Notes under the pieces: generated by a model
What the model saw: only the letters and a program-made list of their open reading frames with translations
The model's database searches: none
Told to the model about the DNA's origin: nothing
Translations under genes and position numbers: made by a program
Part shown: positions 1-64,000 of the stretch, piece by piece
How positions within the stretch are numbered: the stretch's first letter is position 1
Layout: every line of letters begins with the position of its first letter
NCBI GenBank assembly: GCA_016183245.1
Contig: JACPEY010000011.1
Span: 5,568 to 69,567 of the forward strand
Source: Candidatus Daviesbacteria bacterium
GTDB taxonomy: Bacteria; Patescibacteriota; Microgenomatia; Daviesbacterales; UBA10151
Reading direction: 5' to 3'
Length of the DNA stretch: 64,000 nucleotides

Positions 1-172
1 GTATTGTATTAACAGGCTGGGATGTCGCATCGGGAATAGCAGGGGTCGTATCTACCAGGACTATCTTCTTGTTTGCGGTAAAGCCATTTATTTTACTGCC
101 TGTAAAAACTCCCCAATAAACTACGCACAAGAAGGCTATAAAAAATGTGGTCAAGGAAGACAGATTCTTCAT
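1..172 (-). CDS. Partial CDS (N-terminus only, runs off the window): hypothetical membrane or secreted protein.
   Basis: The minus-strand ATG at 170-172 overlaps the stop of the upstream ferric-reductase-like gene in an ATGA arrangement. The translation MKNLSSLTTFFIAFLCVVYWGVF begins with a hydrophobic segment. Confidence 0.3.
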   Translation of the reverse strand, partial: MKNLSSLTTFFIAFLCVVYWGVFTGSKINGFTANKKIVLVDTTPAIPDATSQPVNTI

Positions 173-1461
173 TTATAACTAAAATCTTCATATATAATGT
201 TTTTTGCAGGAATACTCATTCTTTTAAGTTGTCCGGCAAGATCTTCCATCATCAGTTTTGGGCCGCACAGAAAATAGAGTTTATCCTTAAGTTCTCCAAG
301 AGTATTTCTTATCATTTCTACGTTTAGCCTTCCACCTTTTTCGGTATGAATTACGTTTAAAGATAAGTTTTTTTCAATATATGAAATATTCTCCAGCTCC
401 CGCTGAAACAAAGCAGTCTGCCAGTTTTTGACTGAATAGAACAGGTGCAGATTTTTTACCAGCGGGAGTTTTGCGTCTTTCAGATAATGTAACATGCCTA
501 AAAATGGTGTTATGCCAATTCCTCCAGCTACGCAAACTGCATCTTTTCTGCCGAAAAAACGCTCACAAAACCTGCCGTAGGGTCCCATTAATATTGCCTT
601 CTCCCCTATTTTTAGAGTCTTGAGTTGGGTAGTAAAATCACCGGAGGTTTTTATTGCCAGACGAATACTGTTTTCAGAAGGTGAAGAGGCAATAGAGAAA
701 GGATGGAATTCTTTTCTTACACCTATGCTGTTAAAGCGGACATACGCAAACTGTCCGGGCAGAAACGGCATCTTTTTATTGCAGGGTGCAATAGTTAAAA
801 CTACCACATCTTCAGAATAAACCTTGAGAGTTTCAACCTGATATTCAAAACGCGGACCTATGATCGGGTAAAGAAGGGCCTTATAGATCCAGGAGACATA
901 AGCTATAGCAGTATGTAATATTAAAAAGATGGTTAAAGGAAGATATCTTGAAGAGTCTGAGGAGATAAGCAGCATATGTACTACCCCCAAGCTGAAAGGG
1001 ATAATAAAAAAGCTTTGGATCCGAACAAACCATTGGTAATCAATTGCCAGATATAAAATAGCACTTAAGACAAAACACATTGACCATAGGCTTAATATGC
1101 CTAAATTATATGAAAGTGTTTTACCGGGGAATAGCAGCATAGAAAGTATTGAGGTATTTTGAATATAGTTGAAGACCAGGAAAATAAAATGGGTGATAAT
1201 TAAGATAAAACTTAACCTGCCGCTTATCTGATGGAGTTTGTAAATTTTATCCAACCCGCCGAAGATATTTTCTAAAAATGAGAACCTGCTTGAAAGAAGA
1301 AAAGCATAAGAAAAAAGTATCATCCCAAAAAGTGCAGAAATTTGGGCTACAGCTAAAACAGGCTTTCGGATTAGTACCGAAGGATCATCCTTAGCAAACA
1401 CAAAAAGGATAAAAGTAAACAGTAAAGATAGCGAGATTAAAAAGATCCCTTTTTTTTGCAT
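169..1461 (-). CDS. Ferric-reductase-like transmembrane oxidoreductase with an FAD/NAD(P)-binding domain.
   Basis: The N-terminal half is polytopic membrane. The C-terminal half carries FAD-binding (RFEYQV...HPFSIAS) and NAD-binding (VCVAGGIGITPFLGML) motifs typical of the FRE/NOX family. Confidence 0.65.
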   Translation of the reverse strand: MQKKGIFLISLSLLFTFILFVFAKDDPSVLIRKPVLAVAQISALFGMILFSYAFLLSSRFSFLENIFGGLDKIYKLHQISGRLSFILIITHFIFLVFNYIQNTSILSMLLFPGKTLSYNLGILSLWSMCFVLSAILYLAIDYQWFVRIQSFFIIPFSLGVVHMLLISSDSSRYLPLTIFLILHTAIAYVSWIYKALLYPIIGPRFEYQVETLKVYSEDVVVLTIAPCNKKMPFLPGQFAYVRFNSIGVRKEFHPFSIASSPSENSIRLAIKTSGDFTTQLKTLKIGEKAILMGPYGRFCERFFGRKDAVCVAGGIGITPFLGMLHYLKDAKLPLVKNLHLFYSVKNWQTALFQRELENISYIEKNLSLNVIHTEKGGRLNVEMIRNTLGELKDKLYFLCGPKLMMEDLAGQLKRMSIPAKNIIYEDFSYK

Positions 1462-1793
1462 TATTTTAGAGCTCCGATAACTTTATATTTGTGTTTGATA
1501 ATGGACCCGCCTACCAGATGAAGAGGCCCGCTTGAATCCTTACCAGCCAAATTATGATAGGCTCCTCCTGGCTGATAAAACTCTTTTCCTTCTGTCACAT
1601 CATAAACAAAGCCGTCCAGCGCAAGGTAAATAGGTTTGTCCGGGTTACTGCCGTCAAATTCCTTCAGCTGCTCGGCGGTAAACTGCGGTAAGATGGAGGA
1701 AGTAGTTACAGCAGGAGCAGGAGTTGTCATTCTAAGTCCAAAAATAGTGCCAAACACGGATAAAACAAACACTGCGATAAATATCCTCCTCAT
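1461..1793 (-). CDS. Cytochrome b5-like heme/steroid-binding domain protein.
   Basis: An N-terminal signal/TM is followed by FTAEQLKEFDGSNPDKPIYLALDGFVYDVTEGKEFYQPGGAYHNLAGKDSS, a cyt-b5 fold signature. The start overlaps the ferric-reductase stop. Confidence 0.65.
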   Translation of the reverse strand: MRRIFIAVFVLSVFGTIFGLRMTTPAPAVTTSSILPQFTAEQLKEFDGSNPDKPIYLALDGFVYDVTEGKEFYQPGGAYHNLAGKDSSGPLHLVGGSIIKHKYKVIGALK

Positions 1794-1867
1794 CTTTACT
1801 GATTATTTTACAAAATATAAGATTAAAAACAGATTAAGAAAAAGATCTTTATAAGAGATACATTAAT

Positions 1868-2731
1868 TTGCTCTTACGCTCTGCGAATGATATTATACGC
1901 ACTAATATGTCAAATCCAAAAAGTCCTGAGGGAGGCAAAAGAGAACCGTATAATGCAAGTCTTCCAGCTGGACACGGTAAGTGGAGAAAAGAAGTTTCAG
2001 ATGATGAATTGCCTACAGAGGAAGAATTGCAGAAGTTGATATATGGTGATCCACCACTAGCAGCTTTCACTCAAGATAATTCGGATCAAGAAGGTGGTTT
2101 GGTAACATTCCCAGGAAGTGGTTTCCTGCCTTTTGCTCCTGGAACCCGTCGCCCCACTAGTGCTCTTGGTGGACATCGTTGGTCTTGGACTGAACGTGCT
2201 ACAGAAAATCCTTCTGTAGTTCAACCTTCTAAAGAAGATACGGGATTTAGAGAACCAAGAAGAATCAATGAGATAAGGCCAGAAGAGATAGAAACATATT
2301 TGGCTGTACCAGGTTGGCGTATTTGGGTGAGACGTCATTCCGATACCCAAGAATTCTGTTTAAGTGCCCAAGAAGCTGGAGCAAGAGAATTATCCTTAAC
2401 AACTGATGTGTATGGTAAAGGTTATGATCCAATACATTCCAAACTTGAAGCTATTGATAGACAACTACATCCTAATGGTCCAAGATTGCCATTTGGGTAC
2501 AGAAGTTCTATTTGTACCACATACCTACCATGGTATATTCTAGAGCCTTTAACTGCAGATGAAGTGAAGACTATTGACGAATTAGGGGAAGCTTCAGGTC
2601 CAGCAAGTTCTATTGATAGAGCGGCAGAAATCTTGAGACCAGATGAATTAAAAAAGATCTTAGAAGAACCAGATATTCCTTCGTCTAGGAATCGGTTCCG
2701 TCCTATTCAATTTCCGCCAGCAACGATATAA
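1868..2731 (+). CDS. Hypothetical acidic protein with no recognisable domain, in a region of atypical composition.
   Basis: A long intact ORF whose GC is visibly higher than its neighbours. A REP copy lies immediately downstream. Confidence 0.4.
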   Translation: MLLRSANDIIRTNMSNPKSPEGGKREPYNASLPAGHGKWRKEVSDDELPTEEELQKLIYGDPPLAAFTQDNSDQEGGLVTFPGSGFLPFAPGTRRPTSALGGHRWSWTERATENPSVVQPSKEDTGFREPRRINEIRPEEIETYLAVPGWRIWVRRHSDTQEFCLSAQEAGARELSLTTDVYGKGYDPIHSKLEAIDRQLHPNGPRLPFGYRSSICTTYLPWYILEPLTADEVKTIDELGEASGPASSIDRAAEILRPDELKKILEEPDIPSSRNRFRPIQFPPATI

Positions 2732-2743
2732 TCCTTAAAATAT

Positions 2744-2775
2744 GTCAATACAAATCCACCCCCCCCAGGTGGAAA
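2744..2775. repeat. REP-like palindromic element (CCACCCCCCCCAGGTGGA core), copy 1, intergenic.
   Basis: The sequence tgtcaatacaaatccaccccccccaggtgga shares the CCACC-Cn-AGGTGG core with 5 other copies in the window. Confidence 0.6.
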
Positions 2776-2839
2776 ATATGAATTTGGGGTACAAATATAT
2801 GTTTCGTTTAAGGTAGTAAGAGATTGCAAAGTGAAAATT

Positions 2840-4702
2840 TTAGAATACATTATCGAATCTTTTGTGAGTCATAACTTCTTCTAAAATTACTGCTTTTGTT
2901 TTTGGGTTAATATAGTAAACTGTTCTTAGCTTCTCAGAAAATTGTTTATTTCCAAAAGGTAATCTTCTGGTGTCGCCCCGGAAACTTCGAAGCGACATTT
3001 TTTGACCGTTTTCAAAAATAGCAGATGCACTCTTTATTTTATAAGTCCCGGAACCAAAAGGATCTTCCTGCAGCGATTCAAGTATGAGTTTTATATCGCT
3101 TCTTAACCTCTGATCTCCAGGTATTAAATCGTTTGCAATTTCTTCTGCAAGAAGTCCTATATCTTGAATTTCAACTGTCTGACCGTGATAAATCAGCGCA
3201 TAATTTTCTTTTTCTTCTTGTTCGTGGGGTAAGGATTCAGTTGAAAGATCAGGCATTTCCTGACGGCCAGTAATAAGTGCAATAGACCTGAATGCTCGTC
3301 TCTTAGGAGATTTAGAAACATGCTTTATGGAATCTGATTCCTGGCTGGGAGAAGCAGGCATTGAAGGGGTATATCGTGGAAGCGGTTTGAATTCCACTAG
3401 AGGATTTCCTGTTCTGGCTTCTCTAAGAACAGGAGTTAATAAGTTCTGTATTAATAGATTGGCTGAAGCAGAATTGTCTTTCTGGAGTTGAGGAGGAACC
3501 CCAAGAAGTTGGCCATTTTGAACTAAATCTAAAGTAACAAAAACTTGTTCATCTTCAGTTATACCCACAATAGTGAGAGTTTTACCATATAGCGCTCCTA
3601 CTAAAATTTCATTAAAAAAAATATCTGTCTGGATTGGTATCCTGAGAAATCCATCTTTTGAAGCTTGAGCAGCACCTCTCAGATGTTTGTGATATAAGAC
3701 GGTAGCTTTTATTAGAGTTTCTGTTGTAGTATTTAAAGATGTCTTTTCAGCTTGACTCATTTTTGTCTGATCACGGTATGTTTGGCGTAGTATTTTAGCT
3801 AGTTTGGCTTCAGATCCTGGATTGGTATATTGGTACTTAGCGATTGCTTGGGGTATTTGTGCGGGGGACATGGTTTGCAAAAGAGATGTCATTGTGTGGA
3901 AGAAACCACTATTTCGTATGAAATGTCTAAATATTGAAGGGTTTAGGTTTTCCGTATGGGCATCGATCAGGCGGTAAGTAGATGAGGGTGTAATGTGAAG
4001 CCTAGCCGGGATAAAGCTAAGTAGCGCCCAGGGTAAATGATTTCCAGGTACCATCTTCAGCATAAAAAAGGGGGACTCATCTTTTTGATCATAGTTTAAA
4101 GCCCAGGCAGTGTAATACTCCCAATAATTTTTAAGCCTTTGTATTAATAGTCTTGCCTGATCTGAAATGGGAACTTTAGGGAAGAGCGTTGCTTGAGTAG
4201 CTGCTAAGTTAACCACACTTTGGATATAGAATGTTGGATCCCGGGGTTGACCTTCTTTTGTCTGGACTGGCTTAGTCCATTTATCAATCATTCGATCGAT
4301 TCGGGTAATATCCCTCGTACTCAAAGGAAGAGACATCTGACTTATATCTTTTAGAGAAGTGCCGTTGACCCGAAAGACTAGAGGATTGGCAGCAATATTT
4401 TTTTCTACACAAGCTTTTGTTGCACTCCATGAGCCCCCAGAAGTTACCAGAGGCATGCTATCTAGAAGTCGTTTGGTATCATCTAGGTATCCGGTATAGC
4501 CTGCCCATTGTGAGATTGTATGTAACAAAGTTGGCGGTCTGCTATAAACCCCAAGGTAATAATTGCCATCATCTTCCCTTATAGCTTGGTCCCATTGCCT
4601 AACAGTTTCTTGGATATTTCTCTCGAAAGTATTTAAACAAGTGATATATCTAATGGCTTGATGACTTTTGGCTTGATGACTTTGATTTTTAGTTCTCTCC
4701 AT
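2840..4702 (-). CDS. Hypothetical 620-aa protein. The C-terminal ~60 aa weakly resemble a RelE/ParE-fold toxin.
   Basis: A long ORF of atypical, higher GC. The C-terminus RLPFGNKQFSEKLRTVYYINPKTKAVILEEVMTHKRF resembles the RelE core YRLVYQVIDEKVVVFVISVGKRE. No signal peptide is present. Confidence 0.45.
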   Translation of the reverse strand: MERTKNQSHQAKSHQAIRYITCLNTFERNIQETVRQWDQAIREDDGNYYLGVYSRPPTLLHTISQWAGYTGYLDDTKRLLDSMPLVTSGGSWSATKACVEKNIAANPLVFRVNGTSLKDISQMSLPLSTRDITRIDRMIDKWTKPVQTKEGQPRDPTFYIQSVVNLAATQATLFPKVPISDQARLLIQRLKNYWEYYTAWALNYDQKDESPFFMLKMVPGNHLPWALLSFIPARLHITPSSTYRLIDAHTENLNPSIFRHFIRNSGFFHTMTSLLQTMSPAQIPQAIAKYQYTNPGSEAKLAKILRQTYRDQTKMSQAEKTSLNTTTETLIKATVLYHKHLRGAAQASKDGFLRIPIQTDIFFNEILVGALYGKTLTIVGITEDEQVFVTLDLVQNGQLLGVPPQLQKDNSASANLLIQNLLTPVLREARTGNPLVEFKPLPRYTPSMPASPSQESDSIKHVSKSPKRRAFRSIALITGRQEMPDLSTESLPHEQEEKENYALIYHGQTVEIQDIGLLAEEIANDLIPGDQRLRSDIKLILESLQEDPFGSGTYKIKSASAIFENGQKMSLRSFRGDTRRLPFGNKQFSEKLRTVYYINPKTKAVILEEVMTHKRFDNVF

Positions 4703-4765
4703 AGGCTAAAAATTATATCAGTTTAGACCTATAATATCAAATAATCGCATTCAGAGGCAAAAAAT

Positions 4766-5572
4766 TTAGAAAAAATTGTTCTGGTATAAAAACTTGGCGA
4801 TTTTTTCACTGATAAAATAAACTCCGGTTGGGGAAGGGTGAATAAAATCATTGGAATTTATATAATCAATATTTCCCGTGCCGTTTTTATCAAGTGACTG
4901 CTCGTAGATATTTACTAAGGGGATATTATGTATCTTTGCATATTTTATATGGTTTTTAATGTAAGAGACCCGTTCTTCTGCCCACTCCCGTCTTTTTTCA
5001 TCAGTTAAATTCGTTGTTCCTTCAGCATATCTTTCGTTGTTAGGAGCAATGGTAGCTACAAATACAATACTTGATTTAGGATGTTTTTGGGTAATTGAGG
5101 CAATAATTTTATCTAAAGCCTCTTCTTGTAATTTCAGCCCTTCTTCCAAAGGATATTCTGAAAGGGGATTGTGGCCAAAAGATTCAATTAAAATCAGGTC
5201 AAAGGGAATATTATTAATTGCCTGGAAAATTCTGCCTGCATGATCGCTGTCTCTTTCCAGCCTGTCTAAAACAGACAAGATATTTGTTGAGCCAAAACCA
5301 TAATTTAAGAGCAGGAATTTTTTATCAGGAAAAAATTTCTTTAAGTAACCTCTGAGTTCATCAAAATTTCCTAAATACTCCGTCATAGAATCCCCCACAA
5401 AAACAATAGTAGGATTGGGGTTTTTTGATTGGGTAATGCCAAGTGTTGTCTTTCGCTCAGGTATTTGTTTTTGAAAAAAATAAATAGTTGCAAAAAGGGG
5501 AATCAGGGAAATGAAGATTAAGATAAGGATAAATTTTTTTCTTTTTAGCATGAGTATTAACAATAATACCAA
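4766..5572 (-). CDS. SGNH/GDSL-family hydrolase, membrane-anchored.
   Basis: An N-terminal TM is followed by the GDS motif (IVFVGDSMTEYLGN) and a C-terminal DxxH block (DFIHPSPTG). Confidence 0.6.
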   Translation of the reverse strand: MVLLLILMLKRKKFILILIFISLIPLFATIYFFQKQIPERKTTLGITQSKNPNPTIVFVGDSMTEYLGNFDELRGYLKKFFPDKKFLLLNYGFGSTNILSVLDRLERDSDHAGRIFQAINNIPFDLILIESFGHNPLSEYPLEEGLKLQEEALDKIIASITQKHPKSSIVFVATIAPNNERYAEGTTNLTDEKRREWAEERVSYIKNHIKYAKIHNIPLVNIYEQSLDKNGTGNIDYINSNDFIHPSPTGVYFISEKIAKFLYQNNFF

Positions 5573-5575
5573 AAA

Positions 5576-7651
5576 TCATAATGGGATATTTTTCTGGGAA
5601 GCGCTGGGGGAAGGACGCGGTGAGGGATTGGGTTTTACCGGAATGCAGCCCTTTTCAGGTTCAGTGCTTTTGACATAATATTCCGTGGCAGAAGGTGTGG
5701 CTACTTTGGTAAGATCTACACCGCATGGGCCAATTTTTATTATACCCTCAGGAGGCTTAAATTCTTCTTGAGGTGTTCCTTTTGTAAATTCTTCCATTAA
5801 ATCTTTCCAGATAGGCGCTGCCCCTAAAGATCCGGCTATACCGTCCATAGGTTCGTTATAGTTATTTCCCACCCACACGCCTACAACTAAGCCGGGGGTA
5901 TAGCCAATTGTCCAGGCATCTTTAAAATCTTCAGTTGTGCCGGTTTTGACTGCAGCCGGCCGTGAGATATTTAAAGTATTGCCAAACACTTCTGCCCGGG
6001 TTTTATTATCAGACAGTATTGAAGATATTAAGAAAGCATATTTTTCGTTCACTACTTGTCTGGTATCAGGTTCATACCTGTAGATTAAATCGCCTCTTTT
6101 ATTTATAATTTCCAAAACAGCAGTCGGATTATTCCTGTATCCGTTATTTGCAAATACAGCATAAGCATTGGTAAGTTCCAAAAGTTTGACTTCACCTGCA
6201 CCTAAAACCAGTGATAAACCATAATCTGCAGGGTTTCTTAAGGTAGTGATGCCTAAATTCTTTGCCGAATCCAAAGCTTTCTCTATGCCTAATTTTTTAA
6301 GTACTGCTACAGATGGGATGTTTAAAGAATTTGCTAAAGCCCGTCTTACACTTACTGGTCCTCTGAACTTGCGGTCAAAATCTACAGGTTTATAAAAAGC
6401 ATTCGGGTCTTTTGCAAGCGAAGCTAAAGCAGCAGTCCGGGTCGGGAATGAAGCAAAAAATTTATCTTCATCAAAATTTGCAAAAGTAGTAGGTTCGTCT
6501 TTTAAGACAGTGGCCGGTGTAATAAGGCTGTCTTCAAATGCTTTGATATAGACAATAGGTTTAAAAGCAGATCCCGGCGGCCGCGGAGAGAGGGCAATAT
6601 TGACTTTACCAAAAATGTCATTATTCCAGTCTTTGCTGCCAACCATGGCTTTGATTTCAGCAGTTTTGGGATCTAAAACTACGGCTGCACCGTTTGAAGC
6701 ACGGTTTACCCGAAGTGTTTCTACATGTTTTGCGACCGCGTTTTCAGCATACTTTTGCCAATCTAAATCAATGGTAGTTTTAACTTTAAAACCAGCCCTG
6801 GCTATAACTTCTTCCCCGTATTGCCTGATAAGTTCATCCCTTACCATGATGGCAAAGTGGGGGGCAGTATTGTTTAAGTCGTTTTGATGGAGTTTGATTT
6901 CCAAATTTTCTTCCAAAGCCTCATCTTTTTGTTGAACAGTTATAAATTTTTGCTCTACCATCCTTTCCAGGACAATTCTTTGTCTGTTTTTAACTTCGTT
7001 TAGATTCCCGTTTAATAAAGAAAGGCGGGAAGGGGCAGGCAGGATTGATGCTAAAGCAGCGCTTTGGGCCAGGTTTAAATCACTTGCCTGTTTGTCAAAA
7101 TAAGTATTGGCTGCTTCTTCTATCCCAAAAGACCCTTCACCAAAATAAACTGAATTTAGATACATCTCCAGGATCTGGTTTTTGGAGTATCTTCTTTCAA
7201 GCTCCTGGGCTAAAATTATTTCCTGGTATTTCCGTAAAATTTCCTTTCTGGGATTAAGGAGGGAATTTTTAACAAGCTGCTGGGTAATGGTTGAAGCGCC
7301 GTACGAAAGGTTTTTCCCCTGAAGGTTATCAAAAAAAGCACGGGCAATGGAAAGTGGTGAAAATCCCGGGTGGGAGTAAAAATTTTTGTCTTCGGCAGCA
7401 ATGATGGCAAGCTGGGTAACTTTGGGGATATCAGATAATAAAATTTGCTTTTTAAGCTTGGCATCATAGAATGTAAAAAAGGGGCGGTTTTTAGTATCGA
7501 ATAATTTAAGTCCGGTGTCGTTATGGTTTATCAGGGTTTCTTTGGGAGCCAGTTCTGAAGCAAAATGAAGGTATGTAAAAATTGTTACGGAACACACAAA
7601 TATAGTGATGCCGAAAAAAGCTGCTAAAAGATCATGGCGTAACCACCTCAT
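5576..7651 (-). CDS. mrcA: Class A penicillin-binding protein (PBP1A, transglycosylase plus transpeptidase).
   Basis: GT51 motifs (AAEDKNFYSHPG, TITQQL) and the transpeptidase motifs SxxK (GSAFKP) and KTGTT are present. Confidence 0.85.
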   Translation of the reverse strand: MRWLRHDLLAAFFGITIFVCSVTIFTYLHFASELAPKETLINHNDTGLKLFDTKNRPFFTFYDAKLKKQILLSDIPKVTQLAIIAAEDKNFYSHPGFSPLSIARAFFDNLQGKNLSYGASTITQQLVKNSLLNPRKEILRKYQEIILAQELERRYSKNQILEMYLNSVYFGEGSFGIEEAANTYFDKQASDLNLAQSAALASILPAPSRLSLLNGNLNEVKNRQRIVLERMVEQKFITVQQKDEALEENLEIKLHQNDLNNTAPHFAIMVRDELIRQYGEEVIARAGFKVKTTIDLDWQKYAENAVAKHVETLRVNRASNGAAVVLDPKTAEIKAMVGSKDWNNDIFGKVNIALSPRPPGSAFKPIVYIKAFEDSLITPATVLKDEPTTFANFDEDKFFASFPTRTAALASLAKDPNAFYKPVDFDRKFRGPVSVRRALANSLNIPSVAVLKKLGIEKALDSAKNLGITTLRNPADYGLSLVLGAGEVKLLELTNAYAVFANNGYRNNPTAVLEIINKRGDLIYRYEPDTRQVVNEKYAFLISSILSDNKTRAEVFGNTLNISRPAAVKTGTTEDFKDAWTIGYTPGLVVGVWVGNNYNEPMDGIAGSLGAAPIWKDLMEEFTKGTPQEEFKPPEGIIKIGPCGVDLTKVATPSATEYYVKSTEPEKGCIPVKPNPSPRPSPSASQKNIPL

Positions 7652-7717
7652 GTATCAAGCTTAATCAGTTTTTGTGGAAAAAATATGAGAATATCCAGAG
7701 AAATGTGTAAGAGCTGG

Positions 7718-8746
7718 TTATTTGAAATATTTCCAGGTTTCGTATTTGCTCTGTAGTTGGTCTTCGGTGACACCTACTGGTTTGAGTCCGGCAACTTTAT
7801 TAAATCCCAAGTCCAAAAGCTCGGCTGTCCACAGGTCCCTTTCTAAAACTCCCGGGGCCCCTAACAAAACTGCTAAAATTTTGCTGCCTTCTCTTTCCGA
7901 CACCACAATTGTAGAGTGGCCTGCTTTTCCTGTATTGCCAATTTTTACTCCCGAAACATTAGGGTAAACACCTATCAGTCCGTTCCAGTTATTTAAATAA
8001 AACCTTAAATCAGTGGCATTTTTGGTTAAGTCCTCAAAGGGTTTTGATACGATTTGGGCAATTTCCGGGTATTCCTTTAATGCGTAAGCGGAGAGCGTGG
8101 TTAAGTCTTCCGTGCTGCTGAAATGATTGCTGTCATCATAACCTTCGGCATTGGTAAAATGGGTGTTTTTCAGGCCTAAAATTTGGGCCTTTAAATTCAT
8201 AGCTTTAATAAAAGTTCCTGGTTCATACTTTAAATCTATTCCTTCTTTAATTACTTCAGCGCTGTCATTGGCAGAAGATATCAGCATATGTTTTAAAAGA
8301 TCCAAAATACTAAATACCTCTCCTTCTTTCAGCATTACTTTAGTCGGAATTTGAGATGCAGCTTTTTCTGAAACGCTAAATTTCTCATCTGGTTTTGTCA
8401 GGTCAAGCGCCACAATTGCTGTCATAATTTTTGTAAGTGATGCAACAGGCAGCCTTTTTGATGGATTTTTAGCGGTAATGATTTGCCCGCTGCTCAAATC
8501 TGCCACAGTATAGGCTCGGGCCTCTTCATAATCAGACCCGGCAAAAACAGCAGAAATTAGTTGTTTTTTGATTTGAAAATAATTCTGTCTGGTTTCGAGT
8601 TTAGTTTTAACCTGTTCTAAAATACCAACAGGTTTTGGCATGGGGTTAATAAGTCTTTTACTAATCCCAAGATGAGGCATAACCACCATTAAAAAAGTCA
8701 AAAGCAGACCGGTAGAAAATATTCTGATAGATCTTGTTGTAAGCAT
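7718..8746 (-). CDS. dacA: D-alanyl-D-alanine carboxypeptidase (S11, PBP5-like).
   Basis: SxxK (ASLTKIMTA), SxN (SSAND) and KTG-like (KIGNTGKAG) motifs are present, together with an N-terminal signal. Confidence 0.8.
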   Translation of the reverse strand: MLTTRSIRIFSTGLLLTFLMVVMPHLGISKRLINPMPKPVGILEQVKTKLETRQNYFQIKKQLISAVFAGSDYEEARAYTVADLSSGQIITAKNPSKRLPVASLTKIMTAIVALDLTKPDEKFSVSEKAASQIPTKVMLKEGEVFSILDLLKHMLISSANDSAEVIKEGIDLKYEPGTFIKAMNLKAQILGLKNTHFTNAEGYDDSNHFSSTEDLTTLSAYALKEYPEIAQIVSKPFEDLTKNATDLRFYLNNWNGLIGVYPNVSGVKIGNTGKAGHSTIVVSEREGSKILAVLLGAPGVLERDLWTAELLDLGFNKVAGLKPVGVTEDQLQSKYETWKYFK

Positions 8747-10308
8747 TAGTTATCGTATTTTAACGCCATTCGGGCAATAGAATATCCGTTGTAGTCAGGA
8801 TTTACCGGTGTCCTTGCTGCTATAAAGTTACCGTTGCTTGCCAGATTTGCTACATTGTTGTCTTTGAAAAAAGCTGCCAGGATTTTGGCTGATACTTCCG
8901 GATCCAGAGCAAGATCCGGCTCTTTAACCAGCCTATCTCCCAAACCGATTCTTTCTCCAATCTCCCGGTAATTGCGAAGGTGGGTGATTTGAATAAACCC
9001 CCGGCCAAAATAGTTTGCTCCTCCTTCATAACCGAACCGTCTGGCATTTACTGTTCCCTGTATTTCTTTAATAGGTTGGAAGGTTTCATCGGTTTCGTGT
9101 TCTACAGTTGCCAGAGCATAGGCTAAAACGTTGGAATCCAAAATGCCTTCTTTTGCTAAAGCATCAGCAATTATAGGGATATTAGTTCTGGCTGCCTCTT
9201 TCCCCTTTTGGGGTACGCCGGCAACTAACTGTTCAACGGCATTTTGGTCGAGCTGGACCGGTGCCGGTTTCTTATTGTCTTCCATTTCTGGTTGACGGTT
9301 GGGGATATAAAGAGGATAGTTGTGGCCGTTGCCATACCAGGCTCTTTCCATGACCAGTTTGTTTGCAGGAACCTTAAGTTGCAGATTAGCCAGTAGATTT
9401 GAAATATTTGCAAAATACTCATGCTCGTTATAGCCGAATACCGGATTTGATGGTTTAGTGTTTTTGGCCTCGGGAACGATAAAATTTGAGGCTATCAGGA
9501 AAATCCGGTCGCTTACACGGCCTAAAGCTTCTATATTATAAAGTGATTCACGATTGGTATGGATGCTGGGAACAGCTACAGCTACCTGAGTGTGTGGTAA
9601 CTCCAAATGGAGCTTGTCAGTTAAGAGTTTAATAAAGCCGGTGAATTTTTCCTGATAATTTTTTCCTCCACTGCCGGGCAGTTCGAAATCTATAGTGATA
9701 CCGTCAATATTGGAATTCCTGATTTCTTCTGCAGCCTGGTTCGCTAAGGCCTGTTGTGCATTTGGGTTGTCCAAAAGGTTTTGAATAATATCCTGGCTTA
9801 AGGCGGATAAAGTCAGGAAAATTTTGGTTTTCTGATAACGGGCCCGGTCAAAAAGATCTGCAGACGCACCTGAAATAAAAGACTGGTAGCCCCTGGAATA
9901 ATAATTCATCTCTCCGGTATCTGATAAAGGCACATCAAAAAAAGACAGGTGGGTTAGGCCGTTAAGGTCTATAGCAGGAAATTTATTGGGTGCCAGATCC
10001 GGAATAAAAGCAAAGGTTTCCTTAGTAGTGGTAGCGGGGGCAGTAGAGTACAGAGAGTGCAATGAAGAAGCTAAAGGAGATATGAGTCTTTGGGCGGGCT
10101 GCTTTATGCTAATAAGTACCGCAATTATCAGAATCAAATCTAGGATAGTGGCCAGCTTATACTTTGCTTTTTTTGGTCCTAAAAGTCCCTTTGCCTGTCG
10201 GAAAAGTTGGAAGAAAAGGCGTATGGCTTTCTTGGTTGTTGCCGGCAGTAAATACGTCATTACCTGGAAGAAAAATTCTTCTAAAGCCTGAAGTGCGGAT
10301 ACTAACAA
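8746..10308 (-). CDS. Membrane-anchored glycoside hydrolase with a GH18-like central domain and a C-terminal GH19/COG3179 lysozyme-chitinase-like domain.
   Basis: The protein has an N-terminal TM, a DGITIDFE block resembling the GH18 DxxDxDxE motif, and a C-terminal YFGRGFIQITHLRNY block resembling the GH19 YYGRGPIQL motif. Confidence 0.45.
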   Translation of the reverse strand: MLVSALQALEEFFFQVMTYLLPATTKKAIRLFFQLFRQAKGLLGPKKAKYKLATILDLILIIAVLISIKQPAQRLISPLASSLHSLYSTAPATTTKETFAFIPDLAPNKFPAIDLNGLTHLSFFDVPLSDTGEMNYYSRGYQSFISGASADLFDRARYQKTKIFLTLSALSQDIIQNLLDNPNAQQALANQAAEEIRNSNIDGITIDFELPGSGGKNYQEKFTGFIKLLTDKLHLELPHTQVAVAVPSIHTNRESLYNIEALGRVSDRIFLIASNFIVPEAKNTKPSNPVFGYNEHEYFANISNLLANLQLKVPANKLVMERAWYGNGHNYPLYIPNRQPEMEDNKKPAPVQLDQNAVEQLVAGVPQKGKEAARTNIPIIADALAKEGILDSNVLAYALATVEHETDETFQPIKEIQGTVNARRFGYEGGANYFGRGFIQITHLRNYREIGERIGLGDRLVKEPDLALDPEVSAKILAAFFKDNNVANLASNGNFIAARTPVNPDYNGYSIARMALKYDN

Positions 10309-10323
10309 AAATGAAGAGGCTTG

Positions 10324-10533
10324 TCAAGCTTTGTTTGTGAGATTTCTCACAAATCCCAGAGGATTATCATTCTCAATTGGAAATGAGTTAGATGATTTGA
10401 TTAAATCCATAAAGAGTAAACTTGCGATTACCAGGAAAGTAATAATTATCAAAAATAATAATAATATTTTATTATCAAAATCTTCTTTTAATACATTTGA
10501 TTTTAAAAGTGGAGTATTAATTAAAATATTCAT
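10324..10533 (-). CDS. Small hypothetical membrane protein.
   Basis: The ORF overlaps the upstream glsB-like gene by ATGA and has a single hydrophobic segment. Confidence 0.25.
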   Translation of the reverse strand: MNILINTPLLKSNVLKEDFDNKILLLFLIIITFLVIASLLFMDLIKSSNSFPIENDNPLGFVRNLTNKA

Positions 10534-10781
10534 GTTTTCCCAAAAGCCCTTTCTACAAATATCAAAAGCAGTGCACCCAGAATTGCTATGGCAACAGAAG
10601 GGAAATTAAGTCCGCTTATTCCTATACCAAAAACCAAATTTCCTAAAATTCCACCTAATATTGCTCCTAAAATAGATAAAATAATAGAACCCAAAATTCC
10701 TCCTTTTGTTGAAGATGGGTCAATTATATTGGTAATAATACCAATTGTAAGTCCGAATATTATCCATAAAACAATATTCAT
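10530..10781 (-). CDS. GlsB/YeaQ/YmgE-family stress membrane protein (transglycosylase-associated).
   Basis: Gly-rich TM repeats GILGSIILSILGAILGGILGNLVFG are typical of the family. Confidence 0.7.
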   Translation of the reverse strand: MNIVLWIIFGLTIGIITNIIDPSSTKGGILGSIILSILGAILGGILGNLVFGIGISGLNFPSVAIAILGALLLIFVERAFGKT

Positions 10782-10937
10782 ACAAATTAATATTACTTTT
10801 TAAAGATTAAAACCAATTCATAGGAAGGTAAGAAGTTGGCAAGAATTTTCTTGTAATAAATCTGTAATAAAAAAATTTTCTCTTGAACAATAAAAATAAT
10901 AAATATATAATGCGATCGCCCGGTAAATATAAAAAAT

Positions 10938-11609
10938 ATGGTTAGTAAGATCATAATAGTTGAAGATGACATAGGATTGCAGAAATATTTAAAAGAACTT
11001 CTTTTAAATAACGAATATTCACCCCAGACATTTTCTGATGGTATATCTGCTTTAAATTATATTGCAAAATCTGTTCCTGATTTAGTGATCTTAGATTTGG
11101 GTTTGCCTAATATGAGTGGTGAGTCGGTTTGTCAACAGATCAGAAAAGAATATCCGGAAATTCCGGTAATAATTTTAACTGCACGTGATGGAATTGCTGA
11201 TATTGTGCAGGGATTAAGCTTAGGGGCAGATGATTATATGACTAAGCCGTTTGTGGCTGATGAATTGCTGGCCCGGATTAAAGCCAGGCTCCGCCGTAGT
11301 GGAGAGCCCGATAACAAGTTAAAAATAGCAGATCTCGAGCTTGACAGAAAAACATTTGAGGTCAAACGACAAGGTAAAGTTATCCAGCTTACCCCCCAGG
11401 AGTTTAAGCTGCTTGAGTATTTAATGCACAATAAAGGCAGGATTTTAACCCGCGAGATGATTTTAAACAGGGTCTGGCTTTATTCGCAGGATATAGAAAC
11501 AAGGGTAGTTGATGTATATATGGGGTATTTGAGGAAAAAAATTGATGGGGGACAAAAGAAAAAGCTCCTCCACTCAGTCAGGGGTTTTGGTTATATGATC
11601 AAAGAGTAA
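10938..11609 (+). CDS. OmpR/PhoB-family response regulator (REC plus winged helix).
   Basis: The receiver domain has DD...D...K. The C-terminus has the winged-HTH blocks LTPQEFKLLEYLM, VW and VDVYMGYLRKKI. Confidence 0.85.
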   Translation: MVSKIIIVEDDIGLQKYLKELLLNNEYSPQTFSDGISALNYIAKSVPDLVILDLGLPNMSGESVCQQIRKEYPEIPVIILTARDGIADIVQGLSLGADDYMTKPFVADELLARIKARLRRSGEPDNKLKIADLELDRKTFEVKRQGKVIQLTPQEFKLLEYLMHNKGRILTREMILNRVWLYSQDIETRVVDVYMGYLRKKIDGGQKKKLLHSVRGFGYMIKE

Positions 11610-12819
11610 ATCCCAGAATTTCGTAAAAGCTTTTAAAAAGTTCGGGACTTTTTTTGGTTAATCTAAGTAAAAACTCTAATGCTTTAGGTGTATCCAGATT
11701 ATTGTCAAGGATCTGTATAAATTCATTATATTCTCTGGTTTGAATCTTTGTCATTCGGGGGAGGTCGAGACTTCGACCGACTCCAGAATCTGATTCTATA
11801 ATTTTCATATTCCTTTGGGCTTTTTGTAGATCTTTTTCTTTATATTCCCAGTCTTTGCTCCAGTGGCGGGAAAGTAGCAGCCACCTTATTGCATTAGGGG
11901 AGTATTTTTTTAGTAAATCTGAAACCATTATGAGATTGTCTTTAGATTTAGACATTCTTTGGCCACGATAGAAGGCTTGTCCTGTGTGAATCCAGTATTT
12001 TGCAAAAGGTGCTTTTCCGGTAGCTCCCTCGCTTTGGGCAATCTCTGCTTCATGATGAGGAAAGATTAAATCCCTGCCTCCTCCGTGAATATCGATCTGT
12101 TGTCCTAAGGTGGACATACTCATAGCAGAACATTCAATATGCCATCCCGGCCGGCCAGGTCCAAAAGGACTATCAAACGATGGGATATGGTCTGGAACTA
12201 CATTCCCACTTGCATTCCCACTTGACGAGTGGGAAGCTAAAGATCCCCGCCATAAAGTTATGTCCAGGGGATTTTTCTTATCCGGATTTCTTAAGTCTTC
12301 ATCAAATTCTTCAGCCTTTTTAATCATCTGCTTTTTTGTAAACTTGGATAATTTTCCATATTCAGGAAATCTGGAAATGTCTAAATATACAGAAGGACCT
12401 GTCTTATATGCATACCCATTTTGTAGCAGTGTATTAATTATTCGAATAATTGATACAAGTTGTTCTGAGGCTTTTAAATAATGGTCAGGAGGAGTCCAAT
12501 TTAGTACTTGCATATCCTGCAAAAACCTTTTGGTCCAAAAATCTGCCAGATCCTGCCAAGGTGTATTTTGTTCTTTGGCCCGTTGTAAAATATCTTTGTC
12601 GCGGTCATTGATATCCGTGACATTTTGGGTATAAATAACATTAAATCCTTTAAATTTTAAGTATCTGATGAGGACATCAAAAAAGATATAAGTAAAAGCA
12701 TGGCCTAAGTGGGTAGTATCATAAGGAGTAATCCCACAGACATAGATAGTAACTTTATTTTTGTGCAGCGGTTTAAATTCTTCCAGCCGTCGGCTTAAGG
12801 AGTTATAGATTTTCATCAC
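11599..12819 (-). CDS. cysS: Cysteinyl-tRNA synthetase.
   Basis: The HIGH motif (HLGHAFTY), KMSKS-like motif (RMSKS) and GRPGWHIECSAMS block are present. Confidence 0.85.
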   Translation of the reverse strand: MMKIYNSLSRRLEEFKPLHKNKVTIYVCGITPYDTTHLGHAFTYIFFDVLIRYLKFKGFNVIYTQNVTDINDRDKDILQRAKEQNTPWQDLADFWTKRFLQDMQVLNWTPPDHYLKASEQLVSIIRIINTLLQNGYAYKTGPSVYLDISRFPEYGKLSKFTKKQMIKKAEEFDEDLRNPDKKNPLDITLWRGSLASHSSSGNASGNVVPDHIPSFDSPFGPGRPGWHIECSAMSMSTLGQQIDIHGGGRDLIFPHHEAEIAQSEGATGKAPFAKYWIHTGQAFYRGQRMSKSKDNLIMVSDLLKKYSPNAIRWLLLSRHWSKDWEYKEKDLQKAQRNMKIIESDSGVGRSLDLPRMTKIQTREYNEFIQILDNNLDTPKALEFLLRLTKKSPELFKSFYEILGFTL

Positions 12820-13436
12820 TCAACTACTTCTTCACCTTCGAAGACAATATCGCTTGAAGGAGTATTTGCAGCTGCCTGGGATGCAGCGCTCTCCGGTGCG
12901 GCAAATGAGAAGTCTGATAAAATTTTATTATAAACATTCATCCAGAAATCCTCTTCTACTCGCGGCATCTCTATATTAAAAGATATCCCCTGATCCAAAG
13001 CGCCTAAGAGAAGTCTATCGCTTAATATAATTTCTTTTGCACTAAGTGTTCCTAATTTTACATCTTTTGAGGTTGTCCCGGCGCTTATATTTTTCTTAAG
13101 CCATTCATCAAGAGTCTTAAACTTGCTGTCGGTAATTTTTAAGCTTAAACTGCCGCTTACCTCTTTTGAAAAAAGTTGTATATCTGCATATGTGTTGTTA
13201 TCTGTGATTTCGCGGCTGACAATAGACAGGTTATCGGGATAGCTGAAGCTAAAACCGGAAGGATCAGTATATTCTATTAAAGTTTCAGACGGTAAAACTT
13301 TTTTAACTTGCTTTTGTTCAAATATTGTTGAAGGATTTAACAGGGGAGTTGCCGGTTTTTTGGGAGTTAGCAGCAAGTAGGCTGAAACAACTAATGTAAC
13401 AAGTAGACACACAATCAGAATTAGATATTTTCGCAT
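12816..13436 (-). CDS. Hypothetical membrane-anchored protein.
   Basis: An N-terminal TM is present and the ORF overlaps the cysS start. Confidence 0.4.
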   Translation of the reverse strand: MRKYLILIVCLLVTLVVSAYLLLTPKKPATPLLNPSTIFEQKQVKKVLPSETLIEYTDPSGFSFSYPDNLSIVSREITDNNTYADIQLFSKEVSGSLSLKITDSKFKTLDEWLKKNISAGTTSKDVKLGTLSAKEIILSDRLLLGALDQGISFNIEMPRVEEDFWMNVYNKILSDFSFAAPESAASQAAANTPSSDIVFEGEEVVE

Positions 13437-13504
13437 TACTTTTTAGTATATCACGGGCTATTTTTGACGGCAATTAATACAATGTGCTAAGCTGGTATTA
13501 GATA

Positions 13505-13963
13505 ATGAACAGGATAACTTTTCGTCATGGTGTAAAAGCATTAATCTTCTTGTTTCTTTTTGTAGTTATTTTACCCAAAGATCTAGAAGCAAAAGTATTG
13601 CCGCAAGCTCAAAAAGGGATACAAAAATCCGGTACTGCCACAAAAGCAGTAAAGACGGCAGGTATTGTCGTATCACCTAAGCTGCGTTCAGACAGGAGGG
13701 CTTTGATTATTAATTTCTCAAACCTGCAAAATGCTACTGCTGTTTCATATCTTTTAACCTACAAAACAAGCACTCAGGATGAAGGAGCAATGGGATCTTT
13801 AAATTTGGATGGTTCTGCAACTGCCAGAAATGAACTGCTTTTCGGGACATGTTCTAAAAATGTCTGCAGATACCATACAGGCATTAAGGATGCAAAACTG
13901 GATATATCCTATACGTTAAAAAACGGTAAAAAATACCTCAAAAAATACAAAATAAAAGTTTAA
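13505..13963 (+). CDS. Hypothetical secreted protein.
   Basis: A signal-peptide-like N-terminus is present. Confidence 0.4.
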   Translation: MNRITFRHGVKALIFLFLFVVILPKDLEAKVLPQAQKGIQKSGTATKAVKTAGIVVSPKLRSDRRALIINFSNLQNATAVSYLLTYKTSTQDEGAMGSLNLDGSATARNELLFGTCSKNVCRYHTGIKDAKLDISYTLKNGKKYLKKYKIKV

Positions 13964-14069
13964 TTTCTCCTTTGGTCTAAACTCCGAATTTGCTTACGTT
14001 TTTCGTTAGAAAAAGGCAAGCTCTGCTTATACATTTGGTCTAAGAGATGCACAATAAAGTATAGCAGGA

Positions 14070-14363
14070 TTATTTGAAATTGGTAAATCTAATTTCCAGA
14101 TGAGAGTTTAAGGCTTGGGCTAATTTTTTCAGAAAGGCAATTGATGGATTTGCCCGCCCTGATTCAAGTCTGGAAATTACCGATTGCTTTGTTCCAATTT
14201 TTTGCGCTAATTCCTTTTGGGTTAATCTCTTTTCAATCCTTGCTCTTAGAATAGCAAACTGTGGTTGTATTTTGTCATATTCTGCCCTCAGTTCAGGATC
14301 TTTTAAAGCTTCTTTTTCCCATACTTCGAAATCTAAATGTTGTCTATCTTTAGGTTTAATCAT
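14070..14363 (-). CDS. higA: XRE-family HTH antitoxin (HigA-like).
   Basis: An HTH (LTQKELAQKIGTKQSVISRLESG) lies immediately downstream of a Gp49/HigB-like toxin gene. Confidence 0.65.
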   Translation of the reverse strand: MIKPKDRQHLDFEVWEKEALKDPELRAEYDKIQPQFAILRARIEKRLTQKELAQKIGTKQSVISRLESGRANPSIAFLKKLAQALNSHLEIRFTNFK

Positions 14364-14375
14364 ATAGCATATATG

Positions 14376-14705
14376 CTATACTAGTTTTCTCATTCTGTCA
14401 AGCGCCACTTTTAATTCCTTTGGAGGCGTTTTCTGGCTTTTCTTTATAAAAGCGTGGAGTAAATAATATTTTCCTGCAGCTATTGTATAGAAAATTCTTA
14501 CCGATGATTTCCCCTGAATGCGAAGTTCATATAGTTTATTCTGTAACTTTTTAATGTCTGGTGGTTTTAAAAACGGACCATAATCTATTAACAATCTTAT
14601 CGAAAGATTAATTTTTGCAACTGTGTTTCTATCCTGCTTTTCAATAAACTCTTTAACGGGGTATTCACCTCTTGCTGTTTGGAAAAACAAAACTTTCCAT
14701 GCCAT
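14376..14705 (-). CDS. higB: RelE/ParE-superfamily toxin, Gp49/HigB-like.
   Basis: The KLYELRIQGKSSVRIFYTIAAGKYYLLHAFIKKSQKTP block matches the Gp49-like killer-protein pattern and pairs with the XRE gene. Confidence 0.65.
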   Translation of the reverse strand: MAWKVLFFQTARGEYPVKEFIEKQDRNTVAKINLSIRLLIDYGPFLKPPDIKKLQNKLYELRIQGKSSVRIFYTIAAGKYYLLHAFIKKSQKTPPKELKVALDRMRKLV

Positions 14706-14768
14706 ATGCTCAATATAGCATAAAGAGAATCTTCAGATTGAGGTGAATTGGAGAGGATAAAGTTTCGA

Positions 14769-15407
14769 TCACTGTGGTTCGTCTTTGGCGGCACAAGGAT
14801 CATTCTGTATTGGTATTTTATCAGATCTAATCTTTGTAAACTTGCCTGGATTTGAAGATTGCTTAATTTGTTCTGCAAAAATTCTGACTTTTTCAGGATT
14901 AACATTTAAAAGCTGAATATCCTCTAGATCTTTTGGTCGTTTTAGATTTCCCCACAGAACATTTTGTTTGCTCCAAACTTGTGCAACCGGACTCATAACT
15001 AATACTTCCCTTCCTTCAAAACTCACTGGCTGAAATTGCTCGAATAAAAAATCTACTAGCTTTTGATCGTATGGTAACTGATGATCTTGGAGCCATCTAT
15101 CTATTGAATGCACATCTATCGGTGGGCCTTCTGGATGCGGAGGGAATTCTGCAGCCATCGCACTATTACGTGTGAGGACATCTATATCTTTGGGCTTAAT
15201 CCTTTGTTGGTTTAGAAGATGTATTGCAGCTCCACCATAAATTAGATACTGAATTTGACCTTTTTCAATTTGTGGGAAAGTATTCAGTACAAATCTAAGA
15301 TGATTTTGCCATGGTTTTCCTAAATGCTCATCAAAATACATCCGTATTCGTTCTGAATACGGGTCGGGGGGTACAACGGTGGGTTTGGATTTATCTTCTT
15401 CAGTCAT
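14769..15407 (-). CDS. Hypothetical protein, possibly a minimal nucleotidyltransferase (Pol-beta-like fold).
   Basis: The motif YGGAAIHLL...KPKDIDVLT fits the GS-x(n)-DxD pattern. Confidence 0.35.
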   Translation of the reverse strand: MTEEDKSKPTVVPPDPYSERIRMYFDEHLGKPWQNHLRFVLNTFPQIEKGQIQYLIYGGAAIHLLNQQRIKPKDIDVLTRNSAMAAEFPPHPEGPPIDVHSIDRWLQDHQLPYDQKLVDFLFEQFQPVSFEGREVLVMSPVAQVWSKQNVLWGNLKRPKDLEDIQLLNVNPEKVRIFAEQIKQSSNPGKFTKIRSDKIPIQNDPCAAKDEPQ

Positions 15408-15597
15408 GTAGATTAAGTAAAATTATCAAGTTATTGTTATCTTCTTTCTTCTATTTTTAACAATTGTTAATTTGTGAGCCGGCAGGGGATAAGAGAATCT
15501 TGCCTTCCGCCATAGGCGGAACGTCGAACAGTCTTGTCCTTCGACTCGCTACGCTCGCTCAGGACGACGCAGTTGCAATCCTTGCGGCATTTACAAA

Positions 15598-15631
15598 AAA
15601 GACAGTCACAAGGACTGCTTTTTTTGTAAAG
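15598..15631 (-). terminator. Candidate bidirectional intrinsic terminator just 3' of tRNA-Lys(UUU).
   Basis: The stem-loop gacagtcacaaggactg is flanked by A-runs and T-runs on both strands. Confidence 0.4.
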
Positions 15632-15703
15632 TGAGCCGGCAGGGGATCGAACCCTGGACCAAGAGCTTAAAAGGCTCCTGCTCTACCGCTGAGCTACCGG
15701 CCC
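15632..15703 (-). tRNA. tRNA-Lys(UUU).
   Basis: A manual cloverleaf gives acceptor GGGCCGG/CCGGCUC, D-arm GCUCAGCGGUAGAGC, anticodon loop CUUUUAA and T-arm GGGUUCGAUCCCC. No CCA is encoded. Confidence 0.8.
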
Positions 15704-15784
15704 TCGCCCGCAACGCCAGCAAGCTGGCTTGCGTGGCGGGCGGGCCTCCTTGACGCAAACCAAACTCGTTTAACTAGCATTGCA

Positions 15785-16027
15785 TTAAATTCTATCCTTC
15801 AAAAACCGTCTGCCAAATCCTGTTTTAAAATACTGTTCCCTTCTAAACGCCTTATGCTTATCTGTGCAACCTTCAAAATAAACTAACTCTAATGGCCTTC
15901 TACTTTTAGTTGATTCTACTAACCCATCATTATGATCTTTAAGTCTTTGTTTTATAACAGATGTTGCTCCAACATAGAGCTTTCCATCCTTAATGCTTTT
16001 AAGAACATAAGTATAATAGAAACTCAT
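15785..16027 (-). CDS. GIY-YIG nuclease-superfamily protein (UPF0213-like).
   Basis: The motifs YTYVLKS...KLYVGATSVIKQRLKDHN are present. Confidence 0.65.
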   Translation of the reverse strand: MSFYYTYVLKSIKDGKLYVGATSVIKQRLKDHNDGLVESTKSRRPLELVYFEGCTDKHKAFRREQYFKTGFGRRFLKDRI

Positions 16028-16088
16028 TTGAGTTTAATCCATATTGTACTAAATTTGCCTCAATTTTGCTAATATTAGCTCATGTTTT

Positions 16089-16754
16089 TTGGAGCTAAAA
16101 ATGTGGTCTAATACTAAATTATTAGTCTCAGCCAGTATATTTATCATCATCACAGGATTAGGCTTTTTATGGTTTGGACTAAAGCAGCCAAAAACAGTCC
16201 AACCTGTTCAAGTTCCACCGCCTACACTGATTAATGAAAGTTCTCCGGTTGCCACTGATTCTGCAAGACTACCTTCCCACTCGTCAGGTGTCGAGTCAAA
16301 CTCGACTAACCGAGTTAGACTCGGTGGGAATGTGTTTGGGATAGAAGGTGATAAGATTTTAGTTTCCAAAGTGGTGGATGGCGATACTATAGAGTTGGCA
16401 AACGGACAAACAGTGCGTTTGATAGGAATAGATACTCCGGAAACAGTTGATCCCCGCCGTCCTGTTGGCTGTTTTGGGAAAGAAGCATCAAACGAAGCTA
16501 AAAGTTTACTTTCAGGAAAGGAAATCATATTGCAAAAGGATGTTTCGGAAACTGATAAATACAAAAGGCTTCTCCGTTATGTTTTTCTGCCGCTTGAGAA
16601 TGGCCAGGTGCTTTTTGTGAATGATTATTTAGTAAGGGAAGGTTTTGCTAAAGTATTAACTTATCCTCCGGATGTAAAGTTTAATGAGCAGTTCAGGCAA
16701 GCTGAAAAAGAGGCCAGGGAGAATCGTAGAGGATTATGGGGTAGATGCAATTAA
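16089..16754 (+). CDS. Thermonuclease, staphylococcal-nuclease (SNase)-like, membrane-anchored.
   Basis: An N-terminal TM is followed by the SNase blocks VVDGDTIELANGQTVRLIGIDTPE and NDYLVREGFA. Confidence 0.75.
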   Translation: MELKMWSNTKLLVSASIFIIITGLGFLWFGLKQPKTVQPVQVPPPTLINESSPVATDSARLPSHSSGVESNSTNRVRLGGNVFGIEGDKILVSKVVDGDTIELANGQTVRLIGIDTPETVDPRRPVGCFGKEASNEAKSLLSGKEIILQKDVSETDKYKRLLRYVFLPLENGQVLFVNDYLVREGFAKVLTYPPDVKFNEQFRQAEKEARENRRGLWGRCN

Positions 16755-16791
16755 TTCTTTGATATGGTACGTTAGAATTGTCCAAAGATAC

Positions 16792-17277
16792 ATGAAAAAA
16801 TTTATTTTTCAAGCAATCCTTTTGCTTTTGGTTAGCGGAGTAGCAATTTTTTTATTCAGAGCAGGCCCGGATATTTCCAGCCTGCCATTTATGCCGGAAA
16901 AGCCGGTTATCCGTCAGCTTCAGATTAATACTGTGACTTTGAAAGTAGAGGTGGCAGATACCAAGGATAAAAGAAGTAAAGGGTTGGGGGGTAAGGAAAG
17001 ATTAGCAGTAGATGAGGGCATGTTGTTTATATTTCCTCAACCCGGGGAATATCCGTTTTGGATGAAAGGATTAACGTTTCCTTTAGATTTTGTCTGGATA
17101 AGAGGGGACAAGGTGGTGGATTTGACTCCAAATGTGCAACCGCCTACTTCCGGACAATCTGATCAATCTTTACCAATTTACCAGTCCAAGGAAAGTGTGG
17201 ATAAAGTTTTAGAAGTGAATGCAGGAACAATTCAAAGGTTGGATATTAAAGTGGGGAATACTATCAAGATAATTTAA
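16792..17277 (+). CDS. DUF192 (COG1430) domain protein.
   Basis: The LAVDEGMLFIFPQPGEYPFWMKGLTFPLDFVWI block is present. The start was moved to the internal MKKFIF because the 16684 start overlaps the upstream gene. Confidence 0.6.
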   Translation: MKKFIFQAILLLLVSGVAIFLFRAGPDISSLPFMPEKPVIRQLQINTVTLKVEVADTKDKRSKGLGGKERLAVDEGMLFIFPQPGEYPFWMKGLTFPLDFVWIRGDKVVDLTPNVQPPTSGQSDQSLPIYQSKESVDKVLEVNAGTIQRLDIKVGNTIKII

Positions 17278-17286
17278 AACTGCAAT

Positions 17287-17718
17287 ATGGTTGAGATACT
17301 GCCTGTTAGATTATTGACGGATGAAGATGCGCCGATTTATGGCAGCCTTAATGTGGCTCTTGCTAAGCTTCTAAGGAGTGGATTGCCGGTGGGAAATGGT
17401 ATCGTAATTACTCACCCGCAGATTAAATTAAAAACAGTGCTGGAACATTTTGATTTCAGTACAAAAGAAGTTTTTCAGCAAACACTTACTCTGGTAAAAA
17501 AAGAGATAAATACAGTTCCTGTTCCGCAGATTTTAAATAAAGAAGCAGGCAAACATAAGCAATTTCTTTTGAAGGGAGAGAAAATAAAGTCAGTCAAAAG
17601 TCTTTGGTTTAGTTTACTAAATATTTGGTTTGAGCAAATAAAAGAAAGACTTTGGAATAACGGGTTTTATAAAGACTTTGGAATAACGGGTTTTATTCAG
17701 GTATTACTGAGGGCCTAG
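17287..17718 (+). CDS. Hypothetical protein.
   Basis: An intact ORF with no recognised motif. Confidence 0.35.
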   Translation: MVEILPVRLLTDEDAPIYGSLNVALAKLLRSGLPVGNGIVITHPQIKLKTVLEHFDFSTKEVFQQTLTLVKKEINTVPVPQILNKEAGKHKQFLLKGEKIKSVKSLWFSLLNIWFEQIKERLWNNGFYKDFGITGFIQVLLRA

Positions 17719-17729
17719 AGCCGCAGATT

Positions 17730-18869
17730 GTGATATTTATTAAAAAAGTTGAGAGTTTTGGAAATGCATATTTTGATCCTTTACAGGATGATGTGGAGAT
17801 TTCTGTAAGGACAGGAAAATTACACCCAAATGACCGGGAGAAGATTTCTGAGATGGTCAAATCAGCGAATAAGAAATTGTTTATTCCCCACTACTATGAA
17901 TGGATTTTTGATGGTAGCGTTAAGTTGGTAGGAGTAAAGCTATATACTCCATCTATTATTGCTTCTGCTTCCTTTCCTGTCATTGCGAGGAGCGAAGCGA
18001 CGCGGCAATCCTCAACGAATTGGGAAGATCGCCACGCTATCGCTCGCGATGACAAAAAGGTTTCTGCAGTCAAGGTGTTTTTTGATTTATCAGTAGGGCT
18101 TACAATTGAAAAAGAGATAGACGGGGTATACATAGCTTCTGAGAAAATATTTGACCTTAACAAACCCGGAGAATCATTTGAGAATCTAGTTTTTAGACTG
18201 GTGGAATCTGCCATTACTTTTCCCCGTTCCCTGATACTTTTTAAACTGGCGGATAAATCAGAAGGCCTGCCTGACGGCAAGGCAGGCATGGGTAAAGTGC
18301 GCGGCAGTTTGCGGTTGCTTCATCAGAAAAGTTTATTTGATCCTCTTTTGGAAGTTTTAGATTTTGCCCGTCACAAAAAAGGACTGACAAATATTCATAT
18401 AGTCATACCATATGTGCGGGGTGTAAATGAGCTTCTAAAAATAAAAAGAGAACTGGCTGTCCGGAAGCTCTCCAGAAAAAATTCATTAGGGCATTGGATG
18501 GAAATAGCTTTACCGGAAAATATTATTAATTTGGAAGATTATTTGATTGCAGGGATTGACGGGGTTGTTTTAAACCTTGATGAACTGATTTCCCACTTGA
18601 ACGGATTTGATATCAAAGAAGAAGAGCTGATATTTTATAAAAATGAGGCAGAGGGGTTAATGAAGTTTTTAGAAGACGGCATTAGGCTTTTACATAAATC
18701 AAAAGTTCCTTTTATAGCATCCGGTACTTCAACTTTTAATCAAAAAATGTTGGAGTTTTTAGTGGAGAAAGGGGTAACGGGGGTGGTGGTAGAAAAATAT
18801 GAAGCTCACTCTGCTAAGGATTTATTGCATCAGACAGAAAGAAGGATAGTTTTAAGAAGGGTGGAATAG
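17730..18869 (+). CDS. PEP-utilizing-enzyme-like protein (resembles the C-terminal TIM-barrel of PEP synthase/PPDK) carrying an in-frame palindromic insertion.
   Basis: The blocks NIHIVIPYVRGVNELLKIKREL and IAGIDGVVLNLDELI resemble the PEP-utilizing barrel. The 25-aa segment VIARSEATRQSSTNWEDRHAIARDD is encoded by a 75-bp palindromic element. Confidence 0.35.
   Translation: MIFIKKVESFGNAYFDPLQDDVEISVRTGKLHPNDREKISEMVKSANKKLFIPHYYEWIFDGSVKLVGVKLYTPSIIASASFPVIARSEATRQSSTNWEDRHAIARDDKKVSAVKVFFDLSVGLTIEKEIDGVYIASEKIFDLNKPGESFENLVFRLVESAITFPRSLILFKLADKSEGLPDGKAGMGKVRGSLRLLHQKSLFDPLLEVLDFARHKKGLTNIHIVIPYVRGVNELLKIKRELAVRKLSRKNSLGHWMEIALPENIINLEDYLIAGIDGVVLNLDELISHLNGFDIKEEELIFYKNEAEGLMKFLEDGIRLLHKSKVPFIASGTSTFNQKMLEFLVEKGVTGVVVEKYEAHSAKDLLHQTERRIVLRRVE
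17979..18053. repeat. MITE-like palindromic element (GTCATTGCGAG...CTCGCGATGAC termini), 75 bp, in frame inside a CDS.
   Basis: The termini gtcattgcgag and ctcgcgatgac form a perfect 11-bp terminal inverted repeat. The 75-bp length (a multiple of 3) preserves the reading frame. Confidence 0.6.
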
Positions 18870-19535
18870 TAAAATATATTCGCCTTTGGGATTTTTGAGA
18901 GTTTCCAGCCAACTTGAAACTGGTTTTGTTTCAACGCTTTGGTGGATTTTGGTCAGTTCATGAGCCAAAGTGATATTAATGTTTCCAAAAACTTCTTTAA
19001 TGCTTTCTATAATCCTGATTAATTTATGTGGAGCTGCAAACATTATATATGTCATCTCCCCGGGTGTCCTATCTGATTCACCCCCCAGGTGGATAAACTG
19101 AGAAAGGAATTTTTTTCTATGGCCGGGCTTTTCCGGCGGGTATCCTAAAAACATGAATTTATCAGGTGGCAGGCCGGATAAAGTAAGTGCTGTGATTGCT
19201 GATGACGGCCCTGGTAAGGAATCAACTTTAACTTCCTGTTGCAAGCACTCTCTGATTAGTTTATACCCGGGATCAGAAATTAAAGGGGTGCCGGCATCAG
19301 AAACCAGGGCCAAATTTTGGCCGTTTTTTAGACGATCGACAATAGTTTGTACACTTCGGGCTTCGTTATAGTCATTTAAAATAATTAGAGGTTTATGAAT
19401 GTTATAGTGGTTCAATAGCAGGGACGTTCTTCTGGTGTCTTCACAAATAATTCCATCAACTGACTCAAGAGTCTCTAGCGCTCTTAGGGTAATGTCTTTG
19501 AGATTGCCGATAGGAGTGGCGACAATATATAGCAT
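18852..19535 (-). CDS. rsmI: 16S rRNA (cytidine1402-2'-O)-methyltransferase RsmI (tetrapyrrole-methylase family) carrying an in-frame REP insertion.
   Basis: The family motifs LYIVATPIGNLKDITLRALETL and ICEDTRRT are present. The inserted peptide HLGGESDRTPGE is encoded by REP copy 2. Confidence 0.8.
   Translation of the reverse strand: MLYIVATPIGNLKDITLRALETLESVDGIICEDTRRTSLLLNHYNIHKPLIILNDYNEARSVQTIVDRLKNGQNLALVSDAGTPLISDPGYKLIRECLQQEVKVDSLPGPSSAITALTLSGLPPDKFMFLGYPPEKPGHRKKFLSQFIHLGGESDRTPGEMTYIMFAAPHKLIRIIESIKEVFGNINITLAHELTKIHQSVETKPVSSWLETLKNPKGEYILLFHPS
19057..19094. repeat. REP-like palindromic element, copy 2, inside the rsmI coding sequence.
   Basis: The sequence ccccgggtgtcctatctgattcaccccccaggtgga matches the family consensus. 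Confidence 0.6.
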
Positions 19536-19555
19536 AAATTTGGGGCAAGAAAATA

Positions 19556-20179
19556 TTATCTTTTAAATTTCTTAATAATACTTGCTCTAATTTCAGCATC
19601 AACTAAGATATGATGCAGTACCGGAAGGATTGAGGCAAAAATGATTAGTCCGATAATAGGAAGAAGGTATTTATCAACATCAGGGATCAGGCTTCCCAGG
19701 TAAAACCCCAAAATAGGGATAGCAATGGCCCAAAGAATTCCTCCAATAAGATTAAACATCACAAACTTTTTGTACTGCATCAAGCCAACTCCGGCAACCA
19801 CAGGTGCGAAAGCACGTATAACTGGAACAAATCTTGCTAAAATTATAGTTTTACTGCCGTGCTTCTCATAAAATTTTTGAGCTCTTTCAAGATGATTCTT
19901 ATGAAACCAAATTGATTTTTCCTTATTAAAAAGTTTTCGTCCAAATTTTTGTCCAATGTAATAACCTACACTATCCCCTAAAACAGCAAAAATAAAGCTG
20001 CCGGCAACTAAAAATTTTATATCCAATACACCTTGCGAGGCTAAAAATCCAGCTGTAAACAAAAGAGAATCACCCGGGAAGAAAAAGCCTATCATCATGC
20101 CTGATTCCAGGAAGACTATGGCAAAAACCCCGAAATAACTAAAAGTTTTAATTAAGGTTATCAAATCGATTGGAAGCAT
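19556..20179 (-). CDS. DedA/SNARE-associated-family membrane protein.
   Basis: The motif FLESGMMIGFFFPGDSLLFTAGFLA is typical of DedA. Confidence 0.8.
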   Translation of the reverse strand: MLPIDLITLIKTFSYFGVFAIVFLESGMMIGFFFPGDSLLFTAGFLASQGVLDIKFLVAGSFIFAVLGDSVGYYIGQKFGRKLFNKEKSIWFHKNHLERAQKFYEKHGSKTIILARFVPVIRAFAPVVAGVGLMQYKKFVMFNLIGGILWAIAIPILGFYLGSLIPDVDKYLLPIIGLIIFASILPVLHHILVDAEIRASIIKKFKR

Positions 20180-20256
20180 ATCAAGTTATGATAGCAGAAA
20201 ATTCCAGAAGGGGGAAGAAGTAATTATGTAAGACATTAGTTTCTCCCAAAGATTTT

Positions 20257-20377
20257 GTCATCTTGACCCGCCTCTCAGCCGGAGGCAATGAGGGCGGGGA
20301 AAGATCTCTAGATTAATCTTGAGATTCCTCACTACGCCTGCCTGCCCTGCCCTGCCGGCAGGCAGGTTCGGAATGAC
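20257..20377. repeat. MITE-like palindromic element (GTCATCTTGA...TCGGAATGAC termini) with internal hairpins, intergenic.
   Basis: GTCAT/ATGAC terminal inverted repeats enclose internal palindromes cccgcctc...gagggcggg and cctgccctgccggcaggcagg. Confidence 0.5.
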
Positions 20378-20409
20378 AATTTACTGGGAAACTCTGAATA
20401 GTTACGTAA

Positions 20410-21027
20410 TTATTGGAACCTTCTGATTACCCCCACGCATTTGCCTTGAATTTTGACATCAGAAGCATAAATTGGAGACATGGAGGAATTAGCAGGTTCC
20501 AGTCTGATACGGTCTTTTTCTTTAAAAAAGCGTTTTAAAGTAGCCAGCCCGTTTTCCAAAAGCGCTACCACTATATCGCCGTCTGTAGCAGTATTTTGTT
20601 CTTCAATAATGACATAATCTCCATCTAAAATTCCGTCCTCAATCATAGAGTCGCCTTTAACCTGCAAAACATAAGATCGTTTTTTTCCTGAGACCATATT
20701 AGGGGCAACTTTAACTGTTGCATCAGGGTCTGTAAACGGCATAATAGGGGAGCCGGCTGCAATAAAGCCTAAAACCGGAAGCTCAATTCCTTTTAGAGTG
20801 GAGGAAATTTTCTGATCCAACACTTCAATTCCCCGAACAGCACCTTCGAATCTTTTGATAACCCCTTTTTGCGCCAGCGCCTGGAGGTGTTCGTGAACCG
20901 TAGCCAGGGAAGAAACTCCAATTGCTTCCGCAATTTCTCCCAAAGTAGGTGAGTAGCTGTATTTGTCGATATATTGCCTGATGAAATCCAAAATTTGTTT
21001 TTGGCGACGGTATAAAGTTATAGGCAT
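20410..21027 (-). CDS. lexA: LexA repressor (S24 peptidase).
   Basis: An N-terminal wHTH is present. The C-terminus carries the cleavage-site Ala-Gly in VLGFIAAGSP, the catalytic Ser in GDSM and the catalytic Lys in TLKRF. Confidence 0.85.
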   Translation of the reverse strand: MPITLYRRQKQILDFIRQYIDKYSYSPTLGEIAEAIGVSSLATVHEHLQALAQKGVIKRFEGAVRGIEVLDQKISSTLKGIELPVLGFIAAGSPIMPFTDPDATVKVAPNMVSGKKRSYVLQVKGDSMIEDGILDGDYVIIEEQNTATDGDIVVALLENGLATLKRFFKEKDRIRLEPANSSMSPIYASDVKIQGKCVGVIRRFQ

Positions 21028-21108
21028 GTATTTAACTTACCAAGAAAACCCGAAACTGTCAAGGGCCAAATTGTGCTCAGGTACAAGATATAGTAAAATG
21101 CTGAAGAA

Positions 21109-22710
21109 ATGATAAAAAAAGAATTTAGAGATTCGGGTATTGATATTGTTGGTAAGGTTCCCTGGGGAACGCATTTCTGTCAATTCTACAGGACCCAAAA
21201 AGATTTATCAGATGTTTTAGTCCGTTATTTTAAGGCCGGGTTGGAAAATAACGAATTTTGCGTCTGGGTTACTTCAGAATTTCTAACCAGAGAGGATGCT
21301 TTGAAAAGTTTAAAAAAGGTTATACCGAGGATTGAGCAATATCTAAAAAAGGGACAGATGGAGATTTTTCCTTATACTGATTGGTATTTAAAACAGGGTA
21401 AGTTTGAAATGAAGCGGGTTTTGAAAATGTGGGTAAATAAGCACAACGAAGGCTTAAAAAAAGGATTTGCAGGTTTGAGAGTCAGCGGCAACCCGTTTTG
21501 GATTGATAATAAAAAAGACTGGGATGATTTTGCCTCTTATGAGGCTGAAATTAATCGGGTTATCGGGCCGTATAAGCTTTTAGTGCTTTGTACTTATTCT
21601 TTGGAAAAGTGCAGTGCTGATGAAGTAATTGATGTAGTAACAAACCACCAGTTTGCCCTGATAAGAAGAAGGGGGAAACTGGAGCTTATCAAAAGTGCCG
21701 AGCAAAAAAAGGCTGAGGAAGAAATTGCTCATCTTGCATCTTTTCCCGAACTCAATATTAACCCAATTGTGGAAATAAATATACCGGGAGAGGTTATGTA
21801 CGCCAATCCTGCTTCAAAAAAACTTTTCCCCGGAATAAAGGAAGAGGGAATCAAACATACCGCACTTTTAGGGATTAACCCTGGCAGCACCAAAAAGTCC
21901 GGTCCTTTAATCCGGGAAATTCCCCTTGGTGATAAATGGTACAGGCAGGCTATAATTTATGTTCCGGAGGCAGACAGTGTCAGGATATACAACAATGACA
22001 TTACTGACAGAAAAAAGCTGGAGCAGCTAAAGGATGAATTTTTGGGGGTGGCCAGCCACGAACTTAAGACTCCGGTTACCAGTATTAAAGCCTATACTCA
22101 GATACTTCGCAAGATTTTTTATGATAAAGGAGATATACGTTCTGCTGAGATGCTTGGGAAAATGGAGGCTCAGGTAAACAGGATTATCGGTTTGATTGCC
22201 GACCTTTTGGATATTACTAAAATACAAACAGGAAAGATGCAATTTAATTATAAGTATTTTGATTTTAATGAAATGATTGATGAGGTTTCAGAAGATGTAC
22301 AACGAATCTCCCCCCAGCATGAAATTATTAAAGAACTTGCCAGGACAAAAACAATTTACGGAGACAGGGAACGTTTAGGACAGGTAATTACAAATTTTTT
22401 GACAAATGCTATTAAATATTCCCCTAAAAATGACCGGGTGATTTTAAAAACAGTAGTTGATGATAAAAAAGTTACCCTGTCGGTTAGGGATTTCGGTATG
22501 GGTATCCCTGAAGAAAAACGGCAAAAGGTATTTGAGCGTTTCTACCGCGTGGAAACAACTGGTGAACGGACGCCTACCGGTCTTGGATTGGGGCTTTATA
22601 TTTCATCAGAGATTATTAAAAGACATCAGGGGAAGATCGGCGTAAAAAGCAATACAGGCAAAGGTTCGACATTTTATTTTGTGGTACCTTTAAAACCGGT
22701 TCAGAAATAA
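21109..22710 (+). CDS. Cytoplasmic sensor histidine kinase with an N-terminal MEDS domain.
   Basis: The HxCxFY block (GTHFCQFYRTQKD) is characteristic of MEDS. The H-box ASHELKTP and HATPase G-boxes (GMGIPEE, GLGLGLYIS) are present. No TM is found. Confidence 0.75.
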   Translation: MIKKEFRDSGIDIVGKVPWGTHFCQFYRTQKDLSDVLVRYFKAGLENNEFCVWVTSEFLTREDALKSLKKVIPRIEQYLKKGQMEIFPYTDWYLKQGKFEMKRVLKMWVNKHNEGLKKGFAGLRVSGNPFWIDNKKDWDDFASYEAEINRVIGPYKLLVLCTYSLEKCSADEVIDVVTNHQFALIRRRGKLELIKSAEQKKAEEEIAHLASFPELNINPIVEINIPGEVMYANPASKKLFPGIKEEGIKHTALLGINPGSTKKSGPLIREIPLGDKWYRQAIIYVPEADSVRIYNNDITDRKKLEQLKDEFLGVASHELKTPVTSIKAYTQILRKIFYDKGDIRSAEMLGKMEAQVNRIIGLIADLLDITKIQTGKMQFNYKYFDFNEMIDEVSEDVQRISPQHEIIKELARTKTIYGDRERLGQVITNFLTNAIKYSPKNDRVILKTVVDDKKVTLSVRDFGMGIPEEKRQKVFERFYRVETTGERTPTGLGLGLYISSEIIKRHQGKIGVKSNTGKGSTFYFVVPLKPVQK

Positions 22711-22721
22711 CAGAATAATAA

Positions 22722-23078
22722 ATGACAAAGAAAAAAGTAATGATTATTGAAGATGATGAGGGCATTACAGATGTTTTGAGGACTGTTATTGAAATGTATG
22801 GGTATGAGGTTGTGGTTGCCGGCGATAATTCAATTATTGAAGATGTACAAAATAGTCTGCCTGATTTGCTTCTTATGGATGTCTGGATGAAAGAGTGCGA
22901 CGGCAGAAAAACTTGCCGGCATTTGAAAAATCAGGCTGATACAAAACATATTCCGATTATTATGGTTTCAGCAACCAGGGATTTAATTAAATCAGCCCGG
23001 GATTCTGGCGCAGATGATTTTTTGGAAAAGCCTTTTGAAATAGAAGACCTGGTTGGAAAAATACAGAAATTAATTTAG
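22722..23078 (+). CDS. Single-domain response regulator (CheY-like receiver).
   Basis: Receiver-domain motifs (the acidic pocket in IIEDDEG, the phosphoacceptor Asp in LLLMDVWM, and Lys in FLEKPF) are present with no output domain. Confidence 0.8.
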   Translation: MTKKKVMIIEDDEGITDVLRTVIEMYGYEVVVAGDNSIIEDVQNSLPDLLLMDVWMKECDGRKTCRHLKNQADTKHIPIIMVSATRDLIKSARDSGADDFLEKPFEIEDLVGKIQKLI

Positions 23079-23499
23079 GATTTGTGTCCGATAATCAGGT
23101 TGTCAACAAACCAGCCGTTGTTTTTCCTTGAAACTTTAGATACATCCATTTTTGGTTCATCGATCGGAGCGGTCCAAAGGGTGAATAACGCGCCAAAGAT
23201 TGACTCTTCAAATATTCTTTTAATTTTGGTATTGATTTTTAGCTTGCTCATTTTCATACTCAGTTGAAGGGTAGGATCAAGAATGCTTAGGTAGATATGT
23301 ATTTATTTGTCAGATCTTCCTGTTATTCTTGATAATTCTTAAATAGCTCATCCTATTTAAGTTTTTTCCTACCCCCAAACCTGAGTAATTTGCATGATAA
23401 ACTTTAAAAGTAAGAAGAGAACAAAGATAACGTAATAATTTTGTTAGAGGACTATTTGTTTCTGATATTTTCAGAATCAGTTGATTCTACTTAAAGTCA

Positions 23500-24690
23500 T
23501 CATGAATGAGATTTCCAAACCTTATCTATATTTATTTTGGGCAGACAGATTTCAACTGTAGTACCCTTATCTATTTTAGATTTGATAGAGATTCTGCCTT
23601 TATGTTCTTTGATAATTTGATGAGATAAATATAAACCCAATCCCATTCCTTCTTTTGTATTATTGGTTCCCCTGTAAAATCCTTCAAAAACTTTATTCAT
23701 ATCTTGTTGATTGATTCCCAAGCCATAATCCCTGATTTGAATTACTAATTCTTCCCCTCTTTTCTTTAAGAAAATATTAACCTTCTTAATTTTAGGAGAA
23801 AATTTTGTGGCGTTATCCAAAATATTATTTAAAACCTGGGTAATTTTATCGCGATCGCAAATTACATTTGCATCTTCTTTTGCAACTGTATTTTTGTAAT
23901 TCAGTTGATTATTAGGATAAGTTATTATAAAGTCTTCTATGGCTTTATCTAATACTTCAACTAGATTATTCTCTTGCCAATTATAATGAAAATGCCCCAA
24001 ATGGATGCGATTGACTTCTAAGAGTTCTTCTATAAGACGAGTCAGGCGAAGGGTTTCTCTATATATATCTTCAACCCACCTTTTTTCCAATCTATCCTCT
24101 CCAATTTTATTTCTGAGCAGTTGGGCATATCCACTGATGGTAGTAATGGGGGTACGGAATTCATGTGCAGCCATTGATAAAAAAAGATTACGTGCCTCTA
24201 AATTTGTTTTAGTTTCACTATATAGTTGAGTTTTATGGATCGCTAAGCTGGCCATAGATCCAAATAATTTGAGTATTGATAATTCTTTTTGAGTAAACTT
24301 CCTGAGGCGATGATGGGACATAATATTCATTACACCCATGCTTTTACCTTTATTAACTATTGGTATAAAGATTGTAGATTGGATTCCTGCTTTTACCAAC
24401 TCTGGATGAACCTCCTTAAAATCTTCCGCGTAGGTTACATAAGCCTTTTTTTGCGAAAAAGCGGTATAAGTAAAACCCCTTCTACGCATTTTTGGGGGGC
24501 CTAAAAAAGGCACATAGGCATACTTAATGCTTAGTTCGTTATTTTTAGCAAGAGCAAGGTAGCCTTCATCTGCTTGAACCAGTTTAATAGCCTCGTCGAT
24601 AATCGCCCGATAAGTTGCCTCAGGAGTTAAGGGTTGTAAAAAGCGGAGTGAGGCTTTGTTAATTTGTTCCAATACTTCTACTAAATCCAT
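23500..24690 (-). CDS. Cytoplasmic histidine kinase with an N-terminal GAF-like domain.
   Basis: The H-box AAHEFRTPITTISGYAQLL and HATPase blocks (DNATKFSP, GLGLYLSHQII) are present. Confidence 0.75.
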   Translation of the reverse strand: MDLVEVLEQINKASLRFLQPLTPEATYRAIIDEAIKLVQADEGYLALAKNNELSIKYAYVPFLGPPKMRRRGFTYTAFSQKKAYVTYAEDFKEVHPELVKAGIQSTIFIPIVNKGKSMGVMNIMSHHRLRKFTQKELSILKLFGSMASLAIHKTQLYSETKTNLEARNLFLSMAAHEFRTPITTISGYAQLLRNKIGEDRLEKRWVEDIYRETLRLTRLIEELLEVNRIHLGHFHYNWQENNLVEVLDKAIEDFIITYPNNQLNYKNTVAKEDANVICDRDKITQVLNNILDNATKFSPKIKKVNIFLKKRGEELVIQIRDYGLGINQQDMNKVFEGFYRGTNNTKEGMGLGLYLSHQIIKEHKGRISIKSKIDKGTTVEICLPKINIDKVWKSHS

Positions 24691-24699
24691 TTGAATATA

Positions 24700-26286
24700 T
24701 TACAAGATACGAACAGAGTCTTGGTTAGCTTTATAGAAATCAAGGTTTAGCCTGTTATCAGGACACATCCAATAATAACCATTAAATTCTGGGTTTGGTG
24801 CGATAGGAAATCTGTCACTGGTTAGCATATTTAAATATTTTATTAGTTTTCTTTCATTATCTATAACTGCCCATCTCAGCCAGTATTCACTAGGTGCTGA
24901 ATGTATGGGGTGTCCATCGCCAGATCTAAAGATGTCTTTTTTGTGGGCAGTATCTGAGGTTTGCTTATCGGGATAAGCATATATTGGATAATCTGTAACT
25001 CCTATAAGGGCATCATCTATATATGAGTGACCCACGCCAATAGTAATTCTTTTGTATTTTGTGCCTAGTAAATTGCGTAACCGATCCTCGTAGTTAGTAA
25101 TCGGTCTTCCTGGATTCGGATTATTCTTTGAGTAAAATACATCACCTGTTAGTTTGCCTGTAAACTGAGTGCCGCCCTCTGTTTCCCACTGTGCAGAGGT
25201 CACACTATCTATATTTAAGTGGTTTTTTAATACTTGTATTAACCAAGACGGTTCGATTCCTGCAAGAATGTTATTGAAGCCGTTGTTATTGCAGACTGCA
25301 AAAGCTGTTTCTGTTAAGGATTTAAAGCGTGGTTTTCTAGCAAAGTAATCTTTGGCATGTTGTATTACTGCTTCAATATTTTGGTCTTTTAAACCCGCAG
25401 CCCAAATAGTATTAATTGCTTCAGCTAATTTACCAGCATCATTAGGGTCGATAATACGGCGATCAATTAAAGATTCATATCTTTTGATTGTATCAATCAC
25501 TTCCGGCTCGAGAAGACCTGTTTTAACTTGATTTTTCATTAGATCGCACATAAGGTTTTCTCCTTTATAGAGTGATCCCGGTGTCCAAAATACATCTCCA
25601 AATGGATGCAACCTATCCTTACCATATGAGCCGCCTTTGTATTCTTGTTTAAATACACCCCCAACATGCCAAAACTTAGTACCATTAAAAGCTTCAACAA
25701 GATCAAAAATTTTTATATCCAATCCTTCCTGGTAAGTTATTTGCTCCAGACGCTTTCTGGGATAATAAGTGAAATCACGGGAGAATTCTTCATTTCGTTT
25801 GCTTCTTTCATGACCAAAGCCATCTAGAAAACTTGCAAAAAATGCTCTCGGACCTTGCAGTCTATCTCTACAGTCAGCCAAAAGCCTGGTAAATGCATCA
25901 GGTCTAATATGAATTAATGAAATATGGGCATAAATTGCTTCAATTCCTTCAGGAATTGAATCTTTGCTGGCATCAAAATATCCTGCTTGTAGTCCTTTTC
26001 TCCTTAAATCTTCAATAAAAGGATGTGAGATGTCTCCTGCTCGGTATTCATACTCTTTATGCAGTTCTAAAGCATCAAATCCTGGTCCAGGGCCTATCTC
26101 AAAGACTTTTTTAGTGCCCGGTGGTGCAATTAATTCCTCAAAGATCAGTACTCGTAAAGCAGGTGTGTGCCCGCCTCTAAGTCCTAATGGATTATGTTTT
26201 TTGTATAATTCGGCATGTAGATTGTATTGTGTGGAATTATAATCGGGATCTCTAGATCCAATGAAGGTTTCTTTTCTTCTATTCAT
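24700..26286 (-). CDS. Hypothetical 528-aa protein with an N-terminal class-I SAM-methyltransferase-like Gly-rich motif and a large C-terminal region of unknown function.
   Basis: The VFEIGPGPGFDALEL block resembles MTase motif I. The rest is unrecognised. Confidence 0.35.
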   Translation of the reverse strand: MNRRKETFIGSRDPDYNSTQYNLHAELYKKHNPLGLRGGHTPALRVLIFEELIAPPGTKKVFEIGPGPGFDALELHKEYEYRAGDISHPFIEDLRRKGLQAGYFDASKDSIPEGIEAIYAHISLIHIRPDAFTRLLADCRDRLQGPRAFFASFLDGFGHERSKRNEEFSRDFTYYPRKRLEQITYQEGLDIKIFDLVEAFNGTKFWHVGGVFKQEYKGGSYGKDRLHPFGDVFWTPGSLYKGENLMCDLMKNQVKTGLLEPEVIDTIKRYESLIDRRIIDPNDAGKLAEAINTIWAAGLKDQNIEAVIQHAKDYFARKPRFKSLTETAFAVCNNNGFNNILAGIEPSWLIQVLKNHLNIDSVTSAQWETEGGTQFTGKLTGDVFYSKNNPNPGRPITNYEDRLRNLLGTKYKRITIGVGHSYIDDALIGVTDYPIYAYPDKQTSDTAHKKDIFRSGDGHPIHSAPSEYWLRWAVIDNERKLIKYLNMLTSDRFPIAPNPEFNGYYWMCPDNRLNLDFYKANQDSVRIL

Positions 26287-26295
26287 AGAGTGAGT

Positions 26296-27060
26296 CTATC
26301 GAGTTAATGTATCTATAAAATTAATCACATCCTCAGGCTGTTCAGGGGATATAATTTTATAGGTCTTTCCGCAGCTCTTTAAATAATCATCAAATTCTGC
26401 AGCTGGTTGGCCACATACTATACTTACCTGCGCGGCTTCTACCAGTCCTTGATCATTTAATGAATCAACAAAGGCAAGAGATATTCTATTGTTACATCCA
26501 AATGCCGGATTCAGAAGTATCCTTGCCCATTCACCTTTTAATTTACTAGTCATAGGATTTCTGATTCCTCCAGTAATGATTGAATTCTTATCCCTTTTCC
26601 ATTCAGTGGCACAGAAGCCTGTCAAAGTATACTCCTCTTTTACAGCCTGCGCAACATAGTCCGGTTCTCCCGTACTAAGCCAGGTTTCGAATCCCTTCTT
26701 TTTTAAAAGATTAATGACAGGTTCAGTATATCGATGAAAGTTGTCTTTATTTCTGCTGACGAATTTTTTGGCGTGACTCAGCAGATTGTTATAATTTATG
26801 CCCTTACAACCGTCTGCCCATCTGGAATTAAGCTCGCATACGTTTGAAGTTTGGCCTCGTTGACGGCTTTGATATCCTTGAATTGATTCTAATATTGCAG
26901 GTACTGCTCCAAGAAATACCAGGCCTTCCTGTATTTGGTCCAATACTAATGCCTCCATGATCAGTCCGCGGTACATAGTGTCATCTAAATCAAAAAAAGC
27001 AACAGGTTTTTGTTGGCTAACATTTATTGGCTTATTTTCAACTCCGGTTCTCATAATCAT
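26296..27060 (-). CDS. HAD-superfamily hydrolase-like protein.
   Basis: Motif I DxDxT (FFDLDDTMY) and a late Asp-rich block (FVDSLNDQG) are present. Confidence 0.45.
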   Translation of the reverse strand: MIMRTGVENKPINVSQQKPVAFFDLDDTMYRGLIMEALVLDQIQEGLVFLGAVPAILESIQGYQSRQRGQTSNVCELNSRWADGCKGINYNNLLSHAKKFVSRNKDNFHRYTEPVINLLKKKGFETWLSTGEPDYVAQAVKEEYTLTGFCATEWKRDKNSIITGGIRNPMTSKLKGEWARILLNPAFGCNNRISLAFVDSLNDQGLVEAAQVSIVCGQPAAEFDDYLKSCGKTYKIISPEQPEDVINFIDTLTR

Positions 27061-27251
27061 AATATTTTTAAGTTAAAAACTATAATACTGTTTTATAACA
27101 TATTGAAACTATAATTGGGTAAGAAGATTGTAAGAATGGAGAAGTATCTACAGGCGACATCTTCTTACAAATCTCTTACCCTATAATGTATTTTTTTCTT
27201 ACTTTTTTAGGATATCTTGTAACAAATCTTACAGACGAAAGAAAGTAAGTG

Positions 27252-27279
27252 TTGACATAAGGAAATTCCATAATATAAT
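27252..27279 (+). promoter_or_regulatory. Sigma70-like promoter (TTGACA, 16-bp spacer, TATAAT) overlapping the annotated first ATG of the Pro/Thr-rich ORF.
   Basis: The sequence ttgacataaggaaattccataatataat was read directly. The true start codon is probably the downstream MQKML. Confidence 0.4.
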
Positions 27280-27775
27280 GCATACCCTTTCACATTTTAA
27301 AAAAACTATGCAAAAGATGCTGTCGTTTATAACTTTGTTCTCCCTGTTTTTAAATCTAGTATTGCCTTATGCAGCAGTTTCAGCTGTGTATGCTCAAGAA
27401 GTTAGTCTTGCTCCAGCTGCAGAAACTGTTTCAGAACCGGCTCCGGAAAATACCCCTGCACCGGATACATCTACAGAGACTGCTCCGGTTACTCCTCCTG
27501 CCTCTCCTTCAGAAACTCCTTCTACGGAACCAACTATTGCACCTACACCTACTTCTACTCCGGTACCCAGCATAAGCCCGACTCCAACTCCCGGGCAGAC
27601 TCCTCTACCTGAAGATTTGCCTGCTTCCCCTTCTGCTCTTCCTATAGATAAGCCAGTTGATCCTGTTTCTTCAGCAATCCCCACAGACAGGGTCTGGAAT
27701 GATTTAGGGGACAAGACTTTTGAGACTATAAGTAATGTAGAACTAAATAAAGACCGGAAAAAGTTACCCAGTTAA
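27278..27775 (+). CDS. Secreted Pro/Thr/Ser-rich low-complexity protein.
   Basis: A signal peptide is followed by a PxTxP-rich repeat region, directly upstream of the giant surface protein. The start is uncertain, possibly 27308. Confidence 0.45.
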   Translation: MHTLSHFKKTMQKMLSFITLFSLFLNLVLPYAAVSAVYAQEVSLAPAAETVSEPAPENTPAPDTSTETAPVTPPASPSETPSTEPTIAPTPTSTPVPSISPTPTPGQTPLPEDLPASPSALPIDKPVDPVSSAIPTDRVWNDLGDKTFETISNVELNKDRKKLPS

Positions 27776-27813
27776 ATGCTGTTTCAGATACAGCTTTTGA
27801 AATTACTTCTACC

Positions 27814-30800
27814 ATGGCTGACAACACCTTTGAATATGACTTAACTTTGCCGCTGCCTCCAGAGGTAAAGGATAAGGATGTTGAGGTAAAAGCTGCTGAA
27901 ACAGAAGCAGAATTGCCTTCTGCACCTAAATTAGATGAGCCAAAAGAAAAGTTAGCAGAAACGATTACTATTAAAGGGTTAAATCACTTTACAGTTTTTG
28001 TGATAACTTTGCCCAGTCCGGATACTGCACAAAGGGTATTAATTAATGAAATATTACCAAACCCGACAGCCGGGGCAGAATGGGTAGAGCTGTTTAATAA
28101 TGGAACACAACCTGTTAATTTAGCAGCCGGGACTGGCTGGACTATAAGAAATTCAGCCTCTGATGCTCAATCTTTGAGTGCTTTGGGGACTATTCCGGCA
28201 GCAGGCAGGGTTGTATTTGAAGCCCCTGCAAACTGGTTAAGCAATGTTGCCCCAGAGACTGTTACTTTATCAAACGAGTTGGGTACAGCAGTTGATACAG
28301 TAACCATATCTTTAGTTGCGCCCGGATTTGCAATTGATCACTATCCTCTGGCAGGCGAGTCAGTCGGCAGAAAGACAGATGGCGTGGCAGAATGGGTAAT
28401 CTTTACAGCTCCGACAAAAGGGACAGCTAATTTACTACCGGCAACCGGCGGTGCGGGAAAATTGGCTGAAGTTGGACCAATTGCCCCAGCAGGTGGATTA
28501 AGAGCAGGATTCCCGGTTTGGTATAAAGATTCCAATGGTTTGGCTCTTGATTTGATGGAAGCGGCAGATCCGAGGGGGATTTCTGATCCTGTTGACCCTG
28601 GTAATCCATTTTCTGCTCAAATAGGATTTAATGCTGAAGGATTTTGGTGGTCTGCCGAAGCAGATATGTCAACCTCAGGACCAAATGGTGCTCTCCTAGT
28701 TCAGGCTATAGAAGCTGCATTTGCCGGAGAAGCTGCAGTAGATGGTGAGCAATCAGCCTTTGCCAGAGCCAGAATCAGGATTGATGTTGCCGAACCTGGA
28801 ACTTATACTGTAACTTATCCTTATGGCACAAAAACTTACACTGTAGCTTTGGCTGATATCGGCCCGGGATACGAGATTAATGATACTGCCGATATTGGTT
28901 GTTTTGCCATTCCGGGAGTACTAAATTGTGCCAGTGCGACCCAGCCTAATTTCTCAACGGTGCTAAATGGAGGAATCGGACCATTCTTAACCTGGGATAC
29001 CTTCAATACAAATCCGGCTCTTTCGGATCCGCTTTTGACTGATCCAATTACCGGAAGAAGATATGTAGGTAGTGTTTTAGGCGGGCCTCATGTAGTCAAA
29101 GGTTCTCCAACAGGTAATAATTTCTTTAGAATTGCCGGGCCAAATATCGGAGGACCAGGAGTAAATGTAGTAGAAACAAACCTATTTACTGTTACCGGAA
29201 GATTGGCAGATGCTACAGGTCCTGTTATAACCCTGCATGGGGCAAACCCAGTCAACGTCAATCAGAATGCTGTTTATACAGATGCAGGAGCCACAGCCTT
29301 GGACGACCAGGACGGAAATATAACTGCTAACATTCAAGTAACCGGTCTTCCTGTAGACACTTCAACTTTGGGATCTAAAACTGTGACCTACACCGTTACT
29401 GATAGTGCAGGCCATACTACAACAGCAACTAGAACTGTTAATGTAGTAGCTGTTGGAGGTATAGATATTACGGCTCCTGTTATTACGGTGACTGGTGCTA
29501 ATCCAGCAACAGTTACTGCCGGAACTCCGTATAACGATGCCGGGGCAACAGCATTAGATAATGTAGACGGAGATATTACAGCCAATATTGTGACCACCGG
29601 TCTACCAATAAATACTTCTGCACCCGGTTCATTTGCTGTAACTTATACTGTCTCTGATGCAGCCGGAAATCCTGCTACAGCCGCAAGGACTGTAAATGTG
29701 GTAGCAGATATTATTCCGCCGGTAATTACTGTGCTTGGATCAAATCCGGTAAACGTGCTTGTTGGTGCGGCATATACTGATGCCGGCGCTACAGCAGTAG
29801 ATAATGTTGATGGAAATGTAACAGTAAATATCACAACTACCGGCTTACCTATTAATACTGCTGCAGCCGGTTCATTTGCTGTAACTTATAATGTTACTGA
29901 TGCTGCAGGCAATACTGCTACAGCTACCAGAACTGTAAATGTAGCTGCAACTCTTCCTGCAGGACTTGTTGAAGTCGGACCCGTAGCCCCAGCAGGTGGA
30001 TTAAGAGCAGGATTCCCGGTTTGGTATAAAGATTCTAATGGTTTGGCTTTGGAATTAATGGAGGCAGCAGATCCAAATGGTATTTCTGCTGCTGTTGACC
30101 CTGGTAATCCATTTTCAGCTCAAATTGGTTTTGGTGCTGAAGGCTTTTGGTGGTCAGCCGATGCCAGTATATCTACTTCGGGGCCAAATGGTGCAATTTT
30201 AGTACAAGCTGTTGAAGCTGCATTTGCCGGAGAAGCTGCAGTAGATGGTGAGCAATCAGCCTTTGCCAGAGTCAGAATCAGGATTGATGTTGCCGAACCA
30301 GGATCTTATACTGTAACTTTCCCCTATGGTACAAAAACATATGTGGTAGATGCTGTAGGTGCAGGGTTTGAAATTAATGACACCTCAGATATTGGCTGTT
30401 TTGCCCAAATAGGAGTTGCCAGTTGTAATCAGGCCACACCTCCTAATTTCTCTACTGTACTTGCAGGTCAAATCGGACCATTCTTGACCTGGGATACCTT
30501 CAATACAAATCCGGCTCTTTCGGATCCTATCCTGACCAATATTGCAACCGGGAGAAGATATGTAGGTATTCCGGTGCCTCATGCAGTCAAAGGTTCTCCA
30601 ACAGGTAATAATTTCTTTAGAATTGCCGGGCCAAATATCGGAGGACCAGGAGTAAATGTAGTAGAGACTAATCTGTTTGATGTTACCGGACGCATAGCTG
30701 ATGTAACTCCTCCGGTTATCACTCTAAATGGTGCCAACCCGGATACTGTTGTACAAAATGCAGTATATGTGGACCCGGGATCCATAGCTTTGGATGACTT

Positions 30801-33606
30801 TGATGGAAATGTAACAGGTAGTATTGTAACTACAGGTGTGCCTGTTGATACATCTATAGTAGGCGCAAAAACTGTTACTTATACAGTTACTGATATAGCT
30901 GGTAATACAGCCGTTGCAACTAGAACAGTCAATGTAACCGGAGTAGATAACACTGCACCTGTCATTACCTTACTAGGTACTAGCCCTGTGGATGTCACAG
31001 TTGGCACGGCTTATGTTGATGCCGGTGCTACTGCTTTAGATAATGTAGATGGTGATCTAACAGCCAGTATAGTAACTGTTAATCCTGTAAACAGCAATGT
31101 TATTGGTACCTATACAGTTACTTACAACGTCTCAGATGCTGCCGGAAACCCTGCAATAGAAGTTACCAGGACGGTTAACGTAGTGGCTACGACTGATGTT
31201 ACTCCCCCAGTTTTCAGTGCTATTTCTGCAAGTTCTAATAATGCCAATCCGGCTTTGGGCAAAAGCGGTGATGTTGTGACTGTTTCTTTTGTCACCAGCG
31301 AGCCATTATCTGCCAATCCGACAGTGACTATTGGTGGTGGAGCAATGACTTTTGTCTCTCTGGCTGGTTCAACATACACATTTAACCGCACTCTGGATGG
31401 TACAGAGATTGAAAGCGGACAAATTTCCATCACCGGTTCTGATGCAGCCGGTAATCCAGGTGCCAATAATACTGCTACTTTTGCCTTGGACTTTGCACTT
31501 CCAACAGGATCGATTGCTATAAACGGTGGCGCCCTTTATACGACCACGACTGCAGTTATTTTAAATTTTTCCGGAGTTTCAGCTGATGTGACTCAAATTC
31601 AACTTCGAAACGGCACAGTTGGAGCTTTTCAGACAGCAATTCCTTTTGAAAATCCCCACGCTTATGTTTTACCTAATACCCAAGGGGTAAGAGTTGTATC
31701 TGTCCGTTTTATTGACGCAGCCGGAAATCAAAGTACCGGAGTAATTTCAGATGATATTACTTTTGATAATGTTGCCCCGACTGATCCATTGGACGTAGTT
31801 TCTACCAGCCACACTGCTAATGTATCTACGGACAATACTATTGATATGGCCTGGTCTGCGGCTGGTGCTCCTCTAGGAGCAAATGACTTGGTTAGCGGAG
31901 TAGCCGGCTATTCTTATTCTTTCACTCAAGGGGCAACTGATTTGCCTGATACTACAGTGGATTTGCCTTCAACTGCCTTGGGTGTAACCAGTGAAGCTCT
32001 AACAAATGGTACTTGGTTTTTCCACCTTAGAACTCTGGATAATGCCGGAAGTTGGACTTCAACTGTTCATGTTGGGCCATTTAATATTGATGTTGTGGTT
32101 CCGACTACAGGTACAATTTCCGGTTTGGTATTTCAGGATACAAACGCTAACCGCACCAAAGATGCGGGTGAACCGGTTCTGCCCGGATGGACGCTGTATC
32201 TGGATGCAAATAACAACAGGGTGCTGGATGCAGGGGAGGTATTAATTGTAAGCGATGCCGCAGGTAATTATCAGTTTGCAGGACTGCTTCCAGGAACTTA
32301 TAATATTAATGAAGTTAAACAGCCAAACTGGGGTATCAGGTTACCGGGAGACAATGGTTATACACAAATATTGGCTGCAGGGGATAATATCACAGGTAAG
32401 GATTTTGGGAATATAGTTACCCGGTCGGTTAGCGGCCAGGGCCAGGGAGGATTTGCAACAACTACCGGAACAACTCTGACGCCATCGGTTGTGTCAGTTG
32501 GCGACTCTGTCATTGATGTCCCTTCAAACGGGGGTACAAGCAAAGTGACAGTCCCTGCTGATACTATAATTACCGAAAGCACCGGCGCAGTTTTTGATTC
32601 GGCAGCTTTGGCAGCCTCTGACCCGGCTGGTGCGGTGATATCAGGGTTGGGAACAGGTGTTGTAGTTCGGGGAAAACTGCAATGGGGAGTTCCCAACTTA
32701 GGGTTAGTATTCTCAAACCCGATTAATTTGGAAATCTTTGTCGGTACAGATCTTAATGGGCAGGTACTTGATATACTGCGCTCAGTTGAAGGTACAACCA
32801 ACTGGACAAGTGACGGAATTGTGCCTCCGGGCAAATGCACGGTTGCAAACGGCATATGTGCGTTTCAGGCTACAAAAGCTTCATATTATATTGCAGCTCA
32901 AACTGTCAGTCCAACCCCGACACCTACTCCGACTCCTGCATCTGCTACTACCAGCGGTGGTGGAGATAGCGGAAGCGGTGGGGGAAGCGCCAGTGCTCCG
33001 TCTTGCAATGATCCTGTTGCAGGAGGCGCACCGACTTTACTCTCGGCAACTGTATCAGGAGACAATCAAGTTACCTTAACCTGGAGCAAAGCTGCTGATC
33101 CTGTAACACACTATGTAGTAGCTTACGGGTTATCAGCAGGCAACCCGCAATTTGGAAATCCAAATGTTGGCGGGAAAGAGACAACTTCTTATACAGTAAA
33201 AGATCTTTCAGGCGGTACAACTTATTTCTTCAGAGTCAGGGCAGGAAACGGTTGTAATGCCGGTCCTTACTCAAACGAAATATCAGCAACTCCCGGCGGA
33301 AGACAGACAACAGGTCCTGCAGCTGGTTTCCAGGCTGGAGTGTTAGGTGCTTCGACCTCGCTGGGAGAAGGCACGGGTGGTGCTGATCCTAATAACCCAG
33401 ACGCTCCTGATGCAGGCAAGGGTGAAGATGCAGTTACGGAAGGGATTTCTGATATCCTGGGTGCAGATCAGAAAGTAAGCGATAAACCTAACCAGTCATT
33501 TGGAGGTTTCTTGAATACTCAAAGGGCTATTATCGGGGTGTTGCTGCTATTCGTCGCACTCTTTGCTGCTAATGCTTATCGTCTAAGGGCCCGTCGCCGC
33601 AGTTAA
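27814..33606 (+). CDS. Giant 1930-aa surface protein with a lamin-tail domain, two copies of a ~250-aa module, about 6 DUF5011 Ig-like repeats, a Cna-B/SdrD-like fold, a PT linker, FN3, and a C-terminal TM plus basic tail.
   Basis: The lamin-tail motif INEILPNPTAGAEWVELFNNG is present. The DUF5011 repeats have the form PVITLxGxNPxxVxxGxxYxDxGATAxDxxDGxxT. The FN3 domain reads LTWSKAADPVTHYVVAYGL...YFFRVRAGN. The C-terminus is IIGVLLLFVALFAANAYRLRARRRS. Confidence 0.8.
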   Translation: MADNTFEYDLTLPLPPEVKDKDVEVKAAETEAELPSAPKLDEPKEKLAETITIKGLNHFTVFVITLPSPDTAQRVLINEILPNPTAGAEWVELFNNGTQPVNLAAGTGWTIRNSASDAQSLSALGTIPAAGRVVFEAPANWLSNVAPETVTLSNELGTAVDTVTISLVAPGFAIDHYPLAGESVGRKTDGVAEWVIFTAPTKGTANLLPATGGAGKLAEVGPIAPAGGLRAGFPVWYKDSNGLALDLMEAADPRGISDPVDPGNPFSAQIGFNAEGFWWSAEADMSTSGPNGALLVQAIEAAFAGEAAVDGEQSAFARARIRIDVAEPGTYTVTYPYGTKTYTVALADIGPGYEINDTADIGCFAIPGVLNCASATQPNFSTVLNGGIGPFLTWDTFNTNPALSDPLLTDPITGRRYVGSVLGGPHVVKGSPTGNNFFRIAGPNIGGPGVNVVETNLFTVTGRLADATGPVITLHGANPVNVNQNAVYTDAGATALDDQDGNITANIQVTGLPVDTSTLGSKTVTYTVTDSAGHTTTATRTVNVVAVGGIDITAPVITVTGANPATVTAGTPYNDAGATALDNVDGDITANIVTTGLPINTSAPGSFAVTYTVSDAAGNPATAARTVNVVADIIPPVITVLGSNPVNVLVGAAYTDAGATAVDNVDGNVTVNITTTGLPINTAAAGSFAVTYNVTDAAGNTATATRTVNVAATLPAGLVEVGPVAPAGGLRAGFPVWYKDSNGLALELMEAADPNGISAAVDPGNPFSAQIGFGAEGFWWSADASISTSGPNGAILVQAVEAAFAGEAAVDGEQSAFARVRIRIDVAEPGSYTVTFPYGTKTYVVDAVGAGFEINDTSDIGCFAQIGVASCNQATPPNFSTVLAGQIGPFLTWDTFNTNPALSDPILTNIATGRRYVGIPVPHAVKGSPTGNNFFRIAGPNIGGPGVNVVETNLFDVTGRIADVTPPVITLNGANPDTVVQNAVYVDPGSIALDDFDGNVTGSIVTTGVPVDTSIVGAKTVTYTVTDIAGNTAVATRTVNVTGVDNTAPVITLLGTSPVDVTVGTAYVDAGATALDNVDGDLTASIVTVNPVNSNVIGTYTVTYNVSDAAGNPAIEVTRTVNVVATTDVTPPVFSAISASSNNANPALGKSGDVVTVSFVTSEPLSANPTVTIGGGAMTFVSLAGSTYTFNRTLDGTEIESGQISITGSDAAGNPGANNTATFALDFALPTGSIAINGGALYTTTTAVILNFSGVSADVTQIQLRNGTVGAFQTAIPFENPHAYVLPNTQGVRVVSVRFIDAAGNQSTGVISDDITFDNVAPTDPLDVVSTSHTANVSTDNTIDMAWSAAGAPLGANDLVSGVAGYSYSFTQGATDLPDTTVDLPSTALGVTSEALTNGTWFFHLRTLDNAGSWTSTVHVGPFNIDVVVPTTGTISGLVFQDTNANRTKDAGEPVLPGWTLYLDANNNRVLDAGEVLIVSDAAGNYQFAGLLPGTYNINEVKQPNWGIRLPGDNGYTQILAAGDNITGKDFGNIVTRSVSGQGQGGFATTTGTTLTPSVVSVGDSVIDVPSNGGTSKVTVPADTIITESTGAVFDSAALAASDPAGAVISGLGTGVVVRGKLQWGVPNLGLVFSNPINLEIFVGTDLNGQVLDILRSVEGTTNWTSDGIVPPGKCTVANGICAFQATKASYYIAAQTVSPTPTPTPTPASATTSGGGDSGSGGGSASAPSCNDPVAGGAPTLLSATVSGDNQVTLTWSKAADPVTHYVVAYGLSAGNPQFGNPNVGGKETTSYTVKDLSGGTTYFFRVRAGNGCNAGPYSNEISATPGGRQTTGPAAGFQAGVLGASTSLGEGTGGADPNNPDAPDAGKGEDAVTEGISDILGADQKVSDKPNQSFGGFLNTQRAIIGVLLLFVALFAANAYRLRARRRS

Positions 33607-33656
33607 TCTGCAAAAGGGGTTGACAATAGGAGGGTAAGTTGTAATAATGCATAAGA

Positions 33657-34427
33657 ATGAGTAAAACCAGATTAAAGATTCTTACGGCTGGATTTTTATT
33701 TATTGCATCAATTGTTTTTAGCATTTTTCTTTCTTCTACTGCCTTAGCTAATCATTCCTGGGGAGGTTACCATTGGGCCAGGACTGCAAATCCCTTTACT
33801 GTAAAACTAGGCAATAATGTTTCTTCTGTTTGGAATCCAATTCTTAGTACAACCTTCAATGATTGGAGTCAATCTACAGTTTTGGATACAACCATTGTCA
33901 ACGGTGGAACCAAAGCCCGCAATTGTCGGCCAACTCTAGGCCGTGTGGAAGTTTGCAATGCTAAGTATGGAAACAACGGCTGGTTGGGTATAGCCCAAAT
34001 TTGGGCCAGCGGGCTGCATATTGTGCAGGGAATCACCAAAGTCAATGATACTTATTTTAACACCGCGACTTATAACACGACTGCCTGGCGTAACCTGGTC
34101 ATGTGTCAGGAGGTAGGCCATACTTTGGGACTGGATCATCAGGATGAGAATTTTAATAATTCAAATATGGGCACCTGTATGGACTATACCAATAATCCTG
34201 ATTCAAACCAACATCCTAATCAACATGATTACGATGAGTTGGAGCTAATTTATTCTCATCTTGACTTAACTAACACCATCAGTCAAACACTTTTCCCGGT
34301 TCAAGGCAACCTTGATAACCCGACGGAGTGGGGGAAATTAGTTAAAAAACAGGGTCGTGTAGCAGTATTTGAAAGGAATTTTGGTTTGGGGAATAAATTG
34401 TTCACCTTCGTAATCTACGCCGACTAA
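33657..34427 (+). CDS. Secreted protein with a metzincin-like zinc-binding motif (putative metalloprotease).
   Basis: A signal peptide is present. QEVGHTLGLDH aligns to HExxHxxGxxH with Q at the first His position, so catalytic competence is uncertain. Confidence 0.35.
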   Translation: MSKTRLKILTAGFLFIASIVFSIFLSSTALANHSWGGYHWARTANPFTVKLGNNVSSVWNPILSTTFNDWSQSTVLDTTIVNGGTKARNCRPTLGRVEVCNAKYGNNGWLGIAQIWASGLHIVQGITKVNDTYFNTATYNTTAWRNLVMCQEVGHTLGLDHQDENFNNSNMGTCMDYTNNPDSNQHPNQHDYDELELIYSHLDLTNTISQTLFPVQGNLDNPTEWGKLVKKQGRVAVFERNFGLGNKLFTFVIYAD

Positions 34428-34514
34428 TCTTCGTCGACTTTCGGTTTACTCAGTTAATTTAGATATAAACTTTAACTTTCGTCTTTTGTTTGGAAAAGTG
34501 ATAAAATATGATTC

Positions 34515-36548
34515 ATGGCAAAATTTCAAATTGTTTCAGATTTCAAACCTACTGGGGACCAACCACAAGCCATTGAGAAGCTGGTTAACGGGATAAATAA
34601 AGGCAGACAGCACCAGGTTTTGCTTGGAGTAACAGGTAGTGGTAAGACTTTTACTATGGCTAATGTTATCCAGAAAGTGCAAAGGCCGACCCTGGTTATT
34701 TCCCATAATAAAACTTTAGCAGGACAACTGGCTCAGGAGTTTAGGTCTCTGTTTCCAAATAACGCTGTTGAGTATTTTGTTTCTTATTATGATTATTACC
34801 AGCCAGAAGCGTATATTCCCCAATCAGATACTTATATTGAAAAGGAAACCCAGATTAATGAGGAAATAGAAAAGTTAAGGCTGTCTGCAACTGCATCACT
34901 GCTTAGCAGAAAAGATGTGATAGTAGTAGCCTCAGTTTCTGCAATCTATAACTTAGGTTCTCCAATAGAGTATGGCCAGGCAATACTGGAAATCGGCCCG
35001 GGCATGAAAGCCGGTATGCAGCAGGTGATGAAGATTTTGCAGAAGATGTTTTATAAGCGCAATGATATTGATTTTAAAAGGGGGACATACCGGGTCAGGG
35101 GTGATACGGTTGATATTTTTCCTTCATATAAAGATCAAGGTTACAGGTTACAATTTTTAGGGGACAGACTGGAGAGTGTAAGCGAGTTGGAGGTTGTGAC
35201 AGGTAATGTTTTAAAAATGCAGGGAACGCAGACTATTTATCCTGCCAAGCATTACATTACTTCGGAACAAAGGATTGTGCCGGGAATTAAACAAATAGAA
35301 ATCGATTTAGAATCTAGAGTCAAGAGTCTAGAGTCAAGTGGAAAATTGATAGAAGTGCAGAGATTAGACCAAAGGACAAATTATGATTTGGAGATGATCC
35401 GGCAATTCGGGTACTGCAACGGAATTGAAAATTACTCCCGCTATTTTGACGGCCGGAACCCCGGGGACCCTCCATATACTTTGCTTCATTACTTTCCTCA
35501 AGACTTTTTGCTCGTTATTGATGAATCCCATATGACTATCCCTCAAATTCGGGGGATGTATAACGGGGACCGGTCAAGGAAGGAAACTTTAATAGATTTT
35601 GGGTTCAGGCTGCCTTCGGCTTTGGATAACAGGCCCTTAAAGTTTGATGAGTTTATGAGGATGATTAACCAGGCAGTTTATGTTTCAGCCACTCCGGATG
35701 AGTATGAATTATCCCTAGCGAATTCATCCCACCTGGGGGGTGGTCTAGATAGGACACCTAGGGGTACTGATGGGTTGTATAGCCATGATGGGATAGCGGA
35801 ACAATTGGTCAGGCCAACTGGGATTTTGGATCCGGAGGTTTCTGTAAGACCGATTAAAGGTCAAATTGAAGATTTATTAAGAGAAATAGAGACTAGAGTC
35901 AAGAGTCAGGAAAGGGTATTGATAACAACTTTAACCAAAAGAACAGCTGAAGATTTGGCAGATTATTTAAAGGAAAAAGGCATTAAGGTGCACTATCTGC
36001 ACTCTGATGTTAAAACTTTAGAAAGAGGGGATATTTTACAGGCTTTGAGGTTGGGGGAATATGATGTGATTGTGGGAATTAATTTACTTCGGGAAGGTCT
36101 GGATTTGCCGGAAGTTTCACTGGTGGCAATTTTAGATGCTGATAAGGAAGGGTTTTTAAGGTCCAGGACTTCTTTGATACAGACCATGGGCAGGGCTGCC
36201 AGGCATGTTAGAGGGCAGGTAATTATGTATGCCGACATTGTCACCAAATCCATGAAAGCAGCCATAGATGAGGTAAAAAGAAGGAGGAAATATCAGGCAG
36301 ATTACAATAAAAAACATAATATTACGCCGAGAAGCATAGAAAAAGCTTTACGGGAAAGGTTGATAGAGAAAGTAGAGGAGCTGGAAGAATCTTTGGGTAA
36401 AACAGATTTAACTGTTGATGATATTCCGGTAGAGGATCGGAAAAAAATGATTAAAAACCTGGAAGCCCAGATGAAACAGGCAGCAGAACTTTTAGACTTT
36501 GAAGAAGCTGCCAAAATTCGGGATCAGATTAAGGAGTTAAGTATTTAG
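34515..36548 (+). CDS. uvrB: Excinuclease ABC subunit B (UvrB) carrying an in-frame REP insertion.
   Basis: Walker A (GVTGSGKT), helicase motifs, the VRPTGILDP block and the C-terminal UVR motif (EEAAKIRDQI) are present. The region between YEL and QLVRPTG is about 20 aa longer than the E. coli UvrB sequence recalled from memory, and it contains HLGGGLDRTPRGT. Confidence 0.9.
   Translation: MAKFQIVSDFKPTGDQPQAIEKLVNGINKGRQHQVLLGVTGSGKTFTMANVIQKVQRPTLVISHNKTLAGQLAQEFRSLFPNNAVEYFVSYYDYYQPEAYIPQSDTYIEKETQINEEIEKLRLSATASLLSRKDVIVVASVSAIYNLGSPIEYGQAILEIGPGMKAGMQQVMKILQKMFYKRNDIDFKRGTYRVRGDTVDIFPSYKDQGYRLQFLGDRLESVSELEVVTGNVLKMQGTQTIYPAKHYITSEQRIVPGIKQIEIDLESRVKSLESSGKLIEVQRLDQRTNYDLEMIRQFGYCNGIENYSRYFDGRNPGDPPYTLLHYFPQDFLLVIDESHMTIPQIRGMYNGDRSRKETLIDFGFRLPSALDNRPLKFDEFMRMINQAVYVSATPDEYELSLANSSHLGGGLDRTPRGTDGLYSHDGIAEQLVRPTGILDPEVSVRPIKGQIEDLLREIETRVKSQERVLITTLTKRTAEDLADYLKEKGIKVHYLHSDVKTLERGDILQALRLGEYDVIVGINLLREGLDLPEVSLVAILDADKEGFLRSRTSLIQTMGRAARHVRGQVIMYADIVTKSMKAAIDEVKRRRKYQADYNKKHNITPRSIEKALRERLIEKVEELEESLGKTDLTVDDIPVEDRKKMIKNLEAQMKQAAELLDFEEAAKIRDQIKELSI
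35727..35764. repeat. REP-like palindromic element, copy 3 (reverse orientation), inside the uvrB coding sequence.
   Basis: The sequence tcccacctggggggtggtctagataggacacctagggg matches the family consensus in reverse. Confidence 0.65.
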
Positions 36549-36562
36549 ACTGTAAACTAAGA

Positions 36563-37507
36563 TTATTTCTTAACTGTAAAACTATTATCTGAGTCGTCTT
36601 CAAAAGTTCGGCCTTGACTATCAGTACAGGTAATAGAAATTTTCATTTTATCCTCAGAGAGGGCAGCGTCAATTCTGGTTGTCCAGAAGATAGATTTCCA
36701 GCTTGCGTATGCTACCTCGTTACTGATTTTATTTATACTATTACTGGAATCCTTAGCATAAACAGAACAATTACCAGGAGAATTTGTATCCCACTTGATG
36801 TTTATGCCTGAGCCAGCTATAAAAGTTTCTCCTCCATTTGGATAAATGATTTTAATAAAGGGCGTGCCGCTGATTGATGTAACTATTTTAGTATCACCTG
36901 TTCCTTTTATAGGATTATAAACGGCGATTTTTATGGGAAATTTTTTCTGGACTCCTCTGGAATTTTGGATAATTCCGGTTCCGCTGTATTCTTTTGAGTA
37001 AACTTCTGAATTTACTTTAACGCTAATCTCTTGACTGCCGCCTTTGGCAAGGTTGCCTCCAGTTGTGGACCACTCAATTCCAGCAGCTGACTCAATAGGA
37101 TTACCTACTAAAATGTAGCTTTCATCTCGAGTAGCTTGGATAGTAAATACCTTCATTGATCTATCTGCTTCAACTAAAATGTCTACCCCATCAGTGCCAT
37201 TTGGATTGCTGATAAAATCCAGCTTAAAACCTAAATCATCTGAGGCAGACGGTCTGGATGTTGGACTTAATTGAGGAGTGGGGTTTGTTTTTAAACTAAT
37301 AGATTGTTTGGGTCGCGGACTGATACTTGGTGAGGGTTGGGACGTTTGTTGGGCGCTTTCTTGTGTTTTAGTAGTAGGTTGCGAAGCTGGTTGATACTGC
37401 TTAGATTGTTGCTGGTAAATTAAATATCCGGTTAAGCTGGCTGCAATTAAGAGTATAATAAATATTGGAGCTATGCCTTTGTTATTCATTAAATTGAGTA
37501 TACTCAA
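36563..37507 (-). CDS. Hypothetical membrane-anchored extracellular protein with a Pro/Ser/Thr-rich linker.
   Basis: An N-terminal TM is followed by a PST-rich region and a beta-rich C-terminus. Confidence 0.4.
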   Translation of the reverse strand: MSILNLMNNKGIAPIFIILLIAASLTGYLIYQQQSKQYQPASQPTTKTQESAQQTSQPSPSISPRPKQSISLKTNPTPQLSPTSRPSASDDLGFKLDFISNPNGTDGVDILVEADRSMKVFTIQATRDESYILVGNPIESAAGIEWSTTGGNLAKGGSQEISVKVNSEVYSKEYSGTGIIQNSRGVQKKFPIKIAVYNPIKGTGDTKIVTSISGTPFIKIIYPNGGETFIAGSGINIKWDTNSPGNCSVYAKDSSNSINKISNEVAYASWKSIFWTTRIDAALSEDKMKISITCTDSQGRTFEDDSDNSFTVKK

Positions 37508-37536
37508 TTATTGTATAGAGATACAAGGAGTTAAGT

Positions 37537-37767
37537 ATGAATATAAATGTTACTGATCAGGATCTATTGAATTGGGGGTTGGTATTAATTTCAGTGTCAC
37601 TGGCGATGGGTTTAGGGGCATCGGCATTTGTGAGCATCTCAGATAAGAAATTAACACTAAATTCTTGGTTGGCTAAACTGATTCTGCTGTTATTAACAGC
37701 GATAGTAGTTTCGGTAGCTGGGATCCTAATCTTTTGGATTTATTCATTAATTAAGTTTGGATTTTGA
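37537..37767 (+). CDS. Small two-TM membrane protein.
   Basis: Two hydrophobic segments are present. Confidence 0.3.
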   Translation: MNINVTDQDLLNWGLVLISVSLAMGLGASAFVSISDKKLTLNSWLAKLILLLLTAIVVSVAGILIFWIYSLIKFGF

Positions 37768-37803
37768 AGAAGTAGCAAGACTAATATCATAAAAGAACTA
37801 ATC

Positions 37804-37840
37804 TTCCACCTGGGGGGTGGGCTAGGTAGGACACCTAGGG
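37804..37840. repeat. REP-like palindromic element, copy 4, at the 3' flank of the RAYT.
   Basis: The sequence tccacctggggggtgggctaggtaggacacctaggg matches the family consensus. Confidence 0.65.
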
Positions 37841-37862
37841 AAATTAGATAATTTCAAGTTTA

Positions 37863-38612
37863 CTATTCCTGTACGAGATGTTGAATTTTATGAAGTTGTC
37901 TTTGATAATCGGCATGGTCTTCGATAAATTTTTGATAAACCTTAGGATTTATGAAAAGGCTCATTATTATATCTAAATTACAAATCTCAGCCTTATTACT
38001 TAGATATTCAGAGAGGGATGACCAGGGATATGCAAATAAGGTATTTAGATCCTTTACGACGTAGGAGGTATAGGGATTGAGATGAATGTATCTTGAAATG
38101 TGTATTAACTGTTCATCAGTTATGATTAGTTTAGCTTTAAATTGATCTAAGAAGAGTGATCCATCGCGTTCTCTTTTAGTATTAGAATATCTAGTGTAGC
38201 TATTTTGAAAATTCCCCAAAAATTTAGAAATTCCCTTATCTTTAATTTGTTTTATTAAAAAATGGAAATGATTTGGCATTAAACAAAAAGCCAGAATTTC
38301 TACAAGCTTATCATCTTCTTTCCTCAAATTATCCATAATTTTTGTCCGGTCATCATTTGAAAGTGTTAGAAATTTTGATAATTTAGCGGGAAGATTGCTG
38401 AATCTATAGAAGTCGATTACAAGCCTTGCTCTTTTGTATTCCAGTTTATCTAAGAAAGTTGGTTGATGATTTATCCCACGGTTAAAAACATGATAAATTT
38501 GGTCATTAACTAAAGGTGTTAATCTACCCGGCATATTTCTTAGAATAACCCTGATATCCCTAGGTGTCAATAGAAATCCACCCCCCAGGTGGACTATACT
38601 ATTCAGATTCAA
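37863..38612 (-). CDS. REP-associated tyrosine transposase (RAYT; IS200/IS605-like Y1 HUH transposase).
   Basis: The N-terminal block YHVFNRGINHQPTF, the HUH motif NHFHFLI and the catalytic-Tyr block RYIHLNPY are present. The first ~17 codons (HLGGGFLLTPRD) are REP-encoded, so the real start may be the internal Met at ~38534. Confidence 0.75.
   Translation of the reverse strand: MNLNSIVHLGGGFLLTPRDIRVILRNMPGRLTPLVNDQIYHVFNRGINHQPTFLDKLEYKRARLVIDFYRFSNLPAKLSKFLTLSNDDRTKIMDNLRKEDDKLVEILAFCLMPNHFHFLIKQIKDKGISKFLGNFQNSYTRYSNTKRERDGSLFLDQFKAKLIITDEQLIHISRYIHLNPYTSYVVKDLNTLFAYPWSSLSEYLSNKAEICNLDIIMSLFINPKVYQKFIEDHADYQRQLHKIQHLVQE
38558..38594. repeat. REP-like palindromic element, copy 5, at the 5' end of the RAYT.
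   Basis: The sequence ccctaggtgtcaatagaaatccaccccccaggtgga matches the family consensus. Confidence 0.65.
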
Positions 38613-39294
38613 TACTGCCGGAGCCTTCCTGTTCTTTGTTGACTTGTGGGGGTTCTTCTCTTAGAAAATATTGAATTGTTGGATCATCTTCTTCCCATTT
38701 TTTTATTTTTTCGCGGGCTTCAGTGTTTAAATCGCGTCCTGCAACGGGGATTATTTCCTTTCCCAATCTGTTTAGGATTCCTAATACTTTAGGATCAGCA
38801 ATAGTTTCTCCTGTAACCGGATCCAAGTCTTCATAACTAACCGCAATTTCATCAAATGGGAGTTCTAATGCTCCTTGTAAAGGTATACTGGAAAAATGGC
38901 CTGTCTCCTTCCTTAATTTTTGTGCTTCCTCAATTGACAAAGTTCCTCTTGCTACCCCTAAAGGAATATAAGGATTTGAGGGTTTTTCTTCCTCATTAAG
39001 AGTCCCTCCCTGTAAAGTAATTTCCTGATAGGTTTTAAAGTCAAGTGCCATATACTTAGTATAATTTATTTGATCACGCTCTGCTACTTCACTCTTTAAT
39101 AATCTTGCAAAATGGGGTAAAATAATAGTTTGATTTTTCGAAGAAAAATAGTCCCACGGTTTATTTTTCGGGGAAAATATGGCTATAGACAAAATTACTA
39201 TTAAAGGTGCTAGAGAACATAATTTAAAAAATATTGACCTGGAAATTCCTAAGAACAAGTTAGTGGTTTTAACCGGGATCTCCGGTTCAGGCAA
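38599..39294 (-). CDS. Hypothetical protein with an uncertain start (the annotated 5' end overlaps the uvrA start).
   Basis: The ORF overlaps the first ~115 nt of uvrA on the opposite strand. An internal Met near 39054 is the more plausible start. Confidence 0.3.
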   Translation of the reverse strand: MPEPEIPVKTTNLFLGISRSIFFKLCSLAPLIVILSIAIFSPKNKPWDYFSSKNQTIILPHFARLLKSEVAERDQINYTKYMALDFKTYQEITLQGGTLNEEEKPSNPYIPLGVARGTLSIEEAQKLRKETGHFSSIPLQGALELPFDEIAVSYEDLDPVTGETIADPKVLGILNRLGKEIIPVAGRDLNTEAREKIKKWEEDDPTIQYFLREEPPQVNKEQEGSGSIESE

Positions 39295-42265
39295 GTCTTC
39301 CCTGGCTTTTGATACCCTTTATGCCGAAGGTCAAAGAAGGTATGTAGAATCTTTATCTTCCTATGCCCGGCAGTTTTTGGGAGTCATGGATAAGCCTGAT
39401 GTAGATTTGATTGAAGGTCTTTCTCCTGCGATTTCTATTGACCAAAAAGGTGTCTCACACAATCCTCGCTCTACAGTTGGAACCACCACGGAAATTTACG
39501 ATTATTTAAGGCTTTTATTTGCCCGGGTTGGCCATCCTCATTGTCCTGTATGCGGTAGGGAAGTTGCCAAGATGAGCGTAGAGCAAATTACTCAACTTGT
39601 CATTCTGGGGAGAAGCGGAGCGACGACTCCAGAATCTATTACTAAGGATTCTGGACAAGCCAGAATGACAAAAAGGGGCAGGAGAATAATGATTTTGGCG
39701 CCGGTGGTTAAAGACAGGAAAGGCGAGTACAGCCAGTTATTTGAAGATTTCAGGAAAAAAGGGTTTTCTAAAGTCAGGGTTGGCGGATATATAATAGACC
39801 TGGCTGATGATTTGGTATTAATTAAAACAAATAAGCATACGATTGATCTGGTTGTAGATAGGCTTGTTTTAGATAAGAGTGTCATTCTGGGAGTCCCGAC
39901 GAAGTCGCGGACGACACCAGAATCAACGAATCAGTTAGATTCTGGACGCGCCCCTTCAGGGCCTGCCAGAATGACAAAAGAAAGTAAAGATAGTACTCAA
40001 GCAGACAATATTTACTCAAGATTGTCACAAAGCATTGAGACAGCGCTTAAATTTGGTGAGGGATCAGTGATAGTTTCTGATGTGCTGGATGCTTCTTTGG
40101 AATTCCCTCAAAATCCTAAAAAAATGGAGGACCATCTTTACTCGGAAAGATTTGCCTGTCCTGTAGACAATATCTCGCTGAGCGAGATTGAACCCAGACT
40201 TTTGTCTTTTAACTCTCCTCACGGAGCCTGTCCAAAATGTTCAGGATTAGGGAATCTTTTAGAAATTGATGCAGCTACAATTTTAAATCCAATTCTCTCT
40301 ATAGCAGAGGGCGGAATTCTGCCTATGTCAAAGCTTGCCACAAGTGATACCTGGTATACAAGGCTTATTGAAGCAGTGGGTAAAAAATATGGCTTTGATA
40401 CAAATACAAGGCTGGGGAATCTGACAGCTGAAGCCAAAAAGATATTGCTTTATGGTGGCGCAGATGAAGAATTTAAAGTAGAAGGCAGGAACAGACAGGG
40501 GAAGTGGACTCATTTTTATTCTGAATTTGCCGGGCTGGTGCCTTATCTTAAGGAAAGATATACAACAACTGAGTCGGATTTTGTTAAGGCCGAAATTGAA
40601 AAATATATGGTCAAAGAAACCTGTCCGAAGTGTAAAGGAGCAAGACTTAAAGATGAAGCACTTTCAATAACTATAGATGGATTAAACATTGCAGAAGTTA
40701 CCAGCCAGTCAATTGTTCAGGCTTTGGACTGGATCAAAAGAATTTCCGCTCGTAATGATGGGAAGGTATTAAGTGAGCGTGAGGCACAGATAGCAAGTCC
40801 TATTTTAAAAGAAATTAATGCCAGGTTGCAGTTTTTGATTGATGTGGGATTGGATTATCTGACTTTAGACAGGGCTGCCATGACTCTGGCGGGAGGAGAA
40901 TCACAAAGGATCAGGCTTGCTTCCCAGATCGGTTCAGGGCTTTCCGGAGTATTGTATGTTTTAGACGAGCCTTCAATAGGGTTGCATCAAAGGGATAATA
41001 CCAGGTTGATTGAAACTTTAAAAAAACTCAGGAATCTGGGTAATACTGTGATTGTTAATGAACATGATGCTGAAACAATGGAGGCATCGGATCTTCTGAT
41101 CGAAATTGGTCCGGGAGCCGGTGAACACGGCGGGCAGATTGTAGCTATAGGAACGCCTGATGAAATTAAGAAAAATCCCGCATCGACAACCGGCCAGTAT
41201 TTATCCGGAAATAAAAAAGTCGGAGCAAATATTCTTCAAGCACAGCGAGAATCTTCCTTAAAAACTATTAATAAATATGTGCTTAAAATTTTGGGTGCTT
41301 CTGAACATAACTTAAAAAATATTGACGTTTCTTTCCCCCTGGGAAAATTTATAGTAATTACAGGTGTTTCCGGTTCAGGTAAATCAACTTTAATTCATGA
41401 TATTTTATTTAAAGCTCTAGCCCAAAAAGTTTACCGCTCCAGGGAAAAACCCGGGCTGCATAGGGGCCTGGAAGGAACAGAGAATATAGATAAGGTAGTA
41501 TTGGTAGACCAGTCGCCTATTGGCCGCACTCCCCGTTCAAATCCGGCTACATATACCGGGGCATTTACCCACATCCGGGAGCTGTTTGCCCAAAGCCCGG
41601 AAGCAAAAATCAGAGGCTATAACCCGGGCAGATTTTCCTTTAATGTCAAAGGAGGAAGGTGTGAAGTTTGTGAGGGAGAGGGTACTTTAAAGATTGAGAT
41701 GCAGTTTTTACCGGATGTGTATGTAAGTTGTGAGTCATGTAACGGAGCAAGGTATAACAGGGAAGCTTTGGAAATCTATTTTAAGGAGAAAAATATTGCC
41801 CAGGTTCTGGATATGACGGTTGAAACTGCTTTAAAGTTTTTTGAAAATATTCCTCAGGTTAAAAACAAGCTGCAGGTTTTATTTGATGTGGGGTTGGGGT
41901 ACATTAAGCTGGGACAGCCTGCACCTACTCTTTCAGGAGGAGAAGCCCAAAGGATTAAACTTTCTTCAGAATTATCAAAACGTTCTACAGGACAAACAGT
42001 ATATATTCTTGATGAACCTACAACAGGCTTGCATTTTGCCGATATCGAAAGACTTCTAATGATCCTGAGGAAGTTAGTTAATGTGGGGAATACAGTAATA
42101 ATAATAGAACATAACCTGGATGTGATAAAAAATACTGACTGGGTAATAGATTTAGGCCCTGAAGGCGGAGACAAGGGGGGGAAAATTGTCGCCCAAGGTA
42201 CTCCTGTCCAAATTGCCAAAATTAAAGATTCTTACACCGGCATGTATCTTGCAAAAATACTTTAA
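39179..42265 (+). CDS. uvrA: Excinuclease ABC subunit A (UvrA) carrying two in-frame palindromic-element insertions.
   Basis: Two ABC modules are present, each with Walker A GxSGSGKS (GISGSGKSSL, GVSGSGKSTL), signature LSGGE and Zn-finger CxxC pairs. At 1028 aa it is longer than the ~940 aa typical of UvrA. The extra segments are ...TTPESITKDSGQARMTKRG... and ...TTPESTNQLDSGRAPSGPARMTKES... Confidence 0.9.
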   Translation: MAIDKITIKGAREHNLKNIDLEIPKNKLVVLTGISGSGKSSLAFDTLYAEGQRRYVESLSSYARQFLGVMDKPDVDLIEGLSPAISIDQKGVSHNPRSTVGTTTEIYDYLRLLFARVGHPHCPVCGREVAKMSVEQITQLVILGRSGATTPESITKDSGQARMTKRGRRIMILAPVVKDRKGEYSQLFEDFRKKGFSKVRVGGYIIDLADDLVLIKTNKHTIDLVVDRLVLDKSVILGVPTKSRTTPESTNQLDSGRAPSGPARMTKESKDSTQADNIYSRLSQSIETALKFGEGSVIVSDVLDASLEFPQNPKKMEDHLYSERFACPVDNISLSEIEPRLLSFNSPHGACPKCSGLGNLLEIDAATILNPILSIAEGGILPMSKLATSDTWYTRLIEAVGKKYGFDTNTRLGNLTAEAKKILLYGGADEEFKVEGRNRQGKWTHFYSEFAGLVPYLKERYTTTESDFVKAEIEKYMVKETCPKCKGARLKDEALSITIDGLNIAEVTSQSIVQALDWIKRISARNDGKVLSEREAQIASPILKEINARLQFLIDVGLDYLTLDRAAMTLAGGESQRIRLASQIGSGLSGVLYVLDEPSIGLHQRDNTRLIETLKKLRNLGNTVIVNEHDAETMEASDLLIEIGPGAGEHGGQIVAIGTPDEIKKNPASTTGQYLSGNKKVGANILQAQRESSLKTINKYVLKILGASEHNLKNIDVSFPLGKFIVITGVSGSGKSTLIHDILFKALAQKVYRSREKPGLHRGLEGTENIDKVVLVDQSPIGRTPRSNPATYTGAFTHIRELFAQSPEAKIRGYNPGRFSFNVKGGRCEVCEGEGTLKIEMQFLPDVYVSCESCNGARYNREALEIYFKEKNIAQVLDMTVETALKFFENIPQVKNKLQVLFDVGLGYIKLGQPAPTLSGGEAQRIKLSSELSKRSTGQTVYILDEPTTGLHFADIERLLMILRKLVNVGNTVIIIEHNLDVIKNTDWVIDLGPEGGDKGGKIVAQGTPVQIAKIKDSYTGMYLAKIL
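39599..39669. repeat. MITE-like palindromic element (GTCATTCTGG...CCAGAATGAC termini), copy A, inside uvrA.
   Basis: A 10-bp perfect terminal inverted repeat and an internal palindrome ccagaatc...gattctgg are present. Confidence 0.6.
39881..39975. repeat. MITE-like palindromic element (GTCATTCTGG...CCAGAATGAC termini), copy B, inside uvrA.
   Basis: It has the same 10-bp terminal inverted repeat as copy A and is about 95 bp long. Confidence 0.6.
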
Positions 42266-42288
42266 GAAGATTTTTTGTTACAATTAGT

Positions 42289-44205
42289 TTGATGATTAAC
42301 AGAATATTTACAGCATCTATTTTTTTATTCCTCTTGATCCTGCCTCAAAGAGTATACGCTATTTCTGATCAACCTTCTGCCAAAGCCGGGTTTGCAACTT
42401 CTTATGATGTTTTGTATGACGTTAATGAAAGCGGAATAACTACGGTTACTGAAAAAGTTACTTTAAAGAATTTAACTTCAGAATACTATGCTAATCAATT
42501 TAAGTTAACTACGGGCGCTACGCAAATTTCCGACATTAAAGCCACTGATCCGGGAGGAGCGCTGGAAGTAACTCAAGAACAAAAGGACACAACAACCACC
42601 ATCGGAGTTAAATTTAATCAGCAGGTAGCAGGTTTAGGAAAAACCCTACCCTGGGTAATCTCTTTTAAATCAAAAGACTTTGCCGAAAAATCCGGTAAAG
42701 TTTGGGAAGTAAGGGTTCCAAAAGTTTCCTCGACTTCAAATCTGGAAAGCTATAATTTGACACTAGCTGTTCCGCAAAGCTTTGGCGAGCCTTCATTAAT
42801 CAGCCCGATCCCCAAAAGCCAGACTATTTCTGCGGGTAAAATATTTTTGACTTTTGAAAAAGACCAGCTGCTCAATTCCGGGATTTCAGCAAATTTCGGC
42901 AACATCCAGCTTTTTGATTTTGATCTTTCATACCACCTTGAGAATAATAACTGGATGCCGATTTTAACAAGCATTGCTTTGCCGCCTGATACATCATTTC
43001 AGGATGTAATTTATCAGCGAATAGAGCCAAGCCCTTTGAATGTGACAGTGGATAACGACGGTAATTACCTGGCCTGGTTTAAGCTTAACCGGGGACAGAA
43101 ATTAGATGTAAAAGCAATTGGTTCTGCCAAACTTTATACAAATTCCAAGGTTAAAAATCCTTTTTTGGATGAAAGCTTGAAGAAAAAATATACCGAATCC
43201 AATAAATATTGGGAGAAAGATAACCCTCAGATTATAAATAAATTAAATGAAATATTAGGTGACAGCGTTACGGCTGATGCGGAGACTAAAGCCAGGCTAA
43301 TCTTCCGCTTTGTGGTAAATTACTTAAAATATGACCCTTCAAGGTTAAAAGACAGCAATATTGAGAGATTAGGAGCTGTGACAGCGCTTGCAAACCCGGA
43401 TTCAGCTGTTTGTATGGAATTTACTGATCTATTCATAGCGCTTGCACGGACTGCTGGAATTCCGGCCCGGGAACTGGACGGTTATGCCTATACTTCAAAT
43501 ACTGCTTTGCGGCCCCTTTCGTTAACAAAAGATATTTTGCATGCCTGGCCGGAATATTGGGACGAGCGGCGGGGATGGGTGATGGTAGACCCGACCTGGG
43601 AAAATACCACCGGAGGAGTTGATTATTTCAGCAAGCTTGATCTAAACCACTTTGTTTTTGTTATAAAGGGTTTTTCTTCCTCTGAGCCTATCGCGGCAGG
43701 TTCTTATAAATACACAGGTCAGGATAGCCGTGATGTGCAGGTGGCTTTGTCAGAAATTGATTTCTTGGGCCATCCGCAAATTGATGTGCAAATTGATGTG
43801 CCAAACCCTTTTATGTCCGGCCTTCCCGGGATAGTTAAGTTAAAAATCAAAAATACCGGTAATGCTGTTTATCCGTCCGTTCCGCTTACAATTGCAGCTG
43901 AAAAATTACTTATTCTTAACTCAGAAGGCCAAAATTCCGGTTTAATTCCGCCTTTCGGAGTTTCAGAGTTTAGTTTCAATACCCGGACTAAATCTTTGCT
44001 TAATTCATATAGTGATCAGATTTACGTTTTATTAGGGTCACAAAAATTTACTAAGGATATTGTAATTGGGCCTTTCTTATTATTTCAAACAATGCCGATT
44101 ATGATCGGTGTGGTTGGAGCGCTGATGTTTTTAATTTATCTGACAGTTTTAGGAATCCATATCTACCGCAGGAAGAAAAAAAGCCATAAGCGGGCTGGAA
44201 AATAG
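42289..44205 (+). CDS. Transglutaminase-like-superfamily protein (Cys-His-Asp core) with a signal peptide and a C-terminal TM.
   Basis: The core blocks are CMEFTDLFIALARTAGIPAR (Cys), HAWPEYW (His) and VMVDPT (Asp). A C-terminal TM plus basic tail is present. Confidence 0.65.
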   Translation: MMINRIFTASIFLFLLILPQRVYAISDQPSAKAGFATSYDVLYDVNESGITTVTEKVTLKNLTSEYYANQFKLTTGATQISDIKATDPGGALEVTQEQKDTTTTIGVKFNQQVAGLGKTLPWVISFKSKDFAEKSGKVWEVRVPKVSSTSNLESYNLTLAVPQSFGEPSLISPIPKSQTISAGKIFLTFEKDQLLNSGISANFGNIQLFDFDLSYHLENNNWMPILTSIALPPDTSFQDVIYQRIEPSPLNVTVDNDGNYLAWFKLNRGQKLDVKAIGSAKLYTNSKVKNPFLDESLKKKYTESNKYWEKDNPQIINKLNEILGDSVTADAETKARLIFRFVVNYLKYDPSRLKDSNIERLGAVTALANPDSAVCMEFTDLFIALARTAGIPARELDGYAYTSNTALRPLSLTKDILHAWPEYWDERRGWVMVDPTWENTTGGVDYFSKLDLNHFVFVIKGFSSSEPIAAGSYKYTGQDSRDVQVALSEIDFLGHPQIDVQIDVPNPFMSGLPGIVKLKIKNTGNAVYPSVPLTIAAEKLLILNSEGQNSGLIPPFGVSEFSFNTRTKSLLNSYSDQIYVLLGSQKFTKDIVIGPFLLFQTMPIMIGVVGALMFLIYLTVLGIHIYRRKKKSHKRAGK

Positions 44206-44206
44206 T

Positions 44207-45478
44207 ATGCTCCCTGCTTTTATAGACCAGTCTAAAATTCCTCATAAGCCCGGAGTTTATGTTTACAAAAACAATAAGGGAGAGGTTTTATATGTTGGTA
44301 AAGCCATAGATTTATACCATCGTGTTTCTTCATATTTTCATTCATCGCGCCTGGATTTAAAAACCAGGAACCTGGTGGAAAGAATAAAAGAAGTAGAAAC
44401 AGTTATAGTGGAATCCGAAATTGAAGCATTGATTCTTGAGGCAAATCTTATCAAGAAATATCTGCCTTTATTTAATATAAAACTTATTGATGATAAGGAT
44501 TATTTGTATATTGCAGTAACTAAAGACAATTTTCCAAAAATTATTACAGCAAGAAAAAAGGACCTTGGTTTAGTAAGGAAATATTGGGGGCCGTTTCCAT
44601 CTGGTAAAACCGTGCGCGAAACCTTAAAATCCTTAAGAAGAATCTTTCCCTGGTGTGCAAATATAACGTCACCCCAGGGGCGGCAAAAGAAGCGACCGTG
44701 TTTTTACTACCATATTGGTCTATGCCCGGGGGTTTGTGCAGGAGTAATATCGCAGAAAGACTTTAATAAAATTATCAGCAACTTCTCCAAATTTATGGAT
44801 GGCAAAAAAGAACAACTGTTAGCTCAACTGAGCGAAGAGATGACAGAGGCAGCCCATAGACAGCAATTTGAAGAAGCTGCAAAGGTCAAAAAAATCATTG
44901 CAGGAATTAATTATCTGACCCAATCCAACAGGACAAAGCTTTACCTGGAAAACCCTAACTTTTTGGAGGAAGAAACAAAGCTGGCTTTAGAGGAATTGAA
45001 GGAAGATTTAGGTTTGGTAAAACTTCCGGAAAGGATTGAAGGCTATGATATTTCAAATATTTCCGGAAAAGAGGCTACAGGTTCGATGGTTGTTTTAACT
45101 TCCGGAGAGGTAGATAAATCGCAATACAGAAAGTTTAAGATAAGAATTTCGGGAAGGCCAAATGATGTAGGTATGATGTGTGAGATGGTCAGAAGAAGAT
45201 TTACCCATAAAGACTGGGCGATGCCTGATTTAATTCTTGTTGATGGTGGAAAGCCACAGGTTAATGGGACGAAATTAGAAATTAGAAATTTGAAATTAGA
45301 AATTCCTCTTTTTGGTTTAGCCAAAAAAAGGGAATGGTTGTATTCGCCTGAAGGAAAAGAGCTGAAGCTGCCTAAAAAAAGCTTGGCCTTAAAATTGCTG
45401 CAAAAGCTCAGGGATGAAGCCCACAGGTTTGCTTTAAGTTATCACAGGAAATTACGTGGTAATATATTATTTAAATGA
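44207..45478 (+). CDS. uvrC: Excinuclease ABC subunit C (UvrC), a short form lacking the C-terminal HhH domain.
   Basis: GIY-YIG (PGVYVYKNNKGEVLYVGKAIDL), the UVR motif (FEEAAKVKKII), the RNaseH-like endonuclease (EGYDISNISG) and IRDEAHRF are present. The protein ends right after RKLRG. Confidence 0.8.
   Translation: MLPAFIDQSKIPHKPGVYVYKNNKGEVLYVGKAIDLYHRVSSYFHSSRLDLKTRNLVERIKEVETVIVESEIEALILEANLIKKYLPLFNIKLIDDKDYLYIAVTKDNFPKIITARKKDLGLVRKYWGPFPSGKTVRETLKSLRRIFPWCANITSPQGRQKKRPCFYYHIGLCPGVCAGVISQKDFNKIISNFSKFMDGKKEQLLAQLSEEMTEAAHRQQFEEAAKVKKIIAGINYLTQSNRTKLYLENPNFLEEETKLALEELKEDLGLVKLPERIEGYDISNISGKEATGSMVVLTSGEVDKSQYRKFKIRISGRPNDVGMMCEMVRRRFTHKDWAMPDLILVDGGKPQVNGTKLEIRNLKLEIPLFGLAKKREWLYSPEGKELKLPKKSLALKLLQKLRDEAHRFALSYHRKLRGNILFK
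45271..45305 (+). repeat. Five tandem copies of the heptamer GAAATTA (one degenerate copy) inside the uvrC coding sequence.
   Basis: The run gaaattagaaattagaaatttgaaattagaaatt encodes ...TKLEIRNLKLEIP... Confidence 0.6.
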
Positions 45479-45876
45479 AAACCCTGCTCAGGTATTTTTT
45501 AATAAATCTTGTTTCTTTATGGATAGTAACTAAAATAATTCCAGGCCTGACTTATACAGGCGGAATAAGAAGCTTGCTTTTGGGGGGATTAGCATTCATG
45601 GCAATTAATTTCCTACTAGTTCCTATGTTAAAGATCCTGTTTTTACCGCTTAATCTTTTGACCTTGGGGCTTTTTGCCTGGATTACCAATGTTTTGGCCC
45701 TTTATGCTTTGACTACGTTAGTTTCTGATTTCCGGCTGGTACCTTATGTCTTTCCGGGCTTAAATTATAACGGCCTGATATTACCGGCACTGGATTTGTC
45801 CCCTTTTTTAGTGGCAGTGGCTGCATCATTTTTAATCGGAATGATTACCCATTTCCTCCAGTGGCTGAGCCATTAA
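45475..45876 (+). CDS. DUF360 / phage-holin-family-4-like membrane protein (YvlD-like).
   Basis: Four TM segments with the pattern LINLVSLWIVTKIIPGL are present, and the start overlaps the uvrC stop. Confidence 0.55.
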   Translation: MKTLLRYFLINLVSLWIVTKIIPGLTYTGGIRSLLLGGLAFMAINFLLVPMLKILFLPLNLLTLGLFAWITNVLALYALTTLVSDFRLVPYVFPGLNYNGLILPALDLSPFLVAVAASFLIGMITHFLQWLSH

Positions 45877-45879
45877 TAA

Positions 45880-46116
45880 TTGTGTATAATGCTTGAATAT
45901 ATGAAATCAATAGTCTCTGTGATTCAAATTGTTCTGGGGATTCTACTAATTCTGGTAATTATCATCCAGCAAAAAGGTTCAGGTTTGGGAACAAGTTTTG
46001 GCGGAGATATGTCTTTTTACCGTACTAAAAGAGGTGCCGAGAAGATGCTGTTTTACGCGACCATTGGAATTGCTGTTGCTTTTATAATCTTCTCGCTGAT
46101 TGGATTAATTTTTTAA
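45880..46116 (+). CDS. secG: Preprotein translocase subunit SecG.
   Basis: Two TMs flank the Gly-rich loop QQKGSGLGTSFGG. Confidence 0.7.
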   Translation: MCIMLEYMKSIVSVIQIVLGILLILVIIIQQKGSGLGTSFGGDMSFYRTKRGAEKMLFYATIGIAVAFIIFSLIGLIF

Positions 46117-46124
46117 TATTTTCT

Positions 46125-47507
46125 ATGAACTTAAAGTCTCTAAGACTATACCTCTTAATTATTTTAGAGTATTTAAAAAGGAAAAAGTGGCTGATTATTG
46201 GAGGAATACTGGGAATAATTGTAATAGTTGCCATTCAATTGAAATTTAACCTTTTAAATTCAGAGGAAGTTTTACGGGTCGGTTTAATAGGTACTTATCA
46301 GGAACACGATCTACCGGAAGAATTAACAAAACTTATTTCAGCTCCTTTAGTTGAGGCAAGCAGTGATGGTAGGATAAAACCTAAGTTGGTAAAAGGATGG
46401 GAGGTCAATAATGATGCTACCCAGTTTAAATTTAAATTAAAGGATGATATTAAATGGTCTGATAATAGTCCTGTTAAATCTACTGATTTAGAATTTGGTA
46501 TTCCTAATGTCAGCGTTTCCTACCCTGATGATAAAACAATCCAATTTAACCTCAAAGAATCTTATTCTCCTTTGCCATCACTTTTGACAAAACCTACTTT
46601 TAAAAAAGGTACCCTATTTGGGGTTGGGCCGTACAGGGTTGCAAAGGTTGAAAAAAGCAGGATTTTTATTACAAAAATTATCCTGCAGCCGGATAACCCC
46701 GAGTTGCCGCAAGTGCATATTCGTTTCTACCCGAGTGAAAAAGTAGCTTTGACAGGTTTTAATTTAGGAGAGGTGCAACTTCTTTTAGGATTTAGTAATC
46801 CTAAACTTATTAATGCAAACCCTTTAATTGATATTAAGCAAACAATTGATTATTCAAAAATTGTCACAATTTTTTTTCAAACTGAAGATCCTTTGCTCAA
46901 GAACCGGTCACTCCGTCAGGCTTTGTCTTATCAAACTTCTGAGGTTGGAGGAGAGCAAGTTGCCAATAATCCTTATCCGCCAAATTATTGGGTTTATGAT
47001 GCGTTTGCAAAGAAATATCTATCTAATCCTGAAGAAGCCCAGGCAGCTCTTGAGCGGGCAAAATCCCAGCTTTCGGATGACCAATTGCATTCAGAAATAG
47101 TTCTGACAGCTATCCCAAATCTGGAAGAGGTAGGAAAAGCGGTTGTGGAATCCTGGAAAAAATTGGGGTTTGATGCAAAGCTGCGCGTAGAATCCGGCAT
47201 ACCGCAAAACTTTCAGGCACTCCTGATTACACAAAGCATTCCTATTGACCCTGACCAGTATTTTTTATGGCATGCAACCCAGGCAAAAACTAATTTAACC
47301 AAATACAACTCAAAAAGAGTAGATAAAGATTTGGAGGATGGCAGAAAAATTATTACGGAGGATGAGAGAAAAGCTAAGTATTTCGATTTTCAAAAAATAC
47401 TGCTGGAAGATGCCCCTGCAGCCTTCCTTTATTTCCCAAAATACAACATAGTCTCTTTAAAAAAAGTTGAACCTGTATTGAATAAAGTCTTAAACTTGCT
47501 GAGGTAA
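46125..47507 (+). CDS. Solute-binding-protein family-5-like (peptide/nickel SBP-like) protein, membrane-anchored, not adjacent to ABC transporter components.
   Basis: The GVGPYRVAKVEKSRIFITKI and LTGFNLGEVQLL blocks resemble the SBP_bac_5 core. Confidence 0.4.
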   Translation: MNLKSLRLYLLIILEYLKRKKWLIIGGILGIIVIVAIQLKFNLLNSEEVLRVGLIGTYQEHDLPEELTKLISAPLVEASSDGRIKPKLVKGWEVNNDATQFKFKLKDDIKWSDNSPVKSTDLEFGIPNVSVSYPDDKTIQFNLKESYSPLPSLLTKPTFKKGTLFGVGPYRVAKVEKSRIFITKIILQPDNPELPQVHIRFYPSEKVALTGFNLGEVQLLLGFSNPKLINANPLIDIKQTIDYSKIVTIFFQTEDPLLKNRSLRQALSYQTSEVGGEQVANNPYPPNYWVYDAFAKKYLSNPEEAQAALERAKSQLSDDQLHSEIVLTAIPNLEEVGKAVVESWKKLGFDAKLRVESGIPQNFQALLITQSIPIDPDQYFLWHATQAKTNLTKYNSKRVDKDLEDGRKIITEDERKAKYFDFQKILLEDAPAAFLYFPKYNIVSLKKVEPVLNKVLNLLR

Positions 47508-47509
47508 GC

Positions 47510-47896
47510 TTATGCGCGGGCTTTGGGGTGATGGCCGTTGCCGTTTGACTTTAAGATGCCGCTTTTTCTTAAGGTATCAAGTTCGTGTTGGGTAGCCCTC
47601 ATCTGGTGGCCCATATAGATTAAGATTGTATGGGCTTTTTCTTCACTCTCTTTAATTTTCTCAATATGTTTTTCCATATCCGTAAAACTTTGAGCTTGCT
47701 TGTTAATTGAAGCCTGGATAGAAATTGTGATGTAAATTACTTCCAAAGAAACTGCTGCGGCCAGGATAACAAGGATTGAGCCTGTTGTAAGTCCAAACAT
47801 GCTTAGAGCAAAAATCCCGCCAAAAAACACGGCATTAATAACTAAGGATAAGAAGATCTTTGGAGGCGGAGCTAGTTTTTTCAAAATCATAGACAA
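47510..47896 (-). CDS. Small two-TM membrane protein, DUF1003-like.
   Basis: Two TM segments are followed by a charged C-terminal tail. Confidence 0.35.
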   Translation of the reverse strand: MSMILKKLAPPPKIFLSLVINAVFFGGIFALSMFGLTTGSILVILAAAVSLEVIYITISIQASINKQAQSFTDMEKHIEKIKESEEKAHTILIYMGHQMRATQHELDTLRKSGILKSNGNGHHPKARA

Positions 47897-48000
47897 ATCC
47901 TTCCTTCAAGCCAACAAAAAAATCCCTACACCTGCTCTTTCTTCGGTTTTCTAGAGATTTCAAGTTCATTGTCTCGCTATTTCTGATGGTTGTCAACCCC

Positions 48001-49095
48001 CTAAAACCAGCCTTTTTTCCTGAAATAAAGTAGCATCACTATCGCAGGAGTTGCAGAAACTGCAAGAATGATTATAAGGGTTGTATAATTACCCCAAAAT
48101 GTTAGCGGACCTGTTTCCAGGCCGCCCGGAAGCAGGATATTCATCCCGTAAAATGTTCCTATCAGCGTGGCAGGGATTGAAAGTGTGAAGATAATAGTTA
48201 AAACTGCCAATATTCTGTTTGTTTTCTCGGTACTGGAAATAAAGTCAGCATCTTTGTAAATATCCACCGTTTCCCTTGCTTCTTCCAAAGTTTCCCAGGC
48301 TCTGTCAATCCGATGGGTAATATCTACAAAATAAACTGTTAAATTCCGGCGGGTGAACTTATTTATTTTGTCCTGGATGTCTTTGAGCAATACCCTAAGA
48401 GGTCCGATTATCCTCTTTAAGCTGATGATCTTTCGCCGAAGCTGTCCTATCTGATAAACACCGGAAACTTTATCATCAAACACGATATCTTCAGCACTCT
48501 CAACCTCTATTAAGATCTTTTTCAAAAGAGGAGTAAGGTCGTCTGTTAATTGCTCAATAATTGTATATAAAAGATGTGAAGGGGAGTTGTTGATATATGC
48601 CTGGCGCTGCTGAGGGTTTTCCTTACATGAGTCGAATATATTTGAGATAATGTTGTCAGAATTTTCATGGATCGTAACCAAATAGTTTTTTCCCAAAAAG
48701 AAACAAAATTGACGTGTGCTAATATTGCCATCGCGCTCATGCAGTTGGGGGAAACGGAAAAGCAAAAATAAATATTTATCCTCATCACTTTGTTCAATTT
48801 TTGGAAACTGGCTTTTGGATATACAATCCTCAAGATGCAAAGGGTGAAATGGGTATTTCTGAGCCAGTTCTGAGATCTGTTTTCTGGTAGGGTCTCTTAC
48901 ATCTACCCAGGTAATTTTTCCTTGTTGCAGAGTCTGTATTTTTTCTGTTTTATAAGTTGTGACTACCTCTTTTTCCCCGTTTTCTGCAGGGTTTAGAAAA
49001 TATAAGTAATATTTGAAAGCCTCGGCAATTTTCTTATGCGGCTTGCCAAGTAAAATTTGAATCTCTTTTAATGTGTCTTTTAGTGTTTTGGTCAT
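48001..49095 (-). CDS. corA: Magnesium/cobalt transporter CorA.
   Basis: The GMN signature (FYGMNILLPGG) lies before the last TMs. Confidence 0.8.
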   Translation of the reverse strand: MTKTLKDTLKEIQILLGKPHKKIAEAFKYYLYFLNPAENGEKEVVTTYKTEKIQTLQQGKITWVDVRDPTRKQISELAQKYPFHPLHLEDCISKSQFPKIEQSDEDKYLFLLFRFPQLHERDGNISTRQFCFFLGKNYLVTIHENSDNIISNIFDSCKENPQQRQAYINNSPSHLLYTIIEQLTDDLTPLLKKILIEVESAEDIVFDDKVSGVYQIGQLRRKIISLKRIIGPLRVLLKDIQDKINKFTRRNLTVYFVDITHRIDRAWETLEEARETVDIYKDADFISSTEKTNRILAVLTIIFTLSIPATLIGTFYGMNILLPGGLETGPLTFWGNYTTLIIILAVSATPAIVMLLYFRKKGWF

Positions 49096-49179
49096 AATTT
49101 TCGCCTATAGTTTTCATCTGTTCTACGCTCAGAAAGTTAAGTTTAGTCCTGCTTCTAAGGTGTTGTCAATAGCGGAAAA

Positions 49180-50085
49180 ATGTGTATAAAATATTATATG
49201 AAAGCTGAAGCTTTAAACGCACCGTTTCAAGGATCTTTTGACGATTTATTTCTTCCGTCGAAATTAAGAGAAAAAGGTGGCAGGCATGATTTTATGAGGG
49301 GGAGGCTGGGTATTGTAAGGACATGTGTAGAACAGGCAGGACTAGCCGTACCTTTACGATATCGAGAGGATGAGCATTTCTGGTTTACGGTAATGAGGAA
49401 TTATCGAGTTACGTCCAGTACCCTAAGGCGTAGAATGCCTGGTAGTAATTTTAAAACAACATCACTGGAGCTTGCAGTGGAGAATGCAGGAAGGATTTTA
49501 GCAGTAGAGCAAGACGCAGCTTTAGATCCTTTAACAGGTGCCTGGTCTCGGGGTTCCTTGGACAGATTCTTAAGTAATGTATTAAATACGGCTACCAGAA
49601 GGATGTCTACTGCAGGAGTGCTGATGATAGATGTAGACTATTTTAAGAAATATAATGATCAAGAAGGACATAAAGCAGGGGATCAAATTCTTATAGATAT
49701 GGTACGTATATTACAAGGATCTGTGCGTGGAAACGACATGGTGGCAAGATATGGCGGAGAAGAATTTACAATTGTATTACCAGTTTTAACAGCTCCGCGA
49801 CTGGCTTCTGTAAGGGCTGAAGAATTCAGGAGAAGGATTGCTGAAATGACGCGGGTTACTGTTAGTATAGGAGTTACTACTGTATCTAAACAAGATGAAG
49901 ATGTTGAGTCTGTTCTTGTAAGAGCAGACGGTAATCTTTATAGGGCAAAAGAAGGAGGAAGAAATGTGGTCTTTGATGATAGAGGGAGAGTAACCGCAAG
50001 AGATAAAAAAATAATTCCAAAGCAAGCATGGCTTCGCTTGGCGAGCGAGGCAGCTGCGGGAATTCCTGGCATTATTCCTGTCTGA
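49180..50085 (+). CDS. GGDEF-domain diguanylate cyclase.
   Basis: The active-site motif RYGGEEFTIVLP and the substrate-binding blocks YNDQEGHKAGD and RADGNLYRAKEGGRN are present. The start may be the internal MKAEAL. Confidence 0.7.
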   Translation: MCIKYYMKAEALNAPFQGSFDDLFLPSKLREKGGRHDFMRGRLGIVRTCVEQAGLAVPLRYREDEHFWFTVMRNYRVTSSTLRRRMPGSNFKTTSLELAVENAGRILAVEQDAALDPLTGAWSRGSLDRFLSNVLNTATRRMSTAGVLMIDVDYFKKYNDQEGHKAGDQILIDMVRILQGSVRGNDMVARYGGEEFTIVLPVLTAPRLASVRAEEFRRRIAEMTRVTVSIGVTTVSKQDEDVESVLVRADGNLYRAKEGGRNVVFDDRGRVTARDKKIIPKQAWLRLASEAAAGIPGIIPV

Positions 50086-50147
50086 CGGCCTAAACTCAGA
50101 GTTTGCTTATTGGTTTGGCCTAAAAAATGCATAATAAAGTACAATAG

Positions 50148-51182
50148 CTATTTATTCCTCAAAATATAGTAAGTTGCTTTCCCCTTATCTTTTCTATCAA
50201 CTAGGCCTAAATCTATTAATTTTTTAAAATCTAATGCCCTGGTTGCTTTTGCACGATCAACTAATTTAGCGTAATCTCGATCAGCAATGAATCCTTTCTC
50301 CCTAATAAACTCAAGTATTTTTAGATGATAAGGTTTAAGTTGTGTTTCTGGACTAATCCCAACTCCTGGTAAGATTTTTTGGATTCTTAAAAGTTCATCA
50401 ATAATTCCCTCGGTAAAATATTCCAGCCATGGGGTGAAATCTATTTTACCTTCCAGTTCATAATAATTACCAAATTCTCCTACTGTCTGAAAATATTTAG
50501 TAACGTTTTTGCTATAGTAGTTTTCAAAGCTAAACAAGTTAAAAGTGTTCAGTCCCACTTCAGCAAGCAACACTTTTGTAGCAAGACGGGTTGATCTGCC
50601 GTTACCATCCATAAAAGGATGGATAATTACCATCTGCTTATGGAAAATACCAGCTAAAATGAGTGGGTCAATTTTATCTCTGTTATTTTTTGTGAACTCA
50701 ATAATATCCTTTAGAAGTTCCTTTACATCTTTTGCGTCAGGAGGTAAATATATAACTTTTCTCGTTCTCGGATCATTTACAACTACCGGTTTTTCTCTTA
50801 ATTTTCCAGATTCAAATTTAGGTAATAATCCTTCGGTAATTTGTTTTTGGATTTTTAGAATAAGATTAAGAGATAATCTCACTTGTGCTTTTTCAAGATT
50901 TACATTTAAATTTTGTAACGCTTGATTGTAATTTAAAACTTCCCTTTCGCTATCTCTGATATGGGCAGGCTTAGATTTAAGGATTTTTTTAACTTCTGTT
51001 AGAGGAAGGGGGTTCCCTTCAATACTAGTTGAGGCATACGCTGAAACAGCCCTTGCAGTTCTTTCAAGTTCTACTAACACAACATGAGGGAATCTCCTAT
51101 TATTTAGTTCATTTACTAAAGTATTAATTCTTTTAATATTTGCAAGAAGACGATCCGTAATAGTATATTGAGGTATAAACAT
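50148..51182 (-). CDS. Fic-family protein (AMPylator/Doc-like) with a C-terminal winged HTH.
   Basis: The Fic motif HPFMDGNGRSTR is present. Confidence 0.85.
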   Translation of the reverse strand: MFIPQYTITDRLLANIKRINTLVNELNNRRFPHVVLVELERTARAVSAYASTSIEGNPLPLTEVKKILKSKPAHIRDSEREVLNYNQALQNLNVNLEKAQVRLSLNLILKIQKQITEGLLPKFESGKLREKPVVVNDPRTRKVIYLPPDAKDVKELLKDIIEFTKNNRDKIDPLILAGIFHKQMVIIHPFMDGNGRSTRLATKVLLAEVGLNTFNLFSFENYYSKNVTKYFQTVGEFGNYYELEGKIDFTPWLEYFTEGIIDELLRIQKILPGVGISPETQLKPYHLKILEFIREKGFIADRDYAKLVDRAKATRALDFKKLIDLGLVDRKDKGKATYYILRNK

Positions 51183-51405
51183 ATAGTCTAATTATAAGCA
51201 GAGCTTGAAATACTCCATAGTCGTATTATAGACGATAATTAGACGATTGGCAAGAAGAAAAATTTCGATCCTTGTATTCTCTCGGAATAAGGTTCTGGAG
51301 GTATGACAACAGCTTTCGGTAGTTCTGCCATATTTTGTTGAATTATTAGAACGTTTTTAAATTCCTATTAACTTCTTTCATCTATAACCGCAGGTTACAC
51401 TCTTT

Positions 51406-51419
51406 TTAACAATTGTTAA
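51406..51419. promoter_or_regulatory. Perfect 14-bp palindrome TTAACAATTGTTAA (operator-like), distal copy.
   Basis: The palindrome was seen directly and lies in the intergenic region between the Fic gene and the HTH gene. Confidence 0.35.
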
Positions 51420-51626
51420 CTTGTGATCCCAACGATACTCTCCACAGACTGCAAGAATTCGTTGAAACCTTTCTTTCTATGAAGATTTTACCAGATTTAA
51501 TATGGTGGTTGCAACCAGAATTAGCCTCAAAAATGCCTGAAAGAAGAGTATAACCCCTTTTCTTATACTTTTTACTTCTTTCAAATCTTGTTTAAAAACC
51601 TATTTTTTATGCAAAATCATGTACAA

Positions 51627-51638
51627 TAACAATTGTTA
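51627..51638. promoter_or_regulatory. Palindrome TAACAATTGTTA (operator-like) about 20 bp upstream of the small HTH gene, overlapping a TACAAT -10-like hexamer.
   Basis: The sequence gtacaataacaattgttaac lies immediately upstream of the ATG at 51660. Confidence 0.4.
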
Positions 51639-51659
51639 ACTACTTTTAATTAGGATAAG

Positions 51660-51839
51660 ATGGAGCGGTCAAAACTTCTTACAATTAACCAAGTTGCGAA
51701 AATACTAGGGGTCTTACCTTCAACCCTTAGAAGATGGGATAAGTCTGGAAAACTAAAGGCAATTAGGATTGGAAATAAACGAGGAGTCGGAGAAAGACGA
51801 TATCGGAGAGAAGATATTATCAGATTAATAACACAGTAA
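51660..51839 (+). CDS. Small 59-aa HTH DNA-binding protein (excisionase/MerR-like), absent from the ORF track because it is under 60 aa.
   Basis: The translation MERSKLLTINQVAKILGVLPSTLRRWDKSGKLKAIRIGNKRGVGERRYRREDIIRLITQ carries the classic LTxxEVAxxLGVSxxTLRRW HTH. Confidence 0.55.
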   Translation: MERSKLLTINQVAKILGVLPSTLRRWDKSGKLKAIRIGNKRGVGERRYRREDIIRLITQ

Positions 51840-51896
51840 AAACTGATTACTTTCTACTTTAATAAAATTAGTGACTATAACCGTTCAAAGATATTT

Positions 51897-52652
51897 TTAA
51901 TCAGAGGTAGGTATTCCTCTTAATTGATAAGAAGCTCGTCTGTATCCATCATGTCTTTTATTAAGTAATCGAACAGCAGTTTCTAAACCTGCCACATTTG
52001 TGATATTGAGTGATTCAAAAGCTCGAGAAATAAAACTAGAAGTAGCTTCTCCAGCTCTCTGAAGTTGTGGATGCTCGTCCATTCTTGCAATAGCTTGATT
52101 TTGATGCAATAGATCAAAAAGTTCTCTGTGTCTTTGCTCGGCCGCTGAAATTGCCTTAATACCAAACTGTTCTATAAGATCATTTTCCCATTTACCTGCA
52201 TATTGCGGCCATCTACGAGCTAAATCTCTATACGTTGTAAAAAGTTCTTCTGGTTTACCTGCAGCTACTCTTACTAAATGGTAGCCAGCATGACAAGCCA
52301 AGAATTGTCCATCTAACGCTCCCTCTTCAAACATAATCCTTTTCAAATCATTTATCGCTGATCTTAAATCAGCATTATAAGCGGGTGTCTGACCGTCAGA
52401 AGTTCTGAAGGTCGTTAATAGCCGACTGCAAACATCATCCAGGTTATCTGAAGGGAATACCGTAGTCCAGGGAATATCAGTGGTTCCGCTATCTTCTTGT
52501 GTCAAAATAGCATTAGCAACTTCAATAGCCACTTGCCTAGGAAGCGGTTCAAAAACCTTTTTGGCTTTCTCCCCAATAGGAACAAGCCATTCATTTGAGG
52601 TATAACGATTCGCTCGATCTTCTGTACTCATTATTGTTGCTAATTTTACCAT
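51897..52652 (-). CDS. Hypothetical protein.
   Basis: An intact 251-aa ORF with no recognised motif. It lies between the HTH gene and tRNA-Lys(CUU). Confidence 0.4.
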   Translation of the reverse strand: MVKLATIMSTEDRANRYTSNEWLVPIGEKAKKVFEPLPRQVAIEVANAILTQEDSGTTDIPWTTVFPSDNLDDVCSRLLTTFRTSDGQTPAYNADLRSAINDLKRIMFEEGALDGQFLACHAGYHLVRVAAGKPEELFTTYRDLARRWPQYAGKWENDLIEQFGIKAISAAEQRHRELFDLLHQNQAIARMDEHPQLQRAGEATSSFISRAFESLNITNVAGLETAVRLLNKRHDGYRRASYQLRGIPTSD

Positions 52653-52996
52653 CTTCTACTACGCTTTTCAGGCTATAGGATTAGTTATAGGAGGTGATTA
52701 TCGTAAATGTTACCTTTGGATGTGATTAGAAAATATTATCCTGACTTATCAGATGAAGAATTGAAAAAAATACAGGTGTTTGTTTACCAGTTATGTTGTG
52801 GATTAATGCAATACTTTTATGGAGACAACTGGGAAGGGGATACTGGTGATCCGGACTTGAAAAATGAAGAAGGTTGATATAACAACCTAATCATGAGTTC
52901 GAATCCTAAGCGGTCTCTCGTTTATAGGATTAAATCTAAGCAATTTTTCTCGAATTGCCGAAGCTAAAATTTTGCAAAAGCACTTATATCATCCTG

Positions 52997-53068
52997 TGAG
53001 CCGGGTGGGATTCGAACCCACGGCCAATGGATTAAGAGTCCATTGCTCTACCGCTGAGCTACCGGCCC
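52997..53068 (-). tRNA. tRNA-Lys(CUU).
   Basis: A manual cloverleaf gives acceptor GGGCCGG/CCGGCUC, anticodon stem AUGGA/UCCAU, loop CUCUUAA and T-arm GUGGGUUCGAAUCCCAC. Confidence 0.8.
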
Positions 53069-53263
53069 GTTATAATCTATCTTTCAAAAACTTTCTTCCA
53101 AATCCTGTCTTAAAATATCTTTCTCTTTTCAATTCAATGAGTCCCGCCCGCAACGCCTGAGCAAGCTTCAACATCAAACTACATTGTATATTCTAACAAT
53201 TTATGCTCAAAATGTCATTTCTGGGAACAGAGGGAACAGAAAAGAGGGGTGCTGTAATAATCA

Positions 53264-53833
53264 CTAGTAAGGCGTCAGATCTTTTTTAGCCTGAGGATTA
53301 TTTCTGTCTCTATACCATATTAATGGGTTATTCAGAATATATTTGGATATTTTATTAAGGTCTTTTTCATTCCTGATGATATGTTCGTAATAATTACGTT
53401 GCCAAACCCGTTTATCAAATGGAACCCAATTTAAATTTTTAACATTATTAATATAATTATTTGTGGTCATGGTTTTAAACCATTGAATAATTGTTCCCAA
53501 TGTTGGATTTATTGTAGGGGTTGACCTGCGTGTCAACCCTGATTCATTGGGCGGACACATAGGTCCGCCCCTACAAATAAAAATAATTCCATGGATATGG
53601 TTGGGCATAATTTGAGATTGACCCAATTCAATACTAGGGAATTTGACTGGAATCTGAAACCAATAATAATTAACCATTTTTCCGATATCATTTAACACCA
53701 TTTTCCCATTGTTAATATCCCCAAATAACATTTCTCTATCTTGAGTGCAAATTGTTACAAAATATGCCCCATCAGAAGAATAATTAAATCCCTTTAATCT
53801 AATGGAACGGCGATGGTATTGCTTTGTGTTCAC
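53264..53833 (-). CDS. IS200-like Y1 (HUH) transposase, COG1943 type.
   Basis: The blocks YFVTICTQDRE, the HUH motif MPNHIHGII and RNYYEHIIRNEKDLNKISKYILNNP are present. Confidence 0.75.
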   Translation of the reverse strand: MNTKQYHRRSIRLKGFNYSSDGAYFVTICTQDREMLFGDINNGKMVLNDIGKMVNYYWFQIPVKFPSIELGQSQIMPNHIHGIIFICRGGPMCPPNESGLTRRSTPTINPTLGTIIQWFKTMTTNNYINNVKNLNWVPFDKRVWQRNYYEHIIRNEKDLNKISKYILNNPLIWYRDRNNPQAKKDLTPY

Positions 53834-53884
53834 ATTTTCTTCTATATCTACTTTACTACAATTTTTTTAGGATTAATAAAAAGT

Positions 53885-54586
53885 ATGCTAGACTTAAATT
53901 TCATGGGGTATTTTCTGCTTTTTCTTGTTGAGCTTGTTTTTCTGTTCTTCCTATCCAGAAAACTGGTTGATAGCCTGGCGCGGATTATCTATAAATTTAC
54001 CGGAAGCCACCGGGCCGTAGTGCATACTCTGGCAGTAATATTTCTACCCGGGACTATAATTCATGAGTTGGCTCATCTTTTATTTGCAGGTATTATGCTG
54101 GTGCCTGTAGGGGAGTTAAGTATAATTCCGGAGATTGAAGAGGGTGGGGTAAAGCTGGGAAGTGTGCAGATTGGAAAAACAGATCCTTTCAGAAGGATGA
54201 TTATCGGGGTTGCCCCCGTGCTTTTGGGGATGATTTTAATATTTTCTTTATTTCTTTTTGTAAAATTTGGTGTAAGCCCCTGGTGGCAGATAGTTTTAGT
54301 TTTGTATTTAATTTTTGAAATCGGCAACACCATGTTTTCTTCCAAAAAAGATATTGAAGGAAGTATTTTATTTTTAGTATTGATTATTACTCTCTTACTG
54401 GCAGCTGGAACATTTTTGTATTTTATCAACCCGGCTACTTTGCAAAATTTATGGCTATATATTTTTAAGTTAAATTTTGAATTTGCTGCAAATTTTTTCA
54501 AACAAGGTTCTATCTACCTAGCAATACCTGTTGTTTTAAATATCTTAATCATATTATTGACAAGGCCTTTCAGGAAAGGATTTTAG
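53885..54586 (+). CDS. Polytopic membrane protein with an HExxH motif (M50/site-2-protease-like metalloprotease).
   Basis: The motif TIIHELAHLLFAG sits in a TM context. The start was moved to the internal MLDLNF because 53813 overlaps the transposase. Confidence 0.4.
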   Translation: MLDLNFMGYFLLFLVELVFLFFLSRKLVDSLARIIYKFTGSHRAVVHTLAVIFLPGTIIHELAHLLFAGIMLVPVGELSIIPEIEEGGVKLGSVQIGKTDPFRRMIIGVAPVLLGMILIFSLFLFVKFGVSPWWQIVLVLYLIFEIGNTMFSSKKDIEGSILFLVLIITLLLAAGTFLYFINPATLQNLWLYIFKLNFEFAANFFKQGSIYLAIPVVLNILIILLTRPFRKGF

Positions 54587-54670
54587 CTTGTTATTTTGAG
54601 CTTGAAGTGGTAAACTACGCATACTGCTTATGTACCCCGTCATAGCGGGGTTTTTTAATGGCAGATATTT

Positions 54671-56449
54671 ATGGATATTCGTAATGTTGCAATTATTGCT
54701 CACGTTGACCACGGCAAAACTACTTTGGTAGATGCTTTGCTCCGCCAATCGAAAACAAACTTAGGAAAACAGTTTACTGAAACTTCCGAGTTAATCATGG
54801 ATTCAAATGATTTGGAGAAGGAGCGGGGGATTACAATTTTTTCCAAGAACGCCTCAGTTAATTGGAAAGATACTAAGATTAATATTATAGATACCCCGGG
54901 CCATGCTGATTTTGGCGGGGAAGTGGAAAGGGTTTTAAAAATGGCTGACGGCTGTTTGCTTTTGGTTGATGCCAAAGAAGGCCCGATGCCTCAAACCAGG
55001 TTTGTGTTGAAAAAAGCATTGGAGATGGGACATAAAATTATTGTGGTTATTAATAAGATTGACAAACAGGATGCAAGGATAACTTATGTCATCAATAAAA
55101 CCTTTGATCTTTTTTTAGAACTTGGTGCAGATGAAGAGACAGCCTATTTCCCGACTATTTATTCCTCCGGCAAACACGGCAAAGCAGGTTTGGAACCGGA
55201 TTTGTCCAAAATGGATGATATTGCCCCTGTTTTTGATGCAGTTTTAGAGCACATCCCTGCGCCCTCGACAGATACAGAAAAACCCTTGCAGCTTTTAATT
55301 ACGAATACTATCTATGACAATTTCAAAGGCAGGATTGCCACCGGCCGGGTTTACAATGGCACTATAAAAGCCGGGCAGGAAGTAGCGCATATCAGCAGGG
55401 AAGGCCAGGTTAAAAAATTCAGGCTGACATCACTTATGGGTTTTGAGGGGTTGGACAGGGTGGATATAAAGGAAGCGCGCGCAGGGGATATTGTAGCCCT
55501 TTCCGGGATTCCTGATATTACTATTGGGGAGACTATTGCAGATGCAGTTAATCCGGTTGCTTTGCCTGTTTTGGATATAGAAGAGTCAACAGTCCGGATG
55601 AATTTCGGGGTAAATTCTTCACCCTTTGCAGGGCTTGAAGGTGAGTTTAAAACTGCCAGGCAAATTAGGGAAAGATTATATAAAGCAGCTGAAGCAGATG
55701 TGGCTTTGAAAGTTGAAGACGGCCCTTCAGGAGATCTGATAGTGAGCGGTAGGGGCGAGCTTCATCTGGCAATCCTGATTGAAAGGTTACGCAGGGAAGG
55801 ATATGAATTCCAGGTTGGTAAACCGCAGGTTATAGAAAAAGTGGTCAATGGCAAGCTCGCGACACCTTATGAAAAAGTGGCAATAGAAGTTCCGGAAAGT
55901 TTTTCCGGTACAGTGATGCAGAAGATGGGGCTGCGCCACGGCGAGCTTTTGGATATGAATACTGAGAACGGAATAGTCTACCTTTTATTCATTGTGGCAA
56001 CTAAGGAATTTTTTGGATATAGAAGTCAATTTATGACTGATACTAAAGGTTTGGGGATCTTAAGCAGTTCTTTTTTGGAATACAGGCCAGACTCTGGTCA
56101 GAAATTTGAAAGATCTCAAGGTTCTCTGGTAGTGCATGAATCAGGTTCAACTAAATTATATGCTTTGGTGGGGGCACAGGATCGTGGGGCTTTGTTTATA
56201 GGACCAGGGGTGAGCGTTTATAAAGGTCAGGTTATCGGCAGCAATTCCCGGGAAGGGGATATTGTCATAAATGTCTGTAAAGAGAAAAAGCAGACTAACC
56301 ACCGTTCTTCCGGTGAAGGCACATCTGAGCATTTTAATACTCCAAAAATTATGAGTTTAGAAAACGCCATTGAATATATTGATGATACCGAGCTTGTAGA
56401 AGTCACCCCAAAAAACATCAGAATCAGGAAGACTGATTTAAGTCACTAA
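54671..56449 (+). CDS. typA: Translational GTPase TypA/BipA.
   Basis: G1 AHVDHGKTT, G3 DTPGHADF and G4 NKID are present. The EF-G-like domain architecture is about 590 aa. Confidence 0.9.
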   Translation: MDIRNVAIIAHVDHGKTTLVDALLRQSKTNLGKQFTETSELIMDSNDLEKERGITIFSKNASVNWKDTKINIIDTPGHADFGGEVERVLKMADGCLLLVDAKEGPMPQTRFVLKKALEMGHKIIVVINKIDKQDARITYVINKTFDLFLELGADEETAYFPTIYSSGKHGKAGLEPDLSKMDDIAPVFDAVLEHIPAPSTDTEKPLQLLITNTIYDNFKGRIATGRVYNGTIKAGQEVAHISREGQVKKFRLTSLMGFEGLDRVDIKEARAGDIVALSGIPDITIGETIADAVNPVALPVLDIEESTVRMNFGVNSSPFAGLEGEFKTARQIRERLYKAAEADVALKVEDGPSGDLIVSGRGELHLAILIERLRREGYEFQVGKPQVIEKVVNGKLATPYEKVAIEVPESFSGTVMQKMGLRHGELLDMNTENGIVYLLFIVATKEFFGYRSQFMTDTKGLGILSSSFLEYRPDSGQKFERSQGSLVVHESGSTKLYALVGAQDRGALFIGPGVSVYKGQVIGSNSREGDIVINVCKEKKQTNHRSSGEGTSEHFNTPKIMSLENAIEYIDDTELVEVTPKNIRIRKTDLSH

Positions 56450-56539
56450 CTCACTGATTTCTGATTAATTTCACACATTATTCTTATATTTTATTGTTAG
56501 GATTCCTTTGGAGCAAATATAGAAGGGGGGTGAGTTTAA

Positions 56540-56758
56540 GTGCAAGATACTAAAGGAGCTATTGATCATTTAAGACAACACCAGACATACCCGGCTACGA
56601 AAGATGAATTAGTCAAAGAGTGTAATGAATTGTCGGATTTTTCAAAAGAGGATAAGGAATGGTTTGAAAAAAACCTTCCGGAAGGGAATTACAAGTCTGC
56701 TGATGATGTCATAGCAGCATTGGGGCTGGAACCTTCATATGGTGGGGTGTCAATGTAA
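56540..56758 (+). CDS. DUF2795-family small protein.
   Basis: The blocks IDHLRQHQTYPATKDELV and DVIAALG match the DUF2795 pattern. Confidence 0.5.
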   Translation: MQDTKGAIDHLRQHQTYPATKDELVKECNELSDFSKEDKEWFEKNLPEGNYKSADDVIAALGLEPSYGGVSM

Positions 56759-56953
56759 GTAATTTACTACGTTGGAGTAAAGTATGCACACTCCAGCGTA
56801 GTAAAATTTAATCTTTCTTCGTGCGCGCAGACAGTAATTTGCTATAATGATCCACCATTATGCAAGTAATTGAAATTCAAGAAAATTGTGTTCGAAATTG
56901 GTAAGAAATATCTGTTTAAAATATTTGCTTCTCTAATCTATGTGGAATAAAAT

Positions 56954-57562
56954 ATGGCTATGAAATCAGGCAAAGAAGGATTACAGGCACCGCGCGGTTC
57001 ATTAAAAGTTATTCGTAAATTTTCAGATCCAGACAATATACCACCGCCATTGATAGATGGAGGAATTTTTCGCGATTTAATCCCTCCAAGACTTTCTGAT
57101 TTAATATCTCATCCATTAGCTATTTGTGTTATTACTGTCAATGCCAAAGCGCTTGGCGTACGCTTGTCAGTAATTGATACCAGTAATAATGAAGAATCTC
57201 TAAAACTTCACTTATCTACGTTTCCTGATACTCCCCAAAGTCTGCATATATGGAATATTCAAGTTGCGGAAGCATTACGGCAGCAAGGAGTTGCAAGAAG
57301 TTTTTATCAAAACCTTGCTCCTCTTGCGCGGGCAGAAAACTTCCGATATATCACAGGAGAACAACGCCCACAAAATCGAAGCATTTTCCAAAAATTGGGC
57401 AGAATACCTTATGGTGAATTGTCAGAAGAATCCAAACGGAAAGTTTTTAGCAAATGGTTAACAAGTATTGATGACCCTGATTCCTATATGGAAACCGTCT
57501 CTGGCTTATCTGTGGAATTTTTATATGAAGAGGATAAAGATATAATGTTGAAGAACACTTGA
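56954..57562 (+). CDS. Hypothetical protein (possible GNAT-like fold, weak).
   Basis: An intact ORF with a weak QGVARSFYQNL block. Confidence 0.3.
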   Translation: MAMKSGKEGLQAPRGSLKVIRKFSDPDNIPPPLIDGGIFRDLIPPRLSDLISHPLAICVITVNAKALGVRLSVIDTSNNEESLKLHLSTFPDTPQSLHIWNIQVAEALRQQGVARSFYQNLAPLARAENFRYITGEQRPQNRSIFQKLGRIPYGELSEESKRKVFSKWLTSIDDPDSYMETVSGLSVEFLYEEDKDIMLKNT

Positions 57563-57578
57563 GATGAATCGGAATTTG

Positions 57579-57755
57579 CGCGCCTGGAGGGAGTCGAACC
57601 CCCAACCGCCTCGTCCGACCCGCTCGCCAAAGTATTGCGCCTTCGGGGAGAATCGAACTCCCATCACTGGTTCCGAAGACCAGTACTCTATCCGTTAAGC
57701 TACGAAGGCTTTAGCGGGCGAGAGCGAGGTGCTCTATCCATTAAGCTACAGGCGC
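57579..57755 (-). other. Split or disrupted tRNA-like gene (outer tRNA) whose anticodon region is interrupted by ~111 nt that contain a complete tRNA-Arg(UCG).
   Basis: The 5' acceptor GCGCCUG plus D-arm UAGCUUAAUGGAUAGAGC lie at the high-coordinate end. The T-arm GGGGGUUCGACUCCCUC plus 3' acceptor CAGGCGC lie at the low end. The anticodon stem CCUCG/CGAGG brackets the inserted block. Confidence 0.4.
57638..57709 (-). tRNA. tRNA-Arg(UCG).
   Basis: A manual cloverleaf gives acceptor GCCUUCG/CGAAGGC, D-arm GCUUAACGGAUAGAGU, anticodon stem CUGGU/ACCAG, loop CUUCGGA and T-arm GGGAGUUCGAUUCUCCC. Confidence 0.7.
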
Positions 57756-57769
57756 ACCTTTATATTTTA

Positions 57770-58588
57770 TCACTTCAGGAGTTCCAGTGCCCCATATAGG
57801 CCGGCATCATCGTGTAAAGTACCTAAAACAACCTGTGGAGCAGCAGGGTAGATTGTTAAAAATTCCTTAAGATATGTATTAACTTTTTCCAAAGGAATGC
57901 TTTTTGAAACACTGCCGCCTAAAACTATAATATCCGGTGACCAATGAACTGTTGTATTAACTAAACCGATTGCCAGAAACCTTGAGATTTCACTCCAGAT
58001 TTCCGGATCGTTTATTTTTTCTCCTTTTTGCCCGTAAATTTTTTCAAAATATGATCCTCCAATATAAGCTTCCAAGTGTCCTTTGCCGCCGCAATTACAT
58101 AAATTTCCATCCGGTACGATAATTTGATGTCCCGGTTCAAAATTGAAACTGTCTTCAGGGATTGTTCCATCAATTACTCTTTTTCCGCCCACCCCTGTCC
58201 CCAAAGCAATATAAGCAACCACCTGCATACCTTTCCCTGCCCCTTTTACAGCTTCACCGATGCCTCCTGTGGCAGTATCGTTTTCCAAAAATACTTTGCA
58301 GCCAAAGATTCTCTCCAGTTCTGTTTTCAAAGGTTTATTAATCCATCCGGAAATGTGAGGACTTTTGGCTAAACAGGTTTTTTCTTTATCAATAGGTCCG
58401 GCAATTCCGCCTGCTGTTCCTGTTATCTTTTCTCCATTTGATAACTCATTAGCTGTTTGTTTGATTGTCTGGATTCCCTGTTCAAAATTTTTTGGTGTGG
58501 GTACTGTTTTAGTTTCTTTAAGGGTTTGGCCGTCTGCAGAAACAGCAATCCGCATATTTGTCCCGCCAATGTCAAAAAGAAGAAACAT
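57770..58588 (-). CDS. glk: ROK-family glucokinase.
   Basis: The N-terminal DIGGTNMR block and the ROK zinc motif CNCGGKGHLEAY are present. Confidence 0.8.
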   Translation of the reverse strand: MFLLFDIGGTNMRIAVSADGQTLKETKTVPTPKNFEQGIQTIKQTANELSNGEKITGTAGGIAGPIDKEKTCLAKSPHISGWINKPLKTELERIFGCKVFLENDTATGGIGEAVKGAGKGMQVVAYIALGTGVGGKRVIDGTIPEDSFNFEPGHQIIVPDGNLCNCGGKGHLEAYIGGSYFEKIYGQKGEKINDPEIWSEISRFLAIGLVNTTVHWSPDIIVLGGSVSKSIPLEKVNTYLKEFLTIYPAAPQVVLGTLHDDAGLYGALELLK

Positions 58589-58745
58589 GATAATTAGATT
58601 CTAGTCGCTAGAGTCCAGGACTGCAAGTATTATACCAGCATTTAATTATCACCTTTCTCTTACACAAAACTGACCTATTCCTAAAACAGCCTGCATATAA
58701 TCTATCAATATCTTAACAATAAGATAGTCAGGAGGTGATTAAAGA

Positions 58746-58922
58746 ATGCTAAAAAAAGTTATAGTTGGAGCAAGTAGTTTAGTGGCTGCATTTGTATTAA
58801 CCGTTGGTTTAGTAATGGCTCAAACGCCTACAGCATCACCAACATCCAGTCCGACATCATCTCCGGCAGCATCACCAAGAGTACCTGCAGCAGCACCTGC
58901 AACAGGTATGGGTGTGTATTGA
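58746..58922 (+). CDS. Small 58-aa secreted Pro/Ser/Thr-rich peptide upstream of the sortase, absent from the ORF track.
   Basis: A signal-peptide-like N-terminus is followed by TPTASPTSSPTSSPAASP. Confidence 0.25.
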   Translation: MLKKVIVGASSLVAAFVLTVGLVMAQTPTASPTSSPTSSPAASPRVPAAAPATGMGVY

Positions 58923-58940
58923 GCCTGGAGGGTTTAAGAG

Positions 58941-59627
58941 TTGAGAAATAAAGGGCCTGCCACGTTCAGTTTGATGAACGTGGCGTGGTCGCATATGATG
59001 AAAAAGTTATCTGTTGTGCTTATTGTATTAATATTTGGAGGTTTAGGAGTTTTACTTGCATTAGGGCTTCTTTCTCAGAAGGAAATCTTATCTGAAAATA
59101 GTATCTCCGGAAGTCCGGATATTGTAAATGAAGATCAGCTCGAGCAGGAGCAAAGCAACAGTGTCGCCGAACAAGTGCAGGTTCTTGAGCCGCAAAGTAT
59201 CAGTATTCCCAAAATTAATGTTAGTGCTGCAGTTGAGTCCGTAGGTGAGGATAACAGCGGCAAAATGGATGTGCCGAAAGGCGTTTTTAACGCGGGCTGG
59301 TATAACTTAGGATATAAACCAGGGGAAAAAGGCAGTGCTGTTATGGCAGGGCATTTAGATACAATAACAGGCGCGCCTGCCGTATTTTACAATATTGGTA
59401 AGCTGCAAGCAGGTGACCAGGTGATTGTTACGGATAAAGACGGGAAAAATCTGATATTTGAAGTAACGGATGTTGAGACATATTCATTTGATAAAGTTCC
59501 TTTGCAGGAAGTGTTTGGAAGTGATGGTAAGCCGCGTTTGAACTTAATCACTTGTACCGGAACCTGGAATACAGGCAGCAGAAATTATTCAAACAGATTA
59601 GTAGTTTATACGGAACTCAAAAGCTAA
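58941..59627 (+). CDS. Sortase-family transpeptidase.
   Basis: An N-terminal TM, the catalytic-His region AGHLD, the Cys motif LITCTG and an Arg near the C-terminus are present. The start is possibly the internal MMKK. Confidence 0.7.
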   Translation: MRNKGPATFSLMNVAWSHMMKKLSVVLIVLIFGGLGVLLALGLLSQKEILSENSISGSPDIVNEDQLEQEQSNSVAEQVQVLEPQSISIPKINVSAAVESVGEDNSGKMDVPKGVFNAGWYNLGYKPGEKGSAVMAGHLDTITGAPAVFYNIGKLQAGDQVIVTDKDGKNLIFEVTDVETYSFDKVPLQEVFGSDGKPRLNLITCTGTWNTGSRNYSNRLVVYTELKS

Positions 59628-60499
59628 CCTAATTTAATCAGTAAAACCCCTAAAACCATAACTGTTGTTGCAATCCAGGATTGTTTTGTTGGTTTGTCTT
59701 TTAAGAAAATATAACCCAATATCAGAATAAAGAAAATCTGTAACCTTTTCACCCCTAAAACTAAAGCCACAGGCCCTCCGTTTATATATGCATAAAAAAT
59801 TAGTAAAGAAACCAGCAGAAAGATCAGGCTCATTAGAAACAGAAGATTAAAGTTTTGCCTTAGTGCAGGTAGCCATGTTTTTCTTTCGCTTCTGAATAAA
59901 TACATCGTCATCAAAGCCGACTGGAGGAGCTGTTCTGAAAATACCGTAAAAGTCGGGTTTTGAGGAAAAGTATTTTGAACGCCGATTTTATCAAGTATGG
60001 CAGTGATGCTTCCGAAAAAGATGGCGAGAAGAAATAACAAAGATCCTTTTGTTTTAAACAATAACTTAAAAGGCTTGAAAATATCTTCTTTAGCCTGGTC
60101 AACATTTAAGATATATGATCCTATTATGACGGTGAAAAGCCCAACAACAGGAATAAGCCTTAAGGTCTCGGAAAGCATAGCTATCCCGAAAATATAGGTA
60201 AAAATTCCGGAAAAAGCGGTCAAAGGCAGAATTTGGGATATCAGATTATTTTTTATGGCATCGTTAAATATTGTTCTTGCTACGACAAAAAACAGGGAAG
60301 AACCCGCTACCCCCAGAACAAATGTTAAATTGAATGAAGGTATTCCCTGTAAAAGGGTAAGTGATATAAGGATTGGAAGAGTTAATGCGAAAAAAGACCA
60401 GGAAAGAAGGGCAGGGCTAACTTTCTCTAAAGCCTTTTTGCTTAAAATCACTTCTATTGCACCCAATATTGCTGATCCCAAAGCCAACCAAAACCACAT
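59624..60499 (-). CDS. EamA/DMT-superfamily transporter.
   Basis: About 10 TM segments with the 2x EamA repeat architecture are present. Confidence 0.7.
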   Translation of the reverse strand: MWFWLALGSAILGAIEVILSKKALEKVSPALLSWSFFALTLPILISLTLLQGIPSFNLTFVLGVAGSSLFFVVARTIFNDAIKNNLISQILPLTAFSGIFTYIFGIAMLSETLRLIPVVGLFTVIIGSYILNVDQAKEDIFKPFKLLFKTKGSLLFLLAIFFGSITAILDKIGVQNTFPQNPTFTVFSEQLLQSALMTMYLFRSERKTWLPALRQNFNLLFLMSLIFLLVSLLIFYAYINGGPVALVLGVKRLQIFFILILGYIFLKDKPTKQSWIATTVMVLGVLLIKLG

Positions 60500-60570
60500 T
60501 CCTTCATTATAGTCTAAATAGAACTAAAATTTTTAGCTTCGTAAGGCGTCCCCTTTTGAAGCTATTATGA

Positions 60571-61449
60571 TTAAAGAAAGTAATTAAAAATATTTATGAT
60601 GCCGTTTTGGTCTACTGATGGAGCTATTAGATATTTTCCTTCTCCTTTTGTTTTGACTAAGCTTTTTAGATCTTCTGATGCATCCTCCATGGTGGCAACA
60701 TAGCCGCACAGATTCATAAATTCCCAATCCCCCAAAGTATCTCCAACTCCTAAAGCATCATCTAAAGATATACCCAAATTCTTGGCTGTTTTTATTAAAG
60801 AAGTTGCTTTGGAGGCATTTAAGGCAGTCATTAAAAAATATTCCCATGGATTGGTATACGGATGCAGGGTCCAGACGGATTTTATTAAACCATTATAATT
60901 TTTAAGTCCTTTTTCAATTTTTTGTCTGTCCGCTTTATTGAAGGCTATTGCTGTTAAACGGAAGATTTTATGTTTTTTTGCTTCATCAACTAAAGAATCA
61001 ACAATTATTGGCTCGCTTTGATTGATTCTGGAGCGTTTTAATATATACTCGTTTGAAGATCCTTTTTGAATTATTATGCCTTTTTCCGAAAATGCTTCTA
61101 TATGAATATTGTTTTTAATGCAGGTATCTATTATGTTTGAAACAAGGTTGTTATCAAGATAAAAAGTCTCAACAATTCCCTCTTCCAAAGGATTAATAAT
61201 TAAGGATCCTGAATTGGTAATATGAGGGTTATTTAGCCCGGCTTTTTTGATTAAAGGTTCTATGGCATGATGGAATTTGCCTGAGCAAAGTACTACAGGA
61301 ATACCCTTCTGCCTTACCTGTTTTAAAGCATCAATTACTTTTTTGGGAGGATAAGGAAAATTTACTCCAATTTTGTGCCCCACAATCACACCGTCTACAT
61401 CCAAAACAATAAGCTTAACCATAAATAAATTATAACTGCTATAATCCAA
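60571..61449 (-). CDS. Cof-type HAD-IIB phosphatase.
   Basis: Motif I LDVDGV and motif IV GVGDTLGDWEFM are present. Confidence 0.75.
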   Translation of the reverse strand: MDYSSYNLFMVKLIVLDVDGVIVGHKIGVNFPYPPKKVIDALKQVRQKGIPVVLCSGKFHHAIEPLIKKAGLNNPHITNSGSLIINPLEEGIVETFYLDNNLVSNIIDTCIKNNIHIEAFSEKGIIIQKGSSNEYILKRSRINQSEPIIVDSLVDEAKKHKIFRLTAIAFNKADRQKIEKGLKNYNGLIKSVWTLHPYTNPWEYFLMTALNASKATSLIKTAKNLGISLDDALGVGDTLGDWEFMNLCGYVATMEDASEDLKSLVKTKGEGKYLIAPSVDQNGIINIFNYFL

Positions 61450-61451
61450 AT

Positions 61452-62480
61452 ATGACAGAATCTGTTTTTGGAGAACTTAGAAGAGTTGCAAAACAAAGGA
61501 AGGATTTGCAAAGAGAAGCGCTACCCTTCTCTCCACTGGAAATAGAAAAGCCTATTAACCCCGGTTTATATAAATATTTCTTTGATACTCAGGTGGCAGC
61601 AGAGAAGCAGGGGGCAATGGATTATCGTAAGTATGCAGCCAGGGTCTGGCAGGATCTGGTAGTTGCGGTAGAGGAGCAACCACAAACTTTTGAGAATGAC
61701 CCAGCTTTTAGAAGATTTGAAGCCAACCTAATCCTAGGGCTGCAGGATATAGATATGAGGCAACACAGATATAGTGAATTAGTAGATATTTTAGGCGAAT
61801 TGGTTGCAAAATATGGTGAGTCTGTAAGAAAGGTAGCGATCTGGTCTACAGGTGATGATTCGGCAACAGGTTATCAGCCGGCGAAAATAGCACGATCAGC
61901 TATAATTGGAAGTTTTTCAAAAGCGATTAAAACTTATGATGGCGAGGAATCTAAGCGATTTATCGCAGAAAAAACAGCTTACATAATAGCGGATGACAAA
62001 TTTAAACAGCTTGAGGAACACCTAAAATCTTCCGGGGTGGCCAAAATAGTGGTAATTGAAGATAACAGAGGCAATTTAAGAAAAGTTGCTAAAATAATAG
62101 ATAGTCTTAATGTTAACAGGCCCGAAGCTGATAAATTGGAATTTATGCCTGTTTGGGCCACTTATAGCAGAGAAGGAATAGAAGCCAGGGAAAAGGCAGA
62201 AGCGGAAGAAACTATGGCGCAGTATGAAGATGAAAGAAATAATCTGAATGCAATTGATTCTCCTGTTGACTTACTGGATGATAAATTTGTTAAAGTATTT
62301 AATGGAGCTGATGTTTTCATAGATTTTGACGGGGTAATTGCAGATAATCTTACAATGCGTCCAGAACAGGCCAGAATAAAATACAGCAATCTAATTGGTG
62401 CTATTATGGAACGGGAAAAGGTAAATGCAAGCGAGGCTGAGAAAATAATTCTGGATAATTTAGCAAGAATTCGGATCTGA
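61452..62480 (+). CDS. Hypothetical protein with a C-terminal HAD-like DxDGV motif.
   Basis: The FIDFDGVIADNL block lies near the C-terminus. The rest is unrecognised. Confidence 0.35.
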   Translation: MTESVFGELRRVAKQRKDLQREALPFSPLEIEKPINPGLYKYFFDTQVAAEKQGAMDYRKYAARVWQDLVVAVEEQPQTFENDPAFRRFEANLILGLQDIDMRQHRYSELVDILGELVAKYGESVRKVAIWSTGDDSATGYQPAKIARSAIIGSFSKAIKTYDGEESKRFIAEKTAYIIADDKFKQLEEHLKSSGVAKIVVIEDNRGNLRKVAKIIDSLNVNRPEADKLEFMPVWATYSREGIEAREKAEAEETMAQYEDERNNLNAIDSPVDLLDDKFVKVFNGADVFIDFDGVIADNLTMRPEQARIKYSNLIGAIMEREKVNASEAEKIILDNLARIRI

Positions 62481-62520
62481 TTATTGAAAATAGCAGGCTT
62501 AACAATATATACTTTAAAAA

Positions 62521-62787
62521 ATGAATGATACTAATAAAATGCTTCAGGCTATACTCAACGGCCAAAATGCCCTTAAACAGGAGTTAATAAGCAGAATAGA
62601 TAAAGTTGATCTTAAAGTGGATAAGGTGGGGAAGAAACTGGATAGAGTTGAAAAAAACTTAACCAAAAGGATAGACAGACTTGGTAAACAACTTGCCTAT
62701 TTAGATGATGATACACCAACCAGAGAAGAATTTGATGATCTAGAAAAGAGAGTAGATGAAATAGAAAGGGGTCACTCAGCTTTGTAA
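62521..62787 (+). CDS. Small coiled-coil protein.
   Basis: Heptad-like KxDxVxKKLDRVEKNL repeats are present. Confidence 0.35.
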   Translation: MNDTNKMLQAILNGQNALKQELISRIDKVDLKVDKVGKKLDRVEKNLTKRIDRLGKQLAYLDDDTPTREEFDDLEKRVDEIERGHSAL

Positions 62788-62792
62788 ATTAT

Positions 62793-63803
62793 ATGAAAAT
62801 TGGTTATATCGGTCTTGGCAGGATGGGGAAGAATATGGTCCTCAACCTTTTGGAAAAAGGGATTGAGGTGGTGGCATATAACCGGTCCCCTGAGCCCAGG
62901 GAAGAGCTGCAAAAAGAAGCCAGCCAGTTAAAAAGCGGATCAGAGAATTTAAAGGTAGCAGATAATCTGGGAGAGTTGGTGACAGAGTTAAGGAATAATA
63001 AAGAAGATCCTGGACAAGCCAGGATGACAGAAGGGGAGGACGGAATTGTGATCTGGTTAATGATCTCTGCCGGTGCAGCCATTGACGCTGTTTTGGAGGA
63101 ATTAAGCGATAAATTAACTTCCGGAGATCTGGTAATTGATGGCGGAAATTCCCTTTATACAGATACTTTAAGGCGGGGTAAGATGCTTTCCCAAAAAGGA
63201 ATCCATTACATGGATGCCGGCACTTCCGGCGGAATTGAGGGAGCAAGGAATGGGGCTTGTATCATGGCAGGCGGTTCTGAGGAGGATTTTAAGAAAGTGG
63301 AGCCTGTATTAAAAGCTGCTGCACAACCGGGCGCTTATGCTTATCTGGGTCCTCTGGGTGCAGGTCACTTTGCCAAAACAATTCATAACGGAATTGAGTA
63401 TGGCATGATGCAGGCAATCGGGGAAGGTGCGGCAATTTTGAAAAATTCCGGGTTTCCTTATGATTTGCGGGAAGTTTTCCGTATTTACAATACCGGCTCA
63501 ATTATTGAATCAAGGCTGGTGGGATGGACTTTGGCAGAACTTAAAAATGACCCTGAACTTGCCAATATTACCTCTGTTATCGGTTCAGGAGGTGGTGCAG
63601 GTAAAACAAAAGGAGAAGCTCACTGGACAGTGGAACTGGCTAAAAAATTAGGGGTAGGTGTGCCGGTTATAGAAGCATCGGTAGCAGTCCGGGACAACTC
63701 TGATCAGGATAAGGAAGATTCTCCCAATGGTTTCCGTAATAAAATAGTTGCTGCCATGCGCTGGCAATTCGGCAGACATCCGGTTAAGAAACAAATTCCC
63801 TAG
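62793..63803 (+). CDS. gnd: 6-phosphogluconate dehydrogenase (decarboxylating), short YqeC/Gnd-like form. It carries a probable partial palindromic-element insertion, and its stop codon is supplied by a REP.
   Basis: NAD-binding IGYIGLGRMGKNM and the catalytic blocks GTSGGIEGARNG and KTIHNGIEYGMMQAIGEG are present. The extra segment NNKEDPGQARMTEGEDG at 63001-63030 resembles the right end of the uvrA elements. The TAG stop lies inside REP copy 6. Confidence 0.8.
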   Translation: MKIGYIGLGRMGKNMVLNLLEKGIEVVAYNRSPEPREELQKEASQLKSGSENLKVADNLGELVTELRNNKEDPGQARMTEGEDGIVIWLMISAGAAIDAVLEELSDKLTSGDLVIDGGNSLYTDTLRRGKMLSQKGIHYMDAGTSGGIEGARNGACIMAGGSEEDFKKVEPVLKAAAQPGAYAYLGPLGAGHFAKTIHNGIEYGMMQAIGEGAAILKNSGFPYDLREVFRIYNTGSIIESRLVGWTLAELKNDPELANITSVIGSGGGAGKTKGEAHWTVELAKKLGVGVPVIEASVAVRDNSDQDKEDSPNGFRNKIVAAMRWQFGRHPVKKQIP

Positions 63804-63833
63804 GTGTTCTATCTAGACCACCCCCCAGGTGGA
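63798..63833. repeat. REP-like palindromic element, copy 6, overlapping the gnd stop codon.
   Basis: The sequence ccctaggtgttctatctagaccaccccccaggtgga matches the family consensus. Confidence 0.65.
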
Positions 63834-63846
63834 TAAAAATAAAGTT

Positions 63847-64000
63847 ATGAAAAGCAAAAAATCTGCCTCTGAAATCCTGGTTAATATTCCTGCAGTTGTG
63901 CCGCTTTGGCAGCTTGAGATAAAAGAGATTACTGGGCATAATATTGAATCTGCCGGTAGAGAAGTGGTAAATGGACTGCTTAAAAAAGGATGGGTGCTTT
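63847..64000 (+). CDS. Partial CDS (N-terminus only) of a hypothetical protein.
   Basis: The ORF MKSKKSASEILVNIPAVVPLWQLEIK... runs off the window. Confidence 0.3.
   Translation, partial: MKSKKSASEILVNIPAVVPLWQLEIKEITGHNIESAGREVVNGLLKKGWVL

What the first reader, a model, noticed from the sequence alone, without database searches (positions are those of the whole stretch)
39599..39975. Second repeat family (GTCATTCTGG...CCAGAATGAC inverted termini) inserted in frame twice in uvrA
UvrA here is 1028 aa, against the ~940 aa typical of the family. Two extra segments, around residues 140-165 and 235-270, coincide exactly with two copies of an element bounded by a perfect 10-bp terminal inverted repeat GTCATTCTGG/CCAGAATGAC. 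Both are read in a frame that yields ...TTPES...DSGxARMTK... The Zn-finger and ABC motifs flanking them are intact. A terminal-inverted-repeat, MITE-like element is therefore repeatedly colonising a DNA-repair gene without destroying it.
Basis: partly seen in the sequence, partly recalled or inferred. Interest (0 to 1): 0.8.

Follow-up and report, generated by a model that had tools for sequence, protein, structure and literature searches.

The report
Palindromic repeat pairs inside uvrA
Two pairs of small hairpin-forming DNA repeats of an already described class (CGTC/TGTC-tagged REP elements, relatives of the Rickettsia palindromic elements) are inserted in frame in the DNA-repair gene uvrA of a Candidatus Daviesbacteria (candidate phyla radiation, CPR) genome, adding two floppy loops to the protein; the kind of event is known, but the same loops are occupied by different repeat families in related genomes.

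Summary
UvrA (39179-42265, 1028 aa) carries two extra segments, residues 141-164 and 235-266. They coincide with two elements, 39599-39669 (71 nt) and 39881-39975 (95 nt), each bounded by GTCATTCTGG/CCAGAATGAC. Most orthologs and all matched solved UvrA structures lack both segments.

Each element is a pair of inverted hairpin units: TGTC tag, stem ATTCTGG, a loop, then GAATC, with the tags facing outwards. This is the head-to-head dimer layout of the CGTC-tagged REP superfamily (Di Nocera et al. 2013). That paper already reports in-frame REP dimers in DNA-repair genes, including a uvrA with two dimers. It also equates Rickettsia RPE-4 and RPE-6 with this class.

A fifth, single unit with a compensatory stem change lies in frame in a 6-phosphogluconate-dehydrogenase-like gene. 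The same unit occurs in many phyla, mostly outside genes.

Three points go beyond the paper:
- The host is a CPR bacterium.
- Among 120 UvrA orthologs, 22 carry such dimers at one codon position, in at least 8 stem families scattered over the tree.
- Elements at the same site differ by 7-15% where synonymous sites differ by 55-64%.

Verdict: a new member of a known kind. How the elements move remains unknown.

The parts
39179..42265 (+). uvrA ORF (1028 aa), host gene of the two dimers
   Evidence: ORF. 100% identical to an NCBI Candidatus Daviesbacteria UvrA, with UvrA Pfam domains. Matches solved UvrA chains at E about 1e-118.
39599..39669 (+). Dimer 1 (71 nt, tags outwards), encoding VILGRSGATTPESITKDSGQARM(T), UvrA residues 141-164
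   Evidence: Sequence. RNA fold -31.8 kcal/mol, z = -6.3. 20-residue gap against solved UvrA. Absent from 115 of 120 orthologs.
39598..39636 (+). Dimer 1, left unit: T-GTC tag, stem ATTCTGG (extends to about 10 bp with one bulge), long loop, CCAGAAT, tail C
   Evidence: Unit scan. The subfamily GTCATTCTGGGGAG...CGACTCCAGAATC is also seen in L002, L062, L081 and L098.
39647..39670 (-). Dimer 1, right unit (tag on the minus strand): GATTCTGG-ACAAG-CCAGAAT-GAC-A, 7-bp stem and 5-nt loop
   Evidence: The identical 23-nt unit occurs in Nitrospirota, Nitrospinota, Patescibacteria and Levybacteria loci.
39881..39975 (+). Dimer 2 (95 nt, tags outwards), encoding VILGVPTKSRTTPESTNQLDSGRAPSGPARM(T), UvrA residues 235-266
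   Evidence: Sequence. RNA fold -48.1 kcal/mol, z = -6.35. Query residues 232-277 stand opposite chain residues 232-234 of 9gxk. The same nucleotide position holds other families in orthologs.
39880..39924 (+). Dimer 2, left unit: T-GTC tag, stem ATTCTGG, 26-nt structured loop, CCAGAAT, tail C
39938..39976 (-). Dimer 2, right unit: GATTCTGG, 20-nt structured loop, CCAGAAT-GAC-A
63006..63028 (-). Single unit GATCCTGG-ACAAG-CCAGGAT-GAC with a compensatory T-A to C-G stem change, read in frame as DPGQARMT
   Evidence: (z = -3.45). Most orthologs lack residues here. The identical protein is found in three independent Logan assemblies.
62793..63803 (+). 6-phosphogluconate-dehydrogenase-like ORF (336 aa), host of the single unit
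   Evidence: Pfam NAD_binding_2 and 6PGD. PDB matches.

Best explanation
The two segments are head-to-head dimers of a short hairpin repeat belonging to the CGTC/TGTC-tagged REP superfamily. That class includes Rickettsia RPE-4 and RPE-6 and Neisseria dRS3.

Shown here:
- Each unit is an unpaired TGTC tag, a stem starting AT (ATTCTGG), a loop, the complementary arm and a short tail.
- Two units lie in inverted orientation with the tags outside.
- The dimers are inserted in uvrA so that GTC is read as a codon and no stop arises. This adds about 24 and 32 residues at two places where solved UvrA structures have only a few residues, in what I recall, from memory of the B. stearothermophilus structure paper, to be the UvrB-binding domain (boundaries not checked here).
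- The nucleotide sequence of the elements is conserved far above the saturated synonymous background of the same gene.
- Different stem families occupy exactly the same codon position in related genomes.

Inferred:
- The units are selfish, non-autonomous DNA spread through single-stranded hairpin intermediates by an enzyme supplied in trans. That enzyme could be an HUH/Y1-type or some other, still unknown, one.
- Copies inside genes persist only where an in-frame, stop-free reading gives a tolerated disordered loop.
- Resident copies are re-inserted or overwritten (gene conversion or targeted re-insertion at the conserved GTCAT...ATGAC ends) rather than drifting neutrally.

The inserted peptides themselves most likely have no function.
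For: Architecture: all five units in the window carry TGTC + AT-stem, and both dimers have the tags outside. This matches the published definition: tag CGTC or TGTC, AT at stem positions 1-2, head-to-head (HH) dimers predominant.

Reading frame: published CGTC dimers encode VIPAKAGI...IPAFAGMT, VVPAKAGT...IPASAGMT and VIPWLDHGI...CGMT. That is the same V-I...M-T frame as VILG...ARMT here.

Link to canonical units: 49 of 141 ATTCTGG units in other genomes have an inverted GTC-tagged partner within 130 nt. Partner stems are ATTCCCG (12), ATTCCAG (11), ATTCTGG (8) and ATTCCGG (6).

Hairpin maintenance: compensatory stem changes occur in the 6PGDH unit (ATCCTGG/CCAGGAT) and in the P0075 ortholog.

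Insertion, not native sequence: shown by the PDB gaps and the ortholog alignment. A low-confidence AlphaFold model (mean pLDDT 65.6) has pLDDT below 50 and no secondary structure at 146-165 and 238-273.

Precedent: Thioalkalivibrio uvrA has two REP dimers and both Opitutus terrae uvrA genes have double inserts. uvrB, uvrC, polA, dnaE2, recB, ligase and tRNA synthetase genes are also hit. Here the same unit lies in frame in uvrC (L070), an ATP-dependent DNA ligase (L120) and ArgRS (L023) of other genomes.

Turnover: 22 of 120 orthologs carry GTCAT-type dimers at site 2 in at least 8 families. Parsimony on a neighbour-joining (NJ) tree of the orthologs needs 20 gain/loss steps, and the nucleotide position is identical.

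Non-neutral conservation: four-fold degenerate sites differ by 55-64%, while same-site elements differ by 5/62 (window vs P0020) and 4/60 (P0002 vs P0004).
Against: - The perfect stem is 7 bp, not the published 8-9 bp.
- Three of the five units have 14-26-nt structured loops instead of 4-5 nt.
- The tail is C plus variable bases, not CCA.
- Only five units occur in 64 kb and none is intergenic, so a dispersed extragenic family is not shown for this genome.
- No transposase is linked to the family. The adjacent Y1_Tnp gene is flanked by a different repeat.
- Insertion boundaries and any target duplication could not be fixed, because the flanks are variable and low in complexity.
- The NJ tree behind the gain/loss count is nearly star-like (p-distances 0.12-0.21), so the number of events is uncertain.
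- Expression and activity of the decorated UvrA are untested.
Confidence: 0.8

Rival explanations
1. Classical MITE: a deletion derivative of an insertion sequence, bounded by that element's 10-12-bp terminal inverted repeats and moved by its DDE transposase with target-site duplication.
For: Perfect 10-bp inverted termini, 11-12 bp with flanks. Sizes are 71-95 nt and there is more than one copy. At site 2, several filled orthologs have AAAAGT before and AAGAGT after the element, which could be a duplication.
Against: The termini are arms of self-contained hairpin units. These units occur singly (63006-63028, and 83 of 141 matches elsewhere) and pair with units of different stems. No transposase gene with these ends is in the window. 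The putative duplication is imperfect and sits in a K/S-rich low-complexity flank. The architecture matches the published REP dimers point by point.
Confidence: 0.07
2. The hairpins are kept because they act in cis on the uvrA mRNA or DNA. They might slow translation between domains, control mRNA processing or stability, or bind a protein. On this reading, nucleotide conservation reflects function rather than mobility.
For: Element nucleotides, including third codon positions, are conserved 4-9 times better than four-fold sites. Stems show compensatory changes. Stable RNA folds, z about -6. Di Nocera et al. argue that many REPs act as RNA elements.
Against: 94 of 120 orthologs have nothing at site 2, and the occupied ones are scattered over the tree. 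A needed regulatory element would not be so dispensable. The same units are mostly intergenic in other phyla. No Rfam family matches. No direct evidence was obtained.
Confidence: 0.1
3. Adaptive remodelling of UvrA: the inserted loops in the UvrB-binding domain change UvrA-UvrB loading and tune repair or the mutation rate. This is the mutator idea raised for REP-tagged repair genes.
For: Both inserts lie between the two halves of Zn module 1, in what I recall to be the UvrB-binding domain (plus my memory of the B. stearothermophilus UvrA structure). Repair genes recur as hosts, both in the literature and here: uvrC and a DNA ligase in other genomes. In about 230 kb of Daviesbacteria DNA held here, 14 strictly detected units lie inside uvrA and 2 more lie just upstream of it, out of 18 plausible ones.
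Against: Peptide sequences differ completely between families at the same site, so no protein-level motif is conserved. The segments are predicted to be disordered. The enrichment estimate is biased, because I chose insert-bearing orthologs. No functional data exist.
Confidence: 0.1
4. Lineage-specific native UvrA loops whose palindromy is coincidental, or an assembly artefact.
For: The two loops are variable in length in many orthologs.
Against: Chance is excluded. Orthologs 86% identical (P0006) lack both segments. The same family occurs at site 1 in four independent assemblies. The same unit occurs in at least 120 loci of many phyla. The 6PGDH copy is identical in three independent read sets.
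Confidence: 0.02

Closest known systems
CGTC-tagged REP superfamily (Di Nocera, De Gregorio, Rocco 2013, BMC Genomics 14:522; PMC3733652)
   Same: Unpaired tag (CGTC, or TGTC as here). Stem beginning AT. Predominantly head-to-head dimers with the tags outside. Heterodimers are common. Intragenic in-frame copies read as V-I-...-M-T. Repair genes, including uvrA, are hit twice. No transposase gene is flanked by the units.
   Different: The stem is ATTCTGG (7 bp perfect) rather than 8-9 bp of the ATTCCCGC type. Three of five units carry 14-26-nt structured loops. The tail is not CCA. The host is a CPR bacterium, whereas the paper's CGTC hosts were five phyla, mostly Alphaproteobacteria. All copies seen in this genome fragment are intragenic.
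Rickettsia palindromic elements (RPE-1 of Ogata et al. 2000, recalled from memory; RPE-4 and RPE-6 equal CGTC-4 and CGTC-1 according to PMC3733652)
   Same: Palindromic repeats inserted in frame in many protein-coding genes, including uvrB, uvrC and dnaE, apparently without inactivating them. RPE-4 and RPE-6 share the tagged-hairpin architecture.
   Different: RPE-1 is longer (about 100-150 bp) and unrelated in sequence. The host is an obligate intracellular alphaproteobacterium. Family-swapping at a fixed site has not, to my knowledge, been described for RPEs.
REPINs and GTAG REPs mobilised by RAYT transposases (Nunvar 2010, Bertels and Rainey 2011, Ton-Hoang 2012; recalled from memory and summarised in PMC3733652)
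   Same: Inverted doublets of tagged hairpins that behave as non-autonomous mobile units. A Y1/HUH transposase gene is present next door (37863-38612).
   Different: The tag is TGTC, not GTAG. The Y1_Tnp gene is flanked by an unrelated 40-bp double-hairpin repeat, not by these units.
Bacterial MITEs (for example Correia, Nezha, Coxiella QMITE1; PMC5896051, PMC10969869)
   Same: Short, structured, non-coding repeats that can overlap ORFs and add peptides.
   Different: MITEs are defined by IS-derived terminal inverted repeats and target duplications. Here the repeat unit is the hairpin itself.

Membership tests
CGTC-tagged REP superfamily | Unpaired terminal tag CGTC (variants TGTC, CCTC) | tested here: met
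   TGTC precedes the stem in all five units of the window. CGTC is seen at the same site in ortholog P0075. Definition.
CGTC-tagged REP superfamily | Stem of 8-9 bp with A and T at stem positions 1 and 2 | tested here: inconclusive
   The AT start is met in all units. The perfect stem is 7 bp (ATTCTGG), extendable to about 10 bp with a bulge in one unit. In other genomes the same unit often has an 8-bp stem, ATTCTGGC.
CGTC-tagged REP superfamily | Loop of 4-5 nt | tested here: inconclusive
   Met in two units (ACAAG). The other three have 14-26-nt loops with their own small hairpins. The paper notes exceptions with other loop lengths.
CGTC-tagged REP superfamily | Short unpaired 3-bp tail, consensus CCA | tested here: not met
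   Tails here are CTA, CAA, CCT, CTA and CTT. Many copies of the same unit in Proteobacteria and Chloroflexota do end GAATC-CAG.
CGTC-tagged REP superfamily | Predominantly head-to-head dimers (tags outside), often heterodimers | tested here: met
   Both uvrA elements have the tags outside (definition). 49 of 141 units elsewhere have such a partner, mostly with a different stem.
CGTC-tagged REP superfamily | Multi-copy family dispersed in the genome, mostly intergenic | not testable with these tools
   Only 64 kb of the source genome is held. It has five units, all intragenic. In other genomes 101 of 141 units are outside ORFs of 150 aa or more.
CGTC-tagged REP superfamily | No transposase gene flanked by the units | tested here: met
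   The Y1_Tnp genes in the window and in L207 are flanked by other palindromes.
MITE | Terminal inverted repeats shared with an autonomous insertion sequence | tested here: inconclusive
   Inverted termini are present. No element with a transposase and these ends is in the window or in the flanks of the orthologs. A whole-genome search was not possible.
MITE | Target-site duplication | tested here: inconclusive
   An imperfect AAAAGT/AAGAGT repeat flanks site 2 in several orthologs, but in a low-complexity K/S-coding context. None is evident at site 1.
GTAG REP / REPIN-RAYT system | GTAG tag, with units flanking the RAYT gene | tested here: not met
   The tag is TGTC. The RAYT-like gene 37863-38612 is flanked by CCACCTGGGGGGTGG...CTAGGT..ACCTAG repeats.
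Rickettsia palindromic elements | In-frame palindromic insertion in conserved ORFs, absent from orthologs | tested here: met
   Sequence similarity to the RPE consensus sequences was not tested. The relation rests on the paper's equation of RPE-4 and RPE-6 with CGTC-4 and CGTC-1.

The most novel reading that the evidence does not exclude
CGTC/TGTC-tagged REPs have no known transposase, and it is an open question whether they still move. In Daviesbacteria they may be actively homing elements. Fixed nucleotide positions in uvrA (two loops) and in the 6PGDH-like gene would then be re-targeted or overwritten again and again by dimers of different stem families. This could work through recognition of, or recombination at, the conserved GTCAT...ATGAC ends, which would make uvrA a preferred landing pad. 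Three results fit this reading: near-random scatter of 8 or more families at one codon across 120 orthologs, element conservation 4-9 times above the synonymous background, and sister orthologs (P0002 and P0015) that share flanks but differ in both units by coordinated stem changes.
Probability: 0.3. Interest if true: 0.7.

Novelty: new member of a known kind. Interest (0 to 1): 0.45.

Why it matters
In-frame palindromic repeats in repair genes have been described in Rickettsia, Sphingomonas, Opitutus and Thioalkalivibrio, but never explained. No mobilising enzyme is known for CGTC-tagged REPs.

This locus extends the phenomenon to the candidate phyla radiation, which has small, gene-dense genomes. 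It also offers a natural series of empty, filled and family-swapped alleles at exactly the same codons of a universally conserved gene. Such a series is the material needed to ask three questions. Are these repeats still moving? What do they target? Do the added loops, apparently within the UvrB-binding domain, matter for repair?

There is also a practical point. Peptides such as VILG..PES..DSGQARMT, VIPAKAGIQ, DSRFRGND or IATSPSAPRND in CPR proteins should be read as translated repeats, not as protein motifs.

Tried and rejected
- Exact-protein look-up of the window's UvrA found no contig. The rest of the source genome could therefore not be censused.
Only L125-L127 were close.
- A search with the concatenated insert peptides, meant to list all host proteins, found nothing.
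- The Rfam scan of 39400-40200 gave only a chance CsrC hit, 14.9 bits against a threshold of 61.
- The AlphaFold model is of modest quality (mean pLDDT 65.6, pTM 0.34). I used it only to note that both inserts are below pLDDT 50 and unstructured. I did not run a fold search on it.
- I tried to fix insertion boundaries and target duplications from empty and filled orthologs. The flanks are too variable.
- I considered whether the family-1 repeat around the Y1_Tnp gene is itself TGTC-tagged. The TGTC lies in the loop of its first hairpin, so I rejected this.
- I considered an intein, an intron or programmed removal. Nothing supports these. The sizes are 24 and 32 codons, the frames are open, and there are no splicing motifs.
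- The genome-wide scan pattern (18 fixed bases, 31 gap lengths, 596 Gb) would give several hundred chance hits. The hits count as real only because 83 of 141 have a 5-6-nt loop and 49 have tagged partners.
Full report
**1. The observation**

The window encodes a 1028-aa UvrA at 39179-42265. It is 100% identical to an NCBI protein of a Candidatus Daviesbacteria bacterium (Microgenomates, candidate phyla radiation).

- The decamer GTCATTCTGG occurs exactly four times in 64 kb: 39599+, 39660-, 39881+ and 39966-. All four are in uvrA.
- The paired pattern has a chance expectation of 0.01.
- The two elements are 71 nt (39599-39669) and 95 nt (39881-39975). They encode residues 141-164 and 235-266, read as VILGRSGATTPESITKDSGQARM(T) and VILGVPTKSRTTPESTNQLDSGRAPSGPARM(T).
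- Both fold much better than shuffled sequence, as RNA (z = -6.3 and -6.35) and as DNA (z = -5.6 and -5.9).

**2. They are insertions**

- Against solved UvrA chains (9gxk, 3zqj, 2r6f, 3pih), site 1 is a 20-residue gap. At site 2, query residues 232-277 stand opposite three residues of the solved chain.
- Among 120 orthologs of 73-81% identity (957-1087 aa), only P0012, P0020, P0038 and P0075 share the site-1 family. None shares the site-2 family.
- The nearest ortholog with DNA in hand is P0006, 86% identical. It lacks both segments.
- A low-confidence AlphaFold model (mean pLDDT 65.6) has pLDDT below 50 and no secondary structure at 146-165 and 238-273.
- Both sites lie between the two halves of the first zinc module. 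From memory of the B. stearothermophilus UvrA structure, that is the UvrB-binding domain.

**3. Anatomy**

Each element is two hairpin units in inverted orientation.

- The layout is T-GTC-ATTCTGG-loop-CCAGAAT-C, a spacer of 10 or 13 nt, then G-ATTCTGG-loop-CCAGAAT-GAC-A.
- All units carry TGTC before a stem that starts AT.
- One unit has the minimal form, a 7-bp stem with the 5-nt loop ACAAG. The other three have 14-26-nt loops with small internal hairpins.
- A fifth, single unit lies at 63006-63028 in a 6-phosphogluconate-dehydrogenase-like gene. It is GATCCTGG-ACAAG-CCAGGAT-GAC, with a compensatory T-A to C-G change in the stem, and is read in the same phase as DPGQARMT.
- A scan for GTC + perfect stem of 7 bp or more finds 9 sites in the window, against 3.9 expected. 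Only these five are GTCAT-type. None is intergenic.

**4. Distribution elsewhere**

The hosts include Acidobacteria, Alpha-, Beta- and Gammaproteobacteria, Nitrospirota, Nitrospinota, Chloroflexota and many Patescibacteria.

- Chance alone would give several hundred hits for such a pattern. However, 83 of 141 matches have a total length of 23-24 nt, meaning a 5-6-nt loop.
- 49 of 141 have an inverted GTC-tagged hairpin within 130 nt. Partner stems are ATTCCCG (12), ATTCCAG (11), ATTCTGG (8) and ATTCCGG (6).
- The unit is therefore real and widespread. It forms tags-outside dimers, often with a partner of the canonical ATTCCCG type.
- 101 of 141 units lie outside ORFs of 150 aa or more.
- Units inside genes include in-frame DSGQARMT in UvrC (L070), an ATP-dependent DNA ligase (L120), arginyl-tRNA synthetase (L023), a glycosyltransferase, a restriction-modification methylase and a MiaB-like enzyme.

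**5. What is known**

Di Nocera et al. 2013 (PMC3733652) define a CGTC-tagged REP superfamily with these features:
- a terminal CGTC tag, often TGTC or CCTC;
- stems of 8-9 bp that almost always start AT;
- loops of 4-5 nt and a short tail;
- predominantly head-to-head dimers, with the tags outside;
- frequent heterodimers;
- no dedicated transposase.

They equate Rickettsia RPE-6 and RPE-4 with CGTC-1 and CGTC-4, and Neisseria dRS3 with CGTC-1.

They list intragenic copies with their peptides: VIPAKAGI, SFPRKRES, DSRFRGND, and dimers such as VIPAKAGIS...EIPAFAGMT. That is the same V-I...M-T frame as here.

They stress that many hosts are replication and repair genes. The Thioalkalivibrio uvrA carries two REP dimers, and both Opitutus terrae uvrA genes carry double inserts.

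The present case is therefore a new member of that kind. It deviates in three ways: a 7-bp stem, expanded loops in three units, and a non-CCA tail.

No paper in the searched library describes this phenomenon in Patescibacteria.

**6. What goes beyond the paper**

(a) Site 2 is a hot spot.
- 22 of 120 orthologs have a GTCAT...ATGAC dimer right after L-D-K-S/T. They fall into at least 8 peptide families: VILSEAKN..PQDD, VIASEAKQS..IATSPSAPRND, VIPAKAGIQ..LDSRMRGND, VIPSERSSRGNLD..PRND, VILRAQPEGS..SAQND, VIPSKEGIQ..PGMT, VISS..ARND and VILG..ARMT.
- Parsimony on a neighbour-joining tree of the orthologs needs 20 gain/loss steps. Counting family states gives 25 steps, against 25.7 for shuffled labels.
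- DNA of eight filled orthologs shows the same nucleotide position and hairpin dimers with z from -4 to -6. GTC is always read as a codon.
- Five of these orthologs share the right flank AAGAGTAAAAATAGT. In the window this flank is 4 nt longer, which restores the frame for the 95-nt element.
- The sister orthologs P0002 and P0015 (90% identical) share flanks. Their dimers differ by coordinated stem changes in both units, ATTCT..AGAAT versus ATTGC..GCAAT.

(b) Site 1 holds ATTCTGG dimers in 5 orthologs and a single unit (VILSEVEGS type) in 19.

(c) The 6PGDH-like gene repeats the pattern. About 16 of 120 orthologs carry single reverse units of several families (KIATSPSAPRND, DRHAPFDSAQGSRDD and others) in the same loop.

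(d) Four-fold degenerate sites of uvrA are saturated between these genomes, at 55-64% difference. Same-site elements differ by only 5/62 (window vs P0020) or 4/60 (P0002 vs P0004). The elements are therefore not drifting neutrally. The constraint acts on nucleotides, not on the peptide.

(e) In about 230 kb of Daviesbacteria DNA held here, 14 of 18 plausible units lie inside uvrA and 2 more lie just upstream of it. This count is biased by my choice of insert-bearing orthologs.

**7. Mechanism**

Shown:
- tagged hairpin dimers;
- in-frame, stop-free reading;
- placement in regions where solved UvrA structures have only a few residues;
- compensatory stem changes;
- nucleotide-level conservation;
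- recurrent occupation of one site by different families.

Inferred:
- The units are selfish, non-autonomous repeats moved in trans, probably via single-stranded hairpins.
- Within genes, selection keeps only copies that give tolerated loops. One of three phases runs into the TGA of GAATGAC.
- Resident copies are renewed by re-insertion or by gene conversion at the conserved GTCAT/ATGAC ends.

A Y1 (IS200-like) transposase gene lies 570 bp upstream of uvrA, at 37863-38612 (PF01797). A 43%-identical homolog lies just downstream of uvrA in L207. Both are flanked by other palindromes, so a link to the TGTC units is speculation only.

**8. Rivals**

- A classical IS-derived MITE is unlikely. The units occur singly and form heterodimers, and no parent element was found.
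- A cis-regulatory RNA or DNA role, or adaptive remodelling of UvrA, cannot be excluded. Both are weakened because the inserts are dispensable in most orthologs and no peptide motif is conserved.
- Native loops, chance and assembly artefact are refuted.

**9. Verdict**

- Novelty: a new member of a known kind.
- The hot-spot turnover in a universally conserved gene is the most interesting lead.

Noticed in passing
window 37863-38612 (-), with 37805-37847 and 38551-38597; solo copies at 19057-19097, 35729-35763 and 63797-63837: A Y1/IS200-like transposase gene (PF01797, RAYT-like) sits directly upstream of uvrA. It is bracketed by inverted copies of a 40-bp double-hairpin repeat (CCACC-CCCCA-GGTGG plus CTAGGT-GTCCT-ACCTAG), and solo copies of that repeat lie elsewhere in the window. 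A 43%-identical homolog lies just downstream of uvrA in ortholog locus L207 (12953-13684).
   Followed up: partly
window 62793-63803 and orthologs P0121-P0240: The loop between ELVxxL and VIWLM of the 6PGDH-like protein is a second hot spot. About 16 of 120 orthologs carry single tagged hairpin units of different families there (KIATSPSAPRND, DRHAPFDSAQGSRDD, DPGQARMT).
   Followed up: partly
UvrA orthologs, positions after window residues about 210, 524 and 684-698: There are further insertion hot spots in Daviesbacteria UvrA with repeat-like peptides: SPRSAGGAG/SPRGEAG, HPVLEDRQ..TGSINN, LDSRMRGND and DSRFRGND. Ortholog P0080 (1087 aa) has inserts at four or more sites. DNA of L122, L207 and L209 shows canonical ATTCCCGC units there.
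   Followed up: partly
window 40157-40168 (UvrA residues 327-330): The fourth ligand of the first zinc module is Asp (C-P-V-D), not Cys. Asp 330 is invariant in all 44 aligned Daviesbacteria orthologs.
   Followed up: no
window 28467-30875: There are large internal direct repeats: 300-nt blocks repeated at about 1.5-kb spacing with 75-86% identity, and 243-nt tandem units at 29208-29948. This is probably a repetitive surface-protein gene.
   Followed up: no
window 15631-15847 and 52996-53132: Two tRNA-Lys genes (anticodons TTT and CTT, minus strand) are each adjacent to a 63-nt stretch that is 79% identical between the two loci (15785-15847, about 80 nt from the first gene; 53070-53132, abutting the second).
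   Followed up: no
window 38599-39294 (-): A 231-aa ORF with no Pfam match spans the gap between the transposase gene and uvrA and overlaps the start of uvrA on the opposite strand. It may be spurious.
   Followed up: no
L121 2936-2962 and L209 9967-9989: In two orthologous loci a TGTC-tagged unit (stems ATTCTTGGG and ATTCCTGC) sits 10-40 nt upstream of the uvrA start codon. The promoter-proximal region of uvrA is therefore also hit.
   Followed up: no

Follow-up and report, generated by a model that had tools for sequence, protein, structure and literature searches.

A single intact TGTC/CGTC-tagged REP unit carried in frame in gnd of Candidatus Daviesbacteria

The 64-kb stretch of low-GC DNA analysed here (the window; ~39% GC) encodes gnd, a short-type 6-phosphogluconate dehydrogenase (6PGDH) from a Candidatus Daviesbacteria bacterium. 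The product carries the Pfam domains NAD_binding_2 (2.5e-41) and 6PGD, has PDB relatives in 8ihe and 6xeq, and is 100% identical to an NCBI-named Candidatus Daviesbacteria protein that is present on six contigs. The ORF is intact, the invariant residues of the 6PGDH family are all retained, and the protein is conserved apart from one short loop, within which lies a hairpin-forming repeat with its own flanks:

62793..63803, plus strand: gnd, short-type 6-phosphogluconate dehydrogenase, 336 aa (ORF and Pfam), host of the REP unit
62994..63005, plus strand: left flank AAT AAT AAA GAA (N68-E71), which appears to match the left end of an older insertion in relatives
63006..63029, minus strand: complete single REP unit, 24 bases (sequence, hairpin fold, exact 22-mer in metagenomes)
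63029-63026, minus strand: tag TGTC (sequence)
63025-63019, minus strand: first stem arm ATCCTGG (sequence)
63018-63014, minus strand: loop CTTGT, ACAAG on the plus strand (sequence)
63013-63007, minus strand: second stem arm CCAGGAT (sequence)
63006, minus strand: tail C (sequence)
63006..63032, plus strand: unit-encoded 27 nt, nine codons, DPGQARMTE (D72-E80) (codon layout, AF2 model)
63033..63044, plus strand: right flank GGG GAG GAC GGA (G81-G84), candidate decayed tag end of an older CGTC unit

Read on the minus strand, the unit is TGTC-ATCCTGG-CTTGT-CCAGGAT-C, that is, a tag, a 7-bp stem, a 5-nt loop and a tail. All four parts are complete, and the unit is intact. Folded as RNA, the hairpin has a free energy of -10.6 kcal/mol on the plus strand (z = -3.2) and -9.2 kcal/mol on the minus strand. 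Stop codons are absent from five of its six reading frames, and the peptide DPGQARMTE is also present in other proteins that bear the unit.

The AlphaFold (AF2) model of the gnd product has a mean pLDDT of 91, which falls below 50 solely at residues 71-81; these are the unit-encoded DPGQARMTE stretch, situated between the helix of residues 59-67 and the strand of residues 86-89. The loop is thus predicted by the model to be a disordered surface loop. We aligned the best 120 orthologues of the protein. The junction is compact in 104 of the 120, reading ..ELVxxL-E-x-P-R-VIWLMVTAG, so that just E-x-P-R connects the helix with the VIWLM strand. Extra residues exactly at the insertion point are found in 16, the query included, and the short unit itself has no counterpart in 119 of these 120 closest orthologues. 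The original prediction had placed an insertion between the helix and this strand that short 6PGDHs normally lack, and the alignment agrees. The 15 other insert-bearing orthologues have different, REP-type hairpins. A separate Lys/Asn-rich insertion (WKNKKIHNSKFIIHNS) lies further upstream, in the same inter-strand region, of a Levyibacteria-named 6PGDH (P0073); this second kind of insertion indicates that the region of the Rossmann domain tolerates several insert types.

Two further housekeeping genes of the window, uvrA and cysS, contain elements of the same family:

39179-42265: uvrA gene, with two composite elements inside
39598..39670, plus strand: REP dimer 1 in uvrA (fold -31.8 kcal/mol, z = -5.2)
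39880..39976, plus strand: REP dimer 2 in uvrA, with longer apical hairpins (fold -48.1 kcal/mol, z = -6.7)
11599-12819, minus strand: cysS ORF (CysRS; Pfam tRNA-synt_1e)
11749..11790, plus strand, with the gene on the minus strand: single long-type unit in cysS, DSGVGRSLDLPRMT in the sense of the gene

The composite layout in uvrA is a long-type unit, TGTC-ATTCTGG-GGAG..apical hairpin..CTCC-CCAGAAT-C, followed by a linker and an inverted short-type unit, G-ATTCTGG-loop-CCAGAAT-GACA. Dimer 1 consists of a long-type unit (TGTC-ATTCTGGGGAG...CTCCAGAAT-C), a linker and the short unit G-ATTCTGG-ACAAG-CCAGAAT-GACA, which is the comparison partner of the gnd segment. Compared with the UvrA structure 2r6f, dimer 1 adds ~20 residues and dimer 2 is a clean insertion of 43 residues (query 233-275). 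The gnd and cysS units have identical orientation and frame relative to their host genes. With two dimers in uvrA and one unit each in cysS and gnd, gnd is, as had been proposed, the third housekeeping gene of the window to carry the family.

The resemblance between gnd and the right end of uvrA dimer 1 that started this work is real: gnd 63006-63036 (GATCCTGGACAAGCCAGGATGACAGAAGGGG) and uvrA 39647-39677 (GATTCTGGACAAGCCAGAATGACAAAAAGGG) are identical at 27 of 31 bases. Both copies are read in one frame, as D-[SP]-G-Q-A-R-M-T, which bears out the shared GQARMT peptide. The local alignment of the two scores 48, against a maximum of 28 among 2000 shuffles, and a 21-mer pattern with up to three mismatches matches only these two places in 64 kb (mean of 0.00 hits in 100 shuffles, none of which had two). 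Past the unit (63030-63052; GGGG-AGGA..GAAT..TGAT) the likeness to uvrA is weak when taken alone, since ~2% of shuffles or real windows score equally; a homology extending downstream of the unit (p ~0.02 alone) was left unused. No further ATCCTGG-type copy was seen within the window.

Outside the window the unit is abundant. Exact copies of its 22-mer, ATCCTGGACAAGCCAGGATGAC, are present in at least 120 metagenome contigs. This count, together with the shuffle controls, bears on the idea that the segment is a native, lineage-specific loop of the enzyme whose likeness to uvrA is fortuitous: 15 other orthologues do have loops at the site, and similarity past the unit is only marginal, but chance would have to account for an exact 22-mer in that many unrelated contigs and for an alignment score reached by none of 2000 shuffles, in a loop that is variable and predicted to be disordered. 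We regard such a coincidence as hardly credible, and treat the segment as a member of the repeat family of the uvrA elements.

The same count separates the gnd unit from its uvrA relative. The two stem differences between them (T>C and A>G) are complementary and preserve the 7-bp stem, and since the gnd 22-mer is found exactly in so many contigs, they mark a separate, abundant stem variant. Being an exact copy of that variant, the gnd unit is poorly described as the uvrA unit in decayed or compensated form. The original prediction, a degenerate half-copy, therefore holds in part: the gnd element is a single unit where those in uvrA are two-unit dimers, but it is not degenerate. One could still suppose that it is the decayed half of a former two-unit element in gnd, or a copy of the right end of uvrA dimer 1 that acquired two compensatory mutations later. 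The family most often occurs as dimers, in the DNA scanned here as in the published account (PMC3733652), singletons in Pseudomonas have been reported as dimer remnants, and within the window the nearest copy is indeed the uvrA unit. For a lost partner, however, there is no space, as conserved host coding sequence (SENLKVADNLGELVTEL) reaches up to R67 upstream of the unit, and two exactly complementary substitutions are less parsimonious than an ATCCTGG-type donor; with a complete unit identical to a variant abundant in its own right, we consider both versions unlikely. In the family at large a partner tag is recognisable within 120 nt upstream in 168 of 214 copies and in none of the other 46, a number that is an upper bound because several of these retain a partner remnant. 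Single units are a normal state of the family.

Among the metagenome matches listed, ATCCTGGACAAGCCAGGATGAC in most cases pairs with CGTCATTCTGG...CCAGAATC units as their right-hand partner; some contigs have no recognisable upstream partner. For the sister variant we scanned species-representative genomes with ATTCTGGAC-N(1-30)-GCCAGAATGACA and matched at least 120 genome stretches; most of the matches listed are the exact 23-mer ATTCTGGACAAGCCAGAATGACA. Their sources, again among the matches listed, are Nitrospirota/Thermodesulfovibrionales, Gammaproteobacteria, Ignavibacteria, Bacteroidota, Desantisbacteria and many CPR groups, and include two other Daviesbacteria. As an observation in its own right, a hairpin of 22-23 nt is base-identical across more than 10 phyla (L008-L127 and L128-L247, among the matches listed), while the other unit of the dimer is specific to the lineage, being ATTCCCG-CTTGT-CGGGAAT in Nitrospirota and ATTCTGGGGAG..CTCCAGAAT in CPR. 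Viral contigs carrying the unit number just three, and we have set aside carriage by phages on that ground. Two contigs have head-to-tail arrays of units with constant short spacers (L058 56-113, with 12-nt spacers; L059 6398-6513, with 50-nt units and 16-nt spacers), an arrangement unlike the usual inverted dimer.

The 1.66 Mb of DNA that we collected has 281 sites of the pattern tag-AT-N5-CTTGT-N5-AT, and in 277 of them the 7-bp stem is perfect. These stems represent nine distinct sequences (ATTCTGG, ATCCTGG, ATTCCCG, ATTCCGA, ATTCCGG, ATTCCAG, ATGCTGG and others), which is clear covariation for a hairpin. The tag is TGTC in 210 cases and CGTC in 67. The loop CTTGT is identical in the gnd unit, the uvrA unit and all scanned copies, and the tail is always C-first, most commonly CTT (88 copies; the gnd unit is one of this kind) or CCT (50). 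The gnd unit belongs, then, to a very abundant cross-phylum repeat family in which compensatory changes keep the hairpin.

Intragenic copies, those within ORFs of 200 codons or more, make up 11 of 98 for the ATTCTGG variant and 37 of 122 for the ATCCTGG variant; they are read chiefly as D[SP]GQARMT or SWTSQ[ND]D. Many other housekeeping proteins carry the unit in frame. Pfam was used to identify ten of the hosts: MutS, RecJ, topoisomerase I (TopA), a Cu-type P-ATPase, GatA, an RNase_T-family exonuclease, transketolase, GatB, ArgRS and an ATP-dependent DNA ligase. The peptides DPGQARMT, SWTSQDD and VILG..TPES in CPR proteins should be annotated as repeat-encoded loops and not as functional motifs. 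A MutS-like ORF (L130) has two separate repeat-encoded inserts, ..TPRHSGDPSADQGSRIKGRSWTNPDDT.. and ..SFWEARTSPESVQQFDPGQARMTE.., an echo of the double hits in uvrA. In another contig (L232) a lone ATCCTGG unit lies ~20 nt upstream of the start ATGAAGATTGGTTATATAG of a gene that begins MKIGYI..., an N-terminus as in 6PGDH, which could point to a further link between the family and gnd or could be fortuitous.

Base-level conservation across phyla and strict covariation of the stem are also what a hairpin under selection would leave behind, for instance a signal for mRNA stability or processing, a translational pause site in gnd, or a DNA site for a host protein. The orientation of intragenic ATCCTGG copies is biased with respect to the coding strand (30 sense, 7 antisense), and many REPs have been argued to be transcribed and to act as RNA in the paper that defined the class (PMC3733652). 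Against a function of this kind in gnd, the unit is missing in all but one of the 120 closest orthologues and the site in relatives holds unrelated hairpins or none; the family is scattered through unrelated genes and intergenic DNA; and no Rfam family matches the uvrA copies, a scan of 39400-40200 giving two noise-level hits of 17.9 and 14.9 bits against gathering thresholds of 50 and 61. We judge a selected function very unlikely for the gnd unit. Selection on the hairpin, at the level of RNA or DNA function, could nonetheless be what keeps the unit base-identical to the consensus, in place of a recent arrival.

At the gnd site, two relatives (L003 and L006) carry a GAT-CGC-CAC-GTC..CCCGC-TTA-GCGGG..CGC-GAT-GAC hairpin, two others (L002 and L005) a ..CCC-TTCGACTCCGCTCA-GGG.. 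hairpin, and one (L004) a G-ATTGCCACGTCGCCTTCGGCTCCTCGCAAT-GAC hairpin. These hairpins have the form GAT-CGC...GCG-ATGAC or GAT-TGC...GCA-ATGAC, with flanks in common with the window, and all insert-bearing relatives end in [GA]ATGAC-xxx-ATT. On the antisense strand each reads as a long-type unit tagged CGTC or TGTC (TGTC-ATTGCGAGGAGC-CGAAG-GCGACGTGGCAAT-C is one example), and units of this kind, CGTC-ATTGCGAGG...GCAAT-C, are found elsewhere (L036, L108 and L123). As relatives bear other REP-type hairpins at this position, the loop is a recurrent REP site, and a site with differing hairpins across relatives offers a convenient natural system for the turnover of units inside essential genes. 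In the closest relative (L001; P0002, 84-89% identity) the site holds only AAT CAA AGC GAT GAC AAG GGT. A neighbour-joining tree scatters the insert-bearing orthologues among empty ones; we do not use it to count gains and losses, for which 272 columns at ~80% identity give too weak a resolution. Their monophyly was discarded on the same tree, weakly resolved as it is.

The window shares both outer flanks with the inserts of relatives, and between these flanks lies the short ATCCTGG unit. On the left, AATAAAGAAGATC in the window matches AATAAACAAGATC in L006 at 12 of 13 positions (MAFFT alignment). On the right, GAGGACGGAATT stands against GATGACGGGATT in L006, and judging by this alignment the right flank is probably the decayed tag end of an older long-type CGTC unit, GATGACGG having become GAGGACGG. 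The tail-side junction is shared as well, the short unit of the window and the long units of relatives all ending ...AA-G|AT.... From the common flanks with the short unit between them we infer that the site was not virgin: the lineage would earlier have held an older long-type CGTC unit there, which decayed or was deleted as in L001, and the short unit would have replaced its interior or inserted into the remnant, leaving the tail-side junction unchanged.

A bolder extension of this history is that the gnd loop may act as a landing pad for REPs, at which units with different stems succeed each other at an unchanged tail-side junction. We think this doubtful. It would call for homing or gene conversion under the direction of a putative trans-acting enzyme, which would recognise a TGTC/CGTC hairpin that is base-identical in more than 10 phyla, and phyletic co-occurrence might then expose the missing protein that mobilises CGTC REPs.

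How the unit arrived can be approached from its boundaries. No target-site duplication is enriched at any boundary offset in the 46 copies without and the 168 copies with an upstream partner tag, and we did not find a clean pair of empty and filled sites for the gnd unit, so that unit boundaries and mode of arrival are given here as we infer them. GAAG is found on both sides of the gnd unit (23 + 4 = 27 nt); as a duplication it was rejected, there being no enrichment over the 214 copies, and we treat it as chance or as a typical purine-rich flank, not a feature of the family. A Y1/RAYT-like gene lies in the window at 37863-38612 on the minus strand, and its product shares 45% identity with the Pfam Y1_Tnp protein of L003. 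Y1-type genes adjoin uvrA in the window and gnd in L003. The gene of the window has a different hairpin repeat, CCACCTGGGGGGTGG...ACACCTAGGG, on its two sides in inverted orientation, and not TGTC units; in L003, L112 and L180, too, the hairpins around the Y1 genes are unrelated. As none of the four is flanked by units of the family, we reject the Y1/RAYT transposase as the mobiliser on present evidence, and examination of these Y1 genes did not reveal a mobilising enzyme.

The second hairpin repeat around the Y1 gene, TCCACCTGGGGGGTGG-CTAGrTAGGACACCTAGGG, is unrelated to the TGTC units and forms a REPtron-like layout just upstream of uvrA. Its copies in the window are as follows:

37805-37845: copy of the second hairpin repeat
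38557-38597: copy
19057-19097: copy
35729-35763: copy
63797-63837: copy
11381-11407: partial copy

The copies other than those around the Y1 gene lie at gene ends, and one overlaps the stop codon of gnd (cccTAGgtg). In L003 the homologous Y1 gene is directly downstream of gnd, flanked by CCTACCTCGGAGGTAGG..ACACCTAGGG.

Among described systems, the elements come closest to the CGTC-tagged REPs, families CGTC-1 to CGTC-4, of Di Nocera, De Gregorio and Rocco (BMC Genomics 2013; PMC3733652). As described there, such REPs have a terminal CGTC, often TGTC and in a variant CCTC, beside a stem of 8-9 bp that opens with two A-T pairs; a 4-5-nt loop that belongs to one of a few recurrent types; and a short unpaired tail, mostly CCA. 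By the same account they are predominantly inverted dimers with some singletons, have no associated transposase, and are often in frame in uvrA, uvrB, recBCD, polymerases and tRNA synthetases, with two dimers in uvrA of Thioalkalivibrio and two inserts in each uvrA gene of Opitutus (PMC3733652). The gnd unit likewise has its TGTC tag directly beside the stem, a 5-nt loop and a C-first tail. Its family also comprises inverted dimers and singletons, with in-frame copies in uvrA (two dimers in one gene), in repair genes and in tRNA synthetases, and no transposase gene is flanked by its units in the window, L003, L112 or L180. The stem, ATCCTGG/CCAGGAT, starts with A-T and T-A but has 7 bp, not 8-9, and the tail is C-T-T where the published one is mostly CCA. 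At the level of the class the elements of the window thus fit the CGTC/TGTC-tagged REPs, with slight deviations in stem and tail. The hosts seen here, CPR bacteria (Daviesbacteria) and Nitrospirota, fall outside the five phyla in which that paper reports the class (PMC3733652), and our results extend the class to both. A literature search found no description of TGTC units in CPR, and searching with sequence strings gave only primer noise.

Members of the class in the same classification are Neisseria dRS3 (CGTC-1) and Rickettsia RPE-4 (CGTC-4) and RPE-6 (CGTC-1) (PMC3733652). The two Rickettsia elements are short palindromic repeats that sit in frame in housekeeping proteins and add surface peptides, as here, but they belong to a different lineage, and the likeness is that of the classification by Di Nocera et al. 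With dRS3 (ATTCCC-N8-GGGAAT) the left units of the Nitrospirota dimers, TGTC-ATTCCCG-CTTGT-CGGGAAT-C, share the ATTCCC...GGGAAT stem, although dRS3 is found in intergenic clusters. The dRS3 repeats of Neisseria serve as integration sites for phages or IS elements; no integration feature of this kind was seen at gnd. REPs and REPINs of the GTAG type share several features with the family: the hairpin bears a tetranucleotide tag at its 5' end, units form inverted dimers, a target-site duplication is lacking, and mobilisation is presumed to be single-stranded. The gnd unit is, however, tagged TGTC and not GTAG or GTGG, and another repeat flanks the RAYT-like gene of the window, unlike in GTAG REPs with their RAYT transposases (REPtrons). 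Species specificity, moreover, is reported for GTAG REPs (PMC6006769), whereas the TGTC unit is identical across phyla. A classical MITE, with terminal inverted repeats and a target-site duplication, differs in the latter feature, as no duplication is enriched in the 214 copies.

The gnd segment is one intact TGTC/CGTC-tagged REP unit, carried in frame in gnd of Candidatus Daviesbacteria. It is most likely (a probability of about 0.8) selfish or neutral DNA that the protein tolerates in a permissive loop, and a function in the enzyme is not needed to explain it. The unit would spread as a hairpin, probably single-stranded, by way of a putative trans-acting enzyme, and would survive in gnd by virtue of a loop that tolerates extra residues. 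It reveals neither a new mechanism nor a new enzyme function; it is real but ordinary for its class.

Two other features of the window are unrelated to the repeat family. The ORF at 27814-33606 (1930 aa), of higher GC (~45%), contains internal tandem repeats of 243 nt (29208-29948) and duplicated blocks of 1.5 kb (28467-29384 and 29970-30875). Two tRNA-Lys genes (TTT and CTT anticodons) are present at 15631-15847 and 52996-53132; the ~63-nt segments downstream of them are 79% identical, which points to either a duplicated module of tRNA and flank or a promoter region in common.
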